The notes under the pieces are model-generated. The model searched no databases. It had not been told where the DNA came from and saw only the letters and a program-made list of their open reading frames with translations. This document shows, piece by piece, positions 1 to 59,323 of a stretch of 59,323 bases of DNA. The stretch is from an uncultured Pseudomonadales bacterium. Its GTDB lineage: Bacteria > Patescibacteriota > Microgenomatia > UBA1400 > CG1-02-47-37. Within the stretch, counting starts at the first letter, position 1; the number at the start of each line of letters is the position of its first letter. The stretch lies in NCBI GenBank assembly GCA_964361885.1, contig CAYICL010000001.1, forward strand, positions 1 through 59,323, written 5' to 3'. The position numbers and the translations under genes were made by a program.

Positions 1-866
1 TCAAGCAAGGCTATGGGGTGGTGATTTTCGATAAAAAAAACGGCCGGAAAATCCAGGATACTGAACTTTTAGAAAAAGTGATTAAAGCAGAAAAAGTGGA
101 GGCGGTGATCCACTTTGCGGCTGATATTGAAATGGGCGAGTCGATGAGAAACCCAACAAAATATTTTGAGAATAACTTTTTAGGTTCGTTAAACCTGATT
201 ACAACCATGGTTAAAACCGGAGTCAAGAAGATGATTTTTTCTTCAACAGCCGGGGTTTACGGCAATCCGGAAAGAGTGCCGATAAAAGAGGAAGACCGGA
301 AACGGCCGGAAAATCCGTATGGCCAAAGCAAGTTAATGACGGAACAAGTGTTGGAGTTTTATGACCGGGTTTATGACTTAAAATCAATTTCTTTAAGATA
401 CTTTAATGCCGCCGGAGCCGCACTGGATGGCACTCTAGGCGAGGCTCACCAGCCGGAAAGCCATTTGATTCCCAATGTGATTAAGGCGGTGCGGCAAAAC
501 CAGGAGTTTAATTTATTCGGTGACGACTACCCCACTCCAGACGGCACTTGCATCAGAGACTATATTCATGTTTTGGACTTGGCCGAAGCGCATATTCTGG
601 CTTTACAAGCTTTAATTGTTGGCCATAAGACTGATGTTTATAATGCCGGCACCGGCAAGGGTTATTCCAATCATGAAGTGATTAAAATGGTCGAAAAAGT
701 TAGCGGCCAAAAAGTCAAGGTCAAGCTTGAACCGCGGCGGCCGGGTGATGCCAACAAGTTGGTAGCTGACAGCAGCAAGTTTCAGAATGAATTTCACTGG
801 CAGCCAAAATATTCGGATTTAGAAACGATTGTTAAAACCGCCTGGCAGTGGCACAGTAAATACTAA
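1..866 (+). CDS. galE: UDP-glucose 4-epimerase, N-terminus cut by window edge
   Basis: Frame stays open back to nt 3 (KQGYGVVIFD..). It has the SDR catalytic YxxxK (PYGQSKL) and the blocks FNLFGDDYPTPDGTCIRDYIHVLDL and TAWQWH, which are typical of GalE. Confidence 0.88.
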   Translation, partial: KQGYGVVIFDKKNGRKIQDTELLEKVIKAEKVEAVIHFAADIEMGESMRNPTKYFENNFLGSLNLITTMVKTGVKKMIFSSTAGVYGNPERVPIKEEDRKRPENPYGQSKLMTEQVLEFYDRVYDLKSISLRYFNAAGAALDGTLGEAHQPESHLIPNVIKAVRQNQEFNLFGDDYPTPDGTCIRDYIHVLDLAEAHILALQALIVGHKTDVYNAGTGKGYSNHEVIKMVEKVSGQKVKVKLEPRRPGDANKLVADSSKFQNEFHWQPKYSDLETIVKTAWQWHSKY

Positions 867-871
867 AATCA

Positions 872-899
872 TTGACAATTAAAAAATCAATGTTAAACT
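872..899 (+). promoter_or_regulatory. sigma70-like promoter (TTGACA-16-TGtTAAACT)
   Basis: TTGACA at 872-877, a 16-nt spacer, then extended -10 TGtTAAACT at 891-899. A GAGGTGA Shine-Dalgarno follows at 907-913. It points into the 3' end of the minus-strand ORF 972..1346. Confidence 0.4.
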
Positions 900-918
900 G
901 ATAATTGAGGTGATGTGA

Positions 919-1080
919 ATGGGGCTTGACCCCGACCAGGTTACGCGAGTTCGCCAAAACCTGAGACACATTTACCTTAAAACGATTACAGACAAGAAGT
1001 TTTTCTTCTTGTCTTTTTTCTTGGAAGATAAAATTACTTTAATCTTTTTGCCGTCCATTTCGGCAACAATGGCGAAATAA
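919..1080 (+). CDS. 53-codon ORF downstream of a strong promoter and SD; coding status uncertain (may instead mark an antisense RNA)
   Basis: ATG at 919 lies 4-5 nt after GAGGTGAT, and TAA is at 1078-1080. It was read manually because it is below the ORF-track cutoff. It overlaps the last 109 nt of 972..1346 in antisense. Confidence 0.2.
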   Translation: MGLDPDQVTRVRQNLRHIYLKTITDKKFFFLSFFLEDKITLIFLPSISATMAK

Positions 1081-1346
1081 TGAAGACCGTTTTTATACCG
1101 ATATTCCTGATAAATTGTGGCTTTTTTGATTAATTTTTTCGCTAAGGGCAAGGCTTTGAATCTTCTGACTCTTTCTGTTTTCGTACGGTAACGCGAACCA
1201 ACTAAATGATTCCAGCCGATTCTGGTAACTAAAATTTCTTCCCCAAAAGCGGGACAATAAGTTTGTTCTTTACGCCAACGGGAATAATAATCCTTGGCCC
1301 ATTCTTTAACTTTGGTGTATTTGTCTTTTTTATGGCTCTTACCCAT
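972..1346 (-). CDS. hypothetical Lys/Arg-rich protein (124 aa)
   Basis: Clean ATG ORF with a -10-like TATAGT 6 nt upstream. I recognise no family motif. Confidence 0.5.
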   Translation of the reverse strand: MGKSHKKDKYTKVKEWAKDYYSRWRKEQTYCPAFGEEILVTRIGWNHLVGSRYRTKTERVRRFKALPLAKKLIKKATIYQEYRYKNGLHYFAIVAEMDGKKIKVILSSKKKDKKKNFLSVIVLR

Positions 1347-1352
1347 TAATTA

Positions 1353-1358
1353 ACTATA
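1353..1358 (-). promoter_or_regulatory. -10 box TATAGT, 6 nt from ATG 1346 (leaderless layout)
   Basis: The minus strand reads GCTATAGT-TAATTA-ATG. Confidence 0.35.
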
Positions 1359-1374
1359 GCAAATAAAAGTAACG

Positions 1375-1383
1375 TGTTAAAAT
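1375..1383 (+). promoter_or_regulatory. extended -10 TGtTAAAAT, 6 nt from yidC ATG (leaderless layout)
   Basis: The plus strand reads gTGtTAAAAT-AGTCTC-ATG. The same TAAAAT-AGTCTy-ATG string is seen upstream of thiI. Confidence 0.4.
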
Positions 1384-1389
1384 AGTCTC

Positions 1390-2160
1390 ATGGGATTGTT
1401 TATCACCTTGATTTACCAACCGTTTTTTAATTTACTGGTGGGGATTTACTGGATTTTAGATACCTTTATTACTCCGGGGAAAGCAGACATGGGTATAGCG
1501 GTGATCATCTTTACCGTCGTTTTCAGAATCTTATGGCTGCCAATCAGTTTTTCCTCAGGTAGAAGCGCCAAAGAGAGGCATGACATATCGGAAAGAATCA
1601 AAAAAATTAATCAAGAGTTTAAAAATGACCCGATTCGAGAGCAGCAGGAGATGAAAAAGGTAATGAAAAGCAACCGGAGGATTGTGGTGATGTCAAGTTT
1701 TAATATCATTTTTCAGTTAATGGTGATGCTGATGCTTTACCGGATCTTTACCACCGGCTTGGAAGGCAAGGATTTCCACATGATTTATTCCTGGATGCCG
1801 CCGCACCCGGAACATTTTAACTTAACTTTTTTAAACGGCCGGTTTGACCTGACTCACCCCAACTGGACCTTAAACTGGATTAATACCGGAGTAATTTTTG
1901 CGGCTGAGTTAATGTCCAACTGGCTGTCGCCTTTCCCCACCGGAAGGACAGAGTTAATGGCTTTGTTTGTTTTGCCGCTCGGAGCTTTAAGCTTTTTTGC
2001 TTTTATGCCGGCAGGTAAAAAGCTGTTTGTGATTACCACTTTACTGTTCTCTATTGGTATAATGCTTGCTAAGACATTAAAAATTATCTATTATGAATCA
2101 AGAGGTAGGCTAAGAAAAGTAGCTTACAGTCTGATTCTGGATAAAAATAAAGAGGAGTAA
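1390..2160 (+). CDS. yidC: membrane protein insertase YidC/Oxa1 family (short form)
   Basis: 256 aa and multi-TM. The N-terminal block IYQPFFNLLVGIYW..GIAVIIFTVVFRILWLPIS, followed by an amphipathic basic loop (KKINQEFKNDPIREQQEMKKVMK), is typical of short YidC. Confidence 0.8.
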   Translation: MGLFITLIYQPFFNLLVGIYWILDTFITPGKADMGIAVIIFTVVFRILWLPISFSSGRSAKERHDISERIKKINQEFKNDPIREQQEMKKVMKSNRRIVVMSSFNIIFQLMVMLMLYRIFTTGLEGKDFHMIYSWMPPHPEHFNLTFLNGRFDLTHPNWTLNWINTGVIFAAELMSNWLSPFPTGRTELMALFVLPLGALSFFAFMPAGKKLFVITTLLFSIGIMLAKTLKIIYYESRGRLRKVAYSLILDKNKEE

Positions 2161-2164
2161 GTAA

Positions 2165-2773
2165 ATGGAGTTTGACAAATTGGTAGTGTCTTTTTTGGTT
2201 GACGAGGTAGTGGGCGGGTTTTTTGTCAACGTGCCGCCGGGACATGTGGCTTGCATTCATGACTTGGGCCGGGGGGTATTAAAAAAGGTCTGGGGACCGG
2301 GATTACATTTAAAAATTCCTTTCTGGCAACGAGCCAAGCTATTCACCGCCCAGATTCTGGAATACATGATCAGGCATGATTTTGATTTAACTTTATCCGA
2401 AGCCATGGGAGACGAAGCGATTACTTCAAAAACTTCTGACGGCGAATCGATTCAAGTGGAGGGATCGATTTTACTAAAAATCGATAAGGGCCGGGCCAAT
2501 GAGTTATGGGAAAATATCGGGGAAAATTTTATTTCCAAAATTGTCAGACCGGTGGCCAGAAGCAGAATCAGAAGTGTTTTGTCTGAAGTGTCTTTAAACC
2601 AATTAACCACTTACCGGCCTCAGGTGGAAGAAAAGGTGAAGAATGAGCTAAACCAGATTTACTCCAAGATCGGGATTGTTTGCGACCGGTTTTTACTGTC
2701 TGAAATAAAGGATCTGGGAGGGCTGGGCATCAGAGACGATAAGGTGATTTTCTCGGAGAAAAAGACTAAATAA
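2165..2773 (+). CDS. SPFH/band-7 (prohibitin-like) domain protein
   Basis: The block [35 protein letters not shown] resembles the SPFH N-terminal block. SD AAAGAGGAG lies 7 nt upstream, 4 nt after the yidC stop. Confidence 0.7.
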
Positions 2774-5093
2774 AAGCCAGCTTTAAGACTTCGTCGAGGT
2801 GGGAGACAAAATGGAAGCTAATATCTTTTTTAACTTTTTGAGGCACGTCAACCAAGTCTTTTTTATTCCCTAAAGGAAGAATCAGGGTCTTAATCCCCGC
2901 CCGGTGAGCGGCAATGACTTTTTCCTTGACACCACCGATTTCCAAAACTCTACCCCTTAAAGTAATCTCGCCGGTCATCGCCACCTCTCTTTTAACTTTG
3001 GTCTTGGTTAAGGCCGAAATAACAGAAGTGGCCATGGTAATACCGGCCGAGGGGCCGTCTTTGGGTACTGCCCCTTCAGGGATATGGATGTGAATATCAA
3101 ACTGGCGGTAGAAGTTCTGGTTAAGCTTTAATTTTTGCCAACGGGAGCGGGTATAGGAGATAGCGGCCTGGGCTGATTCTTTCATGACATCGCCTAACTG
3201 GCCGGTTAAAATGATCTTGCCTTTCCCGGGGAAAATACTGGTTTCGATAAAGAGAACATCGCCGCCGGCTTCGGTCCAGGCCAAACCGGTGGTTAAACCG
3301 ATCTCGTCTTTTTTTTCTTTTAAAACCGGCAAGAATTTTTCCGGACCAAGGTAATCGGAAAGGTTTTTCAAATTGATCGCAAAAGGACTGCGTTGATGCT
3401 GACAAATTTTCTTGGCCACTTTTCTCATGATTTTACTGATTTCCCGCTCTAAGTTTCTGACGCCGGCTTCCCGGGTATAACTGGTAATGATTTTTTTAAT
3501 CACCGCTAAGGGTAGATGGATTTGGTTTTTAGCCAGGCCGTTGGCAATTAAGGTCTTTTTAATTAAAAACTTTTGGGCAATTTTTTCTTTTTCATCGGCG
3601 GTGTAGCCGGAAAAACGGATGACCTCCAGACGGTCTTTTAGGGCCGGAGGAATGGTGTCCAAAATATTGGCGGTGGTGATAAACATGACCTGAGAGAGAT
3701 CAAAAGGGACTTCCAAATAGTGGTCGGAAAACTCACGGTTTTGCTCAGGATCCAAAGCTTCAAGTAAGGCCGAGGAGGGATCGCCGCGAAAATCAATGCC
3801 GATTTTATCAATTTCATCCAACATAAAGACCGGGTTGTTGGTATTGGCGGTTTTGATAGCTTGAATAATCCGGCCGGGCAGGGCACCGACATAGGTGCGG
3901 CGGTGACCGCGGATCTCGGCTTCATCCCGGATACCGCCTAAAGAAACTCTAACAAATTTCCGCTTTAAAGCCCGGGCGATGGAGCGGCCGATCGAAGTTT
4001 TGCCGACGCCGGGAGGACCGACAAAACAAAGAATGGTCGGACCGGCCGGAGTGGCCAAAGTTGAATGTTTTTTCTTGAGCTGCATCACAGCCAAATATTC
4101 AATGACTCTTTCTTTAACTTCTTTTAAACCATAATGATCGGCTTCCAGGATTTGGGTGGCTTTTTTAATCGTCACCCGGTTAGGAGTGGAAAGACTCCAG
4201 GGCAGATCACAAAGCCAATCCAGGTAAGTTCTAATATAGCCGGACTCGGGGTTGTAAAGATTCATCGAACCTAAGCGTTTTAATTCTTTAACGGCTTTTT
4301 CATGAACGGCCTGAGGCATACGAGCCTGTTTAATTTTGTCTTTGTATTCTTTAATGTCCTTGTCTTCCTCGACATCACCCAATTCTTTTTGAATGGTTTT
4401 AAGGCGTTCTCTTAAAACAGTTTCGCGCATGGATTTATCGAATTTTTTCTGGGTTTTGGTGGCAATACTGCGTTCAATTTCCAAGATCTTTAATTCTTGC
4501 GACAGGCGGTCGGAGACAATTTCCAGGCGTTTTTTAACTTCCAAGGTTTCCAGGAGTTCCTGCTTTTCGGGAGTGGAGATATCCAAATTAGTCGCTACCT
4601 GGTCGGCCAACTCGGACGAAGTGACCCCACCCATAAGGCGCATAAAGACCAAAAAATCGACCGATTTACCGATGTTAACGGCTTTTTTAAAGTTGTTGGT
4701 AATATGCTTTAAAAGGGCGGTAACTTCGTCCGATTCTTCGATAATTTCAGCGATTTCCTGAACTTTGGCGACTAAAAACGGCTCACTGGCGGCTAAGCTG
4801 ACGATTTTAACCCGGGAAACTCCTTTGACTAAAGCATTAATTTCACCGTTGGTTTTTAAGATTCTTTCCACACTGCAAAGGGTGCCGATAGAGTAAATAT
4901 CGTCAAACTTGGGTTCAGGCAAATGAGGATCTTTTTGGGTAACAAACACAATCAATCGGTCAGACCGGAAGGCGGCTTCAACGCCGGCATTGGATTTGGG
5001 CCGGCCAAAAGTCAAAACCGCTTCGGTATGAGGAAAAACGACACCGTCGCGCAAAGGGACTAAAGGAACGGTTTTTTGATAAAGTATGGACAT
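2766..5093 (-). CDS. lon: ATP-dependent Lon protease
   Basis: 775 aa with a Lon N-domain, Walker [10 protein letters not shown], Walker B FMLDEIDK, and the protease Ser context [11 protein letters not shown]. Confidence 0.96.
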
Positions 5094-5096
5094 AAA

Positions 5097-5123
5097 TTAG
5101 CAGTATACTTTAATGAGTGCTAA
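5097..5123. promoter_or_regulatory. CIRCE-like inverted repeat (HrcA operator type)
   Basis: The minus strand reads TTAGCACTC-ATTAAAGTA-TACTGCTAA, versus the CIRCE consensus TTAGCACTC-N9-GAGTGCTAA (16/18). It ends 3 nt before the lon ATG. Confidence 0.6.
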
Positions 5124-5130
5124 ACGTCAA
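5102..5130 (-). promoter_or_regulatory. lon promoter TTGACG-17-TATACT overlapping CIRCE
   Basis: The minus strand has TTGACG (5130-5125), a 17-nt spacer and TATACT (5107-5102). The ATG at 5093 lies 8 nt after the -10 box. No SD is present. Confidence 0.5.
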
Positions 5131-5651
5131 GCCAGGTAAAGATCAGGCCGGCGAAACTTGACCATGGCTAATTTTACCAGATGAGTATATTCGGCAGTTC
5201 TGGTGGTTAAATGACGGGTAAAGACAGCCACGGCACCGGAATGGGTTTTTTGATTTTTTTGGCCGGTTAACTGATCAATTATCTCCCCCAATTCTTGGCC
5301 ACGGCGCAAAGCCCGGATAAACCGGGGCGGCAAAAGAAAATGCATACCGCCGCCAAAGCAAAGCCGACCGGTTTTATCAGCCACGGCCGCCCAGGCCGTA
5401 GAGTAAGTCTGACCGTTAAGCTGCATAATACCGCCTTCCAAACCAACGGCCATGTCGGCTTGAGCCTTGGTTAAGGCCTTTAAACAGCGGTTTTTGGCAC
5501 CAAGCTGGGTTTCTTTGTCAGACGTGGGTTGAGGTTTAACGGAAGAATCAACCGGGACGGAGATAAACCGGGCTTGAGGGTAAATCGGTTGAAAAACCCT
5601 TTTAACGGCATTGATTTTAACCGGATTGGCGGAAGCAATAGCAATCTTCAT
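5127..5651 (-). CDS. inosine/xanthosine triphosphatase (YjjX/DUF84-like non-canonical NTPase)
   Basis: 174 aa. The N-terminus MKIAIASANPVKINAV and overall size match the YjjX family as I recall it. Confidence 0.6.
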   Translation of the reverse strand: MKIAIASANPVKINAVKRVFQPIYPQARFISVPVDSSVKPQPTSDKETQLGAKNRCLKALTKAQADMAVGLEGGIMQLNGQTYSTAWAAVADKTGRLCFGGGMHFLLPPRFIRALRRGQELGEIIDQLTGQKNQKTHSGAVAVFTRHLTTRTAEYTHLVKLAMVKFRRPDLYLA

Positions 5652-6094
5652 CGGTCTTTTGAGTTTAAGATAATGGTAACCGGGCCGTCGTTTGTCAGCT
5701 CAACTTTCATATAAGCGCCAAATTTACCTGAGGCAACGGTTAAACCCAGATTTTTAAGCCGGCTAATGAAGTCTTGATAATAATGCTGTGCTGTTTTTGG
5801 ATCAGCGGCGTTAATAAAACTGGGGCGGTTGCCCTTTTGAACATTAGCGGCCAAAGTAAATTGAGAGACAACCAAGACTTCACCATTAACCTCTTTCAAA
5901 GACAGATTCATCTTTTTGTCTTTATCGGCCATGACCCTAAGCTGGCTGATTTTTTGGACCAGATAATCTAAATCTTTGTCAGTATCTCCCTGAACCACGC
6001 CTAAAAATACCAGAAAACCGCGGCCGGCCTGACTAACAATTTTACCAGCAACAGAAACTTTGGCTTGATTAATACGTTGAACTACAGCCAGCAT
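5648..6094 (-). CDS. dtd: D-aminoacyl-tRNA deacylase
   Basis: The internal ATG at 6094 gives 148 aa: MLAVVQRINQAKVSV..SQFTLAAN..GNRPSF..GAYMKVELTNDGPVT. The 46 extra upstream codons in the tracked ORF overlap tpiA. Confidence 0.9.
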   Translation of the reverse strand: MLAVVQRINQAKVSVAGKIVSQAGRGFLVFLGVVQGDTDKDLDYLVQKISQLRVMADKDKKMNLSLKEVNGEVLVVSQFTLAANVQKGNRPSFINAADPKTAQHYYQDFISRLKNLGLTVASGKFGAYMKVELTNDGPVTIILNSKDR

Positions 6095-6095
6095 A

Positions 6096-6725
6096 TTATT
6101 TAAATCCGGAAACAAGATCCTGAAGCGTAGCTTCTGGATTAAGAGATTTGGCAAACTCTGAAGCAACCAAGACTCCGGCAGCGCCAGCGAAGAGAGCCTG
6201 GTTAACATGCCGAGAACTACGGATGCCGCCACCGACGATCAACGGCGCTTGAGCAGCGGCCACGGCCTGTTTGACTAAATCAAAGTGGGCGTCAATCATC
6301 GCCACCGGCCCGCCGATTAGTTTTGGGTCTTCAAAACCAATATAGTCTGGTTTTAGCTGATTAACTTGTTTAATTAACTCCAATGTATCTGTAATTATCA
6401 TTACCCTCATTTTACTTTCCCGGCAGGCAGCGACCACAGCTTGAATCTGATCAAGACTTAATTGGTGTTCCGAATGATTGATTAACACTCCGCTGGCTCC
6501 GGCTGTTTTTAGACTGATTGGCGCTTGATAGCCGGTAAACTTGCCAAAGCCGACCGGGTCAGCGTGTTGAGCCCAAACCTCGATATCCGGCAAAGCTTGT
6601 TTGACCCGGAAAATATCCACCGCTTGCAAGCAGGGAATCACCCGCTTGTCTTTAATCAAACGGCACACCTTGATCGTGTTATCCCCGCTGGTTTCCTGGT
6701 AAATCTTAAAGTTTAAAAAAATCAT
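6096..6725 (-). CDS. tpiA: triosephosphate isomerase, archaeal-type short form
   Basis: 209 aa. The blocks LNFKIY, AQHADP..G..TG, VLINHSEH, KPDYIGFEDPKLIG, LIVGGGI and GVLVASEF..LQDLVSGF align block-for-block with archaeal TIMs such as the Pyrococcus type. Confidence 0.85.
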   Translation of the reverse strand: MIFLNFKIYQETSGDNTIKVCRLIKDKRVIPCLQAVDIFRVKQALPDIEVWAQHADPVGFGKFTGYQAPISLKTAGASGVLINHSEHQLSLDQIQAVVAACRESKMRVMIITDTLELIKQVNQLKPDYIGFEDPKLIGGPVAMIDAHFDLVKQAVAAAQAPLIVGGGIRSSRHVNQALFAGAAGVLVASEFAKSLNPEATLQDLVSGFK

Positions 6726-6741
6726 CTGGTTGGATTATAGC

Positions 6742-7179
6742 TTAATTTTGACATTTTATTTCTTTGGCAACAGAGCAAATATCTTCTTCCAATAGCTCTT
6801 CGCAGGCATTGATTTTAATTTTTCTGACCTGCTTTTGAGGAAATTCCTTAACCTGGCTAGTAGTGTTTTTAATCACTTCGGTGATTTGCTGGCTGACGAT
6901 TTTGGCAATGGCCTGACCGGCTTCTTCCGGATTAAGGTTGGTTAAATCTATGGGGGAAGCAGGGGTTGAAGAAAAATCAGCTGATTGGGTTTTAATCAAC
7001 TCTGACTGAACGCCTTTAACTAAATCAGAGTTTTTTAAGTTAGGCCAAAAATCAGGCAAATATTGCTTAAAGACAATATAAAGGCCGAAAAGACCAAAGC
7101 CAAACCAAATAATTTTAATTAAGAATTTAGGCTTAAAGAATTTAAACATCTTAAATATTGTAGCAAATTGAGTTGACAA
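6742..7179 (-). CDS. hypothetical membrane-anchored protein
   Basis: 145 aa with one N-terminal TM (IIWFGFGLFGLYIVF). No family recognised. Confidence 0.5.
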   Translation of the reverse strand: MSTQFATIFKMFKFFKPKFLIKIIWFGFGLFGLYIVFKQYLPDFWPNLKNSDLVKGVQSELIKTQSADFSSTPASPIDLTNLNPEEAGQAIAKIVSQQITEVIKNTTSQVKEFPQKQVRKIKINACEELLEEDICSVAKEIKCQN

Positions 7180-7201
7180 ATAGGAGAGGAAACGCTTATA
7201 T
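7173..7201 (+). promoter_or_regulatory. promoter TTGACA-17-TTATAT
   Basis: TTGACA at 7173-7178, a 17-nt spacer and TTATAT at 7196-7201. The ATG at 7210 lies 8 nt after the -10 box, with no SD. Confidence 0.5.
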
Positions 7202-7209
7202 TAAACCAT

Positions 7210-7788
7210 ATGAAAAAACTGATTGTTTTTATAGGCTTTCTATTATTACTTATCGGTTTTACCGCCACAGCCCGGGCTGAAGAGGCCACCGCGCCGGGAA
7301 AAACGAAACCACTGAACCGTCAAACGAGAATTGAAGAAATGCAGCAAAAAAGAGAAGAGTCTAAAATCAAGCTGCAGCAGATTCAAGACGAAAGAAAGCA
7401 AAAGATTGCCGAGAGAATTAATATCCAACTGGCTCATATCAATGAAAGAGCCACAATCCACATGACAAAAGTTTTAAACCGGCTTTCGGCTCTGCTGGAT
7501 AAGTTAAGCACCAGATTGGCAGCCATGGAAGCAGAGGGTAAAGTGACCGGTGCGGCTGAAGCAGCGGTGATCAAGGCCAGAGAGGCAATAGCTGTGGCCA
7601 AAACAGCAGTCAGCGATCAAGCAGGGAAAGAATATTTCATTGTGTTTACTGACGAATCAGGCTTAAAAGTGGGTGCTTCTGCAGCCAAAACCAGCTTGAA
7701 AAGCGATCTGAAAGCGGTTAAGATATTAGTGAAGACAGCTAAAGATGCCACCAAAGCAGCTATAGATGCAGCTAAATTAATTAAATAA
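7210..7788 (+). CDS. secreted Ala/Lys-rich coiled-coil protein, hypothetical
   Basis: Signal-peptide-like N-terminus (LIVFIGFLLLLIGFTATARA) followed by helical, low-complexity sequence. Confidence 0.6.
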   Translation: MKKLIVFIGFLLLLIGFTATARAEEATAPGKTKPLNRQTRIEEMQQKREESKIKLQQIQDERKQKIAERINIQLAHINERATIHMTKVLNRLSALLDKLSTRLAAMEAEGKVTGAAEAAVIKAREAIAVAKTAVSDQAGKEYFIVFTDESGLKVGASAAKTSLKSDLKAVKILVKTAKDATKAAIDAAKLIK

Positions 7789-7798
7789 GGAGAAAATT

Positions 7799-8053
7799 AT
7801 GAAAAAAACGTTTTTAATTTCTATAATATTAATTATAATATTAGCTTTGGCAGTATTGTTAAGCGGTCGTCTGGGTAAAAAAACCGAGACCAACACAACC
7901 GGGGAAGAAACAGGCTTAGAAACAATCACCGAAGACGATAGTCTGCCGACAATCCAAGAAGAGTTTGTGGAAACCATTGATGAAGATACTTATTCTGAAG
8001 GTGAGTTAGAAGATTTGGAAGCAGAACTGGACGAAAATATTGAAGAACTTTAA
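7799..8053 (+). CDS. small membrane-anchored protein with acidic tail, hypothetical
   Basis: 84 aa with an N-terminal TM and a Glu/Asp-rich C-terminus. SD AAGGAG lies upstream. Confidence 0.55.
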   Translation: MKKTFLISIILIIILALAVLLSGRLGKKTETNTTGEETGLETITEDDSLPTIQEEFVETIDEDTYSEGELEDLEAELDENIEEL

Positions 8054-9636
8054 AGACGTTGGTGTTGATAAAGTAAACCATCGCTAAAACCATAGCGGCG
8101 ATAGTAAGGTTTGGTGCCAATACTGGAGATAACCGAAAGCTGTTTAAACTTAAGTTTACGAGCAATCAAGACAGCCTGTTGAATTAATTTCTTACCTAAA
8201 CCTAAATGTTGAGTTTTAGCCGACTCCCCCAGATTCAAGGCTTGGCCATAAACATGGATTTCCCGGATAATGGCAGAAGTTTGAAGTTCTTTAATAAAAG
8301 GGGGGGTTTGGAGTAAAGACAGGCGGAGAAAGGCAACCAGATGATTGGTGGGAGTGACAAATTGAAGAAATTTTTCTTGACCGGTTGAGGTTTTATAGTT
8401 AATAACTTTTAGTTTTAATTGTTTTAAAGCGACCGGGTGGCGGCGGATTTCGCGAAAACGGATTTCCTGAATAGTCTGGCCGGCTTTTAAGACGGTGGAT
8501 TCAACCAGCTGGCGAAAATTGGAAGCTTTGTTGCCGCTGACAATATCAGCCGAAGAAAAATCCCGAATCATTCTGGTCACCCGGCAGTAAGCCGGAATCA
8601 AGGGTAAAATTGTGGTTAAAACAGACAGGAGTTGGTTTTGAGTGTAAGGTCGATAAAGACCTTTTTGATAATAGTTAAAGAGTTGGGCGGAGGCAATCAG
8701 GCTGCAAGGGTAGATTTTAAGTTCGTCGGGGCGATAATAGCTTTGGGAAAATATTTTTTTAAAGTCAGCAATGTCTTTTTTGACGGAAGAGCCGTAAAGG
8801 TTAGCCATCCAATGGGCTTGAATTTTAAAGCCGGACAGTCTTAACAGCCGAAAAGCTTTTCTGGTGGCCTGAATAGTGTGGCCGCGGCGGTTAAGCCGTA
8901 AGATTTTATTATCCAAGCTTTGGACACCGAGCTGAACCTTAGTGCAGCCGAGTTTTCTAAGGCGGACAACTTCCGATTGACTGATAAAATCAGGCCGGGT
9001 TTCTAAACTTAAACCAACGCAGCGAGTGGCAGCAGTTTGGTTTTGGAGTTGTGATTTTTTAAGTTGAATCCAGGCAGCTTGGCCGGTGGTTTGGAATTTT
9101 GGTAAAGTCAGTGTTTGACCGGATTGAAAAGCGTTTAAAGCCTGAAAACAGCGGTTGATAAACCAGATTTGGTAGCTTAAAGGGTAAAAAGACCAGGTAC
9201 CGCCTAAAACAATCAGTTCAACTTTGTCGGTGTTATGGCCATTGGCATAATAGGAGTTAAGCCGAGTGATAACTTGGTTAAAAGGGTCAAAACGATTGGT
9301 TAGAGCCCTTTGGGCTCCGGGTTCGCTGGAGAGGTAGCTTTTGGGCAGATTAGCATCTAAGGGGCAAAAGATACAGGTGCCGGGACAAGGATAAGGCTTG
9401 GTTAAAACCGTTACCGGGACAACGCCGGATGAAGTCCTAACCGGTTTAGCCACCAGATCGATCGGGTATTCAAAATATCTTAAACCATTGATAATTTCCG
9501 CTTTAGTAAAAAGCGTGCTGGTGGTTTTCGGATAGCGGCGTAAAACCCGGTCATAAGTCTGGCCGGATTTTAAGGCTTTGATTAGCGGCAAGAGTTTCTT
9601 TTGATGGTCTTTAGGATTAAAATCAAATTTACTCAT
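8050..9636 (-). CDS. elp3: Elp3-like radical-SAM/GNAT tRNA wobble-uridine carboxymethyl modification enzyme
   Basis: 528 aa with the Fe-S motif CPGTCIFCP, the block DKVELIVLGGTWSFYP, and a C-terminal GNAT domain (HLGLGKKLIQQAVLIA..YYRRYGF). This is the Elp3 domain order. Confidence 0.85.
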   Translation of the reverse strand: MSKFDFNPKDHQKKLLPLIKALKSGQTYDRVLRRYPKTTSTLFTKAEIINGLRYFEYPIDLVAKPVRTSSGVVPVTVLTKPYPCPGTCIFCPLDANLPKSYLSSEPGAQRALTNRFDPFNQVITRLNSYYANGHNTDKVELIVLGGTWSFYPLSYQIWFINRCFQALNAFQSGQTLTLPKFQTTGQAAWIQLKKSQLQNQTAATRCVGLSLETRPDFISQSEVVRLRKLGCTKVQLGVQSLDNKILRLNRRGHTIQATRKAFRLLRLSGFKIQAHWMANLYGSSVKKDIADFKKIFSQSYYRPDELKIYPCSLIASAQLFNYYQKGLYRPYTQNQLLSVLTTILPLIPAYCRVTRMIRDFSSADIVSGNKASNFRQLVESTVLKAGQTIQEIRFREIRRHPVALKQLKLKVINYKTSTGQEKFLQFVTPTNHLVAFLRLSLLQTPPFIKELQTSAIIREIHVYGQALNLGESAKTQHLGLGKKLIQQAVLIARKLKFKQLSVISSIGTKPYYRRYGFSDGLLYQHQRL

Positions 9637-10278
9637 ATGGATTTAAACAAACTTAATGAAAAGTTTTACTTAAAAACCCAAGAGTATTTTAACACTTCCC
9701 GGCAGTTTTACTGGGAAGGCTGGGAAAAACTACTGCCTTACCTGCAAGACCTTCAGGGAGAGACCCTGAAGGTTTTGGACCTGGGTTGCGGCAACGGCCG
9801 CTTCGGCAAGTGGTTAGCCGAGCACAAAACCATTGACTATACTGGCATTGACAATAACCAGTATTTGCTTGATCGTGCCAGGGAATCGCTACCCCAAGCC
9901 AAGTTAATCAACCAGGATATCTTAAAACCCTGGACCATAAAAGATAAGTTTGATTTGGTGGCAATTTTAAGCGTGATGCACCATTTACCCAAAATAAACC
10001 GGGCGCCACTGCTAAAGTGCGCTGCGGCACGCTTGGCGCCGAACGGCATCTTATTTTTAAGCTTTTGGGAGTTTAACCGCTCCCAGGAATCCAAAATAGT
10101 TAAAGACTTGGGTGGTAACGACTATATTTTGGATTGGCACCTCGGCGTTCACGCCAAACGTTATTGCCACCTTTATACTCAAAAAGAAATCAACGAGTTA
10201 ATAAAACCCCTGAAATTAAAACTTCTTGCCAACTTTAGCGCCGACACCAGCAATAGATATTTAATCTTGCTAAAATAA
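9637..10278 (+). CDS. class I SAM-dependent methyltransferase, Trm9-like
   Basis: ATG at 9637 (the tracked ORF starts at an upstream TTG). It has motif I VLDLGCGNGRFG, plus FNTSRQFYWEGW, LSVMHHL, FLSFWEF and DYILDW, in the same order as Trm9/ALKBH8 methyltransferase blocks. This comparison is from memory and unverified. Confidence 0.65.
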   Translation: MDLNKLNEKFYLKTQEYFNTSRQFYWEGWEKLLPYLQDLQGETLKVLDLGCGNGRFGKWLAEHKTIDYTGIDNNQYLLDRARESLPQAKLINQDILKPWTIKDKFDLVAILSVMHHLPKINRAPLLKCAAARLAPNGILFLSFWEFNRSQESKIVKDLGGNDYILDWHLGVHAKRYCHLYTQKEINELIKPLKLKLLANFSADTSNRYLILLK

Positions 10279-10282
10279 TCAT

Positions 10283-11083
10283 ATGCCTGAAGAAACCCGT
10301 TTTGCTGATAAAGACCTTCAGCTTTTATTCCGCCCAAAATTTAAACATTTCAAACCAATAAATAATGGCCGCGACCAATTTGGCAATAGATTATTTTCAG
10401 CACGGAAACAAGGATTATATGCGCCTGGTTATGTTGATAGAGAAGGCAAACAATACAAGGCCGTCCTTTTAATATCTCCTGAAGGAGAAAAATTAATAAA
10501 ACATAATCCGGGCATTCTTAATGACATTGATCGAGGAGTTACAGCAATTAATAACTGGGAATCGAGTATTGTTTTGTCGGAAAATCCCAAAAGATCTCTT
10601 AGTAAAATCTGGTCAGAGTATAACAATCGCTTGGCCCGCTTACAATTAGGGGAAAACGAGTATTTATTAAAATGGTTAAACCAAGAAAAATTAGTCGATA
10701 AATACCTTGCCTATCAGCCTTTTATTAATGAAATGCTGCAAGTGCAAGAAGTCCAGAAAAAATTCGGTGAAGAATTATTAAGAGAAGACGTCAATGTAAT
10801 CCTACCAACCTATTTTTTCGCGTCTGGTTTCCTGCTCTGCAAAACTTACGAATCGGGCAAACCAGCTTCACCGGAGCCAAAAATTCTAGAAAGAATTGAT
10901 AAAGCATTATATATCGTCATGGAATATGTTTGGAAGCAAACAGAGGTAAAAGGGTCTTTATGGGAAAATGTTCATTTTGACACACAAGACTGGATTACTG
11001 GAACAATGGTCAGAACAAACAACTTTATTCTAAGACCAGACAATAAACTTGCGTGGGTTGATCCTTTTACTTATTTTAAGTAA
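10283..11083 (+). CDS. hypothetical protein (266 aa), co-oriented 4 nt after the Trm9-like gene
   Basis: Clean ORF. The C-terminal HFD..NNFILRPDNKLAWVDPF is only vaguely kinase-like, so no family is assigned. Confidence 0.55.
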   Translation: MPEETRFADKDLQLLFRPKFKHFKPINNGRDQFGNRLFSARKQGLYAPGYVDREGKQYKAVLLISPEGEKLIKHNPGILNDIDRGVTAINNWESSIVLSENPKRSLSKIWSEYNNRLARLQLGENEYLLKWLNQEKLVDKYLAYQPFINEMLQVQEVQKKFGEELLREDVNVILPTYFFASGFLLCKTYESGKPASPEPKILERIDKALYIVMEYVWKQTEVKGSLWENVHFDTQDWITGTMVRTNNFILRPDNKLAWVDPFTYFK

Positions 11084-11106
11084 TTGACAGAAACAGCCAA
11101 AAAAAC

Positions 11107-11625
11107 TTATTTTTTCACCAGATAATGCAATTGAATTGTTTTTCCCTTAGATTGTTTCATCTCGATTAACTCCAGTTTCAATTCAAAAACATCAGGCTTA
11201 AATAACGGAATACCTTTACCCTCGACTACCGGTTCGATATTTAAAATCACCTCGTCGATCAAACCCAATTTAGCAAAAGCAGTGTTTAAAGTTGAACCGC
11301 CGGACAAAACTACACTTTTAAAACCATGCTTTTTTAATGTTTTTAGCGCCGCTTCCGGAGAATTAACTAACTCAAATCCTGGACCAACTTCATAATCCGG
11401 ATTAGTGGAAACCACAACGGCCTTAATGCCTTTAATATCGTCAAAATATGACTTGGGCCAAGTTTTAACCACCTGATGAGTTTTCCGCCCCCAAATCACG
11501 CAACCGTGTTGACGTAAAACTTCTAACCACGTCAACCAACAATCATGGGAAATAAAATCTTCGTTATTATCCTCTCCGGCGATGTAGCCATTTAAAGACA
11601 TTCCCATCCACAAAATTACTTTCAT
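11107..11625 (-). CDS. dihydrofolate reductase-family / RibD C-terminal domain reductase
   Basis: ATG at 11625 (the upstream start of the tracked ORF is GTG). The block MKVILWMGMSLNGYIAG..VIWGRKTH..VVLSGGSTLN is typical of RibD_C-like proteins. Confidence 0.7.
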   Translation of the reverse strand: MKVILWMGMSLNGYIAGEDNNEDFISHDCWLTWLEVLRQHGCVIWGRKTHQVVKTWPKSYFDDIKGIKAVVVSTNPDYEVGPGFELVNSPEAALKTLKKHGFKSVVLSGGSTLNTAFAKLGLIDEVILNIEPVVEGKGIPLFKPDVFELKLELIEMKQSKGKTIQLHYLVKK

Positions 11626-11630
11626 AAATC

Positions 11631-11996
11631 TTATTTTACTACCCACCACTGTTTAAATAAGGTACACAAACCCTGGCGGTTTAATTGAACTAAAAAGATG
11701 CCATCAAGCACGACTTTTTTATTTTCTTTTTTCCGGGTAAATTCTGCCGACCATTGAGCCAGACCAAATTGTTTGGTAACTACTAAAATGCGATAATTAA
11801 ATTTAATGTCTTTTTGAGTTTGCGGGACTTCCTGCCATAATTTTTTGACTGCCTCCGGGCTTTTATATGGTTTGGTAAAAGGCGTTTCATGATAAACCAC
11901 ATTTTTGGCGCAAATATCAGCAATGATCTGCGGATTTTTCTCCATCCAAGCTCGGCCTAATTGTTTTAGCCAATGATCAAATTGTTTTTTGGTCAT
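11631..11996 (-). CDS. NTF2/SnoaL-like fold protein, hypothetical
   Basis: 121 aa. Its size and pattern (..VVYHETPF..WSAEF..DGIFLVQLN..) resemble SnoaL-like proteins. The call is weak. Confidence 0.4.
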   Translation of the reverse strand: MTKKQFDHWLKQLGRAWMEKNPQIIADICAKNVVYHETPFTKPYKSPEAVKKLWQEVPQTQKDIKFNYRILVVTKQFGLAQWSAEFTRKKENKKVVLDGIFLVQLNRQGLCTLFKQWWVVK

Positions 11997-12432
11997 ATTC
12001 TTTAATAAATAATTTTATTGTTTCTAAATGATCAAAGGCAAAATCTTTTTGAGGAGGGAGATTATCCAAATCAAACCACTTGACCCCAGCAATTTCGTCG
12101 TCGGAGCCACCGATTTTTTTTAAGGGTTTAACTAAATAGAAAAAGGAAACATTCTGCCGGTCTTCGTGGCGTCGCTGAGGATTATCGACAATCCGAAATA
12201 ATTTAATTATCTTACCGCTATAACCGGTTTCTTCTTGGAGTTCGCGCAAGACGGCTTGCTCGATGGTTTCGTTCCTATCCAAAAAGCCGCCGGGCAGGGC
12301 CCATTTGTTGGGTTCTGAATATTTAGGCCCGCGTTTAACTAAAAGAATTTGGTTATCTTTCACCACCAGCATGTCGATAACTACATGGCGCAAAGAGGTT
12401 TTATGGCTATTTTCAAAATAACAGGTAATCAT
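11977..12432 (-). CDS. NUDIX hydrolase
   Basis: Nudix box GGFLDRNETIEQAVLRELQEETGY. Confidence 0.88.
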   Translation of the reverse strand: MITCYFENSHKTSLRHVVIDMLVVKDNQILLVKRGPKYSEPNKWALPGGFLDRNETIEQAVLRELQEETGYSGKIIKLFRIVDNPQRRHEDRQNVSFFYLVKPLKKIGGSDDEIAGVKWFDLDNLPPQKDFAFDHLETIKLFIKEYDQKTI

Positions 12433-13568
12433 TAGAGATAATTATACCTCTTATTAATTTTATTCTGGTAAAAAAGAATTATTGGGAAAAGAAGCATAAT
12501 AAAACCGAGAAAGTAAAAAATGTAAGTGGGTTTGGTTTGGAAGGAAAAATTTATCACCAAAAGAGTGAAACTGATAGCGCGGCCGACTGAAAGCACTAAT
12601 TCCCGAGTAATAAAAGCTGTGCGTAAGTTTTTACTGGTATCAACAAAAATCGTTGAAGTCAGATTCCAAAATATCGGAATAAAAAATTGAATAATGCCGG
12701 TAAAGATCAGCCAAAGCACAATATTTTTTAAGGCTAAAGGGAATAAAAAAGTAGTGACTGATAAAATTAAAGTTAAAGGAAATAAAAAGATAGCTCTTTT
12801 TTGCAATTTATCAACAAACTTGCCGAGCGATAGATTAGCGATAACGCTGATGATTGAGAGATATGACAAATAAGCTCCGAAATAAAGCGGAGATTTAATA
12901 AAATAAAGGCTGAAAATTGGAATGATGCCCAAGGCGATTATTTCCCAAAAAGACTGAAGGATAATCAAAATAAAAGTCGGCTTAATTTCTTTAAAGGAGA
13001 TTTGGTATTTAATATTAAAATCGGGTTGATAACGGGTTAGAAAAAAACTGACTGCAAAAAAGACGAAGGAAAAAATCCAAATATATTTATAATCAAAACT
13101 TGCCAGTAAACCGGCCAGTAATGGCGCCAAGATACCGATCAGAGGCGAAAGACTGAAAAGAATAGCTGAAGAAAAACTAGTTCTATGTTTGGGGGTTAAT
13201 TCAAAATGAGAAATATTGTAGGGAATATAAAAAAAGGTTAAAGATAAACCAACAACGGCAAATGAAAGATAAAACTGAAGAGTGCTTTTTATATTAGTAA
13301 TTAACAATAAAAAAGTAATTGAAGTAATTAAAGCCAGCCGCCAAGATTGTTTAACCTTTATGGATTTCATTAATAAGATTAATAAAGCGGCGGCGGAAAA
13401 AAAGATAATATTTGATGTTTGCATTTGAGCGATAGAAAAACCTTCTCTTAAAAAATAGGGGCTTAAAACCGAATTGCTGAATGATTTAAACCAAAGATAA
13501 GAAGCAAAAAAAATCAACAGGTTAAAGAACTGCTGGCGTCTGGGGTTAGAGGTTAATGATTTGGACAT
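12432..13568 (-). CDS. polytopic membrane transporter, MFS-like
   Basis: 378 aa with about 12 predicted TM segments. No diagnostic motif was verified. Confidence 0.5.
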   Translation of the reverse strand: MSKSLTSNPRRQQFFNLLIFFASYLWFKSFSNSVLSPYFLREGFSIAQMQTSNIIFFSAAALLILLMKSIKVKQSWRLALITSITFLLLITNIKSTLQFYLSFAVVGLSLTFFYIPYNISHFELTPKHRTSFSSAILFSLSPLIGILAPLLAGLLASFDYKYIWIFSFVFFAVSFFLTRYQPDFNIKYQISFKEIKPTFILIILQSFWEIIALGIIPIFSLYFIKSPLYFGAYLSYLSIISVIANLSLGKFVDKLQKRAIFLFPLTLILSVTTFLFPLALKNIVLWLIFTGIIQFFIPIFWNLTSTIFVDTSKNLRTAFITRELVLSVGRAISFTLLVINFSFQTKPTYIFYFLGFIMLLFPIILFYQNKINKRYNYL

Positions 13569-14694
13569 TCTGGGATATTTTAACAGCTATTTGATCAAGA
13601 TTAATCGCTGATTCCAACTGCTTGATTTTATCCATATTAGCCTTAGTGGCCGGATGGGTGGAAATTATTGAACAGCAATCTTTGTAAGGTTTATTAGTTT
13701 CACTTTCTAAACCGATTTGCCTGACTAAACTAATAATGTCTTTTTTATCCATGCCGATTAAAGGGCGGAAAACGGGAATTTCAACCGCTTGATCAACGGC
13801 GCAGATATTTTCCATGGTTTGAGAGGCGACTTGACCGAGACTGTCGCCTAAGACTAAAGCCTGATAGCCATATTTTTTAGCCAACTGCTCCCCGACTTTA
13901 ACCATTAAGCGTCTAAAACCCACCAGTTCCTGTTTAACTTGGCTTAGGGGAAGATCTAAGACTTTCATTTGAAAGAAAAGGTAAGAGGCCAGGTATAGTT
14001 TATGGGACAGAGTAAATTGAGACAGTTTATCAATAATAGTTTTGATTTTTGAGTCTAAGACCCGGTTATAGTCCGGAAAAACATGGAAATGCAAAAAGTC
14101 AACTTGAGCACCTCTTTTGGCCAACAGGTAAGAAGCAACAATGGAATCAAAGCCGCCGGAAAGCAAAGATAAGACCTTACCGGCAGAGCCGACCGGCAAA
14201 CCGCCCGGGCCCTGGATTTTGTTAAAGTAAATAAAAGTAAAATCTTTATAACAGGAAAGATAGATAGTTTGAGAGGGATGAGTTAAATCAACCTTGGCTT
14301 TAGCGGCAATTCTGACTGCCTGACCAACCTTAATTGCCAAATCCTGGCTGGTAAAAGGCAAAGTTTTATCAATTCTTTGCGCCTGAACAGCAAAAGTATT
14401 TTTTGAAGATATTTGTTTTTTGGCAATGGTAACAGTCTTAGAAATTATGCTTTTTAGATGACTCGGAGATTCAGCAACCGGAGAAAACCAGGCGATACCA
14501 AAAACTTGTTTAAGTTTGGCTATAGTTTGATTAATTAAATTAGATTTAACTAGTAAAATAATCTGTTTTTGGGACAGAGTAATTTTTTCAGGATTAACCG
14601 ATTGACGAATGTGGTTAATTAATAACCGCTCAAAATCTTTCCGGTTTTTACCCTTAAGACCGATCTCTGCATAACGGATGAGTATTTTGGACAT
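13546..14694 (-). CDS. thiI: tRNA 4-thiouridine synthase ThiI (no rhodanese domain)
   Basis: 382 aa with the N-terminal block IRYAEIGLKGKNR and the PP-loop LLSGGFDS. It ends before any rhodanese domain. Confidence 0.9.
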   Translation of the reverse strand: MSKILIRYAEIGLKGKNRKDFERLLINHIRQSVNPEKITLSQKQIILLVKSNLINQTIAKLKQVFGIAWFSPVAESPSHLKSIISKTVTIAKKQISSKNTFAVQAQRIDKTLPFTSQDLAIKVGQAVRIAAKAKVDLTHPSQTIYLSCYKDFTFIYFNKIQGPGGLPVGSAGKVLSLLSGGFDSIVASYLLAKRGAQVDFLHFHVFPDYNRVLDSKIKTIIDKLSQFTLSHKLYLASYLFFQMKVLDLPLSQVKQELVGFRRLMVKVGEQLAKKYGYQALVLGDSLGQVASQTMENICAVDQAVEIPVFRPLIGMDKKDIISLVRQIGLESETNKPYKDCCSIISTHPATKANMDKIKQLESAINLDQIAVKISQNVQIINL

Positions 14695-14700
14695 AAGACT

Positions 14701-14706
14701 ATTTTA
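14701..14706 (-). promoter_or_regulatory. -10 TAAAAT, 6 nt from thiI ATG (leaderless layout)
   Basis: The minus strand reads GGGTAAAAT-AGTCTT-ATG. Confidence 0.35.
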
Positions 14707-14724
14707 CCCTAAACAAGCTAAATC

Positions 14725-14733
14725 TGATAAAAT
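14725..14733 (+). promoter_or_regulatory. extended -10 TGaTAAAAT for tRNA-Gln
   Basis: It ends 8 nt upstream of tRNA position 1 (14742). Confidence 0.45.
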
Positions 14734-14741
14734 ATGATTAT

Positions 14742-14815
14742 TGCCGGATCTGCTAACGGCAGGCAAGCGGACTCTGAATCCGTTAATCCAGGTTCGAATC
14801 CTGGTCCGGCAACCA
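14742..14815 (+). tRNA. tRNA-Gln (anticodon CUG), CCA encoded
   Basis: Hand-folded, 74 nt. The acceptor is TGCCGGA/TCCGGCA (U1-A72 as in bacterial tRNA-Gln). The D stem is TGCT/GGCA, the anticodon stem GCGGA/TCCGT, and the loop CTCTGAA with CTG at 14774-14776. The T arm is CCAGG-TTCGAAT-CCTGG, followed by A73 and CCA. Confidence 0.9.
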
Positions 14816-14825
14816 GTAAAGATCT

Positions 14826-15047
14826 ATGGAAAAAGCTAAAACAACAGACACAATAAAGGAAGGGCCTGAAAACTTAGATGAGTTATTTATGGAGTTGTTT
14901 ACCCCAGAATTTCTGGAGAATTTACCACCTGGACAAATCAAAACAGTAATCAATAAATTGGAACTCATAGAGTCTAATTCTGAAACTATTCCATCTCAAT
15001 GGTCAGCCTTAAGAAATGTGTTACGGGAAAGAGGGTTTCTAGAATAA
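14826..15047 (+). CDS. small hypothetical protein (73 aa)
   Basis: The ORF starts 11 nt after the tRNA. No family recognised. Confidence 0.4.
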   Translation: MEKAKTTDTIKEGPENLDELFMELFTPEFLENLPPGQIKTVINKLELIESNSETIPSQWSALRNVLRERGFLE

Positions 15048-15169
15048 AGTTGCAACGACGGAAGGGGCTTAGACCGGCCCACTCAGTCAGTTAACTTAAG
15101 GCTATAAGAGTGTTGTATTATATAATAAGTATTTGTCAGGTAAAGATTATTTGAAAACCTCTAAATAAA

Positions 15170-16132
15170 ATGGAAATAGGAGTTGATAAAACGGAACGAG
15201 TGGTATTTTCTCCTGCGATTGAAGAAAGTCCCGAAATTATGGCTGCAATGAGCATGGCGGTCCAGTTAGTGGATAAATATTATGAATCCCTTTACCGCCA
15301 AGTCAGTAGGCCACACAAAGGACAATTAATTCCGGAATCCGTCATAGCATTTGCGTCAAGTTCTAATGGTGTGGACTTTGATAGAAGCGGTATAGTGCCA
15401 ATAAAACCAGGTGTAGAAAAAGGGAGCCTTGACCAACTCGCGGTCGAAGATCCAACGATTGTGAAAGATGGGCAAACATATTATGTTTTTCATTCTGCAG
15501 TTAGCCCAAAAGAAAAAAACGAAGGTGTTCAAGTGGGTATACAAGTGGTAACAGGAGACTCCCTACAGCGCCTGGGGACAAAAAAACAAACGGTTCTTAC
15601 CCCAAAAGAGGTTAGAAATTCTTTAGGAAAAGAAGTTGACATGGTTAAAGAACCGGAATTTTACTATGGAAAAGATCAGCTTTGGCATATGATTTTTGAG
15701 CACACCGGCAGGGGAAAATCAGAAATAGCAATTGCCGAAAGTCCCCAAATCACTGGTCCTTACAGAAATCACCGGTCACTTCTGGAAGTACGTCCAGGTA
15801 CCTGGGATTCCCAACACCTTAGCCCTGGCCCCTTACTTTTTACTTCAGGAGGGGATATTTTAATGTTTTACAATGGCAGAGGTCCTAAAAACTCTGAAGA
15901 CAATACTCCCAGTTGGTCGATCGGATATACCATCATTGATACCAAGACGGGGGCAATTATCGATCGTTCTGGCACCCCCATCATTCGACCTCCGGAAGAG
16001 ATAGGCCCTGGAAATCAATTAATATCTTTTGCCAATTCAATAACTTCAAAAGAAGGGCCCAGAATCCACAGGCTCTACTACACAGTTGCCGATACACGTT
16101 CGGCGGTAGCTAGTATTTTTACCAAACTATAG
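15170..16132 (+). CDS. five-bladed beta-propeller glycosidase/phosphorylase-like protein (GH130/GH43 superfamily-like)
   Basis: The blocks LAVEDPTIVKDGQTYYVFHSAV, MVKEPEFYY, MFYNGRG and WSIGYTIID resemble GH130-type repeats. Recognised by eye only. Confidence 0.5.
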   Translation: MEIGVDKTERVVFSPAIEESPEIMAAMSMAVQLVDKYYESLYRQVSRPHKGQLIPESVIAFASSSNGVDFDRSGIVPIKPGVEKGSLDQLAVEDPTIVKDGQTYYVFHSAVSPKEKNEGVQVGIQVVTGDSLQRLGTKKQTVLTPKEVRNSLGKEVDMVKEPEFYYGKDQLWHMIFEHTGRGKSEIAIAESPQITGPYRNHRSLLEVRPGTWDSQHLSPGPLLFTSGGDILMFYNGRGPKNSEDNTPSWSIGYTIIDTKTGAIIDRSGTPIIRPPEEIGPGNQLISFANSITSKEGPRIHRLYYTVADTRSAVASIFTKL

Positions 16133-16156
16133 TTTAGAATTGTTACCGGAGAAAAT

Positions 16157-17182
16157 TTATTTAAAAATCTTCGTTATTTCGTCTTTGGCTGAAAAATCCA
16201 AATCTTCAATCCTTCCCGCAGTCACTATTTTAAGCCCCTGATTTTTCTCCTTAATTTCTCCTATGGTAGCGGCTAAAATTTTGTGCCTTGCTAAGACCGA
16301 AGTGATCGAATCTACGCTTTTTGGAGGGGCAATGATTAATAAGGCTCCTGAAGCGATTGTTTTTAACGGATCTAAACCATATTCTTCACAAAGGATTCCT
16401 GATTCTTCTAGAATCGGAATTTTCCCTCTGTCAACCAGCAGGCCAACCCGTGAGGCCTGGGCAACTTCATAAAGTCCGGCGGAGAGTCCGCCCTCTGTCG
16501 GGTCGTGCATTGCATGAACGACAAACTGATTTGCCAAAAGTGCATCTCTAACTACCGAAAGGCCGGGTTTATGAAGAAAGTTTTGACAGTTTCGGATAAA
16601 CTCTTTGCTGTATCCTCTCTGTCTTAATTCTTCTCGTTTTTCCCTAGCAATGATCGTTGTGCCTTCGACAGCTACCCCTTTTGTTAAGATAATTGCGTCT
16701 CCGGGTTTAGCGCCTGAGGTTGAAACCAATTTTTCCCTAGCTACCTCGCCCAACATCGTACCAACAACAATAGGCCGATCCAAATTGTAGGTAACTTCAG
16801 TATGTCCTCCAACCACTGATACGCCCAGTGTTTTGGCAGCTTCGGAAATTTGAGCAAAAATCCTTTCCGCTTCTTTCTCGGTAGTCTTTCCTTCGGGAAG
16901 AAGTATGGTTGCTTGAAACCATTTTGGAACAGCGCCGGTTGTAGCGATATCATTAGCATTAACCTGAACTGCATACCAGCCGATTTCTTCGGTCGCAAAA
17001 GTTATTGGGTCAATCGTTAAAACCAGAAAGCGGTCGGCGTTCATGGGAGATTCAATTACTGCCGCGTCCTCTCCTACTTTAGGGCCCAAAACAACTCTGG
17101 GATCCGATATCGCCTCATACTTTTGAAGTAAAAACTCGAGAAACCGAAAATCTAGTTTTCCCACCGGCAAAATCTTCTTCAT
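16157..17182 (-). CDS. AIR synthase-related (PurM/HypE/ThiL-fold) protein
   Basis: ATG at 17182 is preceded by SD GGAGGAA (the tracked ORF starts at an upstream TTG). Motifs VGEDAAVI, DPITF..NANDIATTGA and VVGGHTEV are present. Confidence 0.75.
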   Translation of the reverse strand: MKKILPVGKLDFRFLEFLLQKYEAISDPRVVLGPKVGEDAAVIESPMNADRFLVLTIDPITFATEEIGWYAVQVNANDIATTGAVPKWFQATILLPEGKTTEKEAERIFAQISEAAKTLGVSVVGGHTEVTYNLDRPIVVGTMLGEVAREKLVSTSGAKPGDAIILTKGVAVEGTTIIAREKREELRQRGYSKEFIRNCQNFLHKPGLSVVRDALLANQFVVHAMHDPTEGGLSAGLYEVAQASRVGLLVDRGKIPILEESGILCEEYGLDPLKTIASGALLIIAPPKSVDSITSVLARHKILAATIGEIKEKNQGLKIVTAGRIEDLDFSAKDEITKIFK

Positions 17183-17275
17183 TCTTCCTCCTATTATAGT
17201 CTCTATAGTGAAATGGCAGAGCTTGACACTAAGGTTGCCAGTTGTCAAGATTAACTTGGAAGGGGGTGATACAGA

Positions 17276-17461
17276 ATGAATAAGGCTTCGTATATCAAAA
17301 TCTCTGGCTATATTTTTACGGTAGCGGCGCTAATTCATTTGTTAAGGCTGGCTTATGGCTGGCAGGCACAAATTGGCGGCTGGCTGGTGCCGATGTGGCT
17401 AAGTTTAGTGGCGATAGTAGTGGCTGGCTATTTGGCGTATACCGCGCTGAAGATGAAGTAG
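17276..17461 (+). CDS. small two-TM membrane protein, hypothetical
   Basis: 61 aa, hydrophobic, with SD GGAAGGGGG upstream. Confidence 0.45.
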   Translation: MNKASYIKISGYIFTVAALIHLLRLAYGWQAQIGGWLVPMWLSLVAIVVAGYLAYTALKMK

Positions 17462-17654
17462 GTTAGCAGAGTCTTTTAGTCTTAGCCTAAGCAAGATTGA
17501 TCTATTTTTGGAGTGCCCGCGGGGGCTTGGCGATGGTTCAGCTACAATCGCCGCACTGTCAGTAGCAACGGGAATATTTTCTTCTGTTTGGGCTATCAAC
17601 TTGGTTGTAAGGGCGGCCGCCTTATTTTACATGATAGAATAACGCAGAAGCAGC

Positions 17655-18737
17655 ATGAAAAAGATATTTCTGATTTTAACCGCGATTTTTTTATTGCTGG
17701 GATTAGCTAGCCCAACCCAGGCAAAAGAGAATCCTATCCTCATCCAGTTTTTCTGGGCGATCGGCTGCCCCCACTGCGCCAAAGAAGAAGTATTTCTGAA
17801 GTCTTTAGAATCAAAATATCCCCAGCTGGAAATCAAAGATTACGAGATTACGGCTAACCGCCAAAATTTATTATTATTGCAGGAAACCGGGAAAAAACTG
17901 AAAGCTGATGTTTCCGGCGTGCCGTTTACGGTTGTCGGGAACCAATATTTTTCCGGCTATTTGTCAGACAAGACCACCGGCAAAGATATTGAAGCGGCCA
18001 TCGCGGGAATTCCGCCGAACTTCAAATACAGCCATTTGCCCTTGCCGCTGCTGACACTAGTCATGGCCCTGCTGGATGGTTTTAATCCCTGTGCGATGTG
18101 GACGCTTCTTTTCCTGATCAGCCTGCTTTTAGGCATGAAAGATAGGCGGCGGATGTGGGCTTTGGGTATTGCCTTTATTGTTTCGTCTGCTTTTGTTTAT
18201 TTTCTGTTTTTATCTGCCTGGCTGAACTTATTTCTTTTCCTGGGTTTGGTAGTTTGGGTAAGAATTTTGATTGGTTTAGTGGCTCTGGGCGCCGGCGGGT
18301 ATTACTTGCGGGATTATTGGGTGAATAAATATGGCGCTTGCAAGGTTATGGGCAATGAAAGGCGGCAAAAGATGTTTGAGAAGATACGCAGTATTACGCG
18401 AAAGCGCCAATTTATTCTGGCTCTTGGTGGCATTATTCTTCTGGCGGTTGCCGTAAATCTGGTTGAACTAATTTGTTCGGCAGGACTGCCAGCAATTTAC
18501 ACCAAAATTTTAAGCCTCTCCAACCTGCCGACTTGGCAATATTATCTTTATCTTTTGCTTTATATCCTCATTTTTATGCTGGATGATTTATTTATCTTTT
18601 TTACGGCCATGATCACTCTGCAGGTAGTGGGGATCCAGAGTAAATACTCCCGTTTTTCCCATCTGGTTGGAGGCGTTTTGATGTTTATTATTGGCTTACT
18701 GCTTCTGTTTAAGCCGGAATGGCTGATGTTCGGATAG
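17655..18737 (+). CDS. thioredoxin-fold (CPHC) domain fused to CcdA/DsbD-like membrane thiol-disulfide domain
   Basis: Signal peptide, then WAIGCPHCAKEE, then a polytopic domain with LDGFNPCAMW. The extended -10 TGaTAGAAT sits at about 17628-17636. Confidence 0.6.
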   Translation: MKKIFLILTAIFLLLGLASPTQAKENPILIQFFWAIGCPHCAKEEVFLKSLESKYPQLEIKDYEITANRQNLLLLQETGKKLKADVSGVPFTVVGNQYFSGYLSDKTTGKDIEAAIAGIPPNFKYSHLPLPLLTLVMALLDGFNPCAMWTLLFLISLLLGMKDRRRMWALGIAFIVSSAFVYFLFLSAWLNLFLFLGLVVWVRILIGLVALGAGGYYLRDYWVNKYGACKVMGNERRQKMFEKIRSITRKRQFILALGGIILLAVAVNLVELICSAGLPAIYTKILSLSNLPTWQYYLYLLLYILIFMLDDLFIFFTAMITLQVVGIQSKYSRFSHLVGGVLMFIIGLLLLFKPEWLMFG

Positions 18738-18962
18738 CTGCATCGATTTTTTTGGTATACTATAGTGACGTCAAGGGTCTAGACCGTGACGCACAGCCAA
18801 TAAGAAGAAGAAAGCCGTCGAATGGCAAAAACAATTCTTAGATTTAGCCTTTATGTTCAATAAATTCAAAAATGACGATTTTGTCTTTATTCACTCTACT
18901 AAGGAAGATGGTGTTGGTAACTTCGAAGTAAATAAAATACCAGAATGGCCGGATTATATAGT

Positions 18963-19571
18963 TTAGATTTTGCTGCCATAGAATTTAATGATTGCCCGGG
19001 GAAAATTAAGTTTTACAAAACGGGTTTGAATGGCTGTTTGAGTCACGCCCCGGCCGGCCCATTTATTGGCCAAGGATTTCATTGCCTCAACCACTTCGTA
19101 GGGAAAAATAATCCAGGCGTCGGTGGTAAAGCCAAAGTAATCGGGTTTGATAACAGAACGGGGTTTGTAAAACAAAGTGGCGGTGGTAATGGTTTTAGCG
19201 CCTTTGGCTTTAAGGTGGGTTTGGGTGAATTTTAAGGAATGACCGGTATCAGTCACGTCATCAAACAATAAAATATTTTCTCCGGTAACTTTAACCGGCA
19301 AGTCCTGATAGATTTTAGGTTTAGCAAAAGTCCGGTTAATGCCGGAATAAAACTTGATGCCTAAGCTGGCGACTTTTTCAAGGGATAAAAAATCAACTAA
19401 AGACCGGGTCATCGGCCAACCGCCTTTGGCTAAAGTAATAATCCGGTCAAACTTCTCCCCGGCTTTGATCATGGCTTTGGCAAGGGTAAAAGCCAATTGA
19501 TTCAGATCATCCCAGCCAGGAGTGAGATATTGAATATTTTCATCCGGAAAACTAATTGGTGTAAAAATCAT
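18963..19571 (-). CDS. purine phosphoribosyltransferase (Hpt/Gpt-like)
   Basis: PRPP loop ILLFDDVTDTGHSL. Translationally coupled to folA (ATGA overlap). Confidence 0.8.
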   Translation of the reverse strand: MIFTPISFPDENIQYLTPGWDDLNQLAFTLAKAMIKAGEKFDRIITLAKGGWPMTRSLVDFLSLEKVASLGIKFYSGINRTFAKPKIYQDLPVKVTGENILLFDDVTDTGHSLKFTQTHLKAKGAKTITTATLFYKPRSVIKPDYFGFTTDAWIIFPYEVVEAMKSLANKWAGRGVTQTAIQTRFVKLNFPRAIIKFYGSKI

Positions 19572-20062
19572 AGTGACTTCTCCAATTCTATATATTTAAA
19601 AGAGTATTGTCCTTCTGAGTCAAAACTTTGATAGACGATCTTTCTGAATTGAGGGTAGGCCGGAAAAAAGACCTGGGCCTGATAATCACCTTTAACATGG
19701 GTAAGGTAAAGTTTGTCAACCAGGTTTTGGGCTAAAGCCTGGCGATAAATGTCGGCGCCGCCGATGATAAAAATCTCTTGACTGTCTTTGGTTTTGGCCA
19801 AATCAATGGCTTGAATCAAAGAGTCAACCTTTAAACAACCGGGGGCCTGAAACCGGGGATTCCGGGTGACAATAATGTTGGTCCTGCCCGGTAAAGCTTT
19901 AGCGATTGACTGATAGGTTTTACGGCCCATGATAATAGGATGACCAAGGGTAAGTTTTTTAAACCGCTTTAAGTCTTTTTTAATATGCCACAACAACCGA
20001 TTGTTGGCGCCAATCCCCAATTGGTCATCATGAGCCACAATAATAGAAACTTTGGGGGGCAT
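19568..20062 (-). CDS. folA: dihydrofolate reductase
   Basis: Blocks IVAHDDQLGIGANNRLLW, IMGRKTYQSI and FIIGGADIY. Confidence 0.9.
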   Translation of the reverse strand: MPPKVSIIVAHDDQLGIGANNRLLWHIKKDLKRFKKLTLGHPIIMGRKTYQSIAKALPGRTNIIVTRNPRFQAPGCLKVDSLIQAIDLAKTKDSQEIFIIGGADIYRQALAQNLVDKLYLTHVKGDYQAQVFFPAYPQFRKIVYQSFDSEGQYSFKYIELEKSL

Positions 20063-21033
20063 TAAAATCCTCCAACGACGGTAATATCGGCTTTAATGGG
20101 CGGATAAGGGTGATAGTCAACCACTTCAAAGTCGTTAAATTTGAACTGATCAATATTGGTAATCTTGGGGTTTAATTTCAGCTGGGGAAACGGCCGGGGC
20201 CGTCTTTTTAGCTGCTGTTTAACGGCGGATAAGTGATTGGCGTAAATATGGGCGTCTCCAAAAGTGTGGACAAACTCACCGGGCTGATAACCGGTAACCT
20301 GGGCCAGCATTAAGGTTAAAAGCGCGTAGCTGGCAATATTAAAAGGCACGCCTAAAAACATATCGGCAGAGCGCTGGTATAAAAGAAGGGAGAGTTTGTT
20401 GCCGGTAATGTTGATATGAAACAGGGTGTGACAAGGAGCAATGACCATAGAAGCGCTGCGGCTGCCGGACATTTCATAAATACAGCCGGCATTCCAGGCG
20501 GAGATAACGTAGTGTTTTTTTTGAGGAAATTTTTTAATCTTGTCGATTGCCCAGCCCAGCTGGTCAACGGTCCGGCCCCGCAAATCAGCCTTAGGGCTGA
20601 GCGGGGCTGTAGGCCATCTCCGCCACTGAACGCCGTAAACCGGACCTAACTCGCCCCATTGGTTTAAGAAGGCTTTGTCGATTTGAATTTTTTCAATAAA
20701 AGCTTTGTAAGTCAAAGGCTTAGTCGTTTTAGCTTCCATAGCCCAAGTATATTTTTTGTAGGCCCATTCATCCCAAATGTGAACATTGTTGTCAACCAGG
20801 TATTTAATGTTGGATTCGCCGGACAAAAACCAGAGCAGCTCATGAATAATGCCGCGGACAAAAACTTTTTTGGTGGTTAATAAGGGAAAGCCCTTTGATA
20901 AATCAAAGCGGATCTGGCGGCCAAAAACCGATTTTAATTTAACGCCGGTGGAGTGGCTGATTTTCCAGCTGCCGTTTACTAAAATATCCTGTAAAAGATC
21001 AAGGTATTGATATTCCGGATGTTTTGAAACCAT
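20062..21033 (-). CDS. thyA: thymidylate synthase (long ThyA form)
   Basis: Blocks GVQWRRW, IAPCHTLF (catalytic Cys), YQRSADMFLGVPFNIASYALL and FGDAHIY. At 323 aa it is about 50-60 aa longer than the short (~264-aa) ThyA form, though the position of the extra residues was not mapped. Confidence 0.95.
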   Translation of the reverse strand: MVSKHPEYQYLDLLQDILVNGSWKISHSTGVKLKSVFGRQIRFDLSKGFPLLTTKKVFVRGIIHELLWFLSGESNIKYLVDNNVHIWDEWAYKKYTWAMEAKTTKPLTYKAFIEKIQIDKAFLNQWGELGPVYGVQWRRWPTAPLSPKADLRGRTVDQLGWAIDKIKKFPQKKHYVISAWNAGCIYEMSGSRSASMVIAPCHTLFHINITGNKLSLLLYQRSADMFLGVPFNIASYALLTLMLAQVTGYQPGEFVHTFGDAHIYANHLSAVKQQLKRRPRPFPQLKLNPKITNIDQFKFNDFEVVDYHPYPPIKADITVVGGF

Positions 21034-21039
21034 AGATCT

Positions 21040-21068
21040 AATTTACTGGTAATCGAGAGCGGTTTCAA
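21040..21068 (-). promoter_or_regulatory. thyA operon promoter TTGAAA-17-TAAATT
   Basis: The minus strand has TTGAAA (21068-21063), a 17-nt spacer and TAAATT (21045-21040), with 6 nt to the ATG at 21033. Confidence 0.45.
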
Positions 21069-21128
21069 GTAGTGTTAAAAATAAAGTTTTCTGATATGAT
21101 GAAGTGTTATTAATAAAAAAGGAAGTTT

Positions 21129-21710
21129 ATGAAAAAAGCCAAAATAATTAAAAGAGCCAAAATTATAGTGATTGTCTTGGCTTTAGCCGGCTTATTATTT
21201 CTGGTTAAAAGCCAGGTGGTAGTCGCCATAGTTAACGGCCGGCCGATTTGGAGACTGACTTATGTTAAAACTTTGGAAAAAATGGCCGGACAGCAAGTCT
21301 TAGACAACTTAGTCACCAATAAACTGATTTTACAAGAAGCGGCCAAACAAAATATCAAAGTCAGCGATGAAGAGATTAAAGCAGAAATTGATAAATATAA
21401 AGAGCTGATGAAACAACAGGGCCAGGATTTTGATCAGATATTGGCAGTTCAAGGCTTAACCATAAAAGACGTGGAAGAGTCGATCAAAACCAATAAATTA
21501 CTCGACAAGCTGGCCGGTACAGTTGAAGTAACCGAAGCAGAGATAGCCGAATATATTAAAACCAATACAGAAGTGCTGCCGAAAACAGCCAGTGAAAATG
21601 AACTAAAAGACAGTGTTAAAAAGCAGCTGGAACAGCAAAAATTAAGCACCAAGATTCAAGAACTGGTAACGGCTTTACAGGAAAAGGCCAAGATCATTAA
21701 GTGGCTTTAG
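21129..21710 (+). CDS. SurA N-terminal-like / PrsA-like chaperone domain protein (no PPIase domain seen)
   Basis: N-terminal TM followed by the helical domain VLDNLVTNKLILQEAAK..VSDEEIKAEIDK. SD AAGGAAG lies upstream. Confidence 0.5.
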   Translation: MKKAKIIKRAKIIVIVLALAGLLFLVKSQVVVAIVNGRPIWRLTYVKTLEKMAGQQVLDNLVTNKLILQEAAKQNIKVSDEEIKAEIDKYKELMKQQGQDFDQILAVQGLTIKDVEESIKTNKLLDKLAGTVEVTEAEIAEYIKTNTEVLPKTASENELKDSVKKQLEQQKLSTKIQELVTALQEKAKIIKWL

Positions 21711-22503
21711 CAGTTAACGGGTAGTCAACCGGACCTAAGGGGATTTGATTGTTGGGATCATCAACAAACAAAACCAAGGTTTTACCGACCGTACGTTTGG
21801 GATAAAAACCTAAATCAGACATGACGGCAGGCGAACCGCCGAATTGTTTGCCGGTCCATTTGGCCGGACCGGCATCGGCAATGACGGCAACGACAGCAGC
21901 GCCGGTTTGAGGATTAATCACCAAAACTTTCCGATATTTATACCAATCCCTTAACTCTTTTAACCGGGAGTTCCAGTCGGGCAGGTAAAGAGTTTGGACA
22001 GCTAAATAGTATTTTTCCCTAGCGATATCCAGGCTGGCCAGCCGGGCTTGACTGTTGGCAAAATAGCCCCAAGCGGCTTTATTGGGAGCCAGGCCAACTT
22101 CAGGAAAATTACGACCCTGGATGGTGTCGCCGGGATAGCGCTTTAAGTGCTGTTCCAAACCCATCAAACCAAGCTGGTGGTTTAAGCGATTGCCATTAAG
22201 CTCAACCCTGGCCTTAATTCCTAAAGTGCGGAAAACGGCAGCAGTTAAAGCGGTTTCCTCGGTTTCGGTTAAAACCCGAGGAGTTGGGGGTAATGTCCGG
22301 CCCAGAGCTTTAACCAAGATCTGGTTTAACTCTTTTTTGGTCACCAGACCGGACGGTAAACGCAGTTCGGGCGGTTTATCGGGCAGGGCTTTGATGTTTT
22401 CCGAGCCGGAAGATAAAAGCAGGGTGCCGGCCAGACTGGCGCCGGCGAGCAGATTTTTGGCAGTAATGTTTTTGCGTTTAGCTTTTAAGGATTTTTTGGG
22501 CAT
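21697..22503 (-). CDS. secreted protein with possible RlpA-like double-psi beta-barrel C-terminus
   Basis: Signal/TM N-terminus. The C-terminal VLVINPQTGAAVVAVIADAGPAKW..AVMSDLGF resembles the V.V.N..G..V.V.V.D.GP...DLS pattern of DPBB domains. Confidence 0.4.
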   Translation of the reverse strand: MPKKSLKAKRKNITAKNLLAGASLAGTLLLSSGSENIKALPDKPPELRLPSGLVTKKELNQILVKALGRTLPPTPRVLTETEETALTAAVFRTLGIKARVELNGNRLNHQLGLMGLEQHLKRYPGDTIQGRNFPEVGLAPNKAAWGYFANSQARLASLDIAREKYYLAVQTLYLPDWNSRLKELRDWYKYRKVLVINPQTGAAVVAVIADAGPAKWTGKQFGGSPAVMSDLGFYPKRTVGKTLVLFVDDPNNQIPLGPVDYPLTAKAT

Positions 22504-23908
22504 AAGTTAACCGGGATAAAACTAGTTTTTGACCGAGAATTTCCAGGGTATCAAATAAAGGCGGGGTGGCCGGCCGGCCGGTGACGGCCAGACGAATAGT
22601 CATAAAAGCCGGCCTGGGTTTTAAGCCAAGCTCCCGCTGAAGCTGGTGTAAGACAGTTTCAAGCTGGTGACCGGTCCAAGGAGAAACGGATTTAAGTTTA
22701 GCTTGAACTTGGGTTAGATAAGCAGCCGTAGCCTGACGGTCCTGCCCGGATTCTTTTAAGATTAATTTTGGGTCAATGGTTGGATCGGTGATAAAGTATT
22801 CGGTTAAATCTTTAAGCTGGGAAAGTGATTCCAGCCTGTCTTTAATCAAGGGCCAGACGGCTTTAAGCTTTTCAACAGACAGATTTTTAGGCCGGAAGGG
22901 TGCCAATCTTTGCAGTAAAACTTTGTCCGGCAAGCGCCTGATCCATTGACCGTTAAGCCAGTTTAACTTATCCAGGTCGGCAATCGGACCCTGAATATGC
23001 AGGTCTTCGAATTTAAAGTGCTTGATCAAATCCTGAAGGGAAAAAATCTCCTGACCTTGAGGGTGATTCCAAACCCGGGTGGCTAAAAAATTAATGACGG
23101 CTTCGGGTAGATAACCTTGCTTGATATACCAAGAAACCGAGGCATGGCCGCGGCGCTTGGAAAGTTTTGACCGGTCAGGATTTCGCAGCAGCGGGGTGTG
23201 GATAAATTGAGGCGGCTGCCAGTTAAAGTATTGATACAAAAGCAGGTGCTTGGGGGCGGAACTGAGCCACTCTTCGCCCCGGACCACATGGGTGATTTTC
23301 ATCAAATGATCATCAACTACCACGGCTAAATGATAAGTCGGAAAACCGTCGGACTTAAGTAAAATCTGATCATCAACCACTGAACTGTCAAATTTGATTG
23401 AGCCCCGGATCAAATCTTTAATTACGATGGTTTGATGATGAGGAATCTTCATCCGGATGACAAAGGGTTTGGTTTGAGCCATCAGCTGGGCTTGTTTAGG
23501 ATCAAGCGAGCGGCAGAGACGGTCATACATGGGCGGTAAACCCTGTTGCTGCAGACTTTGCCTGACTTGATCAAGGCGTTGACCGGAGCAAAAACAGTAA
23601 TAGGCATGACCCTGATCAATAAGATCAAGAGCGTGTTTTTTATAGATTGCCAAGCGTTCGGATTGACGGTAAGGGCCAAATGAACCGCCATGAAGCGGGC
23701 TTTCGTCAGGAGTCAGATTAAGCCAGTCTAAAGCTTTAAAAATAGCGGTTTCAGAGTTTTTGACTTGACGGGCTTGATCGGTGTCTTCGATCCGGACAAT
23801 AAACCGGCCATGATTTTTTTTAGCAAAAACATAATCAAACAGGGCTTGGAATAAAGTCCCGATATGGGGATCGCCGGTGGGCGACGGAGCCAATCTGGTT
23901 CTGACCAT
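22478..23908 (-). CDS. gltX: glutamate--tRNA ligase
   Basis: APSPTGDPHIGT (HIGH motif) and KLSKRR (KMSKS motif). 476 aa. Confidence 0.93.
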   Translation of the reverse strand: MVRTRLAPSPTGDPHIGTLFQALFDYVFAKKNHGRFIVRIEDTDQARQVKNSETAIFKALDWLNLTPDESPLHGGSFGPYRQSERLAIYKKHALDLIDQGHAYYCFCSGQRLDQVRQSLQQQGLPPMYDRLCRSLDPKQAQLMAQTKPFVIRMKIPHHQTIVIKDLIRGSIKFDSSVVDDQILLKSDGFPTYHLAVVVDDHLMKITHVVRGEEWLSSAPKHLLLYQYFNWQPPQFIHTPLLRNPDRSKLSKRRGHASVSWYIKQGYLPEAVINFLATRVWNHPQGQEIFSLQDLIKHFKFEDLHIQGPIADLDKLNWLNGQWIRRLPDKVLLQRLAPFRPKNLSVEKLKAVWPLIKDRLESLSQLKDLTEYFITDPTIDPKLILKESGQDRQATAAYLTQVQAKLKSVSPWTGHQLETVLHQLQRELGLKPRPAFMTIRLAVTGRPATPPLFDTLEILGQKLVLSRLTYAQKILKS

Positions 23909-23952
23909 ATAAGTTGAATTCTAACAGACTATGCGGTTATACTCAAAGAGGT

Positions 23953-25023
23953 ATGGCAACATTAACAGAAACAGCCGAATCGGTGAGAAAGATAATTAAG
24001 CTGGCTGGATTGGCTTTAGGAGTATTTTTATTAATCAGGTTTGGCTGGTTTATCTTTAATACCTATTTAAGAGTGGTGAATCCGCCTCCGCCGCCGCCGC
24101 CGACCGTGACTTTCGGCAAACTGCCAACAATAAATTTTCCGGAAAAGCTGCATCCGGAACTGACTTTAAGGCTGGAAACGCCTACGGGCGGAACACCAGC
24201 TTTAAGCGACCGGATTGAAGTTTACCTGATGCCAACCTTCAGATCCAGTTTTATGGCTTTAGATGAAGCTAAGCTGACTGCCGATAAACTTGGTTTTGAG
24301 GCGGAAGCGAAAGAAATTACCGAGAGAAGGTTCAGATGGGAAAACAATGAGTTTCTACCCAGCACTTTAGAGATGGATATTATTGACGGCTCGTTTACTT
24401 TAAAAAGAAACTGGCAGGCAGATCCGACGATTTTGTCGGAAAAACAGCTGCCGGGAAAAGAGCAAACTGTGGTGGAAGCCAAGAATTTTTTAAGACAGGC
24501 GGGTTTGAGCAGTGAAGAGTTGGATCGAGCCGAGGTGAAAATTAATTATTTAACTTTTTCGGCCGGACAATATATTAAAGCCCCAAGTTTGTCGGAAGCT
24601 GATTTTGTTCAAGCGGATCTGTTTCGACCCCAAGTGAATGAAAAACCGGTGCTGCCGACCGATCCGGAAAAAGGCATTGTCAGAATCATTTTTTCCGGCT
24701 CCAGAGAAGCGGAGAAGCGAGTGATACAGGCGGAGTATAACTATTTTCCGATAAACATGGAGCAGACGGCTACTTATCCGATCAAGACGGCCAGCCAAGC
24801 CTGGCGGGAACTGCAAACCAGGCAGGGTTTTATTGCCAGTATCGGTGATAATCCAAACGGAGTGGTGGCGATCAGAAGAATATACTTAGGCTACTATGAC
24901 GGTGAAACTTCCAATGGCTTTTTACTGCCTTTAATTGTGTTTGAAGGCGATAATGGCTTTTTTGGCTATGTTCAGGCGATTACGAACGAATGGCTGGAGG
25001 AAGGGTTTGCCAGCGGAAATTAG
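23953..25023 (+). CDS. membrane-anchored hypothetical protein with poly-Pro linker
   Basis: ATG at 23953 with SD AAGAGG (the tracked ORF starts at an upstream TTG). One TM is followed by a PPPPPPP linker. Confidence 0.55.
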   Translation: MATLTETAESVRKIIKLAGLALGVFLLIRFGWFIFNTYLRVVNPPPPPPPTVTFGKLPTINFPEKLHPELTLRLETPTGGTPALSDRIEVYLMPTFRSSFMALDEAKLTADKLGFEAEAKEITERRFRWENNEFLPSTLEMDIIDGSFTLKRNWQADPTILSEKQLPGKEQTVVEAKNFLRQAGLSSEELDRAEVKINYLTFSAGQYIKAPSLSEADFVQADLFRPQVNEKPVLPTDPEKGIVRIIFSGSREAEKRVIQAEYNYFPINMEQTATYPIKTASQAWRELQTRQGFIASIGDNPNGVVAIRRIYLGYYDGETSNGFLLPLIVFEGDNGFFGYVQAITNEWLEEGFASGN

Positions 25024-25930
25024 TAAAAACCCAGTTAATTAATTTAAGAGTGTCGTTAAAACGGTCGGTGCTGGCTAAAACCACGGTAATGATCGAGTGG
25101 CCCTGTCTTTGGGTATAGGTAATCAAACATTCACCGGCCAGCTGAGTATAACCGGTTTTAACCCCGGCCAGACCCGGGACTTGACCAAGGAGCTGATTGA
25201 TATTGGTAAGCTCGTGGGTTTGAGTCTTGTCAACGTCGGTAACCGTTAAGCCGATAGTCGCCACGGTTTTTTTAAAGATCGGGTTGTCTAAGGCGGCGGC
25301 AGTTAACAGACTTAAATCATGAACCGTGGTGTACTGGCCATAATCGTCCAGGCCAATCGGGTTGGTAAACTGGGTTTGAAATAAATGCAAACTTTTGGCT
25401 TTTTGATTCATCGCAACGACAAAGCCGGGTTGGCCTTGGGGATAAGCTTGGGCTAAAGCGATGGCGGCATCATTGGCCGATCCGACCAAAAGGCCATATA
25501 AGAGATTCTCAACCGTGATTCTTTCTCCTGGTTTTAAGTCCATATTAACCGGTTCGGTTTGAATATTACCGATAGTAATAATCTCGTTTAAAGCATAATG
25601 GTCCAAAACAACTAAGGCAGTCATAATTTTGGTGGTGGAGGCCGGCAAAAGTCTTAAATCGGGGTTTTGAGAAAAAATAATAGTTTTAGTGTCCGCATCA
25701 ATCACGATTACTCCCCTAGCCGTCAGGTAAGGAGGCGGAACCTGATTCAAGTTAACCGGATATTGAGAGGCCGGCAAAAACTGGTAGTTAACCGGCCGGA
25801 CTAAAGGCTTAAACTGACTTAAATCAAGCTGATAGTAGTAATTATTACCGGGAAGCAAAGCTAAACCGATAAAGACCAAAATAAATTTAAATTGAAGCAA
25901 GGGCTTAAACGGCTGAAGAGCTTTGATCAT
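24980..25930 (-). CDS. D-alanyl-D-alanine carboxypeptidase (S11 PBP5-like)
   Basis: SxxK (ASTTK), SxN (GSAND) and KTG (VKTGYT) motifs. Confidence 0.85.
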   Translation of the reverse strand: MIKALQPFKPLLQFKFILVFIGLALLPGNNYYYQLDLSQFKPLVRPVNYQFLPASQYPVNLNQVPPPYLTARGVIVIDADTKTIIFSQNPDLRLLPASTTKIMTALVVLDHYALNEIITIGNIQTEPVNMDLKPGERITVENLLYGLLVGSANDAAIALAQAYPQGQPGFVVAMNQKAKSLHLFQTQFTNPIGLDDYGQYTTVHDLSLLTAAALDNPIFKKTVATIGLTVTDVDKTQTHELTNINQLLGQVPGLAGVKTGYTQLAGECLITYTQRQGHSIITVVLASTDRFNDTLKLINWVFTNFRWQTLPPAIRS

Positions 25931-27321
25931 TTGACGACTTTTAGATGGAGTTCTTTAAGTTGTTCCTGTTCAGGCTCAGACGGAGCGTCAACGACGGCAG
26001 TCTGACCGGAAGCAATCGCCGGAAAAGCCATGACTTCCCTCAAGTTAGGCTCATTAAAGATCACCATTAGCAAACGGTCAATGCCGGGAGCAATGCCGCC
26101 ATGAGGCGGAACGCCGTATTGAAAAGCAGTCAGCATGTGCTCAAACTGTTGTTTTTGAGCTGAGGTAAAACCAATCAATTCAAAGACTTTTTCCTGAATT
26201 TTCGGATCATGGATCCGGATACTGCCGCCGCCGACTTCGTAACCATTTAAGACCAGATCATGCTGAAGGCCGCGGACTTTTAAAGGGTCTTTGTCCAGAA
26301 GCCGGACATCATCCGGATGAGGGCTGGTAAACATGTGATGGGAAGGAGCCAGTTTGGCGTTTTTACCGGCACCGTGAAAATAATCCTCCCGGGATTGTTT
26401 GGTAAATAAGGGAAAATCAATAATCCAAGCAAAGGCCAGCTCGTCAGGGTCTTTCTTATTCTTTCTTAAGTCAGGCTTGTCAGAACCGAATTTTTTCCGG
26501 GCCTCACTATGAGAGATTCTTGGCCAAGGCGTTTGAGTGATGGTTTTATCAGGAAAGATGGCTTTGATTAACCGGGTGAATAAGCTTTCGGTTAATTCCA
26601 GAATGTCGTTTTGGGTGACGAAAGACATTTCCAGATCCAGCTGGGTGAACTCGCCATAAGCCCGGTCATGGCGGGGATCTTCATCCCTAAAACACTTGGC
26701 AATCTGAAAGTAGCGTTCAAAACCGGCAACCATTAATAACTGTTTGTATTGCTGAGGGCTTTGAGGCAAGGCATAGAATTTGCCGGGCTGGAGCCGGGAG
26801 GGAACCAAAAAGTCCCGGGCGCCTTCAGGGGTGGTTTTGGTTAAGATGGGAGTTTCGATTTCGACAAAATCTAAATCTACCAGAAAATCGCGGATGAATT
26901 TAACCACCTGAGACCGGGTTTTGATAATCCGGTTTAAGCGGGGCCGGCGCAAATCCAGATAGCGGTATTTTAAGCGAACGGTTTCATCAATATCATGACC
27001 ATCGGACTGAATCGGAAACGGCAGTTCTTTGGAAGTGGTGATCACCTCGATCGTTCCGGCCTGAATTTCAACCGTGCCGGTGGCTAATTTCGGATTAACC
27101 AAATTGGCAGGCCGTTTAACGACTTTGCCGGTAACAGCCACCACTGATTCGGGTTTAAGTCCGGTTTTAAGGTTTTGACTGACTACTTGGACCAGACCAG
27201 AGCGATCCCGTAAATCAAAAAAGGTAATCCGACCATGGCTTCTAACCGAGTTAACCCAGCCTTGAAGAAAAACGGTTTTGGCGATGTATTTTGGAGTAGT
27301 TTGTGATAAAATCCGCTGCAT
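25927..27321 (-). CDS. aspS: aspartate--tRNA ligase, bacterial-type but lacking the GAD insertion domain
   Basis: OB-fold N-terminus, FRDEDPRHDR..EFTQLDLEMSF, GGGSIRIH and GIAPGIDRL. GSDKPDLR runs almost directly into WIIDFPLF. 464 aa. Confidence 0.9.
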   Translation of the reverse strand: MQRILSQTTPKYIAKTVFLQGWVNSVRSHGRITFFDLRDRSGLVQVVSQNLKTGLKPESVVAVTGKVVKRPANLVNPKLATGTVEIQAGTIEVITTSKELPFPIQSDGHDIDETVRLKYRYLDLRRPRLNRIIKTRSQVVKFIRDFLVDLDFVEIETPILTKTTPEGARDFLVPSRLQPGKFYALPQSPQQYKQLLMVAGFERYFQIAKCFRDEDPRHDRAYGEFTQLDLEMSFVTQNDILELTESLFTRLIKAIFPDKTITQTPWPRISHSEARKKFGSDKPDLRKNKKDPDELAFAWIIDFPLFTKQSREDYFHGAGKNAKLAPSHHMFTSPHPDDVRLLDKDPLKVRGLQHDLVLNGYEVGGGSIRIHDPKIQEKVFELIGFTSAQKQQFEHMLTAFQYGVPPHGGIAPGIDRLLMVIFNEPNLREVMAFPAIASGQTAVVDAPSEPEQEQLKELHLKVVK

Positions 27322-27351
27322 CTATTTGATTGTATCTTAAAAACAGATAAT

Positions 27352-27705
27352 ATGCCAAACTGTGAAAAGTGTTTTCTACCGATAAAATGCATACCCCCTA
27401 CAAAAAACTTCAACACCTGTTTTAAAAGAGTAAGCAAGGCAATAGAGCCAAAGATGCCAATGCATGTTCTAAAAGCGTTAATAAATGATAAGTTTAAGGT
27501 TCCAGCACAAAAAATTATTGATGTTGTCCCTAAGCAGGAAGTAGAAGCAGGAGAAAAATTTGCTTCCATATCACTATTATTAGCTGAAGGGATTATTTCC
27601 CCTTACGTAATTAAGGAATTAATACCTTTAGTAGATACTGATAATTTTATAGCAGCTTACTTGGTTGTTTTTAAAAACGGAAGAGAAATGACTTTTAAAC
27701 CTTAA
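27352..27705 (+). CDS. hypothetical protein; start codon uncertain
   Basis: 117-aa ORF with a Cys-rich N-terminus (CEKC..C..C). A TTGATT-16-TAATAT promoter (27326-27353) overlaps the first ATG, so a downstream Met (27454 or 27460) may be the real start. Confidence 0.35.
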   Translation: MPNCEKCFLPIKCIPPTKNFNTCFKRVSKAIEPKMPMHVLKALINDKFKVPAQKIIDVVPKQEVEAGEKFASISLLLAEGIISPYVIKELIPLVDTDNFIAAYLVVFKNGREMTFKP

Positions 27706-29380
27706 TCTGTATGTCTTTTATTTTTAACTGCAGGGATTGGTTACCGTTGAAAAAATTTTTTTCCAGAGTATAGGCAATGTCGATAAGCTGACCGGAAGTC
27801 AGCTGATCAGCTAAATGACCAAAGTTAAAAGCAATCGCATCAACCTTCAAGGTCTCTCCCTGTAGGTTGAGTTTGAGGTGTTTTTGGTCCTGGCCGACGG
27901 AACGGAAACTTAATAACTTGACTCCCCTGGTGCAAAAAACCGGCTGGGGGTTGGCAAAGCCAAAAGGTTTAAGTTGGTCCAATTGGTTAAAAAGTTCCCA
28001 GGTAATATCGGATAAGTTAAGCTGGCAGTCAATGGCTAAAGTAGGAGTTAAGGCTTTTTTGGCTAAGGCTTTAGCGGCCAGAGTTTTCAACCTGGTTTGG
28101 ATAGCCGGCAAATTTTTGGTTTCGCTGGTAAAACCGGCAGCCAGTTCATGACCGCCATGTTCCAAAAGCAGGTTTTGTAAACTTCTAATAGCCTTGATAG
28201 CATTAAAGCCTTTGATAGAGCGGACAGAAGCTTTGGCATAATTTTTAGTTAAAGCCACCATAAAGACGGGCCGGTTAAATTCTTCAACCAATCTACCGGC
28301 AACCAAGCCGACAACACCTTCATGAAAAGAGGCATCGGCTAAAAAAATGAGTGGCTGATCTTTGGGTTGGGTTAAGACCATGTTTTTGGCCTTAATAAAC
28401 ATTTCTATGGTAATATCCTGGCGGAGCTGATTAGTTTGGGAAAGATTAGCGGCCAGGCGATGAGCCCGATGTTGATCAGTGGTACAAAGCAAGCGCAAAG
28501 CATCCAGGGCGTGTTCAAGCCTGCCCATGGCGTTTAACCGGGGAGCTAAAACATAACTAACTTGAAAAGCCTCTAAGCTGTCCAGATCAAGACCGGCGGT
28601 TTTGGCTAAGGCAATCAGCCCCGGCCTGGGGGTACGCTTAAGTTTTTCTAAACCAAACTTGGTTAAAGACCGGTTGGCGTTTAACAGCGGCACCATGTCG
28701 GCGATAGTGCCTAAGGCCACCAAGTCTAAAGTAGAACTGGTTTTTAGAACGGCTTGAGCCAAAAACCAGGAGACACCGACACCGGCCAGCTCAAGGGTGT
28801 GAACAATAACCAGGGCTTTGGGGTAAATGGGTTGGTGATTTTTTGTTTTAGGCTGATGATGGTCGGAAATAATCACATCAATGCCGAGTTTGGCAGCATA
28901 AAGGCAACCCTTAAAGGCTGAGATGCCGTTGTCAACAGTAATGATAAGGCTAGGTTTTTGGCCGGCGGCTTTAATAATGAGGTTAATGCCCTGAGGAGAC
29001 AGACCGCGGACAGGTTCGTCACGGGCAGGGATAAAGGGCAAAACCTTGGCTTTGGCCAAGTTTAAGGCTTCCCATAAAACGGCGGTGGCAGTGATGCCGT
29101 CAGTATCATAATCGCCGTAGATGTAGATCAGCTCTTGATCTTTGATCGCCTTTTTTATCCGCCCAGCGGCAGTTTTCAGAGCTGGCAAGTTGAGACCGAC
29201 TGATTGAGGTTTGATGGTTTGAGGTGGTGGCGGAGATAAGAAGAGGCGCCGAAGCTTAGGAGTAGTTAAGTTTCTGTTGGTTAAAAGAGCTTGGATAATT
29301 TGGTGTTGGCGGGATTGGCCGGCGGCAGCAGTAATTTGAGCTTTAACTTTCCAATGAGAGGCCATAACGGCTATAATCAT
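27695..29380 (-). CDS. recJ: single-stranded-DNA-specific exonuclease RecJ
   Basis: DHH family motifs IYGDYDTDGITA, TVDNG and ISDHH, plus DHHA1 GGHELAAG. Confidence 0.9.
   Translation of the reverse strand: MIIAVMASHWKVKAQITAAAGQSRQHQIIQALLTNRNLTTPKLRRLFLSPPPPQTIKPQSVGLNLPALKTAAGRIKKAIKDQELIYIYGDYDTDGITATAVLWEALNLAKAKVLPFIPARDEPVRGLSPQGINLIIKAAGQKPSLIITVDNGISAFKGCLYAAKLGIDVIISDHHQPKTKNHQPIYPKALVIVHTLELAGVGVSWFLAQAVLKTSSTLDLVALGTIADMVPLLNANRSLTKFGLEKLKRTPRPGLIALAKTAGLDLDSLEAFQVSYVLAPRLNAMGRLEHALDALRLLCTTDQHRAHRLAANLSQTNQLRQDITIEMFIKAKNMVLTQPKDQPLIFLADASFHEGVVGLVAGRLVEEFNRPVFMVALTKNYAKASVRSIKGFNAIKAIRSLQNLLLEHGGHELAAGFTSETKNLPAIQTRLKTLAAKALAKKALTPTLAIDCQLNLSDITWELFNQLDQLKPFGFANPQPVFCTRGVKLLSFRSVGQDQKHLKLNLQGETLKVDAIAFNFGHLADQLTSGQLIDIAYTLEKNFFNGNQSLQLKIKDIQIKV
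29373..29378 (+). promoter_or_regulatory. -10 TATAAT, 7 nt from cca ATG (leaderless layout)
   Basis: The sequence reads GGCTATAAT-CATAACAT-ATG. It lies inside the first codons of divergent recJ. Confidence 0.35.
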
Positions 29381-29385
29381 AACAT

Positions 29386-30768
29386 ATGAAGGTGAAGTTG
29401 CCGGTTTTGGTGGTTAAAGTACTGGAGACATTGGAAGCGGCCGGATTTGAAGCTTATGTAGTTGGCGGAGCAGTGAGAGATTTATTGACAAAAACCAAAG
29501 TGGTGGACTGGGATTTTACCACTAATGCCAAACCGGAAGAAATTTTAAAGCTGTTTAAAGAAGCGTTTTACGACAACCGGTTTGGGACAGTGGGAGTGGC
29601 GGAAAAACATTTGGAAGAACAGTTGAAAGCCAAGGGCACATCCGGAGATGTTTATGAAATTACTACTTATAGAACCGAGTCCGAATATACGGATAACAGA
29701 CGGCCGGATAAGGTCTGCTGGGGGAAGAGTTTACTTTGTGATTTGAAGCGGCGGGATTTTACCATTAATGCCATGGCCCTTCGACAAACAAGGGGCAAAC
29801 TGGAAATGGTTGATCCGTTTAAAGGAGAACAGGATTTAAAAGACAAGTTGATCCGAGCCGTGGGTGATAGCAATAAACGCTTTGAAGAAGACGGCTTAAG
29901 AATGATGCGGGCGATCAGAATTGCGGCCCAGTTGGGTTTTACGATTGAAGACAAGACTTTAAAGGCCATCAGCAAAAATGCCAAGTTGATTAAAAATATT
30001 TCCAAAGAAAGGGTCAGAGACGAACTGTTAAAAATCATCGGCTCCAGCTACCCCAAAGACGGAGTGTTGATGCTTTACTCCGGCGGTTTGCTTAAGTTTA
30101 TCCTGCCGGAACTGATAGAAACCCGCGGGGTAAATCAGGCCGGCCATCATACCAAGGATGTCTGGAATCACAGTTTGGATGCTTTGGCAGCCTGTCAGTC
30201 ACCAGATCCGATTATCAGGCTGGCAACTTTACTTCACGATGTCGCCAAACCCAGAGTAAATAAAGACTTAGGGCCGGGCAAAGAAATTACCTTTTACAAT
30301 CATGAGGTGATGGGAGCCAGAATGGTTAAAGAAATCGCCAGACGGCTAAAGATGGCCAATAAGGATGTGGACATGTTATGGTTATTGGTCCGCTGGCATA
30401 TGTTTAGTTATGACCCGAAAATGACGGATAAAGCAGTCAGGCGGTTTATGCGGCGGGTGGGGAAAGAAAACATCGATAAAATGATGATACTAAGGATCGG
30501 GGACCGGATCGGCGGGGGCAGTAAGGCAACTTCATGGCGTTTAAGGGAACTACAGGAAAGAATCAATCAACTAATGTATGCACCCTTTCAAGTCAGCGAT
30601 TTAAAGGTTAATGGCCATGACGTGATGAAAATATTAAATATTAAAAGCGGACCAAAGGTGGGCAAGGTATTAAATCAGCTGTTTGACGAGGTTATGGAAG
30701 ACGCTAAGAAAAACGACCGGGAGTATTTATTAAAACAGATCCGCCTCTATCACACCTCTAAGGTGTGA
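29386..30768 (+). CDS. cca: CCA-adding tRNA nucleotidyltransferase with HD domain
   Basis: Motifs VVGGAVRDLL..DWDF, RRDFTINA and HD (LLHDVAKP, NHEVMG). The last 6-7 codons and the stop lie inside REP copy 1. Confidence 0.85.
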   Translation: MKVKLPVLVVKVLETLEAAGFEAYVVGGAVRDLLTKTKVVDWDFTTNAKPEEILKLFKEAFYDNRFGTVGVAEKHLEEQLKAKGTSGDVYEITTYRTESEYTDNRRPDKVCWGKSLLCDLKRRDFTINAMALRQTRGKLEMVDPFKGEQDLKDKLIRAVGDSNKRFEEDGLRMMRAIRIAAQLGFTIEDKTLKAISKNAKLIKNISKERVRDELLKIIGSSYPKDGVLMLYSGGLLKFILPELIETRGVNQAGHHTKDVWNHSLDALAACQSPDPIIRLATLLHDVAKPRVNKDLGPGKEITFYNHEVMGARMVKEIARRLKMANKDVDMLWLLVRWHMFSYDPKMTDKAVRRFMRRVGKENIDKMMILRIGDRIGGGSKATSWRLRELQERINQLMYAPFQVSDLKVNGHDVMKILNIKSGPKVGKVLNQLFDEVMEDAKKNDREYLLKQIRLYHTSKV

Positions 30769-30769
30769 T
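30749..30769 (+). repeat. REP-like hairpin copy 1 (ATCACACC-TCTAA-GGTGTGAT)
   Basis: Perfect 8-bp stem with a 5-nt loop and 5' flank CTCT. It sits where cca and the RAYT gene converge and overlap. Confidence 0.85.
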
Positions 30770-31430
30770 GTTTGATAATATCTAGTTCTCTTTGAGAGTC
30801 TGCTTGACTGAAAATAAAATCTTCATATGAATCAGCAGTTTTAAAATAACTTAAAATTAAATCCCGGCGGCAATAATTTTTTTGGTCTAATTCTAAATAT
30901 TCCGGTAAAGATGAATAAGGATATTCTTTCAATCCTTTTAATGATTTGACGATGTCGGAACTATAAGGATTAAGATGGATATATCTTGATAAATGAAGTA
31001 ATTGTTCGTCGTTGTCAACGTGAACTGATTTGAATTTACCTTGCAATAGCGGCCCAATTCTATTGTTTTTAACATTAAAATATCGAGTGTAACTGTTGGA
31101 AAATTTACTCAGATAGTTGGATATGCCATTATCAATCAATTGTTTTAACAACAAATGAAAATGATTGGGCATTAAGCAATAAGCAAAAATTTCCACTAAT
31201 AAATGATCTTTTTGGTCATTTAACTTTTTTAGAATTTCCAGCCTGATTGACTGCTGTAATCTTATAAAATAGGAATAACGCAAAAGCGATTTCTTGTTTT
31301 GGTAATACAAAATTGTTTCCAGCGCTCTTTGATAATCCCGTTGATTTAAAAAGATTGACTGTGAAGCAATGCCACGATTAACAATATGATAAATTTCTCC
31401 CGTGATTAAAGGCGTTTCTCTTCCCGGCAT
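30750..31430 (-). mobile_element. Y1 HUH transposase, REP-associated tyrosine transposase (RAYT) / IS200-like TnpA
   Basis: 226 aa with GEIYHIVNRG, the HUH motif MPNHFHLLL, GPLLQGKFKS, and the catalytic Tyr context SRYIHLNPY. Confidence 0.85.
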
Positions 31431-31443
31431 GCTTATTTAGTCT

Positions 31444-31481
31444 ATCACACCTTAGAGGTGTGATGTTTTAGGAGTGTGATG
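31444..31481 (+). repeat. REP-like hairpin copy 2 plus extra half-site
   Basis: ATCACACC-TTAGA-GGTGTGAT at 31444-31464. The loop is the reverse complement of copy 1, and the 5' flank is TCT. An extra GGAGTGTGATG sits at 31471-31481. The hairpin lies 13 nt upstream of the RAYT ATG and overlaps the secF stop. Confidence 0.85.
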
Positions 31482-32354
31482 TTTAACTTTGAGCTCTTCC
31501 CAGAGAACCAACAAAGGAGCGGCGGTGAAAGTGGAAGAGTAGGTGCCGGAGATGGTACCGATGAGTAAAGCCAGAACAAACCATTTGGTGGTTTCGCCGC
31601 CCAAAAGGTAAAGACAAAGCAACATAAAAATAATGGTTAAGGAGTTGTTGACCGAGCGGCCGAGAGTTTCGGTGACGGCTTTGTTGACCAAACCGGTAAA
31701 GCTTAACTTGGGGTAAAGGCGGATGGACTCACGGATGCGGTCGTAAACGACGATAGTATCGTGAACGGAAAAAGACAGGATGGTGAGCATGGCGGTGACA
31801 AATAAAGCATCGATTTCCACGCCTTGGTAAACCCCTAAAAAGCTGAAAGCTCCCAGCAAGATAAAGCTGTCGTGAAGCATGGCTAAAATCGCACAGATGC
31901 CGTATTTTTTATCTTTAAAGCGGATGGCCACATAAAAAAGGATAAAACCAGAGGCCAATAAGATGCCGACAATAGTTTTTCTGATCAGCTCTTTACCTAA
32001 GGTCGGACCGATAGTTTCAAAGCGTTTTTCTTGGGTCTCCCCGATTTTGGCAGTGATTTCGGTTTGCAGTTTTTGATTGGTAGGTTGATCAAATTGTTGG
32101 CTTCTGATAATAAAAGTGCGGGAATCAACCTGCTGAAGGCTACTAAAAGGAATTATCGGTTCGGTGATGGGTTTAAGACTGTCAGTAGTTAAGATTTGGT
32201 TAGCTTGAGGATTAATGGAGAGTTCCAGCAAGGTACCGCCGGTAAAATCAAGGGCAGGCTTAAGGCCAAAACGGATTAAAAAGTAGGCGCCGGGGATAAT
32301 AAACAAGAGAGAGAAGGCAAAGTAAAGATATTTGTATTTCATGAAATTGATCAT
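31452..32354 (-). CDS. secF: protein translocase subunit SecF
   Basis: 300 aa with 6 TM segments. Blocks LDFTGGT and VHDTIVVYDRIRE are present. Confidence 0.9.
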   Translation of the reverse strand: MINFMKYKYLYFAFSLLFIIPGAYFLIRFGLKPALDFTGGTLLELSINPQANQILTTDSLKPITEPIIPFSSLQQVDSRTFIIRSQQFDQPTNQKLQTEITAKIGETQEKRFETIGPTLGKELIRKTIVGILLASGFILFYVAIRFKDKKYGICAILAMLHDSFILLGAFSFLGVYQGVEIDALFVTAMLTILSFSVHDTIVVYDRIRESIRLYPKLSFTGLVNKAVTETLGRSVNNSLTIIFMLLCLYLLGGETTKWFVLALLIGTISGTYSSTFTAAPLLVLWEELKVKHHTPKTSHL

Positions 32355-33682
32355 ATTAAGCTTCTCCCTCTTCTATAAAACAGGCGCATCAGGCTGCGGG
32401 TGACGACAATGCCGGTGAAAAGACTGATGAGGACACCAATCAGCAAAGTCAAGGCAAAACCCCGGACCAAACCGGAAGTGTTTAAGAACTGCCAGCTTAA
32501 AGGGTTTAACAGAATCAAGCTGGTGATGATGGTAGTGACATTGGCGTCTTTGATCGAGTCCCAAGCCCGGCCAAAACCCAGTTCCATGGCAATCGGAAAA
32601 GGCCGGTTGGCACGAAGTTCTTCTTTCATCCGTTCAAAAATCAAGATATTGGCATCAACCGCCATGCCGACCGAAAGAATAAAGCCGGCAATTCCGGGTA
32701 AAGTCAGGGTAATGGGAATCAGTTTGTAGATGGATAAAGTAATCAGACCATAAAGGAGTAAGGCCATATCAGCGATCAAACCGTTAAAGCCGTAATACAA
32801 AAACATAAACAGCATGACCAGGCTTAAACCCAGCAGGCCGGCGGTTAAACTTTTTTTAACCGAGTCTGAACCCAGAGTCGCAGAGATGTTTTTTTGCTCA
32901 ACAATTTTGATCGGCACCGGCAAAGCGCCGGCATTTAATTGAATCGTCAACTGGGAGGCAGATTCAGGGGTGAAATTGCCGGAAATAACTGCCCGGCCGC
33001 TTAAAATGGCTTCGTTAACCACCGGAGCAGTGACCAGTTGTTGATCTAAAAAGATGGCTAAAGGCAGATGTAAGTTTTTTTGGGTAATGGCAGCAAACTT
33101 CTGGCCACCCTCATTGGTAAATTCCAAATCAACTACCGGCTGGCCGCTGGTTTGTGATTGACCAAAGCTGACGGTAGCTTTTTTTAAATCCTTGCCTGTT
33201 AAGCCGGTAGGCACAAAGTTAAAGATTTTGGCAACCGCCGAAGGGGAGGCAAATTCGGCCGGGTCAGGGTTTTTTTCCGGAGTTTCCCGGAAATCAAGCT
33301 GGGCGGTTTGGCCAATTAAGTTGATCGCCTGGTTAATATCCTGAATGCCGGGCAGTTCGACAATGATCCGGTAAGCATCTTTAAGGGTGGAGGTTTGGAT
33401 TACCGGCTCGGAAACGCCGTAAAGATCAACCCGGCGGGAAATAATCTGCTTGGAAGATTCCAAAGCGTCGGAGCGGTCAGCCGGGTCGATATTTAGCATA
33501 TCGGCTTCCAAAACCAGGTGGGTGCCGCCCTGAAGATCCAGGCCTTTTTTAAGGGTTAAGTCCCGGGAAAAAGCATATGGGCCAAGTTTAAAATGAAGGC
33601 CGGATTGTTGGGGTAAGTTAAGGTAAACTGAGGCAAAAAGAATGGCAAAAATTAACCATAAGCGTTTGGATAAAGATGACAT
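32351..33682 (-). CDS. secD: protein translocase subunit SecD
   Basis: The ATG at 33682 (MSSLSKRLWLIF..) avoids overlap with the upstream AbrB-like gene. Blocks GLDLQGGTH, VDANILIFERMKEE and an ATGA overlap with secF are present. Confidence 0.88.
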   Translation of the reverse strand: MSSLSKRLWLIFAILFASVYLNLPQQSGLHFKLGPYAFSRDLTLKKGLDLQGGTHLVLEADMLNIDPADRSDALESSKQIISRRVDLYGVSEPVIQTSTLKDAYRIIVELPGIQDINQAINLIGQTAQLDFRETPEKNPDPAEFASPSAVAKIFNFVPTGLTGKDLKKATVSFGQSQTSGQPVVDLEFTNEGGQKFAAITQKNLHLPLAIFLDQQLVTAPVVNEAILSGRAVISGNFTPESASQLTIQLNAGALPVPIKIVEQKNISATLGSDSVKKSLTAGLLGLSLVMLFMFLYYGFNGLIADMALLLYGLITLSIYKLIPITLTLPGIAGFILSVGMAVDANILIFERMKEELRANRPFPIAMELGFGRAWDSIKDANVTTIITSLILLNPLSWQFLNTSGLVRGFALTLLIGVLISLFTGIVVTRSLMRLFYRRGRSLI

Positions 33683-33689
33683 AGGTGGT

Positions 33690-33884
33690 TTACGATTCCG
33701 GTTTCTCAAGGGAGTTGCTAAGAGAAAGCTGCTTGGCGCCTTTAAAGGTATAGATGACTTGACCCGAATCCAGCCGGGTTTGAACTTTAACTTCATCCCC
33801 GACCCGGACACCAACGGCTTTGACAAACTTGGCGGGGACAGTGACGCCGATACTGTTGCCGACTTTCATGATTTTTTGTGCCAT
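33690..33884 (-). CDS. AbrB/MazE/SpoVT-family DNA-binding protein
   Basis: 64 aa. MAQKIMKVGNSIGVTVPAKFVK..GDEVKV is the swapped-hairpin barrel signature. Confidence 0.7.
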   Translation of the reverse strand: MAQKIMKVGNSIGVTVPAKFVKAVGVRVGDEVKVQTRLDSGQVIYTFKGAKQLSLSNSLEKPES

Positions 33885-33894
33885 AAATTTGTGG

Positions 33895-34479
33895 TTAGCT
33901 GACCATTTCTTCTTCATCACCCAAAAGCATGATCCGGCCGGCCATTAAGATACTTAATAAAAACGGGTCACGGCGGGCTTTTCTGAACTCAAATTCTTCA
34001 ATGGTCATGGGAGCATAGTTAATTTCTTTTTCTTGTTCAGCCTCGGCTTTTCTGATCAGCAAGTTTAGTTCCTTTAAATTAATGCTGCCGACCAATAACA
34101 GGTCGATGTCTTCTTCGGATTTTCTGGGCATCCGACGGGCATAACGGCCGGATAATAAAACAAACTTAAGATTGCCGAGTTTGTTTTTGTTCTTAATCAC
34201 TTCGGCGCCTAAACCAACGGTTTTAGCGGTTAAACTGATCAAATCCTGGTAAAAAGCGTAGGTTTTGTTGAAAAAATAATAGAGCCGGTTACCCCGGGCT
34301 TCTTTTTTAACCAAACCCCGGGTCTCCATCCGGCTTAATTCTCTTCTGACGGCGTTAATTTCCTCATCGGTGAGGCGGACCAATTGACGGACATAAAAAA
34401 TTTCCGAAGGCTGACTCAAAAAAACCTGAATTAACTTAACCCTAACTTTAGAGACAAACAGATCTTGCAAGCTGGCCAT
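33895..34479 (-). CDS. winged-helix regulator fused to a minimal nucleotidyltransferase (MNT)-like domain
   Basis: The N-terminus has wHTH (YVRQLVRLTDEEINAVRRELSRMETRGLV). The C-terminal LLSGRYARR..SEEDIDLLLVG resembles GSxARG..SDIDLLV of MNT. A strong SD AAAGGAGG lies upstream. Confidence 0.55.
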   Translation of the reverse strand: MASLQDLFVSKVRVKLIQVFLSQPSEIFYVRQLVRLTDEEINAVRRELSRMETRGLVKKEARGNRLYYFFNKTYAFYQDLISLTAKTVGLGAEVIKNKNKLGNLKFVLLSGRYARRMPRKSEEDIDLLLVGSINLKELNLLIRKAEAEQEKEINYAPMTIEEFEFRKARRDPFLLSILMAGRIMLLGDEEEMVS

Positions 34480-34519
34480 AGGCCTCCTTTAAGGCAGTTA
34501 AGGCAGTTAACTTAAATGT

Positions 34520-35716
34520 TTAGTAGGTTACCTTAGTGTTGACAGGCAAGACAGAAATCCAAATCCGGCCAGGGTTAAACTGGATCTCTTTCCCTTGACC
34601 GTCAGAGAAAATGGTGCGGGATAAACGCTTAGGCTTAGACCAAGTACCTTTAATGGCTTGACCATCTTTAAAGATTAAAGCCTGGCCTTTGCCGGTAGTG
34701 CCGTACAAGATATGGAGATTGCCGGGATAGCCGTCATTGGCCCGTTTTTCAACCGCAAACTGAATCACCAGGTTCTTAGCGGTTAACTGTTGATCAACGT
34801 TTAAGTCTTTATGGGGCTGACTGTTATTAAGGCGCTGATAAAGATTTTGATCTTTATTATACTGCCAGCTGACTGCATAGGCGGCATCTTCCCAGAAATT
34901 ATAGTTGATGCTGGCAGTGGTACCCCGATCGGCTAAACCGGCCTCGCCTTTGGCAAACTTCCAGGGAGTAAAACCTTTGGACCAGTCGACTTGATCCGGA
35001 TCGAGATTGGTATAACGGCGGTTGGCGCCGACAGCCCAGAGTTTTTGGGTGGTGGAATACATCGTATGCTCGGTGGCCACGGTCCGACCTAAGCGCTCGT
35101 AATCCCGCCAAAAAGTGGGATAACCAATGGAAAATTGATTCAAGTCATTAGCGGCCGACCAGCCATAATCAACAATTTGACCCAAAGCATTAGCCGGACC
35201 GGGGGTGTTGGCACCGCCAACATGGGTATATAAGGGGAAGTTGTATTCCGAAGCCCAATCCAAAAAGTAAGTCCGGGCGCTTCTGACCGGTCCAATAATC
35301 GATTCATAGGCGGCGGCCTGACAATAGAAAAGAGCCATTAAACGGGTAATACCGCCTTCGGCCACAGCTTCATAAATCAAATCGGAGTCGGACAAACCAG
35401 ATTGAGGCCGGGATTCTTCATGGTTTTCGATCATGACCGCCAAAGGCCGGTGTGACTCCCAGATAGTTTTTTCAATCTTGGTATATTTAGCCCCATTTAA
35501 AGGACAGCTTTCGGTTTGGGCGCCGGAGACATCAGTAACGGCTTTCCGGTTAAGGTTAGCTTTGGCGCCATCGCCTGATTGGCTTTCCGGTAAAGGCGAG
35601 GTGAAGATGGTGCCTTGACTGGAGTAAGTGAAGGCGGCATAAGACAAACCGGTGGAAATCAGATAGATACCTAAACTTAATAAAATGAGAAAAATGGTTT
35701 TCTTTTTATCCGTCAT
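34520..35716 (-). CDS. DUF3048-family secreted/lipoprotein (YerB-like)
   Basis: N-terminal TM/signal followed by RPLAVMIENHEESRPQSGLSDSDLIYEAVAEGGITRLMALF, a typical DUF3048 block. Confidence 0.7.
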   Translation of the reverse strand: MTDKKKTIFLILLSLGIYLISTGLSYAAFTYSSQGTIFTSPLPESQSGDGAKANLNRKAVTDVSGAQTESCPLNGAKYTKIEKTIWESHRPLAVMIENHEESRPQSGLSDSDLIYEAVAEGGITRLMALFYCQAAAYESIIGPVRSARTYFLDWASEYNFPLYTHVGGANTPGPANALGQIVDYGWSAANDLNQFSIGYPTFWRDYERLGRTVATEHTMYSTTQKLWAVGANRRYTNLDPDQVDWSKGFTPWKFAKGEAGLADRGTTASINYNFWEDAAYAVSWQYNKDQNLYQRLNNSQPHKDLNVDQQLTAKNLVIQFAVEKRANDGYPGNLHILYGTTGKGQALIFKDGQAIKGTWSKPKRLSRTIFSDGQGKEIQFNPGRIWISVLPVNTKVTY

Positions 35717-35734
35717 ATAGATTTCCTTTATTTT

Positions 35735-36196
35735 TTATCTGGCATTTTTAATGGCTTTAAGTTCTTCCTGAGACAGTTCGTAGCCCTCAGGCTTGCCGTT
35801 GGTAATGGTTTTGGCGTAAAACCTGGTAGTATCACGCGAATGTAATGAGCTTAGCACAAAACCGGTGTCTTTTTCATCCAACAAGCTTAAACAAAAGCTT
35901 TGGTCGCCGCCGGTTTGAGGAAAGGGATTAAAACGGACGAAGCCGACTTTTTGAATAAAAGTTTTACTTTTAAGCTGCAGTTGATTTAAAGCCGAGGTTA
36001 AATCTTTAATTTGCTTTTGATTGCCATCTGTCCGGTTAAGAATGTCGGTTAAAACGGTTTTTAAATCTTTTTTGGTGATGTTTTTGGTCAGTTTACGATA
36101 ATGAATTATGGTTTGAACCAGCAAAACAGTCAGGGAGATTACCCAGATTAAAACAAACAATAAAAGCCCTTCAAGCAGTTGTAAATTGAGTACCAT
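35735..36196 (-). CDS. DUF4446-family membrane protein
   Basis: The ATG at 36196 gives an N-terminal TM (the tracked start at 36235 is TTG). The block FVRFNPFPQTGGDQSFCLSLLD..GFVLSSLHSR is present. Confidence 0.65.
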   Translation of the reverse strand: MVLNLQLLEGLLLFVLIWVISLTVLLVQTIIHYRKLTKNITKKDLKTVLTDILNRTDGNQKQIKDLTSALNQLQLKSKTFIQKVGFVRFNPFPQTGGDQSFCLSLLDEKDTGFVLSSLHSRDTTRFYAKTITNGKPEGYELSQEELKAIKNAR

Positions 36197-36228
36197 CTGT
36201 ATTCTGATTTTGAGGTATTTGAAGTAAT

Positions 36229-36256
36229 TTGTCAATCAAGGCTTTTGTAATATAAT
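36229..36256 (+). promoter_or_regulatory. promoter TTGTCA-16-TATAAT
   Basis: TTGTCA at 36229-36234 and TATAAT at 36251-36256, with 7 nt to the ATG at 36264 and no SD. Confidence 0.45.
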
Positions 36257-36263
36257 AATCTAT

Positions 36264-36467
36264 ATGGCTAAAAAAAGAACCAGGCGGCAAAAAATAAAAG
36301 CCAAGCTAAAAAGACAGCAGCAACAGGTAGAATATAAGTTTTTTAGTCCAAAAATTGAAATTGAGCCGGGGGATAAAAAATTAATTATTAAAGATTTAAT
36401 CAAGACGGTGATAGTGGCTGGAGTGTTGGTGGTGTTACTGATTTTAGCTTATTGGAGATTTAGATAA
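36264..36467 (+). CDS. small basic membrane protein, hypothetical
   Basis: 67 aa with an Arg/Lys-rich N-terminus and a C-terminal TM. Confidence 0.5.
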   Translation: MAKKRTRRQKIKAKLKRQQQQVEYKFFSPKIEIEPGDKKLIIKDLIKTVIVAGVLVVLLILAYWRFR

Positions 36468-37049
36468 AAAGGTTTTAAGTTTTAATAAAGCTTTGAAGCG
36501 GTGGCTAAGTTGATTTTTTTGACTTTGAGCTAACTGACCCAAAGTTAAATTCATGTGGTTTGGAATAAAGATCGGGTCATAACCAAAACCGCGGCTGCCT
36601 TGAATGGCAGGGGCAATCCGACCTTTAATAATACCTGCAAAAGTGTGGAGAGAATCGGTTTGAGGCTGATACAGGGCCAGACAGCAAACAAATTTGGCTC
36701 CCTTTTCAGAGTCAGGCAAAGATTTGAGTCGGTTAAGAATTTTTCTCATGGCTAAGTTAAAGTTGTCAGCGGCAAAACGAGCCGAATTAAGGCCCGGCCG
36801 GCCATGAAGGCAGTCAATGCATAAACCCGAGTCGTCAGCCAAAGTCAAAAGACCGGTTTGGTTACCGTAACCGACGGCCTTAAGGATAGCGTTGGCTTTA
36901 AAGGTATGACCGGTTTCAACAACGGTAAAATTCTTAGGGATACTTTTGATTTGATTTAAACCCAGAATTTGATAACCGGAAAGATTGAGAATTTGTTTAA
37001 CTTCTTTAAGTTTATCGGGATTTCCGGTAGCCACCAATAATATTTTCAT
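36444..37049 (-). CDS. rdgB: dITP/XTP pyrophosphatase (RdgB/HAM1)
   Basis: Blocks MKILLVATGNPDKLKEVKQIL, EETG-type TGHTF, SRGFGYDPIF and SHR. Confidence 0.88.
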   Translation of the reverse strand: MKILLVATGNPDKLKEVKQILNLSGYQILGLNQIKSIPKNFTVVETGHTFKANAILKAVGYGNQTGLLTLADDSGLCIDCLHGRPGLNSARFAADNFNLAMRKILNRLKSLPDSEKGAKFVCCLALYQPQTDSLHTFAGIIKGRIAPAIQGSRGFGYDPIFIPNHMNLTLGQLAQSQKNQLSHRFKALLKLKTFLSKSPIS

Positions 37050-37052
37050 GCC

Positions 37053-37796
37053 TTACTTTAAATAATTAAAGAATTCCGGGAAAGAATGAAAAGTCAGTCC
37101 CCAAAAGATAAAGCTAAGACTGGCGAAAAGATAAACAATGGCATAAGACAGACCATAGGGATAATGTTTTAAATTAAGCCGGTATTTGACGGTTAAGTAA
37201 AAAAACAAGCATAAATATAAAATCATGGCCGGAAAACTGGTTTGTAAAGACAGCCGGCCTTCGGTCAGATTAAGACCAAACATAATACCTGCCAATAAAC
37301 CAAAGCCGATAATAATGATTAGCTCCAGCTTGGTCAAGCCGGATTGGGAAGGCCGTTCGATTTCCAATAATAAGCCAATCACGGAAACAATAATGATTGG
37401 AATATAGAGAAAAATATGGCTGATAGTTTCATCCAAAAAGTCGGCCCAATGATAAAAATCAAGTTGATATAAAGGTAAAATCAGTTTAACCGAGTCAAAA
37501 AGAAGATGCAGAATAACGGCTAACCACCATAAACCCAAGAGAAAGAATAAACCAAATTTTAATTGCGAACCTTGAATAATAGACGGACCGGTTGGTTGAT
37601 TAAGACGGAGAAGGTTAAAGAGGCAGTAAGTTAACACCAGACTAATGAGTAAAAAAAAGCTGTCTTTGATAATATTCCCCCAATAGACGGATTGCCAAAC
37701 CGACAGATGAAGGGAAGAAACAGTGATTAGGCGGAAAATAAAATAAAGGCAAAAAAAGACAAAGATCAAGAGCTGAAACTTAACAATTTTATTCAT
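37053..37796 (-). CDS. polytopic membrane protein, hypothetical
   Basis: 247 aa with about 7 TM segments. No family recognised. Confidence 0.5.
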   Translation of the reverse strand: MNKIVKFQLLIFVFFCLYFIFRLITVSSLHLSVWQSVYWGNIIKDSFFLLISLVLTYCLFNLLRLNQPTGPSIIQGSQLKFGLFFLLGLWWLAVILHLLFDSVKLILPLYQLDFYHWADFLDETISHIFLYIPIIIVSVIGLLLEIERPSQSGLTKLELIIIIGFGLLAGIMFGLNLTEGRLSLQTSFPAMILYLCLFFYLTVKYRLNLKHYPYGLSYAIVYLFASLSFIFWGLTFHSFPEFFNYLK

Positions 37797-38910
37797 GGCG
37801 TCTTTTCAAGCCAAGGATTAAAGTTTTAGTTTGCAGGGTCAAGGTGCCTAAACCTAAAAGGATGAAAATAAAGTAGGCCAACCAGCCGATAACAGGAATC
37901 AGTTTTAAGAGGGTGATAATAACCAAACCTAAAGCAAAGCTAAGATACGGCTTTTTAAAGGCAGCGTCGTTTAAAAGCCGGCTGCCAAGAATTAAACTGA
38001 CCAATAAATGGGCGGCGAACAAAGAAAAACCATAAATCATAAAAGTAACAATCCCTAAAGGAATGCCGATGAGAGAAATAATGAATAATATGGCTAAAAC
38101 CGGAATTAAAGTCAGGCTTAAAAAGCCCCAACCAATGGCGTCACCGGGCTGTTTTAAGCATAGATTGACCAGTGGTTTAATCGGTTTGGATAAAAGACCA
38201 ATCAGCAGCCAACCGATTAATATTTCGATAACCAGCTGAGTGATTTTTTCAATAATAAACAGGGCGGTGATTTTTTTCACTAGAGGCAAATAATAATGAG
38301 GGGCAAGCGGTTTAGGCTGCTGACTAATCCTGCCTAAGATTTGAGCTTTCTGGTTGATAGCCGGCGGTTGACCATAGGTTAAATCAAGATTAGCGTTAAT
38401 AATGGTGTCCGGGTAGATATCAATTGAGCCGGCTTTGATAGACACATCATCATCAGCTTGGCCGTTAAAGCGGACCCGGCCGGCGGTAAGCCAAACTTTA
38501 TCCCCGATTTGACCGTTAAACACAATCATGCCACCGGCCGCCAGCAAGCTGTTGGCGATGGTTGAATCCGGATTAATTTCCAGCTGGCCGGCGAGTAAAC
38601 TGGCATCGTCGCCAACCTGAGCTTGAAGATCAAGTTGGCCGGCAATGACTCTTAAATCGTCGCGGATTTTACCTTTAATGTCGGCTTGGCCGGCAATGAC
38701 AATTAAATCACCGTTGACGGTGGCATCGACAATCACTTCGCCACCAAAAAGAAAGACATCACCATCAACCTGGCCTTTAAGATAAACCGTCTGACCAAAC
38801 TTAACTAAGGGGCCGGGGACAATCTCATCAGCTTGAGTTTGCGCTTTAAAACCAACCAGAAAAAAGGCAGATAAGGTCAGTAAAGTTAAGGTTAAGAGTT
38901 TTTTAATCAT
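37789..38910 (-). CDS. bactofilin-like (polymer-forming cytoskeletal repeat) protein with C-terminal membrane domain
   Basis: Signal peptide followed by repeated units of the type V(D/N)GD(L/V)..(I/F)AG(Q/G)..I.G, and a TM-rich C-terminal half. Confidence 0.55.
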   Translation of the reverse strand: MIKKLLTLTLLTLSAFFLVGFKAQTQADEIVPGPLVKFGQTVYLKGQVDGDVFLFGGEVIVDATVNGDLIVIAGQADIKGKIRDDLRVIAGQLDLQAQVGDDASLLAGQLEINPDSTIANSLLAAGGMIVFNGQIGDKVWLTAGRVRFNGQADDDVSIKAGSIDIYPDTIINANLDLTYGQPPAINQKAQILGRISQQPKPLAPHYYLPLVKKITALFIIEKITQLVIEILIGWLLIGLLSKPIKPLVNLCLKQPGDAIGWGFLSLTLIPVLAILFIISLIGIPLGIVTFMIYGFSLFAAHLLVSLILGSRLLNDAAFKKPYLSFALGLVIITLLKLIPVIGWLAYFIFILLGLGTLTLQTKTLILGLKRRHE

Positions 38911-38916
38911 TATCTA

Positions 38917-38944
38917 AATTAACATAAGTTTTATTAACTGACAA
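38917..38944 (-). promoter_or_regulatory. promoter TTGTCA-16-TTAATT
   Basis: The minus strand has TTGTCA (38944-38939) and TTAATT (38922-38917), with 6 nt to the ATG at 38910. Confidence 0.4.
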
Positions 38945-38951
38945 TATTGGA

Positions 38952-38957
38952 TATAAT
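38952..38957 (+). promoter_or_regulatory. -10 TATAAT, 6 nt from ATG 38964 (leaderless layout)
   Basis: The sequence reads GGATATAAT-ATAATT-ATG. Confidence 0.35.
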
Positions 38958-38963
38958 ATAATT

Positions 38964-39566
38964 ATGAACGATGAATATGAAGTGGGTCAGAATCCGGCTC
39001 AGCCATGGAAACTGGTGGCCGGAATTAAAATTCTGGTTTTGGTTTTAGTCATAGGCGTGGCAGGAGGGCTATTTATCTGGCAAAGAAAAACCGCCCAAAT
39101 TAACACGGCCCAATCTACGGCCGGTTTTACCAATTTAATCAACCTGGCAGCCAATGACACGATTTTGACTATCCCTTATCAGCAAACTTTATACAAGCAC
39201 TTCGGCAATGCCATTAATCCACAGATCAAAATACCGGTTAAAACAATTAACGGATTTAAGGAAATGGAGTTTTTGATAGACAGCGGAGCAGTGGTGTCAG
39301 CTTTGCCCCAATCTTTGGCCGACGAGTTAGGGGCGGATTTGACGCAACTACCCAGAATCACAATCGAAGGTTTTGCCGGACAAAAGACTTTTGCCTACCG
39401 GGGGGATTTTGTAATTAAAATCGGCAAGGAAGAAGTAGCGATTCCGGTGGTGTTTTCGGAAAATCCCGATGCCAGTAAGATTTTAGGCAGAATCGGATTT
39501 TTTGATGATTTTAATATTGTCTTTAATGCCAAGACTAAATCGATTACAATTAGTAAAAAGGGCTAA
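38964..39566 (+). CDS. retropepsin-like aspartic protease domain protein
   Basis: N-terminal TM. The FLIDSGAVVSALP (D-S/T-G) active-site-like motif is followed by GRIGFFDDFN. Confidence 0.5.
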   Translation: MNDEYEVGQNPAQPWKLVAGIKILVLVLVIGVAGGLFIWQRKTAQINTAQSTAGFTNLINLAANDTILTIPYQQTLYKHFGNAINPQIKIPVKTINGFKEMEFLIDSGAVVSALPQSLADELGADLTQLPRITIEGFAGQKTFAYRGDFVIKIGKEEVAIPVVFSENPDASKILGRIGFFDDFNIVFNAKTKSITISKKG

Positions 39567-39571
39567 AGTAT

Positions 39572-40405
39572 ATGAGTAAAAGGTTAATGCAGTGGTTTTA
39601 CAAATTTTCCTGGAAAAAAATCGCGGGGATCAGCCTGTTTATCCTGACCTTAGCGATCCTGCCGATGGCCAGAGAGGCAGTGCTTAACCCAACCAGGACC
39701 AGATCGGAAGCGTCTTTAATTCACCCGACACCGCAGCCAATCACCCAAGAGTTTGAAACTCCCAAAGGTCTGCCGAAAATTTTTCTGGTGGATCATTTTT
39801 TCGGTAAAGTCGGAGATGCTGTTTTAATCCATGGAGAAAACTTAGGCGGTTTGCATCAGAACAGTTCAGTCAGCCTGGCCGGAAAAAAGATTGAGGTGAA
39901 TGATTTGGTCAGCTGGACCGGAAGCTATATTGAGTTTAAAGTCCCCCAGGGAGCCAATTCAGGCCAAATGGAAATTAATATTCTAGGCAACAAAACTACC
40001 TGGCCGGGCATGTTTTTTGTGACTGACGAAAACACGCAAACAGAATTGCGCTTGGAAAAAATAACCGTCAACGAGGCAAAATTAACAGCCAGGTATTTAC
40101 AAAACGGCCAAGAATTGCTGCTTTGGTTACTGGTGATAGGCGGAGAAGATAAATTAACCATAGCGCCCGAAAAAGGAGTCGGCTTAACAGAACAGAGAAA
40201 TTTTAAGTACCCGATCGGCCAGATTTATGAAGTTAAGCTGAAGCTGGATGGGAATATCCGGACTTTATCCAATCAAGAACTAACAGGGCTGTTAACCGTA
40301 GCCAAAACCGGTGAGTTTTTGGTCGGGATTGCCAGAGGCGAGTTAAGCACCGCGCGAGCCACCTTAATTCCGTTGCAGCTGCACCCCTTGTACGTGAGCT
40401 TTTAA
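39572..40405 (+). CDS. secreted protein with IPT/TIG-like domain, hypothetical
   Basis: TM/signal N-terminus. The block GKVGDAVLIHGENLGG..VSLAGKKIEV..SYIEFKVPQGA resembles IPT/TIG. Confidence 0.45.
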   Translation: MSKRLMQWFYKFSWKKIAGISLFILTLAILPMAREAVLNPTRTRSEASLIHPTPQPITQEFETPKGLPKIFLVDHFFGKVGDAVLIHGENLGGLHQNSSVSLAGKKIEVNDLVSWTGSYIEFKVPQGANSGQMEINILGNKTTWPGMFFVTDENTQTELRLEKITVNEAKLTARYLQNGQELLLWLLVIGGEDKLTIAPEKGVGLTEQRNFKYPIGQIYEVKLKLDGNIRTLSNQELTGLLTVAKTGEFLVGIARGELSTARATLIPLQLHPLYVSF

Positions 40406-41148
40406 CGGGCAGCAAATAAAAGTATCAGGCCAAGAACCAGACAGTAATAGGCAAAGAAAGAAAATCTACCTTGGGAGACGAATTTTTTAAGAAGTTTTAA
40501 GGAAATCAGACCGGAAACAAAGGCGGTAATAGAACCTAACAATAAGGGTAAACCGAGTTGGGCTTGGAAAAAGCTTAAGTCTTTTAATTGTAATAAAACC
40601 GCACCAAAGACAGCCGGCAAACTCAGCAAAAAGGAAAAGTTAAAGACCAGCTGGGGTTTTAATTTAGCCAGGATACCGGCACTAATGGTGCTGCCGGAAC
40701 GGGAGATGCCGGGAATAATGGCCAAAGCTTGAAACAAACCGATAACCAAACTGTTTTTAACAGACAAGGCGGTGGATTGAGCGCGGGAAAAAAAATATTG
40801 AGCGGAAAAGAGGATCAAGCTGTTAATCAATAAGGCAAAAGCAACTAGGGTCAGTGAGGAAAAGATGGTTTCAATCGATGAATTTAAGATTAAACCGACG
40901 ATAGCGGCAGGCAGACTGGCCAGTAAGATAAAGCCAATGGTTTTAAGGTTCAGTTGCAACAGTTGAGACCAAAGCACCACAATCACAGCCAAGGCTGTGG
41001 CCAGATGAAGAAGAATATCAAATAAGACCGGCGGAGAGGTGAACCCAATAAAGTGCTGGGCAATAACCAAATGACCGGAACTGGATACGGGTAAAAACTC
41101 GGTTAGACCCTGCAACAGGCCTAGAAAAATAGCGGCAAAAACAGTCAT
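40402..41148 (-). CDS. uppP: undecaprenyl-diphosphate phosphatase
   Basis: Blocks LQGLTEFLPVSSSGHL and PGISRSGSTI. Confidence 0.9.
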   Translation of the reverse strand: MTVFAAIFLGLLQGLTEFLPVSSSGHLVIAQHFIGFTSPPVLFDILLHLATALAVIVVLWSQLLQLNLKTIGFILLASLPAAIVGLILNSSIETIFSSLTLVAFALLINSLILFSAQYFFSRAQSTALSVKNSLVIGLFQALAIIPGISRSGSTISAGILAKLKPQLVFNFSFLLSLPAVFGAVLLQLKDLSFFQAQLGLPLLLGSITAFVSGLISLKLLKKFVSQGRFSFFAYYCLVLGLILLFAAR

Positions 41149-41150
41149 GG

Positions 41151-41855
41151 CTATTTAGTCTTTTTCTTGGACTGAGTATACCAGTCGATCAGCATTTTGG
41201 ACACTAAGTCTTTGGCGCCTAAACCAATGGCTAACCCAACGCCTAAACTCAAAGTAGCCACCACACCGATAATTAAGGTGTTAATTAAAGACTGGGCAAT
41301 ACCCAATTCGTTAACAGCGGCCAAAGCGGCGACGATAACGACTAAGTAGCTGGCAATCTTGCTTAAAAGCCGGCTGGTTTTGGGATCAACTTGATTAACG
41401 GCGCCTTTAATAAGACTTTCGACTAAACCTGCCAGCAAGACACCAATGGTTAAAATCAAGACTGCGGAAACAATACTGGGAATGTAACCCAAAATGCTGT
41501 TTAAGACTGCCGAGACGGTGGTTAAACCTAAAATATTAACTGCGGCAATAAAGAAAACCACCACGATCAGCCATTTGACAATTTCTCCTAAAAAGACTTC
41601 GGCTTTAACCCGGATATCGGCCCGGTCTAAATACGGCTCTAAGCCGCTTTTTCTTAAAAGGTGATCCAGCTTAAGGGCGCTCAAGATTTTAACGATTAAG
41701 ACTTTAGCCCATTTGGCCAGTATCAGACCAAAAAGAAAAATGATAATGGCACCTAAAAGGCTGGGAATAAAACCAAAAAATCTGGTTAAGATATTGGAGC
41801 CGGCAACAAGAACGGCTTCCTGCCAACTGGAAACAGCTGTGGAAGAATACGGCAT
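41151..41855 (-). CDS. membrane protein with conserved-TM-helix repeats (MscS-associated type), hypothetical
   Basis: ATG at 41855 with GGTGA about 8 nt upstream (the tracked start at 41867 is GTG). It has repeated TM plus amphipathic units. Confidence 0.5.
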   Translation of the reverse strand: MPYSSTAVSSWQEAVLVAGSNILTRFFGFIPSLLGAIIIFLFGLILAKWAKVLIVKILSALKLDHLLRKSGLEPYLDRADIRVKAEVFLGEIVKWLIVVVFFIAAVNILGLTTVSAVLNSILGYIPSIVSAVLILTIGVLLAGLVESLIKGAVNQVDPKTSRLLSKIASYLVVIVAALAAVNELGIAQSLINTLIIGVVATLSLGVGLAIGLGAKDLVSKMLIDWYTQSKKKTK

Positions 41856-41945
41856 AAATTTGTTCACCGCCTTTCAATCCGCCGGTTGGCGGATACACTA
41901 TTTAGTTTAATTATGTAAACAGATCATCAAGTTGTCAAGGTAAGA

Positions 41946-41951
41946 TATAAT
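41946..41951 (+). promoter_or_regulatory. -10 TATAAT for rnpB
   Basis: A perfect TATAAT ends 6 nt before the first base of the P1 stem (41958). No good -35 box. Confidence 0.45.
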
Positions 41952-41957
41952 AATAGA

Positions 41958-42296
41958 GCTAGGAAGTGTGGTGACGCCCCGATCCGACTTTGTCGTGATC
42001 GTGGGAGGAAAGTCCAGACTGCTGGAAGCAGGGTGCTTGGCGCAAGCCAGGGGTCTGATAGGCATCGCTATCAGATACAGTGAAGCCACAGAGACGATTA
42101 ATCCGGCATTCGCCGGACGAGTGTGAAACGGCTCCGGTGCGGTCACTGGAGACTAGGGTAATTCTCCCCGCAGCAACTTCCGACTGGGTCGCTATCAGGA
42201 CGCTTCCCCGAGACCCGAGGTTTGAAGGCATAGATAGATGTCACCTTCATCCCGCATCCGCGGGGCAAGACAGAATCTGGCTTACAGCTTCCTAGC
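41958..42296 (+). ncRNA. rnpB: RNase P RNA, bacterial type A (compact, ~339 nt)
   Basis: P1 pairs GCTAGGAAG (41958-) with CTTCCTAGC (-42296). P4 has the universal strands GGGAGGAAAGTCCAGAC (5') and AAGACAGAATCTGGCTTACAG (3'). The tracked ORFs across this region are spurious. Confidence 0.92.
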
Positions 42297-42501
42297 GTTT
42301 TTTCTTCCTGCCAAGAAAATTTCAAGCTAATATCAATAGATGTTTCCTACTGTTTCACTTTTTTTAAGCCTGTTCGCCTTTGAAGGAGCAAGGAAAATGA
42401 CTTGTAAAACCAAAAGTTCTAATAACTATAAAACAGTGGGGTAATTTGAAGTTTATTCGAATCTAAAAAAGTTCCGTATTATCAATCAGATTCGAAATTC
42501 T

Positions 42502-42527
42502 GTCCAGCAGTGCTCCGCCTGCTGGAC
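42502..42527. terminator. GC-rich hairpin (9-bp stem) downstream of 42543..42854 and of rnpB
   Basis: GTCCAGCAG-tgctccgc-CTGCTGGAC. It lies 15 nt past the stop of the minus-strand gene. Only a weak T-tract follows on either strand. Confidence 0.4.
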
Positions 42528-42542
42528 GGTGTTAGAACCCGT

Positions 42543-42854
42543 TTAGTGTGGAAATAGAATTTCGCCAAGCAAAAAAATCAGAACGAAAAATCCAATTGCT
42601 GTAGCCAAGAAAACAAATACAGACCGTTCCTTACTTTTTATGATACTGATAATACCGGTAAAAAAAGCGGCTAGACCACAAATCCCCGCGGGTATGATAG
42701 TGATTGGAATCAGTATTTGATAAGCATTAAACGAGTCGCTGTCAAATGCACCCTGGCTGCGTCCAACAGCCGCTATAATTTGCATCAGTATAAATAATAC
42801 AAAGAAAACGATAATCAGCCACACTGACCATCTACCTAATTTAGTTTTTGGCAT
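42543..42854 (-). CDS. small three-TM membrane protein, hypothetical
   Basis: 103 aa, hydrophobic. Confidence 0.5.
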   Translation of the reverse strand: MPKTKLGRWSVWLIIVFFVLFILMQIIAAVGRSQGAFDSDSFNAYQILIPITIIPAGICGLAAFFTGIISIIKSKERSVFVFLATAIGFFVLIFLLGEILFPH

Positions 42855-42959
42855 AAATAAACTAGATTTATTTTAAATCTTAAAGAAACTCTATGCCAAG
42901 TACCAATGCTAGCTCGTTTATTGGGATGATTATAGAACTATAAAGACAAATATTAATAA

Positions 42960-43772
42960 CTAAAGGAGCCTGTCTCTTTCTTTGAGAAAAACATCCATAA
43001 ATTTTCCTACCCTATCAGGTTTTGTATCTCCCAAAAATTTTCCATCTTTTCTAAATACACTACCGACAATAAATGCATCTGCTAAGGGCAAAAACTCAGA
43101 GATATTTTCAGGTGTCATTCCCGATCCTACAAGAATAGGAAGTTTTGTAACTGCTCGTACTTTTACAAAGTCGTTGTGCTCGGGTTGAACACCTGTAAAT
43201 TTACCCGTAATAATTATTCCATCTACTAAACAAAATTCTGCTTGTTTTACTTCATCTGTAATATCAAGATCGGCAGTTAGAGCATGGCTGCAATGTTTCT
43301 TTTTAACATCAGTAAAAATCTTTATGTGATCTGCCTTTAATTCTTTTCGTTTCCGTAATAGTTTTGCGGCACAACCTTCGATAATTCCTGACGTTCCCAC
43401 GTGAGCAAATACAAACCCTTCTACGCGGATATAGTCTAAGTCAGCCTTATAGGCAATCTCTAGTGAGGTTTCGTTGGCAGCTTCTAACAGCTGAATTCCT
43501 ATCGGACCGTCAAACTCATTTCTTGCTTTTTTTGCAATAGTAGTCATTAACTTGATTGCACTGTCGGGAAGAGGAGGCCGCATATAGGGAAGGTCAAAAT
43601 CATTTTCTAAAACGATACTTTGCACCCCTGCCTTTTTATAAATCTCCAAATCTTTCATCGCAAGATCAATTACTTTTTGGTCATTTCCTTCATACAGTGG
43701 GGTCCCTGGAAGAGCACGAATTGCAATCATTGCAGCTAAAGATTTTGGAGGCAACTCTCTCGGTTTTTTCAT
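42960..43772 (-). CDS. BtpA/SgcQ-family TIM-barrel protein
   Basis: The blocks IAIRALPGTPLYEG..DLEIYKKAGVQSIVLENDFDLPY and VGSGMTPENI are typical of the BtpA family. Confidence 0.75.
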   Translation of the reverse strand: MKKPRELPPKSLAAMIAIRALPGTPLYEGNDQKVIDLAMKDLEIYKKAGVQSIVLENDFDLPYMRPPLPDSAIKLMTTIAKKARNEFDGPIGIQLLEAANETSLEIAYKADLDYIRVEGFVFAHVGTSGIIEGCAAKLLRKRKELKADHIKIFTDVKKKHCSHALTADLDITDEVKQAEFCLVDGIIITGKFTGVQPEHNDFVKVRAVTKLPILVGSGMTPENISEFLPLADAFIVGSVFRKDGKFLGDTKPDRVGKFMDVFLKERDRLL

Positions 43773-43779
43773 CGGAATA

Positions 43780-43788
43780 AGTATATCA
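43780..43788 (-). promoter_or_regulatory. extended -10 TGaTATACT, 7 nt from btpA-like ATG (leaderless layout)
   Basis: The minus strand reads TTTTTGATATACT-TATTCCG-ATG. Confidence 0.4.
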
Positions 43789-43822
43789 AAAAAGCTCCAA
43801 CATTTGATGTTTTTTACGGAGA

Positions 43823-44803
43823 TTAGCGGTTTTTCTGTTGAATTCTGTAAACGTCGTTGATGACAAGTTCGATCAGTAAAACCGTGGGGACGGATAAAAC
43901 AGCGCCGGCAATACCAGCGGTTCTAAAACCGATAAGTAAAGCAATAATAATGACTAAAGGGCTTAAGCCGACGGCTTTGGACATTACCCGAGGAACAATC
44001 AGATTGTTTTCCAGCTGCTGGATAAGGATATATAAAGCCAGGACTGCCAAGCCTAAAACCGGTGAAGTGCCTAAAGCGACTAAGATGGCCGGCACGGCCG
44101 CAAGCGTTGGGCCGACATTAGGGACAATTTCCAAAAGACCGGCTAAAAAAGCCAAAGGCACAGCAAACTCGACCCCTAAGAAAGTTAAACCAAAGTAAGA
44201 CATCAGGCCGACGATCAGCATTAAAGTCAGCTGGCCGCGCATCCAACTGCCGAGTTTGTGTTCCAGTTTGTCGATAAAGATTTCGGCGCGCTTTTCCCGA
44301 TCGGTAGTCCCAAAAAGAAATTTTAAATAAGTTTTTAAGTTTCTTCTTTCCATGATCAGGTAAAAAAGAATCACCATAAAAGTAAACAAAGAGAGGACAT
44401 TGTTAAAAGTGGCTACGACCAATTGAAGAATCCGCTGGGGCAAGGTGTTGAGTTGAGGCTGAAGCCAAGACATATCAAATCTGCCCTGGCTAAGCTGGCT
44501 AATGTCGCGGGGCAGACTGTTGATAAATTTAGCCGACTGCTCCACTAAAGGCGGAACTAAGGCGGCAATACCAAAACTGATAGCGCTCCAGATAAGAAGA
44601 TATAACAAAATAATCGCCAAGCCCCGGGGAATTTTGAATTTTTGCATTTTATCAACAATCGGACTTAGGGCAGACATGACAATCAGACCGATAAATATAA
44701 GCAGAATAATGTAACGGATGCTGAATAAAAAGTATAAAAAGATCAGGAAAAAAACCGTAAAAACAGTGGTTTTGTAAGAGATTTCGATTTTGGCCGGCGG
44801 CAT
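43823..44803 (-). CDS. AI-2E family transporter (PerM-like)
   Basis: 326 aa with about 8 TM segments. The block LLEIVPNVGPTLAAVP is typical of the AI-2E family. Confidence 0.8.
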   Translation of the reverse strand: MPPAKIEISYKTTVFTVFFLIFLYFLFSIRYIILLIFIGLIVMSALSPIVDKMQKFKIPRGLAIILLYLLIWSAISFGIAALVPPLVEQSAKFINSLPRDISQLSQGRFDMSWLQPQLNTLPQRILQLVVATFNNVLSLFTFMVILFYLIMERRNLKTYLKFLFGTTDREKRAEIFIDKLEHKLGSWMRGQLTLMLIVGLMSYFGLTFLGVEFAVPLAFLAGLLEIVPNVGPTLAAVPAILVALGTSPVLGLAVLALYILIQQLENNLIVPRVMSKAVGLSPLVIIIALLIGFRTAGIAGAVLSVPTVLLIELVINDVYRIQQKNR

Positions 44804-44806
44804 ATA

Positions 44807-45685
44807 CTATTTAGTATACCAAGCAGAAATCAAATTGGCTAGTTGCCGATTAAAATTTGGCTGATTAATGTTAAACCAGTGAAGACCGGGAATTTTTTTA
44901 AACCAAGTCAGCTGGCGGCGGCTATACTGCTGTTCTGCCTGAATCCATTTGGCAACATCAGGCCATTCGCGGTAGCCGATAGCGGACATTGAGGGGAGCT
45001 TTTTGGAATATCCTTGACGGAGCAATGATTCAATTTCCTGCCTGGCTCCGGCTTTAATCCGTTGGTTAACCCGATCAACAATACGTTGATCAAGAATTTT
45101 GACGGATGCGGTTAAGCCGATTAATAAAGCATCATGCTTAAAATTAAGCGATTGCCGGTTAGAGCCGACCTTAGCGACTTCAATCGCCCGGATTAAGCGG
45201 CGGGGATTGTTTTGATCGGAATGATTCATTTGATTAAAACGATCGGGATTAAGTTTTTTTAAAGCGGTTTGCAGCTGCTTAAGGGAATTTTTTTCCAGCC
45301 GGCGGCGTAAACTAGGGCTGGGTGGAATATTGAGGGTGGGAATCGGTTTTAATAAGGCGTTGATGTATAGCCCGGTGCCGCCGACAATAATGGGTAAACG
45401 GTTTTGCTGTTGGAGTTTAATGATTAACGGCTGAGCAAAGTTAATAAAATGAGCCACGGAAAAATCTTCATCCGGTTTGACTAAATCGTAGCCAAAAATT
45501 TTGACTCCTGCGGGTTTGTCCTGTCTGCCGGCAGGCAGGTCTTTTCCGGTAACGATATCCATGCCTTGGTAAACCTGGCGGGAGTCGGCGGAAATCAAGC
45601 CACCGTTAAATTTTTTAGCCAGGCTAACGGCCAGCTTGGTTTTACCGGTTGCAGTGGGGCCGCAGATAATTAAAATTTGGTTCAT
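44807..45685 (-). CDS. miaA: tRNA dimethylallyltransferase
   Basis: P-loop ICGPTATGKT, SADSRQVYQGMDIVTGK and GGTGLY. Confidence 0.92.
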   Translation of the reverse strand: MNQILIICGPTATGKTKLAVSLAKKFNGGLISADSRQVYQGMDIVTGKDLPAGRQDKPAGVKIFGYDLVKPDEDFSVAHFINFAQPLIIKLQQQNRLPIIVGGTGLYINALLKPIPTLNIPPSPSLRRRLEKNSLKQLQTALKKLNPDRFNQMNHSDQNNPRRLIRAIEVAKVGSNRQSLNFKHDALLIGLTASVKILDQRIVDRVNQRIKAGARQEIESLLRQGYSKKLPSMSAIGYREWPDVAKWIQAEQQYSRRQLTWFKKIPGLHWFNINQPNFNRQLANLISAWYTK

Positions 45686-46803
45686 TTGATGACTTGGGGG
45701 CGGGTCTTCATATGTTTTTGATTAATTAACTTTTCCAACACCAGCCAGCGCTGTTTTTTTTCCTGAGCGGAAACGTCGTCTTTCATCTTGGCGGCTACGG
45801 TCCCCGGCCGGGGCGAATATTGGGCCACAAAAGCTACCTGCCAATTAACTTGGTTGGCTAAGTTAACCGTGTCCTGAAAATCCGATTTGGTTTCGCCGGG
45901 AAAACCGACAATAATATCCGTACCTAAGGTCAGGCCTTTAACTTTGGCTTTTAATTTTTTAACCAAATTAAAATAATCCTGCCAGGTATAGCCGCGGTTC
46001 ATCAGTTTTAAAATCTGGTTGGAGCCGGATTGAACCGGCAGGTGGACAAAGCGGTCAATGGCTTTATTTTTGGCAATACAATCAATCAGCGCATCGGAAA
46101 AATCCCAAGGATTGGAAGTCATAAATCTGATTAACTTTAATTGCTTAAAGTCACAAACCTGTTGCAAAAGTTTGACAAAAGGAGGAATGCCCTGATGCGG
46201 CCGGCTTTTGCGTAAACCGATACCGATTTTATCCAAACCATAAGAGTTAACATTTTGGCCCAGTAAAGTAATTTCCCGATAACCCTGATCGACAAGGGCG
46301 GCGATTTCCTGAAGAATTTCTTTTTCCGATCGGGAGGTTTCCCGGCCGCGGGAATACGGCACAATACAGTAGGAACAAAAAGAGTTGCAACCATTAGAAA
46401 TCGGCACCCAGGCATTAATTTTATCGCGCCTGACAGACGGCGAGTTAAAACCAACCTCGTTAATCGGCAGAATTTCATCAATAGTCGGCATCATGGCCAA
46501 AAGTTTGTCAGCGCCGTGATGAATCATGCAGCCGGTGAGGATAATTTTCCCCACTCCGCGTGAAGTTTCGTTGGGGGCAAGGTTCTGCTTTTTTAATTTT
46601 CCTAAATTTAGAAGCAAGCCAATGACCCGATCTTCGGCAGATTTACGAACACTGCAGGTATTAACCACAATTTCATCGGCGTCTTTATAAGTTTTGGCCG
46701 GCCGGAATCCCCGGCTTTGGTAGTCGCCGGCAATCCGCTCAGAATCGGCTTTGTTCATCTGGCAGCCGAAAGTGTAGATAAAGTAGGTTTTCAAATTTTT
46801 CAT
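45682..46803 (-). CDS. miaB: tRNA i6A37 methylthiotransferase MiaB, apparently without C-terminal TRAM domain
   Basis: The N-terminal cluster is YTFGCQMNKADSE and the radical-SAM motif is GCNSFCSYCIVPYSRG. The protein ends about 40 aa after the radical-SAM core (373 aa). SD AGAGGT is supplied by the REP copy 3 flank. Confidence 0.88.
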   Translation of the reverse strand: MKNLKTYFIYTFGCQMNKADSERIAGDYQSRGFRPAKTYKDADEIVVNTCSVRKSAEDRVIGLLLNLGKLKKQNLAPNETSRGVGKIILTGCMIHHGADKLLAMMPTIDEILPINEVGFNSPSVRRDKINAWVPISNGCNSFCSYCIVPYSRGRETSRSEKEILQEIAALVDQGYREITLLGQNVNSYGLDKIGIGLRKSRPHQGIPPFVKLLQQVCDFKQLKLIRFMTSNPWDFSDALIDCIAKNKAIDRFVHLPVQSGSNQILKLMNRGYTWQDYFNLVKKLKAKVKGLTLGTDIIVGFPGETKSDFQDTVNLANQVNWQVAFVAQYSPRPGTVAAKMKDDVSAQEKKQRWLVLEKLINQKHMKTRPQVIK

Positions 46804-46808
46804 AAATC

Positions 46809-46836
46809 TACCTCTATCACACTCCCGAGGTGTGAT
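46809..46836 (+). repeat. REP-like hairpin copy 3 (TACCTCT-ATCACAC-TCCCGAG-GTGTGAT)
   Basis: The 28-nt string is identical to copy 4. It lies in the 43-nt gap between the miaB start and the CPBP stop. Confidence 0.85.
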
Positions 46837-46846
46837 GAGATGAAAC

Positions 46847-47482
46847 TTAACCCAAACTAATTAGTATCAGGTACATTGAACCGATCAGGGCATGACTAAG
46901 CATTAATGCAAAAATGTTTCTGAATTTAAGAAAGTGTCCAGCCCACCACCAGCCTAAAATTAAACAACTCAAAGTTAAGAGCCAATTATTAAACGGAGTG
47001 TGAATGAGCATAAAAAATATGGCGGTGTAAAGCTTGAGAAAAATCGGTTTGGGAGAAATTAGCTCCAAGCGCGAAATAAGATAGCCGCGGTAAATAAATT
47101 CCTGAAGAGGAGCAGAGACTAAAATATGAATGAGAACCGAAAGGAAGACCGACGGCGTTTTCACTTCTTCAATCAGTAAAGGAATCGTGAACCGGTCATG
47201 GAACCAGTTGAAAACAACAAAAGTGAGTAACAGAGAAAAAACTGTCGGCGGGAGAATGGTTTTTAAGGAACCACACCAATCGTCCGGTTTTAACCCAAGT
47301 TGTTTGGCAGTAATTCTTTGGGTATAAATAATTGAACAAACATAAATCAAACTCGCGATTAAAACAGAAAGGCGCAGATGAATCCAGTCGGGTTTAAACT
47401 GCAACAAGATTAAGGGAAAAACAAGCAAATAACAGGTTTCCATCACTAAAAAAATCCGGCTAGCAAAAACTCGCTTTAACAT
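46847..47482 (-). CDS. CPBP-family intramembrane glutamic endopeptidase (CAAX/Abi-like)
   Basis: Motifs LQEFIYRGYL (ExxxR), FFMLIHTP (FxxxH) and SHALIGS. About 6 TM segments. Confidence 0.75.
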   Translation of the reverse strand: MLKRVFASRIFLVMETCYLLVFPLILLQFKPDWIHLRLSVLIASLIYVCSIIYTQRITAKQLGLKPDDWCGSLKTILPPTVFSLLLTFVVFNWFHDRFTIPLLIEEVKTPSVFLSVLIHILVSAPLQEFIYRGYLISRLELISPKPIFLKLYTAIFFMLIHTPFNNWLLTLSCLILGWWWAGHFLKFRNIFALMLSHALIGSMYLILISLG

Positions 47483-47488
47483 AATAGT

Positions 47489-47494
47489 ATTTTA
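47489..47494 (-). promoter_or_regulatory. -10 TAAAAT, 6 nt from CPBP ATG, abutting REP copy 4
   Basis: The minus strand reads GTGTGATAGAGG-TAAAAT-ACTATT-ATG. Confidence 0.35.
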
Positions 47495-47520
47495 CCTCTA
47501 TCACACTCCCGAGGTGTGAT
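47493..47520 (+). repeat. REP-like hairpin copy 4
   Basis: Identical 28-mer to copy 3 in the same orientation. It contains the stop codon and last codons of 47501..49144. Confidence 0.85.
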
Positions 47521-49144
47521 TATTCTTGGGAAAGAAAATTAAGGCGCAAGCAAATAATCCAAGGCTAATAACTGACAAACTATCGCCGAGACGGCGGGCG
47601 GGAGTGTGTTCGGTAAAAGTGGTGGCAATGGTGTGAGTGCCGGGAGTAAGTTGATAACCGATTAAACCGGGATGGTCAGGGTTTTGATAGTCGATTGGAG
47701 CGGGCTGACCGTCAATTTTAAGCTCCCAGCCGGGAAAATAGGCGGTCTTTTCTAATATGGCGGTGTCTTTATCAACCGTAATTTCGTAAACATGGGTTTG
47801 AGTTTGCCAAAGAGTTAGCTTAAAGTTGTCAGCGCCAACCACTTTATCGGTCGAATTATAAAGGGGCGCGTTTTTGGCTTCATCAAACCAAATCGGCATG
47901 GCTTCCTGGCCGACCGTGGTGGTGAAGGGAAACAGGTGATAATAATGATTTGGCCAGTTAAAGCCGCCTTGCGGCTTGGCAATAATTAAGGCGTAAACTG
48001 TGGCAGACAGAGCTAAAAACAAACCGAGTTTTGGTTTTTGATTAGCCACAAAAGCAGCCAGCCAAACCGAGGCTAAAGTGACAAATAACAATAAACGCCA
48101 AGGGTACTGGATAAAATTAAGGACAGGTAAGACACGCCAGATAAAACCGGAAATTGGCAAAGTTAAAAATAAATAAACCAAGAAAGTTAAAGCAAAAAAT
48201 AGCCAGACCGAGGTTAATTTTTTAATTTTTTTCTGAAACAGAAAAGTTATGATCGCGATTAAAACTATTGCCCAATGAAACGGACCTAATTGAAAAGAAA
48301 AGCCGTCTTTGGTTCCGAGAACAGAATAACCAAAGCCCCAGCTGGAATACAATAATTGTAAAAATGAAGGAAAGTGGGCTAAATAGCCGGCAGAATCAAA
48401 GTACTTTAAATAAGTAAACTGTTTTTCCAAAAGCACCGGCAGCCAGAAAAACAAGCTTAAACCCAGGCTTAAAACAAAAGGAGCCAGGTTTAAAAACCAA
48501 GAGCGCCGGTTTAATAAACTAAAAAGAAAGATTAAGGGCAGGCCAAAAAGGACAGTAATATTATGAGTTAATAAAAATAAAAATAAAAGGATTGTCGTCA
48601 GGAAAAATTTGAAGCGGCCAGGTTTGGCTTGATAAAGTTTAATAAATAAAAGAATTAAGGGAAATAGAGCCAAGGCCAGAGTTTCGCCCGGACTGCCACG
48701 CACCCAAATAACGACTAAGGGGTAAATGGCAGACAGAGAAAAAAGCCCACCGCAAAAAGCCGCCAAAGGCTTAAAATATCGGCGTAAAAACAAATACCAG
48801 AAAAGACTGCCAAGAATATAGGTGCCGGCAATCACAATTTTTAGACTGGTTTCAAAAGAAAGATTGGCCTTGGAAACAATTAGGCTTAAAAATTCAGGCA
48901 GGTAATAGTTGAAGTTAAAGACAGGGTAACCAAAACCGTGATTTAAGTTGGTCGCCCAACGGAAGGGAAAATGGCGCTGGCGAACCGCCAAATCCAAATT
49001 AGCCAGGCGGGCCAGATGGTTCTGGCCGTCATGAGTGGATGGAAAAGTGGGCAAAAAGAAAAATCGGATAAAAATCAAGCCAACCACTGTTAGTAAAATC
49101 AGGGCCAGCCAATCTTTTTTTAACTTAACTGGAGGCGGAAGCAT
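47501..49144 (-). CDS. large polytopic membrane protein, GT-C glycosyltransferase-like / PTPS-related membrane family
   Basis: 547 aa. The N-terminal block PSTHDGQNHLARL..FPFRWATNLNHGFGYPVFNFNYYLP is followed by more than 10 TM segments and a soluble C-terminal beta-rich domain. The family call is from memory. Confidence 0.45.
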   Translation of the reverse strand: MLPPPVKLKKDWLALILLTVVGLIFIRFFFLPTFPSTHDGQNHLARLANLDLAVRQRHFPFRWATNLNHGFGYPVFNFNYYLPEFLSLIVSKANLSFETSLKIVIAGTYILGSLFWYLFLRRYFKPLAAFCGGLFSLSAIYPLVVIWVRGSPGETLALALFPLILLFIKLYQAKPGRFKFFLTTILLFLFLLTHNITVLFGLPLIFLFSLLNRRSWFLNLAPFVLSLGLSLFFWLPVLLEKQFTYLKYFDSAGYLAHFPSFLQLLYSSWGFGYSVLGTKDGFSFQLGPFHWAIVLIAIITFLFQKKIKKLTSVWLFFALTFLVYLFLTLPISGFIWRVLPVLNFIQYPWRLLLFVTLASVWLAAFVANQKPKLGLFLALSATVYALIIAKPQGGFNWPNHYYHLFPFTTTVGQEAMPIWFDEAKNAPLYNSTDKVVGADNFKLTLWQTQTHVYEITVDKDTAILEKTAYFPGWELKIDGQPAPIDYQNPDHPGLIGYQLTPGTHTIATTFTEHTPARRLGDSLSVISLGLFACALIFFPKNNHTSGV

Positions 49145-49904
49145 AGGTCTTTAAACTATAGTACCAGAATTTTAAGGATAAGTAATAAAAAACCAAAGCA
49201 AAGCTTATCGTTAAAAAAATTAAGGCCGGATTTAATAAACCATATAAAGCTTTGGCTGGAAAAGTATAAATCAGACCAATAGGAATGACAAAAGTCAAAA
49301 ATGTCCGGACGGCTTCGGAATAAATATCCACCGGAACCTGAGCCATGCCGGATAAATTTCTGAATATCCAGATAGTATGATCGACTTCGGTGGTAATGAC
49401 ACCGAGGGCGGAGACAAAAATGTGAACGCCGGTTAAAATCACCATGGAGATTAAACTTAATAAGCTAAAAACCAATAAATCCTGCCAAGCAACAAACGGC
49501 AAACGAATGATTAAAACCACGATGACAATAAATAATTGAGGGATGTCTAAAAAGTCGGTGTGAGAAGTTAAGATTTGAAATAAAGGATTTAAAGGCTTGA
49601 CTAATTTAAAATCAAGATCGCCGGAAAGAATATCGCTTCTAAACCAATAGACACCGCGGTAAAACAGCTGGCCGGCAAGATCAAATAAATTGTAAATTAA
49701 GAAAAAAATTACCAATTGGTCAACATTGTAGCCGGATACCAGTTTAATTTTTTCTTTGATAGCAAATAAAAAACCAAGCATAAAGCCAAAACGCAGTAAT
49801 TTGCCGGTGATAAATAAAACCGACGACAGTTTATCGGCAATCAGAGATTCAAAAGTCAGTTCGCTGGTTTTTAACCAATAAATAAGGTAACGTTTTAAAT
49901 TCAT
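49125..49904 (-). CDS. ABC-2 type transporter permease (B)
   Basis: 259 aa with 6 TM segments. It is a paralog of 51779..52564 (both end ..LK.Y.SASS) and overlaps the downstream gene by 20 nt. Confidence 0.7.
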   Translation of the reverse strand: MNLKRYLIYWLKTSELTFESLIADKLSSVLFITGKLLRFGFMLGFLFAIKEKIKLVSGYNVDQLVIFFLIYNLFDLAGQLFYRGVYWFRSDILSGDLDFKLVKPLNPLFQILTSHTDFLDIPQLFIVIVVLIIRLPFVAWQDLLVFSLLSLISMVILTGVHIFVSALGVITTEVDHTIWIFRNLSGMAQVPVDIYSEAVRTFLTFVIPIGLIYTFPAKALYGLLNPALIFLTISFALVFYYLSLKFWYYSLKTYASASS

Positions 49905-49908
49905 AAAG

Positions 49909-50709
49909 TCAGCGGCCGTAAGCGCCGTAATTTTTAATACCTTTTCGCCAGACTAAACGGAAAGATAAGTAAAAAGCGATCAGCCAAAATACGGTAATCA
50001 GGAAGATGGAAATAATTTGATTGGTATCTACCCGGTTAAGCCAAATCTGGGTGGGGTAAAAAACCAAGTAGCCAAATGGTAATATTTGAAAAATTTTGAC
50101 CACCAGCGGCGGAAAAATATCCAAAGGAATAGTGGAACCGGAAAGAAAATCCAAAAGCATTGTAAATAAAAACCGCAAGGGCCAACCATTATGTTCCGGA
50201 TGCCAAAAAGCAAAAGTACTGACTAAAAAACTTAAGAAAAAATAGATTAAGGCGGCCAGTAAACTGATAATAAAAAAACTAACGGTTTGAAAAAGCGTAG
50301 CGGGTAAAACAATGATTGGCCGGAGAATAAAATAAAGCACCAGAATTTCTATGGAAAAAAAGGCCAGGTTTAAGGCTTTATCGGCCAAGTCCCGGGTTAA
50401 CCAGTATTTAAAATAGCCGAGCGGCTTAATTAAATAATTGCTTAAATCACCAGTGGCAATTTCCATACAGGCGCTGTAGCTGACATTGCTAAAAACCAGG
50501 TTTCTTAAAAAGGCGGTGACGAAAATATAGGTTAATAAAAGCGGCGGGTTATAGCCGGCAATATTTTGATTGCTCTTAACAATGGCTAACCAAAATAGAT
50601 AACTGGCTAAAAAACCGATAATGGAGCGCACACGCCACATGACAAAATTAAGGCGGTAAGTTAAAGCATTTTGCCAGGAAAGACGAAAAATTATCCAGTA
50701 TTTTTTCAT
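49909..50709 (-). CDS. ABC-2 type transporter permease (A)
   Basis: 266 aa. It is a paralog of 52567..53367 (both the same length, ending ..(R/K)GIKNY.A.G.). Confidence 0.7.
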   Translation of the reverse strand: MKKYWIIFRLSWQNALTYRLNFVMWRVRSIIGFLASYLFWLAIVKSNQNIAGYNPPLLLTYIFVTAFLRNLVFSNVSYSACMEIATGDLSNYLIKPLGYFKYWLTRDLADKALNLAFFSIEILVLYFILRPIIVLPATLFQTVSFFIISLLAALIYFFLSFLVSTFAFWHPEHNGWPLRFLFTMLLDFLSGSTIPLDIFPPLVVKIFQILPFGYLVFYPTQIWLNRVDTNQIISIFLITVFWLIAFYLSFRLVWRKGIKNYGAYGR

Positions 50710-51699
50710 TTAAGACAGATCCCTGCCGGTAAAAACTTCACGAATAATGTCTTCAATAGAACTTTCGGTAATATTTAAGTCAGCCACATGGAACTTGGTT
50801 AAAAGCTTGGCGGCTACCTGATTGGTCAGCTGGCGTTTGACCGAAAAAACCACCCGGGGAGGATTAAAGGATTTGATTTTGGCAGCTTTAATGACACTAA
50901 AGGCCCTTTTTTCGATCGGACCGGAAAAAACCACTTCCAAAATTTTCCGGTCGGCGTGCTTTTTAATAATTTCATCTAACCGGCCGTCGAAAAATATCTG
51001 GCCTTTGTCGATGATAATCACCCGGTCGCAGAGCTCTTTAACGTCATCCATGTAATGGGAAGTAAGAATAATGGTGGCTTTAAACTGTTGGTTGTAGCTG
51101 TTTAAGAAATCGCGGATCTTTTTTTGCATGACCACGTCCAAACCGATAGTGGGTTCGTCCAAAAACAAGACTTTGGGTGAGTGAAGCAAAGCGGCCACCA
51201 GCTCGCATTTCATCCGCTGACCTAGGGACAGTTTTCTGACCTGGACTTTGATGACATCCTTAAGATCAAGCATCTCAACCAGTTGGTTTAAAGCGGCGTC
51301 AAACTGACCGGTGGGGATTTCATAGATTTCTTTGTTTAAAAGAAACGAGTCCAAGGCAGGCAGGTCCCACCATAATTGGTTTTTCTGGCCCATGACTAAA
51401 GAGAACTGTTTTTGAAAAGCGGTTTTGCGGTCAAAAGGAGTAAAGCCCAGAACGCTGACAGCGCCAGAAGTGGGATATAAAAGGCCGGAAAGAACTTTTA
51501 AGGTGGTGGTTTTGCCGGCGCCGTTGGGGCCGATAAAGCCGACCAGCTCCCCTTCGTCAATAGAAAAGCTGATATCGTTAACGGCTTTGACGTCTTCGTA
51601 TTTCCGGTGCAATAAAGATTTAACTGAACCGATTAAACCGGGCTCTTTTTTATAAACCCGGTAATATTTTTTTAAATTAGAAACCGAAATAACGGACAT
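50710..51699 (-). CDS. ABC transporter ATP-binding protein
   Basis: Walker A GPNGAGKTT, signature LSLGQRMK, Walker B VLFLDEPT and H-loop SHYM. Confidence 0.94.
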   Translation of the reverse strand: MSVISVSNLKKYYRVYKKEPGLIGSVKSLLHRKYEDVKAVNDISFSIDEGELVGFIGPNGAGKTTTLKVLSGLLYPTSGAVSVLGFTPFDRKTAFQKQFSLVMGQKNQLWWDLPALDSFLLNKEIYEIPTGQFDAALNQLVEMLDLKDVIKVQVRKLSLGQRMKCELVAALLHSPKVLFLDEPTIGLDVVMQKKIRDFLNSYNQQFKATIILTSHYMDDVKELCDRVIIIDKGQIFFDGRLDEIIKKHADRKILEVVFSGPIEKRAFSVIKAAKIKSFNPPRVVFSVKRQLTNQVAAKLLTKFHVADLNITESSIEDIIREVFTGRDLS

Positions 51700-51751
51700 G
51701 AACTAATTCTATCACGAAAAAAAATTATGGGAGGAAAAAATTCTCGACCCC

Positions 51752-51772
51752 TATCACACCTCGGGAGTGTGA
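51752..51772 (+). repeat. REP-like hairpin copy 5 (ATCACAC-CTCGGGA-GTGTGAT)
   Basis: The 5' flank ACCCCT resembles the ACCTCT of copies 3 and 4, but the loop is the reverse complement. It lies in the 79-nt gap between permease B' and the ATPase gene. Confidence 0.85.
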
Positions 51773-51778
51773 TTACTA

Positions 51779-52564
51779 TTAACTGGAGGCGGAGGAATAA
51801 TGCTTAAGGCTAAATTGCCATGCCCGGTGCGACAGCCAAAGCAAAAAAACGGCGGCAAAAACGCCGTAAACAACCAAGCCTAAAGATAAATGGCCAAATA
51901 AGCTTTTAGCCGGAATGGTCGCCACAAAGGCCAAAGGCATAACATAGGTCAAAAAGAGGCGGAATTTACCGGTGACGTCAATCGGAATCCGGCAAAGCTG
52001 GTGAACCGGCCGAAACAGATGCTGAATGTTGTCTACCCGACCCCACCAAAAAATGGGTAAAAGGCTCATAAACCATAAAGAGTAAGTAATCACTACCGAA
52101 ACAAGAATTAAAATTATGAAAGTGAAAATTTGCAGCCAGGATATTGGCCAAAAGTAACGCTGACATAAATAAATAATTGTCAGCAGCATGGTGAGATTGG
52201 AAAATACCATGGCAAAGGAAAATTGACGCAAAGAAACGACAAACTGGGAATTAACCGGCTTGGTTAAAACCAAGTCCAAATTGCCGGTGTTGACTAAAGT
52301 CACGAAGTTACCAAAATTGATTTCAAAAAAAGAGTCAAAGATCCTGTCAACGAGAAAATAAACGGCGGTTAATAAAAGCATCTTTTCCAAAGTCCAACCA
52401 TTAACTACATCCACATACCGGTAAATAAAGAAAAAAACCATCATGACAATGATCGCCCAAGTGAAAGTAATGGCGTTATTAAGAATAAAGTGGCTTCTGA
52501 ATTCCATCTCCCGGATCAGACAGTTTTTAAAAAAGGCCCAGTAGAGTTTTAAATAACGCTTCAT
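51779..52564 (-). CDS. ABC-2 type transporter permease (B')
   Basis: The ATG at 52564 (MKRYLKLYW..) parallels MNLKRYLIYW of paralog B. The tracked start at 52579 is TTG. Confidence 0.7.
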   Translation of the reverse strand: MKRYLKLYWAFFKNCLIREMEFRSHFILNNAITFTWAIIVMMVFFFIYRYVDVVNGWTLEKMLLLTAVYFLVDRIFDSFFEINFGNFVTLVNTGNLDLVLTKPVNSQFVVSLRQFSFAMVFSNLTMLLTIIYLCQRYFWPISWLQIFTFIILILVSVVITYSLWFMSLLPIFWWGRVDNIQHLFRPVHQLCRIPIDVTGKFRLFLTYVMPLAFVATIPAKSLFGHLSLGLVVYGVFAAVFLLWLSHRAWQFSLKHYSSASS

Positions 52565-52566
52565 AC

Positions 52567-53367
52567 TTAACCGCCGCAAGCGCAGTAATTTTTAATACCG
52601 CGTTTAAGAACCAGGCGATAAAGCCAATAAAAAAAGGTGGCCCAGAAACATGCTAATAATAAGCCCCCGATTAATTCTGAAGTCTGATTGACCCGATTTA
52701 AGATTAAAGACAGGGGAAAGTAAAGCATGTATTTGAAAGGCAGCCAGTTGTTGACTGTCAGCAAAGTTTGAGGCAATAAGTCCAAAGGAATCAGTTCACC
52801 GCTAAAAAGACCGGAAATAATAGTAAAGCTGTTAAATAACCAGCCTGATTCGGTGAACCAAATGGCAGTCAAACCTAAAATCATTTTGATAAAAAAATTA
52901 ATTAAAAAAGCGGCAAATAGACTAACGACAAATAAGCACAAGTTTAAGGCACTAAAAGACAGCCCCTGAAGGGCGGAAGAAAAAAGCCACCATAAAATCA
53001 GAATCGCCGGCAGAAAAAACAACACCCTGACCGTTCTCCAGGAAATAGCGCTGGCAATTTTAAAAACGGCTAAGTTAATGGGTTTAACCAAATAGTTGGA
53101 AAAAACGCCGGTGCGGATTTCGTCGGACAAAATATATTGCGGATGAGTGGCCACCAAACTATTAATCAGCATGACGCCAAAATAATAGAAAACTATTGAA
53201 GCGACAGCGTAGCCGCCGATAGTAAGATGAGTTTTAAAAACGGCTAACCAGAAGAAAAGGGCCACCATGGCCGGGCCAATATCATTTAACATCCAGATAA
53301 AACCGGTGGCCCGGTAAACCAGAGCATCAGATAAAGCCACTTTGTAAAAAGCTAAGAATTTCCTCAT
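52567..53367 (-). CDS. ABC-2 type transporter permease (A')
   Basis: 266 aa with 6 TM segments. A -10 TACAAT (53379-53374) lies 6 nt from the ATG. Confidence 0.7.
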   Translation of the reverse strand: MRKFLAFYKVALSDALVYRATGFIWMLNDIGPAMVALFFWLAVFKTHLTIGGYAVASIVFYYFGVMLINSLVATHPQYILSDEIRTGVFSNYLVKPINLAVFKIASAISWRTVRVLFFLPAILILWWLFSSALQGLSFSALNLCLFVVSLFAAFLINFFIKMILGLTAIWFTESGWLFNSFTIISGLFSGELIPLDLLPQTLLTVNNWLPFKYMLYFPLSLILNRVNQTSELIGGLLLACFWATFFYWLYRLVLKRGIKNYCACGG

Positions 53368-53391
53368 GAGACAATTGTAGCAAGAGAAGAA

Positions 53392-53664
53392 CTACTTAAC
53401 CAAACGCTTGAGAGTTTTGCCGACCAGGAAACGGACCACCCGATGACCTTTGATCATCAGGTCCTCACCGGTTTGGGGGTTACGGCCTTTTTTGTCTTTG
53501 ACTTTGGAGATTTTGAAGGTGCCAAAGCCGGAAAGAACCACTTTTTCGCCTTTGTCGATCTGGCGGATAACTTCATCCAAAAAAGCGTCAATCGCTTCGC
53601 GGCTGGCTTTTTTGGTTAAGTGAGCTTTTTTGGCAATGATTTCGACAATCTCGGCTTTGGTCAT
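53392..53664 (-). CDS. hup: HU-family DNA-binding protein
   Basis: 90 aa with MTKAEIVEIIAKKAHLTKK..GFGTFKISKVKDKKGRNPQTGE. The promoter TTGATT-17-TAATAT lies upstream. Confidence 0.92.
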   Translation of the reverse strand: MTKAEIVEIIAKKAHLTKKASREAIDAFLDEVIRQIDKGEKVVLSGFGTFKISKVKDKKGRNPQTGEDLMIKGHRVVRFLVGKTLKRLVK

Positions 53665-53727
53665 ACTAAAAAATATATTAGCTGGTATATCAAGCTAAAT
53701 CAAGTACCAATTTAAACAATTAAATTG

Positions 53728-55239
53728 CTATTTGGCCACGGCTTCGCTGCGGGTTTCCCGGATAACGGTAACTTTAATTTGGCCGGGAAAAGCTTTAACT
53801 TCTTCCTTAATCTTGTCCCGGATATCATTGGCCAGTTTGACGCTGGCATCATCGTCATATTCCTTGGGGTTAACAATGACTCTGACTTCCCGACCGGCCT
53901 GAAGGGCATAAGCCGAGTCAACACCGTCAAAAGAAGCGGCAATCTCCTCCAGCCGGGTCATTCTGACCAAGTATTCTTCGTGATCTTCATAGCGGGCGCC
54001 GGGCCGGGAGCCGGAAATGGCGTCGGCAATATATACCAAGGCAGATTCGGCCGAAGAGAAAGGTTTGTCTTCATGATGCTGTTGGACACAGTCGATGACA
54101 GCTTGAGGAATATGGAATTTTTGCAAGAATTTAACTCCTAGTTCAACATGGGTGCCTTCTTCTTCGTCAATTACTTTACCAATGTCATGAAGCAGGCAGC
54201 CCAAACGGACAATATTAGGGTCGGCGCCGACTTCGTGGGCCAGCTTAAGGCCGATCTTGGTTTCTTCTAAAGTATGGGCAATCATGTTTTGGCCATAGGA
54301 AAAACGGTATTTAAAGCGGCCCAACATATCAATAATCTCTACCGGCAAATTAAAGACTTTCAGGCTGTGGCAGAGTTTCTCACCTTCCTGATGCATCAAG
54401 TGGTCAACATCGGTTTGGGTGCGTTTGAAAATTTCTTCGATCCGGGACGGTTGGATACGGCCGTCGGCAATCAATTTTTCCAGGGTGACCCGGGCGACTT
54501 CCCGGCGGACCGGATCAAAACAGGACAGACGGATAACACCGGGTTCGTCCAAATCGACTTCAACGCCGGTGACTTTTTCAAAAGTGCGGATGTTCCTGCC
54601 TTCACGGCCGATGACCCGGCCTTTAATGTCTTCGTCGGCGACTTTGACCAAAGAAACCGTGTATTCGGCCACATAATCGGTAGCGCCGTGGCGCATGGCT
54701 TCAACCAAGATATCTTTGGTTTTTTCCTCGGCGGTAGCTTTGGCTTGCTCTTGGGCTTCGGTGATCATTTCGGCAATATCCCGGGTGAGACGCTTTTCAT
54801 AGGCTTTAATAATCAAGTCCCGAGCTTCTTCGCGCTTTAATTTGGCAATTGACTCAAGCTTGGTCAGCTGTTTTTGTTTAAGATCTTCAACTTCTTTTAA
54901 TTGCCGGGATAATCCGGTCTCCCTAGCGACAACACTTATCTCCCGCTGTTCGACGGCGCCTAAACGGCGGTCAACTTCAGCGGCTTTGGTTAAAGCTTGA
55001 TCTTTAAGGGATTGGGCGTCACGCAAGAATTGTTGCGACTGGGCATCGGCCTGACGCTTGATCTGTAAAGCCTGGTCTTTGGCTTCGATAATGATTTCCC
55101 TGGCTCTAGCTTGGATTTCGGCCAGCTGAACCTGGTTGATACGGGGTTTGGGCTGGGGCCGGGGTTTAGATTGAGGCCTAATAACAGCGGCTTTTTTATC
55201 ACCGGTAACAATGCCAACGAAACGTTTTAAAAACGACAT
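53728..55239 (-). CDS. rny: ribonuclease Y
   Basis: N-terminal anchor and coiled coil, KH domain (IKGRVIGREGRNIRTFE) and HD domain (CLLHDIGKV). Confidence 0.93.
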   Translation of the reverse strand: MSFLKRFVGIVTGDKKAAVIRPQSKPRPQPKPRINQVQLAEIQARAREIIIEAKDQALQIKRQADAQSQQFLRDAQSLKDQALTKAAEVDRRLGAVEQREISVVARETGLSRQLKEVEDLKQKQLTKLESIAKLKREEARDLIIKAYEKRLTRDIAEMITEAQEQAKATAEEKTKDILVEAMRHGATDYVAEYTVSLVKVADEDIKGRVIGREGRNIRTFEKVTGVEVDLDEPGVIRLSCFDPVRREVARVTLEKLIADGRIQPSRIEEIFKRTQTDVDHLMHQEGEKLCHSLKVFNLPVEIIDMLGRFKYRFSYGQNMIAHTLEETKIGLKLAHEVGADPNIVRLGCLLHDIGKVIDEEEGTHVELGVKFLQKFHIPQAVIDCVQQHHEDKPFSSAESALVYIADAISGSRPGARYEDHEEYLVRMTRLEEIAASFDGVDSAYALQAGREVRVIVNPKEYDDDASVKLANDIRDKIKEEVKAFPGQIKVTVIRETRSEAVAK

Positions 55240-55275
55240 ATATTTAGCTTCTAGGAACTAGCTTCTAGCGCCTAG

Positions 55276-55304
55276 ATATAAAAATTTATTTAATAAGGGG
55301 TAAA
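55276..55304 (-). promoter_or_regulatory. rny promoter TTTACC-17-TTATAT
   Basis: The minus strand has TTTACC (55304-55299) and TTATAT (55281-55276). The predicted ~30-nt leader contains two CTAGAAGCTA repeats and no clear SD. Confidence 0.35.
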
Positions 55305-55431
55305 TGGCTCCGCCAACCGGCGGATCGCCAGAATCGGCTTACACCGATTGAGGAGAGTGAGAAGTGAATGCTGATTTGGATTGATTTAACAACATTTTTT
55401 TCTAGTAATCACCATTTATCGTAAGCGTATT

Positions 55432-55902
55432 CTACGCTTTTGAAAGCAAATCGTCAATAACCGAATAGATAGTGGCAAAGCTAAAACCCCGGGTGCGGAG
55501 CAGAGTAATGAGTTTTTGCTTTTGGGTTAATAAAGGCAGGTGAGTGATAGTAGACAATTTTTTTAAAGCCACGGTTTTGGCCAGTTCAAGTTCCTGTTGG
55601 CGGTCAAGCAGGATTGATTGAATCAAAGATCGGTCAAGGCCTTTTTGTTTTAGCTCGCTTTGAATGGCTAAATTGCCTTTGGGACTGGAAATGGTCCTTT
55701 GCTCGACCCACCAAGAGGCAAAAGTTTGATCGTTTAACAAATCCTGGTCGATCAAGTTATCAATCACCTGTTGGATGAGTTTGGGGGAAGCAGGCAGACG
55801 TTGAAGCCTGGTTTTAATTTCGTGAATACTTCTGGGCCGGTAAGACAAGAGCTTTAAAGCTTTATTGGTCAACCGGTTAAGCAGTTTTTTTTGGTCGGCC
55901 AC
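55432..55902 (-). CDS. recX: recombination regulator RecX
   Basis: 156 aa with the three-helix-repeat pattern ([19 protein letters not shown]..) immediately after recA. It has a GTG start at 55902 and overlaps recA by 26 nt. Confidence 0.75.
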
Positions 55903-56929
55903 GTTTATGAGAAACTGATTTAGCGGTACCGGCAGTTTCTTCCTGTTTGACTTTTTTCCAGATGTCGGCTTCGATGGCTTTAGCCAGCTTATGGTTTTCG
56001 ATTAAATAGATTCTGACGGCTTCTTTCCCCTGGCCGATGACTTCGCCTCCATACTTATAGAAGCTGCCGGATTTGTCGATAATGCTTCGCTCAACCGCCA
56101 GATCGATAATATCGCCCAGCTTGGAAATACCGCCGTCGTTTAAGATGTCAAACTCGGCTACCCTAAAGGGCGGAGCGACTTTGTTTTTAACCACTTTAAT
56201 CCGGTGGCGGGAACCGATAACGGTATCGCCGTCCTGGATGTTGCCGATCTTTCTACAGTCCAAACGGATGGAGGCATAGAACTTTAAAGCTTTACCGCCG
56301 GAAGTGGTTTCCGGGTTGCCGAACATGACGCCGATCTTCATCCGGATTTGATTGGTGAAGATAATGACGGCTTTGGATTTAGCGATAGCGCTGGTTAGCT
56401 TTCTCATGGCCTGGCTCATGAGTCTGGCCTGAACGCCGATCATGGCATCACCCATCTCGCCTTCGATCTCGGCTTTAGGCACCAAAGCGGCGACCGAGTC
56501 GATACAGATAACGTCAATGGCGCCGGAGCGGATTAAGGTTTCGGCAATTTCCAAGGCTTGTTCGCCGGTGTCCGGCTGGGAAATCAATAGATCATCCAGA
56601 TTAACTCCTATCGCTGCGGCCCGCTGGGGATCAAGGGCATGTTCGGCGTCAATAAAAGCGGCAGTGCCGCCGGCTTTTTGAGCTTCGGCAATGACATGAA
56701 GACAGATAGTGGTTTTACCGGAAGCTTCAGGGCCGTAGATTTCCGAGGTGCGGCCGCGGGGCAAGCCGCCGACACCCAAAGCCAAGTCCAAACTTAAAGA
56801 ACCGGTGGAGATAGAGGCAACATCCAGATGCTGTTTATCACCCAGCTTCATGATTGAACCCTGACCGTATTGTTTTTCGATTTGTTCCATGGCCACTTTA
56901 ATTGCTTGAAGTTTTGGATCTGATACCAT
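55877..56929 (-). CDS. recA: recombinase RecA with basic AT-hook-like C-terminal tail
   Basis: Walker [10 protein letters not shown], plus the blocks FIDAEHALD and [23 protein letters not shown]. The ATG at 56929 was chosen from promoter geometry (the tracked ORF starts at TTG 56965). The tail reads ..[11 protein letters not shown]. Confidence 0.95.
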
Positions 56930-56936
56930 ATATACC

Positions 56937-56965
56937 ATTAAACAAAGTTTTACCGAAGCTGTCAA
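56937..56965 (-). promoter_or_regulatory. recA promoter TTGACA-17-TTTAAT
   Basis: The minus strand has TTGACA (56965-56960) and TTTAAT (56942-56937), with 7 nt to the ATG at 56929 and no SD. Confidence 0.5.
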
Positions 56966-57001
56966 GGAGTCAAGTTTATGATAAACTTATTAAGTTAAAA
57001 C

Positions 57002-57075
57002 CGGGGCGTAGCGTAGTTGGCTAGCGCGCACGCATGGGGTGCGTGAGGTCGGCAGTTCAAATCTGCCCGCCCCGA
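57002..57075 (+). tRNA. tRNA-Pro (anticodon GGG), CCA not encoded
   Basis: Hand-folded, 74 nt. The acceptor is CGGGGCG/CGCCCCG (C1-G72), and the D arm is GCGT-AGTTGGCTA-GCGC. The anticodon stem is CACGC/GCGTG, with loop ATGGGGT (GGG at 57036-57038, G37). The T arm is GGCAG-TTCAAAT-CTGCC, and A73 is followed by CAA. Confidence 0.9.
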
Positions 57076-57094
57076 CAAAAGCTTATATAACAAA

Positions 57095-57397
57095 ATGCTA
57101 AAACTTTTTGTCTGGCCACTATTAGTATCATTGCTTTATCTTAATAATTTTTTTTACTTTCGCTTTCGCTATCAATATGAAGATCTTGGGTTGGGACTAG
57201 CCCTGGGTATGTTCTTAAACATTTTCTTAATAATCTCGCTAATTCTCTATGTTCCGCTTTGTGTCATCTATATTATTAGTCAAAGATCTAGACGGAAAGA
57301 GATCGGGCTCTGGAGTAGTTTGGGATTGGGCATTGTCTCATTTTTTTTAGCCTCTTCCGTTTTATTTATTTTAAGTTACTTAGGTAGTTTAAGATAG
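57095..57397 (+). CDS. small three-TM membrane protein, hypothetical
   Basis: 100 aa, hydrophobic. Confidence 0.5.
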   Translation: MLKLFVWPLLVSLLYLNNFFYFRFRYQYEDLGLGLALGMFLNIFLIISLILYVPLCVIYIISQRSRRKEIGLWSSLGLGIVSFFLASSVLFILSYLGSLR

Positions 57398-57401
57398 TTA
57401 T

Positions 57402-57433
57402 TCACATTCCGGGAATGTGATGAATGTGTGATG
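57402..57433 (+). repeat. degenerate REP-like hairpin copy 6 plus half-site
   Basis: TCACATTCC-G-GGAATGTGA is a perfect 19-nt palindrome (57402-57420). It is followed by GAATGTGTGATG, the same hairpin + GTGTGATG layout as copy 2. Confidence 0.6.
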
Positions 57434-57440
57434 ATATAAT
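57432..57440 (+). promoter_or_regulatory. extended -10 TGaTATAAT, 8 nt from ATG 57449
   Basis: It overlaps the 3' half-site of REP copy 6 (GTGTGATGATATAAT). Confidence 0.4.
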
Positions 57441-57448
57441 CTTAATAA

Positions 57449-58222
57449 ATGATTGTTGAGGCAGCCAACCAATTAGGTGAAACAGTCTTATTTAATAAAT
57501 TGAAGAGGTTAAGAGAAAAGCAGACAGATCAAGGGTTAGAAATGCCAAGTTTGCCAGAAGATTTAACTGACCCTAAAGCAATCTTAGAAATTTTTCTTGA
57601 GACTAATAGATTTAAACAGATTTACCAAAAGGCCACTGAAATATTTCAACAACCGATGCGCGGAAGAGAATTTCAGGGGAAAAAAGCTTACTTTGCCGGG
57701 AGAATATTCCAGGATTTAGCCTACATTTATATCTCTTGGCAAATGGCTCAAACAGAATCAAGCAAGGTGCTTTTATCTCCTGAACTGACATTGGAGTTTT
57801 ATAAATATTTATATGGAGATTTTCTAGGAGAAAGAGTTGATACTTCTCCATTTGGTTTAACCGGACTGGAAAATAAATCAGTCCCGGATGGAATGGTGGT
57901 TGACGACCAAAGGATTGATGGACTGTATGAATATACTTTAAGGAGAATATCTCAACCATTTATTGATTCCAAAAACTATTCATTATATTTGGATAGAAAC
58001 ATATTTAGCGGCTTTGAACCAGGGGTGGGTTTAACTGTGGTCATGCCTGAAGGTCAATCGGACTTAAATTTAAAGAAGGCTGAGATTATTCAGCTGCCTT
58101 TTACAAGGGGTGACTTTGGAAAATTTACAGCTTGGCTTTATAATAATTTCTTACCAAAAGAACAAGATTTGACTTTAAATGAGATGCGGCGTCGGGTCCT
58201 ATTTACTTCAGCTCGAAAGTAA
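57449..58222 (+). CDS. hypothetical protein (257 aa)
   Basis: Clean ORF. The PDG..D..EYT stretch is not a convincing PD-(D/E)xK motif, so no family is assigned. Confidence 0.55.
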   Translation: MIVEAANQLGETVLFNKLKRLREKQTDQGLEMPSLPEDLTDPKAILEIFLETNRFKQIYQKATEIFQQPMRGREFQGKKAYFAGRIFQDLAYIYISWQMAQTESSKVLLSPELTLEFYKYLYGDFLGERVDTSPFGLTGLENKSVPDGMVVDDQRIDGLYEYTLRRISQPFIDSKNYSLYLDRNIFSGFEPGVGLTVVMPEGQSDLNLKKAEIIQLPFTRGDFGKFTAWLYNNFLPKEQDLTLNEMRRRVLFTSARK

Positions 58223-58907
58223 CGGTAACGGATTTATAGACCTGGGCGCTGCCGGGTTCAACCGGAGTGGAGTCGGCTGGTTCAGCCGCCATTCTAAAAA
58301 TCGGGCCGGGCATAGAGACGCCGCCTTCGGTAACAGTCAAAACCTTGCCTAACTGCCTATGGCTGGCTTTGGCGATAATTCCGGCCTTTTCCCTGGCGTC
58401 GTCAATAGCTGCCTGCAGTAAAGCGGTTTCGGTTTCAGAAGTATCATCAACGGAAAAATTAGGACCGTAAACATCGGTGGCTTCCAGGCTTTGGAGCAAA
58501 TCAGTCAAGGCCGAAGCCTGATCAATGTTTCTTAAAACGATGTCAATATTATTGGAGGCCCGCCATTGGGTTTTAGCTAAGACAGATTCTTCTTCCCGGT
58601 TAACGGATACAGTTCGGGTTTGGATGTCTTTTTCATTAATACCAAAGTCTTTGACGGCTTTAATAATCTTGGTCATTTTGGTGTTAACTTCATCAATAGC
58701 GGTTTGTTTGTCCTGGTTGGCAACAGTAACTCCGGCGGAAAAGCGGGCAATTTGGTTTTGAACGTCTTTTCTAGCTTCGCCGGTAACGGTAAGGCTGGAG
58801 CCGGGCAAAACTTCAAACTTGCCCCAGTTGACCCTGTCCCAGGGAATGAAATAGGCGGAAGCAAAAAGAAACACAAACAAGGCCAGGGCAAAAATGAATT
58901 TTTTCAT
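58203..58907 (-). CDS. SIMPL (DUF541) domain secreted protein
   Basis: Signal peptide followed by LTVTGEARKDV..ARFSAGV..IDEVNTKMTKIIKAVKDFGI..DIQT, the typical SIMPL layout. Confidence 0.75.
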   Translation of the reverse strand: MKKFIFALALFVFLFASAYFIPWDRVNWGKFEVLPGSSLTVTGEARKDVQNQIARFSAGVTVANQDKQTAIDEVNTKMTKIIKAVKDFGINEKDIQTRTVSVNREEESVLAKTQWRASNNIDIVLRNIDQASALTDLLQSLEATDVYGPNFSVDDTSETETALLQAAIDDAREKAGIIAKASHRQLGKVLTVTEGGVSMPGPIFRMAAEPADSTPVEPGSAQVYKSVTVTFELK

Positions 58908-58913
58908 ATTAAA

Positions 58914-59323
58914 TTAATTATAGCAAAAAAAACTGCCGATGTAAGAATATTCTTTTAGGTAAAGAGAGTCGGTGTAAAAGGCCGAGGCAGAACCGCCATC
59001 CAAGTTAAGGCTGGAAACAAAGCTTTGATTGATGGTTTTTCCCAACTTAGCCACCAGGGCCGGGGTGTCGGCCAGCATGGGGCCACTGTAGGTAGAGTCA
59101 GAACCGACTATGACCAGGAAGATTAACTGATTGGAGCCGGTCAGGGCGGCAACCACCCGGCGGCGGGGTTGATCGTTTTGAATTTTTAACAGCAAAGGCT
59201 TTTGGTTAAGGATTAACAACGGGCCGGATTGGAGGCCGAAATCTACTTTTGTTTCAGGTATAACGGCACTAATGCCAGCTTGGCCAGCGGCTAAACTTAA
59301 AAAACCGTTAAACAAACTGCTGG
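58914..59323 (-). CDS. phosphodiester glycosidase (DUF2233/NAGPA-like) domain protein, N-terminus beyond window
   Basis: The C-terminal NLDGGSASAFY motif is present. The reading frame stays open to the window end. Confidence 0.55.
   Translation of the reverse strand, partial: SSLFNGFLSLAAGQAGISAVIPETKVDFGLQSGPLLILNQKPLLLKIQNDQPRRRVVAALTGSNQLIFLVIVGSDSTYSGPMLADTPALVAKLGKTINQSFVSSLNLDGGSASAFYTDSLYLKEYSYIGSFFCYN

Follow-up and report, generated by a model that had tools for sequence, protein, structure and literature searches.

A divergent gene pair in the analysed window, a 59,323-nucleotide stretch of DNA from a tiny, uncultured, Beckwithbacteria-like bacterium of the candidate phyla radiation (CPR), encodes Elp3 and a Trm9-family methyltransferase and is predicted to act as a self-contained module, of the archaeal/eukaryotic type, for the tRNA wobble uridine, making mcm5U34 in place of MnmE/MnmG (probability about 0.7). 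The evidence for this module consists of the family assignments, the conservation of functional residues, the linkage and co-occurrence of the genes, and the absence of the alternative pathways.

Organization of the locus

The features of the locus are listed in Table 1. The open reading frames reported by the first-pass annotation (Elp3, the methyltransferase and a 266-aa ORF, here ORF3, 4 nt further on), as well as the CATATG shared by the first two, were all present exactly as described. The ORF listing also gave an upstream TTG at 9601 as an alternative start of the methyltransferase, but all homologues begin with 'MD..LN'. The zero-gap CATATG junction is recurrent and was also observed in the relatives L003, L086/L087 and L111.

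Table 1. Coordinates of the genes and of the candidate expression signals at the Elp3/methyltransferase locus.
Feature	Position	Strand	Description
Elp3	8050..9636	-	528 aa; predicted radical-SAM + GNAT/KAT tRNA uridine-34 carboxymethyl (cm5U) synthase
Trm9-family class I SAM methyltransferase	9637..10278	+	213 aa; predicted to methyl-esterify the carboxyl of cm5U34, giving mcm5U34
ORF3	10283..11083	+	266 aa, uncharacterised family; starts 4 nt past the methyltransferase stop
CATATG	9634..9639	.	abutting start codons of Elp3 and the methyltransferase; intergenic DNA = 0
Candidate Elp3 promoter and 5' leader	9637..9726	-	codons 1-30 of the methyltransferase; synonymous sites more conserved than in the rest of the gene
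TAAAAT, -10-like hexamer	9618..9623	+	within codons 5-7 of Elp3, 14 nt before the methyltransferase ATG; found by eye

Identification of Elp3

The 528-aa protein is a true Elp3 with its catalytic motifs retained, as had been proposed from the letters of the DNA. It matched TIGR01211 at 457.1 bits (cut-off 350), with residues 61-526 corresponding to model positions 55-520 of 522, and the match spans both the radical-SAM and the GNAT/KAT domains. The top PDB matches were the archaeal MinElp3 (6IAZ, 3e-91) and the bacterial DmcElp3 (5L7J, 2e-87), and the protein could be aligned end to end with MinElp3, DmcElp3 and yeast Elp3. The ligands of the radical-SAM 4Fe-4S cluster, C84-x3-C88-x2-C91, lie in 'CPGTCIFC', which aligns with 'CPhGKCIFC' of MinElp3, and the 39 further Elp3 homologues that are methyltransferase-linked and aligned in this region have the cysteine motif too. 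In addition, the acetyl-CoA binding motif (Q/R-x-x-G-x-G) is intact as Q476-HLGLG, and the C-terminal Tyr-Tyr of the KAT domain is present in Y511-Y512-RRYG.

Where MinElp3 has C-R-C-I-R-C, the protein has I-Q-E-I-R-F, and these cysteines are kept in just 3 of 41 methyltransferase-linked Elp3 homologues with the region aligned. Their loss is not disqualifying, since eukaryotic Elp3 likewise lacks them. An identity as a radical-SAM protein of the MnmL/YtqA (YhcC) type was rejected: TIGR01212 scored 60 bits, below its cut-off of 180, compared with 457 for the Elp3 model, and a GNAT domain is present.

Relationship of the methyltransferase to Trm9

The Trm9-like character suggested for the methyltransferase is supported by the best match of its family profile and by its catalytic residues. 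With the family profile (A1), the best PDB match was Yarrowia Trm9 (5CM2_Z, 8e-15, 57.9 bits, profile positions 48-218), followed by a match of 2.5e-11 (46.5 bits) whose main stretch covers the SAM core only (positions 49-152). Among the three printed alignments of this profile, that with 5CM2_Z is the sole one running through the C-terminal substrate-binding half. With the single methyltransferase sequence, Trm9 ranked second in the PDB search. Several homologues are also named TRM9 in the JGI labels. As for the sequence blocks earlier likened to Trm9/ALKBH8, VLDLGCGNG, SVMHHL, FLSFWEF and DYILDW are present, while the first block reads F-x-T-S-R-x3-W, with three residues rather than two before the tryptophan.

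The Ala mutants of R29, D72, H116, W145, W168, R241, Y243 and N271 impair yeast Trm9 (PMC4678810). In 21 diverse members of the methyltransferase family, seven of these eight residues are invariant, with R22, D72, H116, W144, W167, R175 and N206 corresponding to ScTrm9 R29, D72, H116, W145, W168, R241 and N271; the assignment of N206 relies on spacing, and that of R22 on the spacing of its motif, since the crystal construct lacks the helix with this residue. H115 (ScTrm9 H115) and Y11 (ScTrm9 Y18) are invariant in the same members. The exception is Y243, whose counterpart is C177 here and Cys, Ile or Val across the family.

It is conceivable, though unlikely, that the methyltransferase is tied to the function of Elp3 and makes something other than mcm5U, methylating a different atom of what Elp3 makes, a different position in the anticodon loop of the same tRNAs, or Elp3 itself. 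Linkage proves a shared process and not a chemistry, Trm112 is missing, the protein is only about 23% identical to Trm9, and the functional residue Y243 has been replaced; against this, the residues by which Trm9 holds the cm5U carboxylate and the uracil ring in place (the R29/H116 pair, W145, R241 and N271) all have invariant counterparts.

The AF2 model of the methyltransferase had a pLDDT of 92. A Foldseek search placed 5CM2_Z third (E 3.9e-13, TM 0.67/0.76) and the uncharacterised Pyrococcus methyltransferase PH0226 first, with dozens of class I methyltransferases scoring alike and Trm9 not separated from them. In Pfam and NCBIfam, the protein was recognised as a generic class I methyltransferase only, the best NCBIfam model being UbiG, far below its cut-off. 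A CmoM-like role was rejected on the score of NF008264 (20.9 bits, cut-off 366), and it is also disfavoured because CmoB is absent from the genome (about 91% complete), where no match passed the cut-off and the best reached 22.6 bits against 275.

Distribution and linkage of the gene pair

Of 201 Patescibacteria genomes sampled, 85 have Elp3, 65 have the methyltransferase and 64 have both (Fisher p about 1e-32); the view that Elp3 is rare in bacteria thus fails for this phylum. The two genes were adjacent and divergent in 51 genomes of the sample, a strongly conserved pairing, and two further adjacent pairs were rescued by hand. About 19 of the 85 Elp3-bearing genomes showed no methyltransferase.

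Among the best 80 methyltransferase loci in a species-representative genome collection, Elp3 lay within 6 kb in 44, nearly always upstream and divergent, and was not found within this distance in 36, eight or so of these being too short to tell. The Elp3-linked loci include Anaerolineae (Chloroflexota) and MAGs labelled Myxococcales/Deltaproteobacteria, Acidobacteriota and Limisphaerales. The clustering of Elp3 and Trm9 genes in Sulfolobus and the formation of mcm5U by HvoTrm9 have been described (PMC5372719, PMC6144793); no published description of a bacterial Elp3-methyltransferase pair was found in the literature search.

An adjacency that is merely regulatory or historical, in which a small-molecule or other methyltransferase shares a bidirectional promoter region with Elp3, could account for the generic domain assignments, for the weak UbiG, Tam and BioC-like scores in the curated libraries and for the family members located away from Elp3. 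It is scarcely probable, given that 64 of the 65 methyltransferase-bearing genomes carry Elp3, that the head-to-head order persists over several phyla at 33-40% identity, that every curated small-molecule methyltransferase model scored far below its cut-off, and that the genome holds no second member of the family (next match 1e-11, compared with 1e-92 for the methyltransferase itself).

Other wobble-uridine enzymes, Trm112 and tRNAs

The genome (about 91% complete) appears to be without the usual bacterial route, whose presence or absence the first-pass annotation had left to be checked: MnmG was not found, and the search for MnmE returned GTPase-domain matches only. Across the sample, MnmG was present in 11 of 201 genomes and never alongside Elp3 (p = 0.002). 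MnmA is encoded elsewhere in the genome.

Eukaryotic and Haloferax Trm9 depend on Trm112. A Trm112-like partner, envisaged earlier for this methyltransferase, was not found, PF03966 (a model of 40 positions) having no match in the genome at the same completeness. In the 201 genomes, PF03966 scored above its cut-off in seven, in all cases inside ORFs of 200-760 aa, and two of these seven carry the methyltransferase. The assembly contains 22 tRNA genes, in which the U34 tRNAs are Arg-UCG, Leu-UAG and Ser-UGA; these are not classic mcm5(s2)U substrates.

ORF3

ORF3 gave no match in Pfam, NCBIfam, PHROG, PADLOC or PDB, either as a single sequence or as a 41-member profile. Its AF2 model (pLDDT 49) was too poor for a fold search to be warranted. 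The possibility that the C-terminal 'N-N-F-I-L...W-V-D-P-F' resembles a kinase-like catalytic loop was considered and dropped, as nothing supports it.

With its 4-nt spacer, ORF3 is probably co-transcribed with the methyltransferase, and the spacing is kept in four close homologues (69-77% identity), each located after a gene fragment matching the methyltransferase. This arrangement would suit a three-component system in this lineage, in which ORF3 extends the modification or replaces Trm112 as adaptor. Such a system is very unlikely, however, as ORF3 is missing from the Beckwithbacteria loci L086 and L003, which have the same junction, and from all 80 best methyltransferase loci; its more distant relatives occur next to exporters of the LysE type with mobile-element genes nearby, a NUDIX domain is fused to two members of the family, and ORF3 has no detectable similarity to Trm112 or to any known family. 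ORF3, which had been put forward as a possible third component, is found behind the methyltransferase in four close relatives only and is a narrow-clade addition, not a general third component.

Candidate promoters and expression signals at the junction

Since the start codons of Elp3 and the methyltransferase abut, each promoter would have to lie in the first codons of the partner gene, unless the mRNAs are nearly leaderless. Within the first 30 codons of the methyltransferase, the same codon was used at 19 of 24 and 22 of 26 identical residues in two comparisons, compared with 47% in the rest of the gene, and the excess of synonymous conservation over the remainder was significant in both (p = 0.003 and 0.0004). 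It is reasonable to place the promoter of each gene inside the other gene, the synonymous-site conservation being the evidence for this placement.

An extended -10-like TGTTAAAAT was read by eye on the minus strand of the conserved segment (9694 to 9686), and this segment with its TGTTAAAAT may act as the promoter of Elp3. The TAAAAT hexamer on the other strand, kept in L003 and L086, may similarly be the -10 element of the methyltransferase. No Shine-Dalgarno sequence was found ahead of the ATG of Elp3 or of the methyltransferase, and a consensus promoter scan gave no full sigma-70 site near the junction.

Proposed pathway and significance

The chemistry in vivo and the tRNA substrates are proposed here. 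The radical-SAM and acetyl-CoA-binding domains of Elp3 would serve to attach a carboxymethyl group to C5 of U34, giving cm5U, and the Trm9-family methyltransferase would then esterify the cm5U carboxyl with a methyl group from SAM, giving mcm5U34. MnmA, a bacterial-type thiolase, could add s2 and yield mcm5s2U34 on some tRNAs, and the Elp3-methyltransferase module would stand in for the missing MnmE/MnmG. The methyltransferase would be active without a Trm112 partner, unlike eukaryotic and Haloferax Trm9. Trm112 independence is probable, and a product of mcm5(s2)U34 made without Trm112 is likely.

The literature has regarded mcm5U-type wobble modifications and Trm9 as features of eukaryotes and, from 2018 onwards, also of archaea. 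Homologues of Trm112-dependent methyltransferases were described as undetectable in bacterial genomes in a 2017 review (PMC5372719), and a 2020 review found xcm5U not to have been demonstrated in bacteria, with no direct evidence (PMC7663514). The present analysis adds the counts for the phylum as a whole, the finding that the module and MnmG exclude each other, the missing Trm112 and the conserved zero-gap junction.

The odds are slightly in favour of a wider statement, namely that about 40% of the sampled Patescibacteria, together with lineages of the Chloroflexota and other phyla, make mcm5(s2)U by Elp3 and a Trm112-independent Trm9 with MnmA, and not by MnmE/MnmG. If so, mcm5U would be a modification of all three domains, a major bacterial radiation would decode split codon boxes by 'non-bacterial' chemistry, and the stand-alone bacterial Trm9 would represent a pared-down version of an enzyme for which Trm112 has been considered necessary. 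The small, Trm112-free Trm9 and the full-length, stand-alone Elp3 would then be simpler models for human-disease-linked enzymes. The pair also bears on the origin of the Elp3 route, whether ancestral or transferred between domains.

Comparison with known systems

The methyltransferase shares the class I SAM methyltransferase fold with Trm9-Trm112 of S. cerevisiae and Yarrowia lipolytica (5CM2), the methyltransferase domain of ALKBH8 together with TRMT112, and the Haloferax volcanii pair HvoTrm9-Trm112. The N-terminal F-x2-(S/T)-R-x3-W helix, the lining of the cm5U pocket (HH motif, two tryptophans, R-Y motif and C-terminal Asn) and the predicted position downstream of Elp3 are likewise in common with Trm9/ALKBH8. 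In contrast to Trm9, the protein described here is bacterial and without the insertions of the yeast enzyme, and its gene has a fixed head-to-head arrangement with elp3. A Trm112 gene could not be detected in the genome, nor is the methyltransferase family accompanied by Trm112 domains across the phylum.

MnmE-MnmG (with MnmC), the usual bacterial xm5U34 route, targets the same C5 of the wobble uridine, has the same decoding role and is likewise combined with the thiolase MnmA. The enzymes are unrelated, the MnmE-MnmG chemistry using FAD, folate, GTP and glycine/ammonium whereas that of Elp3 uses radical SAM and acetyl-CoA; MnmE-MnmG is absent here, and none of the 201 sampled genomes has both MnmG and Elp3.

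Compared with DmcElp3 (5L7J, Dehalococcoides mccartyi) and MinElp3 (6IAZ), the Elp3 of this locus has about 60 residues N-terminal to the part aligning with the solved archaeal and bacterial structures, and its cluster motif is the canonical CX3CX2C, whereas MinElp3 has CX4CX2C. Like both of them, it stands alone without Elp1, 2, 4, 5 and 6, and it has the same radical-SAM plus KAT architecture (matches of 1e-87 to 1e-91).

Identity of the Elp3 and Methyltransferase Genes

The minus-strand gene of the divergent pair encodes a bona fide Elp3, as the first-pass annotation had read it: the protein scored 457 bits against NCBIfam TIGR01211 (curated cut-off 350), and it retains the cluster cysteines (C84, C88, and C91), the QHLGLG motif for acetyl-CoA (476), and the YY pair at its C-terminus (511-512). 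The MnmL/YtqA model was rejected for the same protein at 60 bits (cut-off 180), against 457 for the Elp3 model. The top solved relatives were archaeal MinElp3 (6IAZ, 3e-91) and bacterial DmcElp3 (5L7J, 2e-87), and yeast, human, and mouse Elp3 structures matched at about 1e-76. About 60 residues lie N-terminal to the part that aligns with the archaeal and bacterial structures, and residues 386-397 contain IQEIRF in place of the CRCIRC-type motif of MinElp3. Among bacterial Elp3 homologues linked to the methyltransferase (loci L003-L082), 41 aligned in this region; 38 of these lack the motif, which only L010, L027, and L051 keep.

Features in the Elp3-methyltransferase region of the window
Feature	Position	Strand	Remark
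Triosephosphate-isomerase-like gene	6096-6725	-	short (209 aa); three genes upstream of Elp3
Elp3	8050-9636	-	528 aa ORF
CATATG hexamer	9634-9639		both start codons inside
Candidate TAAAAT	14 nt before methyltransferase ATG		
Candidate extended -10-like element, TGTTAAAAT	9694-9686	-	
Methyltransferase	9637-10278	+	213 aa counted from ATG 9637
ORF3	10283-11083	+	266 aa
RibD_C-like gene	11107-11649		extra vs GCA_026397255.1
SnoaL-like gene	11631-11996		extra vs GCA_026397255.1
NUDIX gene	11977-12432	-	

The plus-strand gene encodes a Trm9-family methyltransferase. Pfam and NCBIfam gave nothing more specific than class I SAM methyltransferase domains, the best NCBIfam match being UbiG (52 bits, cut-off 103). 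In a single-sequence search of PDB sequences, Yarrowia Trm9 (5CM2_Z) ranked second (1.2e-7), with an alignment extending into the C-terminal 'D.....W ... RY.HLY..EI' region, and a 21-member family profile placed it first (8e-15, 57.9 bits, profile positions 48-218), followed by a runner-up at 46.5 bits whose main stretch was the SAM-binding core only. Alanine mutants of ScTrm9 R29, D72, H116, W145, W168, R241, Y243, and N271 have impaired activity (Letoquart et al., PMC4678810); seven of these eight residues are invariant in the family, corresponding here to R22, D72, H116, W144, W167, R175, and N206, and Y243 is lost (C177 here; Cys/Ile/Val across the family). R22 and N206 lie outside the crystal construct and the HMMER alignment, so motif spacing was used to assign them. 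H115 and Y11 (ScTrm9 Y18) are likewise invariant. The profile ranking and these residues support the earlier Trm9-like call. In the fold comparison suggested with it, run on a confident AF2 model (pLDDT 92), Foldseek placed 5CM2_Z third, after the uncharacterised Pyrococcus protein PH0226, and the fold does not discriminate because numerous other class I methyltransferases reach nearly the same scores.

PH0226 (PDB 1VE3, Pyrococcus horikoshii), the top Foldseek match, aligns to family profile positions 16-194 and may represent this family in the Thermococcales. Several homologues carry the JGI pipeline label 'tRNA (uracil-5-)-methyltransferase TRM9'. The window genome holds a single family member (1e-92), the next methyltransferase matching at 1e-11.

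Conservation of the Gene Pair

A scan of the family profile over one genome per prokaryotic species returned 80 loci, found in Patescibacteria, Anaerolineae and other Chloroflexota, and in MAGs labelled Myxococcales/Deltaproteobacteria, Acidobacteriota, and Limisphaerales. Elp3 lay within 6 kb at 44 of them (tblastn), with only two exceptions to its upstream, divergent placement; of the other 36, some eight were too short to judge. Among 201 evenly drawn Patescibacteria genomes, Elp3 (above its own cut-off) was present in 85 and the methyltransferase (E <= 1e-25) in 65, with both in 64 (Fisher p about 1e-32) and an adjacent head-to-head pair in 51. Conservation across CPR genomes, on which the earlier proposal depended, was thus observed, and the two genes form a conserved head-to-head module. 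About 19 Elp3 genomes of this sample apparently had no methyltransferase; when 20 'Elp3-only' loci were checked by hand, an adjacent divergent methyltransferase was found at 2.

Five genomes of family f15 in this phylum sample (G035, G060, G084, G107, and G184), which are larger (0.9-1.6 Mb, 84-88% complete), depart from the head-to-head rule, each having two methyltransferase copies and Elp3 on another contig. Synteny with GCA_026397255.1 covers the block of triosephosphate isomerase, a small ORF, two small plus-strand ORFs, Elp3, and methyltransferase.

Wobble-Uridine Pathways in the Genome

The module is predicted to substitute for the MnmEG route by making mcm5(s2)U34, a reading to which we give a probability of roughly 70% and which is readily testable. 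The check for the usual bacterial route showed that in the window genome (727 kb, 55 contigs, ~91% complete; closest named proteins from Candidatus Beckwithbacteria, Patescibacteria/CPR), MnmG was not found and MnmE gave GTPase-domain matches only. MnmG was present in 11 of the 201 genomes, none of which carried Elp3 (p = 0.002). CmoB was not found in the window genome, and MnmA was located on contig 11 (289 bits, gene cut by the contig end).

Aragorn detected only 22 tRNA genes in this assembly. Genes for Glu, Phe, Tyr, His, Asn, and Ile were missing altogether, as were Lys-UUU and Gln-UUG, and the tRNAs with U34 were Arg-UCG, Leu-UAG, and Ser-UGA. Many tRNA genes must be located in parts of the genome that were not assembled.

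Start-Codon Junction

ORF listing confirmed the first-pass coordinates of all three ORFs and the shared CATATG. ORF calling stretches the methyltransferase frame up to TTG at 9601; the start was placed at ATG 9637 because all 21 diverse homologues open with 'MD...LN.LN..FY'. The junction recurs in three relatives, namely L003 (Beckwithbacteria MAG JAZDKF01; 61% identity in Elp3, 77% in the methyltransferase), L086/L087 (GCA_026397255.1), and L111 (a Logan contig of 2469 bp), and the spacing between the two matches in other lineages is 11-250 bp.

At identical residues in the first 30 methyltransferase codons, the same codon was used in 19/24 and 22/26 cases (p = 0.003 and 0.0004, in two mutually non-independent comparisons), compared with 47% over the rest of the gene, and the first 30 Elp3 codons gave no comparable excess. 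This pattern fits a non-coding signal within the methyltransferase gene's 5' end, possibly the promoter or leader of Elp3. No Shine-Dalgarno sequence was seen ahead of either ATG, and a consensus scan returned no full promoter at the junction; the promoter layout with the two candidate elements is therefore putative.

Against L111, window positions 9283-11083 showed mosaic similarity, with 90-99% DNA identity over the Elp3 5' end and junction, a drop to 49-64% across the downstream two-thirds of the methyltransferase gene, and 61-81% (mostly 70-80%) in ORF3. Either a chimeric metagenome contig or intragenic recombination in the methyltransferase is suggested.

ORF3

ORF3, which starts 4 nt after the methyltransferase stop, had been put forward as a possible third component; this does not hold generally, and ORF3 is a clade-restricted passenger. 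It was found at none of the 80 methyltransferase loci, and only its close homologues share the 4-nt arrangement: the three closest, 69-77% identical and spread over four short metagenome contigs, start 4 nt past an upstream gene matching the methyltransferase, the complete Elp3-methyltransferase-ORF3 order being visible on one contig. In GCA_026397255.1 (Beckwithbacteria; L086 5001-6067), ORF3 is absent and the NUDIX gene is the immediate downstream neighbour of the methyltransferase, so that ORF3 and the RibD_C-like and SnoaL-like genes are extras in the window lineage, where the NUDIX gene lies 1.7 kb further on. More distant relatives (33-36% identity) adjoin LysE-type exporters, two such members (L088; JGI contig of P0126) each being followed by one, with resolvase, HNH, terminase, or toxin-antitoxin genes close by.

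ORF3 had zero matches in any library searched and only 7 relatives in a word-indexed search, while an exhaustive profile search gave a family of ~185 cluster representatives at 50% identity, two members of which (P0153, P0157) carry a C-terminal NUDIX domain fusion. Even a 41-member profile found no relative in Pfam or PDB, and the AF2 model was unusable (pLDDT 49).

Comparison with Known Systems

A bacterial Elp3 has been described in Dehalococcoides (PMC6367351, PMC7663514), and a 2026 paper mentions 'numerous bacteria' with Elp3 (PMC13315578). A full-text literature search returned no publication on a bacterial Elp3-Trm9 pair or on Elp3 in CPR tRNA modification; a 2017 review described bacterial homologues of Trm112-dependent methyltransferases as undetectable (PMC5372719), and a 2020 review stated that xcm5U in bacteria had not been demonstrated (PMC7663514). 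In archaea, Elp3-Trm9 gene clustering has been noted in Sulfolobus, and mcm5U is made by HvoTrm9-Trm112 (PMC5372719, PMC6144793).

A Trm112-like partner, also sought following the first-pass annotation, was not found in the window genome (no PF03966 match). PF03966 exceeded its cut-off in only 7 of the 201 genomes, always as part of a 200-760-aa ORF; the methyltransferase is present in just 2 of these 7. Trm9 is defined by an obligate Trm112 partner, whereas the window enzyme appears to differ in this trait, because PF03966 gave no match here and barely overlaps with the methyltransferase in the sample. The enzyme is therefore most aptly called Trm9-like and probably works alone, as a bacterial Trm9-family methyltransferase apparently independent of Trm112.

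Follow-up and report, generated by a model that had tools for sequence, protein, structure and literature searches.

Why should a single gene for a Y1/HUH tyrosine nuclease stand between two copies of the same perfect hairpin in the genome of an uncultured member of the Patescibacteriota, and is it a mobile element or a part of its host? The first-pass annotation offered two answers, a REPtron or a minimal IS200-like unit. We consider the question here from the whole stretch of 59,323 nucleotides that was analysed (the window), and from related loci. We favour, with a probability of about 0.7, a REPtron-like unit, that is, a vertically inherited, single-copy, domesticated RAYT-type nuclease gene bracketed by its own cognate hairpins.

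The gene and its bracketing hairpins

The features in and around the gene are as follows.

30750..31430, minus strand: Y1/HUH tyrosine nuclease of RAYT type (TnpAY1 subclass 2.1-like), 226 aa; from Pfam, NCBIfam, alignments and fold
30749..30769, unstranded: downstream hairpin, ATCACACCT-CTA-AGGTGTGAT; from folding and pattern scan, with an orthologous hairpin at the CCA/RAYT junction of L003, L025 and L030
31444..31464, unstranded: upstream hairpin, ATCACACCT-TAG-AGGTGTGAT; reverse complement of the downstream copy, 13 nt 5' of the RAYT ATG
30742..30748, plus strand: 5' tag CGCCTCT, adjoining the downstream hairpin, with its CT dinucleotide touching the foot of the palindrome
31469..31481, unstranded: additional half-site of the right arm, GAGTGTGATGTTT, which repeats arm and flank in tandem within the 3' end of the SecF ORF
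31439..31444, minus strand: putative -10 box TAGACT, 8 nt 5' of the RAYT ATG; a TGA in front of it would make it an extended -10, and the hairpin foot supplies part of the box

Perfect hairpins on either side of the gene, in a unit of 716 nt, one overlapping the 3' end and the other lying 13 nt 5' of the ATG, had been described at the outset, and this layout is borne out. The sequences ATCACACCTCTAAGGTGTGAT (30749-30769) and ATCACACCTTAGAGGTGTGAT (31444-31464) each form a perfect 9-bp stem with a 3-nt loop; as single-stranded DNA, either folds at -8.2 kcal/mol (z about -5.6). They are exact reverse complements of one another, a relation between the hairpin copies that was absent from the earlier account, and the left flank keeps a single orientation. 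Both overlap coding sequence. The downstream hairpin covers the last 20 nt of the RAYT ORF, stop codon included, the TGA of one arm ending that ORF (minus strand) and the TGA of the other ending the convergent ORF for the CCA-adding enzyme (plus strand), and the stop of the SecF ORF is a TAA in the loop of the upstream hairpin.

The 5' extension CTATCACAC accompanies all 5 copies of the hairpin in the window, where 0.11 would be expected. The flank consensus over 75 copies is TACCTCT, for which the anchor matches had been chosen to carry CT. That the CT tag is general to the wider family is not supported, as 15 of 36 downstream hairpins have CT. Arm duplications comparable to the half-site at 31469 occur in L033 and L038.

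TAGACT is the putative -10 box of the RAYT gene, and many genes in the window are preceded by the same TAnnnT-N6-8-ATG arrangement. In other lineages a TTGACA box comes directly after the upstream hairpin. A simple sigma-70 scan did not call a RAYT promoter. The idea that foot and flank together, TGTGATAGAGGT, serve generally as an extended -10 promoter facing outward was rejected for most copies because the hexamer ends in G; it fits the RAYT copy only (TAGACT). An SD-like motif is found in 10 of the 64 window genes, and most starts look leaderless. For this reason the reading of the left flank CCTCT as the plain reverse complement of a Shine-Dalgarno sequence was partly rejected; yet AGAGGT-N4-6-ATG recurs. 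A terminator scan found none, and the hairpins have no T-tract; Rfam at gathering thresholds gave no hairpin family in the window, where its one match was to a tRNA.

Family and fold of the protein

An ORF of 226 aa with the motifs YHIVNRG, NHFHLL and YIHLNPY, as first reported, is indeed present on the minus strand. The HUH pair is H90/H92 in NHFH and the catalytic tyrosine is Y150 in YIHLNP; together with N154 and P155 these residues are invariant in alignments of 23 and of 34 sequences. The family consensus contains MPNHFHLL, GPLFQGKFK and RYIHLNPY, and its members are 224-240 aa long. In the HMM searches that the first-pass annotation had proposed, the protein passes the Pfam model Y1_Tnp (PF01797) with 34 bits against a cutoff of 23; it scores 49.8 bits with the NCBIfam equivalog REP_Tyr_transpos (NF047646), under the cutoff of 80. 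A single-sequence phmmer search of the PDB with the 226-aa protein gave nothing at E<=1, so that a profile was needed, and the profile search places 4ER8, TnpAREP, at the top. The AF2 model (pLDDT 89.5) likewise finds 4ER8 as the best of the known folds (E 9e-07, TM 0.70); the values for IS200-family TnpAs are about 1e-3, and 2F4F, 2XQC and 2A6M are also matched. Residues 164-225 form a helical C-terminal region in the model, and the C-terminal 70 aa have no meaningful Pfam match to an HTH or DnaA_C-like domain even at E<=10.

The published criterion that separates TnpAY1 class 2 from IS200 is Y---NP as against Y---Q (PMC6006769), and YIHLNP is of the former kind. The same paper gives for subclass 2.1 the motifs NH[YF]H, FQ (at the W-motif position) and Y[IV]HLNP, and a length of about 238 aa. 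By comparison of motifs (NHFH, FQ/LQ, YIHLNP) and length with its Table 1, the protein matches subclass 2.1 (Bertels group 1, 'TIRYT'). It is a RAYT-like Y1/HUH enzyme, not an IS200 transposase. Of the earlier interpretation, therefore, a Y1/HUH enzyme of RAYT type stands; a canonical REP/RAYT pair does not, given that a GT[AG]G tag is missing, the NF047646 score is sub-cutoff, and the motifs are those of subclass 2.1/group 1, not of the REP-associated groups 2 and 3.

Vertical inheritance and copy number

The gene order RecJ-CCA-RAYT-SecF-SecD is kept in five Beckwithbacteria genomes (the window, L003, L025, L030 and L044). In this set the RAYT proteins are 59-63% identical and their neighbours 57-74%. 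Because the gene is in the same place in five genomes and has diverged about as far as its neighbours, it is, to judge by these comparisons, vertically inherited and domesticated and not a hopping IS. The window holds one copy. Two family members occur in one locus in L081, L121, L125 and L126; such paralogs are 35-54% identical and none is near-identical. No tnpB-like ORF was found next to the RAYT gene in the window or the relatives inspected. In L030 and L044 accessory genes sit next to the downstream hairpin.

Hairpins across the family

The association of gene and hairpin, on which the original interpretation depended, is present in related genomes, and the refuting conditions set for that interpretation did not overturn it. 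Amongst loci chosen by protein similarity alone, 56 of 69 have a word of 12 nt or more in common between the two flanks, as against 3 of 180 shifted controls; where loci were selected by the hairpin pattern, all 6 RAYT homologs are bracketed. The flanks are perfect palindromes, each lineage having its own, and their distance from the gene is stereotyped; at orthologous sites they are alike inside a genome and unlike across genomes. In the stems, paired cells make up 97.5%, and C-G, U-A and A-U replace one another at the two inner pairs that are unconstrained, a pattern which indicates that the stems evolve through compensatory substitutions. In JBDRQW01, CAXBYZ01, PCQY01 and CAZXEC01, genome-specific variants are common to the RAYT flanks and to the solo copies. 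No GT[AG]G tag is found in the window flanks (the foot flank being ...CCTCT), and no GTAG in the flanks of the wider family, which have a common CACC...GGTG theme; GGGTGAC in L107 and GGGGTGT in L053 come near to GGGGWSAS, most others having no exact match to it.

Solo copies are few. Four MAGs contain about 5-9 strict-pattern matches each; amongst the protein-selected loci there are about 7-8 solo copies in 350-436 kb, with most loci having none inside 10 kb. The density, about 1 per 20-50 kb, implies weak proliferation, and the hairpins could mainly serve the RAYT gene itself.

The first-pass annotation had regarded a REP/RAYT system as unusual for such a genome. This part is not upheld, since the gene family is very common in Microgenomates, with more than 7900 close matches and 412 clusters (50% identity, E<=1e-30). 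Complete genomes with the gene include CP011210.1 (Beckwithbacteria, 1.05 Mb) and CP066685.1 (Levybacteria, 0.76 Mb). A tblastn search against plasmids returned distant relatives only (25-42% identity), of no use for flank tests. In the literature searched we found no paper tying RAYT, REP or IS200 Y1 proteins to Patescibacteria and no description of the family; one preprint merely mentions a KEGG K07491 match in an archaeon. Within a large protein family of ultra-small groundwater bacteria the hairpin-gene-hairpin layout turns out to be the norm, which extends a known kind of system and does not define a new one.

Solo copies in the window

The pattern with one mismatch allowed finds three further copies, and a degenerate relative is also present, in agreement with the solo copies initially reported.

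46816..46836, unstranded: solo hairpin ATCACACTCCCGAGGTGTGAT, separating a CPBP-family gene from miaB, whose AGAGGT-N6-ATG comes after the hairpin on the minus strand
47500..47520, unstranded: solo hairpin of the same sequence as the 46816 copy, between the gene for a 547-aa membrane protein (its stop within the hairpin) and the CPBP-family gene
51753..51773, unstranded: solo hairpin ATCACACCTCGGGAGTGTGAT, reverse complement of the 46816 and 47500 copies, separating an ABC-2 permease gene from one for an ABC ATPase
57402..57432, unstranded: degenerate relative, TCACATTCCGGGAATGTGA with a GTGTGAT half-site after it; intergenic

On the scale of the window, the total of 5 copies compares with 0.01 expected, and none of 100 shuffles gave 5 matches. 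Coding sequence makes up 92.6% of the window, and all 5 copies lie at gene boundaries (chance about 2e-5). The three near-identical solo copies have the imperfect centre TCCCGAG and so are not identical to the flanking pair. Synteny between the window and its close relative L129 stops at the 46816 hairpin. In L129, L130 and L131 the genes of the 47500 junction overlap by 4 nt and have no hairpin, and at the position of the 51753 copy L129 has a 620-nt two-gene module in place of the hairpin.

Proposed mechanism and alternative explanations

The mechanism that we propose is drawn by homology from TnpAREP and IS608 TnpA. The protein would bind the hairpin folded in single-stranded DNA, for example in the lagging-strand template, and would cut beside the foot of the stem, in the window lineage probably at or near the conserved 5' ...CT; RAYTs are known to cut at CT, on either the 5' or the 3' side of the REP (PMC8266576). 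H90 and H92 would hold the metal, Y150 would make the 5'-phosphotyrosine link, and the strands would then be rejoined. Occasional strand transfer may copy or replace hairpins, which would keep the flanking and the few dispersed copies alike within each genome while they drift between genomes, and may seed solo copies where this compact genome leaves very small gaps between genes. It is a possibility that the RAYT gene is autoregulated, the upstream hairpin being against its own promoter. As a separate observation, GC skew is positive on the plus strand throughout the window and all five tags are on the plus strand; this is compatible with a lagging-strand-template bias, and is too weak to use.

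The other half of the first suggestion, an autonomous minimal IS200-type IS whose 716-nt unit excises and inserts as a single-stranded circle, is very improbable. The hairpin-gene-hairpin layout and the Y1_Tnp domain would suit it, as would the loci with two family members, and group 1 RAYTs are those that duplicate most amongst the RAYT groups (PMC5581495). However, the single window copy occupies one chromosomal position in five genomes and has diverged as its housekeeping neighbours have, the paralogs are never near-identical, and the motif is Y...NP, not Y...Q, in a protein of 226 aa, not about 150. In addition, the same palindrome stands at both ends where distinct left and right ends would be expected, no tnpB accompanies the gene, and the fold and profile searches favour TnpAREP; of the two original alternatives it is therefore the REPtron-like one that survives. 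It could also be supposed that the hairpins are host punctuation or regulation independent of the Y1 protein (mRNA 3'-end stabilisers, intercistronic structures, or operators near promoters or ribosome binding sites), the protein being a domesticated DNA-binding regulator or unrelated. Evidence for this includes the position of all copies at gene boundaries, the many ORFs that end at the TGA of the distal arm, AGAGGT-N4-6-ATG after at least 14 copies, the fixed distance at which the upstream hairpin adjoins the TTGACA box of the RAYT promoter, the likeness of the arms CACCTC/GAGGTG to anti-SD/SD, and the scarcity of solo copies. We nevertheless think it unlikely. The hairpin sequence follows the RAYT lineage and is on both flanks in the 56 of 69 loci chosen without bias; the flanks have been made uniform inside each genome, and from one close relative to another they have been replaced; a T-tract and a called terminator are lacking, and SD motifs are rare here. 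The invariance of HUH and Tyr across the family, moreover, argues for retained nuclease chemistry.

A further suggestion, which is doubtful, is that the hairpins are recombination sites bounding gene cassettes, with the nuclease acting in trans to move or delete DNA between pairs, or that they are hot spots of gene gain and loss. Hairpin pairs do surround single non-RAYT genes, both in the window (46816/47500, the CPBP-family gene) and in L007, L029, L039 (a PIN/AbrB pair) and L119; all three window solo copies are at structural differences from L129, and the accessory genes of L030 and L044 are inserted beside the RAYT downstream hairpin. Against this, there are few cases, and none shows a clean filled-versus-empty site with the cassette intact; the junction at 47500 is of the replacement type and not a clean insertion, one of the four differences between the window and L129 has no hairpin, the upstream neighbour of the CPBP-family gene is unchanged in L129 and L133, and adjacent hairpin junctions in the window are not improbable by chance (about 0.1). 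In its fullest form, which is just as doubtful, the nuclease and its hairpins would be a gene-boundary editing system of streamlined Patescibacteria, the hairpins marking junctions where accessory genes (toxin-antitoxin pairs, the CPBP-family gene) are gained, lost or swapped, and pairs of them forming cassette ends moved in trans by the single-copy nuclease. Hairpins that carry their own stop codons and start signals would fit a genome of near-zero intergenic space. If this were true, a 'domesticated' subclass 2.1 enzyme would drive gene-content flux in CPR genomes.

Relation to known systems

The REPtron-like unit that we prefer departs from canonical REP/RAYT, in which the REPs bear a 5' GT[AG]G at the hairpin foot and are scattered between genes in tens to hundreds per genome: it has no GTAG tag and few solo copies, and belongs by its motifs to a subclass from which REPs are reported to be absent. 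Among the nearest relatives are the TIRYT/TIRtron systems, the same group as TnpAY1 subclass 2.1 and Bertels RAYT group 1 (Di Nocera 2013, PMC3733652; Quentin 2018, PMC6006769; Bertels 2017, PMC5581495). They are alike in the motifs NH[YF]H, FQ and Y[IV]HLNP, in length (median 238 aa) and in low copy number, and have related inverted or self-complementary sequences on both sides at fixed distances and few flank-derived repeats; the L107 arm GGGTGAC is near the published TIR motif GGGGWSAS. In contrast, each flank here is by itself a complete perfect palindrome, where a terminal inverted repeat would place a single arm, and the C-terminal HTH of those proteins (Bac_DnaA_C, HTH_23, HTH_28) has no Pfam counterpart here. 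The hosts here are Patescibacteria, which lie outside those surveys, and membership is assigned from motifs. In their survey of subclass 2.1, Quentin et al. (PMC6006769) saw no REP-like structures.

The group 3 REPtron of Stenotrophomonas maltophilia (TnpASm/REPSm, PMC8266576) also has a gene flanked by REPs and a short perfect hairpin (8 bp with a 3-nt loop, as against 9 bp and 3 nt here), and TnpASm cuts at CT by the hairpin, CT being at the foot of 5 of 5 window copies. REPSm, however, is tagged with GTAG and is very numerous, and TnpASm is of subclass 2.5 (DH[LF]H, YI[VI]ANP, about 150 aa). With the E. coli REPtron (TnpAREP/yafM, REP/BIME; 4ER8; PMC3333891, PMC3479197), the top structural and profile match, our unit shares a single-copy, vertically inherited Y1 nuclease with Y...NP and cognate flanking hairpins. 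Identity, on the other hand, is about 17%, in E. coli the REPs, about 600 to a genome, are bulged, have the GTAG tag and are longer than the hairpins here, and TnpAREP, at 165 aa, is without the 70-aa helical C-terminal extension. IS200/IS605 elements (IS200, IS608, ISDra2) have in common with the unit a Y1/HUH core, subterminal hairpins on both sides of tnpA and, as proposed here, single-strand chemistry; they differ in having Y...Q and about 150 aa, in left and right ends that are unlike each other and carry guide and target tetranucleotides, and in their many near-identical copies, horizontal spread and frequent tnpB, none of which is seen here.

Significance

The largest of the RAYT groups, subclass 2.1 (group 1), is not known to have a cognate REP. 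The CPR branch of the family, in which nearly every gene stands between two lineage-specific perfect hairpins, provides a candidate substrate that can be tested, in the form of a 21-nt oligonucleotide and the 226-aa protein, and extends REPtron-like systems to the Patescibacteria. If confirmed, the presence of hairpins at the synteny breaks of close relatives would point to a mechanism of gene-content change. Non-IS tnpAY1 genes are mainly found in larger genomes (Quentin et al., PMC6006769). The related complete genomes considered here are about 0.8-1 Mb, and the presence of the gene in genomes of this size suggests that it is retained to serve the host rather than as a parasite.

The RAYT protein and its hairpins

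The first-pass annotation described a Y1/HUH gene bracketed by a hairpin pair, with further solo copies of the hairpin elsewhere. The ORF translation and the hairpin positions bear this out, including the three motifs it had named in the 226-aa protein.

Features of the RAYT locus and hairpins of the window
30750..31430, minus strand: RAYT ORF, 226 aa, with YHIVNRG, NHFHLL and YIHLNPY
30749-30769: downstream hairpin ATCACACCTCTAAGGTGTGAT, a perfect 21-nt palindrome overlapping the final 20 nt of the RAYT ORF
31444-31464: upstream hairpin ATCACACCTTAGAGGTGTGAT, a perfect 21-nt palindrome ending 13 nt ahead of the RAYT ATG
46816, 47500 and 51753: solo hairpins, each with one mismatch to the pattern
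about 57402-57432: degenerate hairpin relative
31469-31481: extra right-arm half-site

The two flanking hairpins each pair 9 bp around a 3-nt loop and fold as ssDNA at -8.2 kcal/mol (z about -5.6). The window holds five matches against 0.01 expected, all with CT immediately 5' of the palindrome on the plus strand. The solo copies are imperfect chimeras (left arm ...CACTC, right arm AGGTG...), the perfect counterpart of which, ATCACACTCCTGGAGTGTGAT, is found in another genome. Every copy lies at a gene boundary, although the window is 92.6% coding (P about 2e-5). At 30749 a TGA in one arm ends the ORF of the CCA-adding enzyme and a TGA in an arm ends the RAYT ORF; the SecF ORF stops at a TAA inside the loop of the 31444 hairpin, and the ORF of a 547-aa membrane protein terminates within that at 47500.

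The RAYT protein matches Pfam Y1_Tnp (34 bits, cutoff 23), and its sole NCBIfam match is the REP-associated tyrosine transposase equivalog, at 49.8 bits under a cutoff of 80. H90, H92, Y150, N154 and P155 do not vary in two family alignments, of 23 and 34 sequences. When PDB sequences were searched with a profile, E. coli TnpAREP (4ER8) came first, with both catalytic motifs covered, and ISDra2 TnpA behind it. The AlphaFold2 model (pLDDT 89.5) likewise found 4ER8 best in a fold search (E 9e-07, target TM 0.70), the IS200, IS608 and ISDra2 transposases following at about 1e-3. Table 1 of Quentin et al. (PMC6006769) separates IS200 transposases, which have Y---Q and a length of about 150 aa, from the RAYTs (class 2), which have Y---NP. 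The consensus of the present family (NHFH, GPLFQGKFK, YIHLNP; 224-240 aa) agrees with the second set of motifs given for subclass 2.1 (PMC6006769), which would place the family there by motif. That subclass corresponds to group 1 of Bertels and, largely, to what Di Nocera et al. named 'TIRYT' proteins (PMC6006769, PMC5581495, PMC3733652).

The hairpin-encoded C-terminus of the window protein, KHHTLEV (30750-30770), keeps to IKHLxLE, the conserved C-terminal pattern of the family. In Levybacteria and Woesebacteria the RAYT stop comes 24-37 nt before the hairpin.

Association beyond the window

One genome per GTDB species was scanned with the pattern CTATCACACYYNNNRRGTGTGAT, which matched 41 loci, mostly in MAGs of Beckwithbacteria, Daviesbacteria, WWE3 and other Patescibacteria; the record titles of a few matching MAGs name Gammaproteobacteria, Pseudomonadales or Omnitrophota. 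Each of the six RAYT homologs found in the 41 loci (42-63% identity) lies between two hairpins. Because these loci had been picked via the hairpin, the test was redone with 80 metagenome loci picked by protein only (35-61% identity), 69 of them with enough flank. A word of at least 12 nt (median 16) is common to the upstream and downstream flanks in 56/69, compared with 3/180 for shifted controls from the same loci. The shared words are perfect palindromes that vary by lineage (TTCCACCTCTAAGGTGGAA, TACACCTCCGAGGTGTA, TTCAACACCGGGTGTTGAA, AACGATCCGGTATCGTT, GCTACCCTCAGGGTAGC, TTGCACACTTCCGAAGTGTGCAA), often with a CACC...GGTG core. Upstream, the usual distance from hairpin end to ATG is about 40-45 nt, with a TTGACA box immediately after the hairpin; downstream, the hairpin starts 10-60 nt past the RAYT stop. 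The first-pass annotation had named the lack of any such association in related genomes as a refutation; the association is present in both sets of loci.

Pairing is kept in 97.5% of stem cells across 75 copies of the ATCACAC family; the two inner stem pairs, left free by the search pattern, vary between C-G, U-A and A-U, and every shuffled and slid control scored lower. Genomes differ in the inner stem at the orthologous CCA/RAYT and RAYT/SecF junctions: it is CCTCTAAGG in the window, ACACCGGGTGT in the related complete genome (L003, CP011210.1) and ACACCCGGTGT in locus L044. The two RAYT flanks agree inside each genome, as does the solo copy of L044, and in four MAGs (JBDRQW01, CAXBYZ01, PCQY01 and CAZXEC01) the RAYT-flank variant recurs on other contigs of the same MAG. 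The hairpin family thus evolves in concert with its RAYT gene, a behaviour also described for REP-RAYT pairs.

Vertical inheritance and alternative readings

The window comes from a groundwater metagenome of the Hainich (0.1-um fraction of well H43), and its nearest named relatives are Beckwithbacteria. The order RecJ-CCA-RAYT-SecF-SecD is common to the window, L003 and three further comparison loci (L025, L030 and L044), with 59-63% identity for RAYT and 57-74% for its neighbours. It follows that the RAYT gene is fixed at one locus and diverges at about the rate of housekeeping genes. The window has one family member; where a locus has two (L081, L121, L125 and L126) the pair is 35-54% identical. 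No tnpB was found near the RAYT gene. A fixed locus, low copy number and lack of tnpB fit the behaviour of a domesticated RAYT (PMC5581495), not of IS200. In L081 the two members (7437-8075 and 10967-11593) lie 3 kb apart, are 45% identical and have their own hairpin variants, CACCTTAAAGGTG around one and CACCTGGAAGGTG around the other.

Of the 'REPtron or minimal IS200-like unit' originally suggested, the REPtron-type layout stands. An autonomous IS200-like element is contradicted by synteny, copy number, motifs and identical ends, and is highly improbable. We also consider it unlikely that the hairpins are purely host punctuation or regulatory elements. Their boundary positions, their stop codons and the AGAGGT-N4-6-ATG of at least 14 copies would be accounted for, but not the fact that the palindrome follows the nuclease lineage and flanks the gene on both sides in some 80% of the unbiased loci, nor the invariance of the catalytic residues.

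Alternatively, the hairpins might be the ends of gene cassettes, or hot spots. L129 is a close relative, at 75-83% nucleotide identity; in place of the 51753 hairpin it has a 620-nt two-gene module, and in place of the 47500 hairpin with its new TAAAAT box a 4-nt gene overlap; synteny with L129 stops at the 46816 hairpin; L030 and L044 have accessory genes inserted by the RAYT downstream hairpin; and in several loci unrelated single genes lie between hairpin pairs. The numbers are small, however, and no clean filled/empty pair was found in the loci compared, so that this proposal seems rather doubtful beside a REPtron-type system.

The L129 module (2679-3297, against window 51740-51786) comprises two small genes (84 and 86 aa) whose sizes and arrangement resemble those of a toxin-antitoxin pair. 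Between two identical hairpins of the window (46816-47520) lies a gene for a 211-aa CPBP/Rce1-like membrane protein. In the relative with a 95% identical CPBP protein the hairpin is absent and the upstream gene overlaps the CPBP gene by 4 nt (L129 5880-6700, L130 and L131 compared); the window has hairpin, AGAGG and TAAAAT box at that junction. The RAYT downstream hairpin and CCA gene abut in the window, L003 and L025, and are separated by a 194-aa ORF in L030 (about 3000-4340) and by an HTH_3/Gp49 pair in L044 (10690-11420).

Departures from canonical REP/RAYT systems and possible mechanism

Unlike canonical REP/RAYT systems, the present one has no GT[AG]G tag. In the window lineage (TA)CCTCT precedes the hairpin foot; the wider family has no single general tag, with CT at most 5 nt away in 15/36 downstream copies. 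Dispersal is also modest by comparison: three solo copies and one degenerate copy in the 59 kb of the window, about one solo copy per 15-20 kb in Beckwithbacteria loci, and 7-8 in 350-436 kb of protein-selected loci.

Group 2 and group 3 RAYTs bind REPs that are folded in ssDNA and cleave at a CT dinucleotide on the 5' or the 3' side of the hairpin, through a tyrosine-5'-phosphate intermediate that can be resolved via strand transfer (PMC8266576). The RAYT protein would most likely act on its hairpins by the same chemistry, because of the invariant HUH and Tyr residues, the TnpAREP-like fold, the hairpin covariation and the foot-abutting CT of all window copies. In the window the putative -10 box of the RAYT gene, TAGACT, is built partly from the hairpin foot; since the upstream hairpin sits against the promoter, autoregulation through it is a possibility.

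The REPtron/TIRtron type of system is already known. Terminal inverted repeats, some self-complementary, have been described around such genes (Di Nocera et al.; PMC3733652), and automatic and manual searches by Quentin et al. gave no REP-like sequences for subclass 2.1 (PMC6006769). What is new is a subclass 2.1-like enzyme whose gene has a complete perfect palindrome on either side. New also are the absence of the GTAG tag, the low dispersal, the CPR hosts, and what the hairpins contribute to gene boundaries in a compact genome: stop codons, and start signals in some copies. The hairpin is thus a testable candidate substrate for a RAYT group without a known one. The protein family is large, with more than 7900 close matches in 90% clusters and, at 50% identity and E<=1e-30, 412 clusters; its members are annotated as no more than 'transposase' or 'hypothetical'. 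A literature search for RAYT, REP or IS200-type Y1 proteins in Patescibacteria found no paper.

Gene starts and minor observations

An SD-like 4-mer lies upstream of only 10/64 predicted genes, and many genes have a TAnnnT box ahead of the ATG at a spacing of 6-8 nt, such as TATAAT-8-ATG or TGATAGAAT-6-ATG. Because of this, leaderless transcripts are suggested to predominate in the organism.

Gene starts cited for start signals
29386, plus strand
50710..51699, minus strand
1390, plus strand
10283, plus strand
13546..14694, minus strand
52567..53367, minus strand

GC skew on the plus strand is positive throughout (1-59323; 0.04-0.15), though the genes at 30-56 kb are mostly on the minus strand; the 5' tags of all five hairpins are on the plus strand. 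The most conserved core of the hairpin, CACCT(C)...(G)AGGTG (window 30753-30765 and 31448-31460; loci L045, L046 and L010) resembles an anti-Shine-Dalgarno/Shine-Dalgarno pair, and the left arm ATCACACCTCC is near to the 3' tail of 16S rRNA, GATCACCTCC; the likeness may be coincidence. Within two different ORFs (9749-9774 and 27842-27867) there are a 26-nt palindrome, ACCTTCAGGGAGAGACCCTGAAGGTT, and a relative of 92% complementarity. One of the ORFs is RecJ, where ...LQGETLKV... is encoded; the pair could reflect coincidence or a second small repeat. In JAFGFL01, a MAG labelled Omnitrophota, ATCACAC...GTGTGAT hairpins occur as inverted doublets 5-18 nt apart, like REPINs (L017 1864-1923, L028 3661-3707 and L034 801-847).
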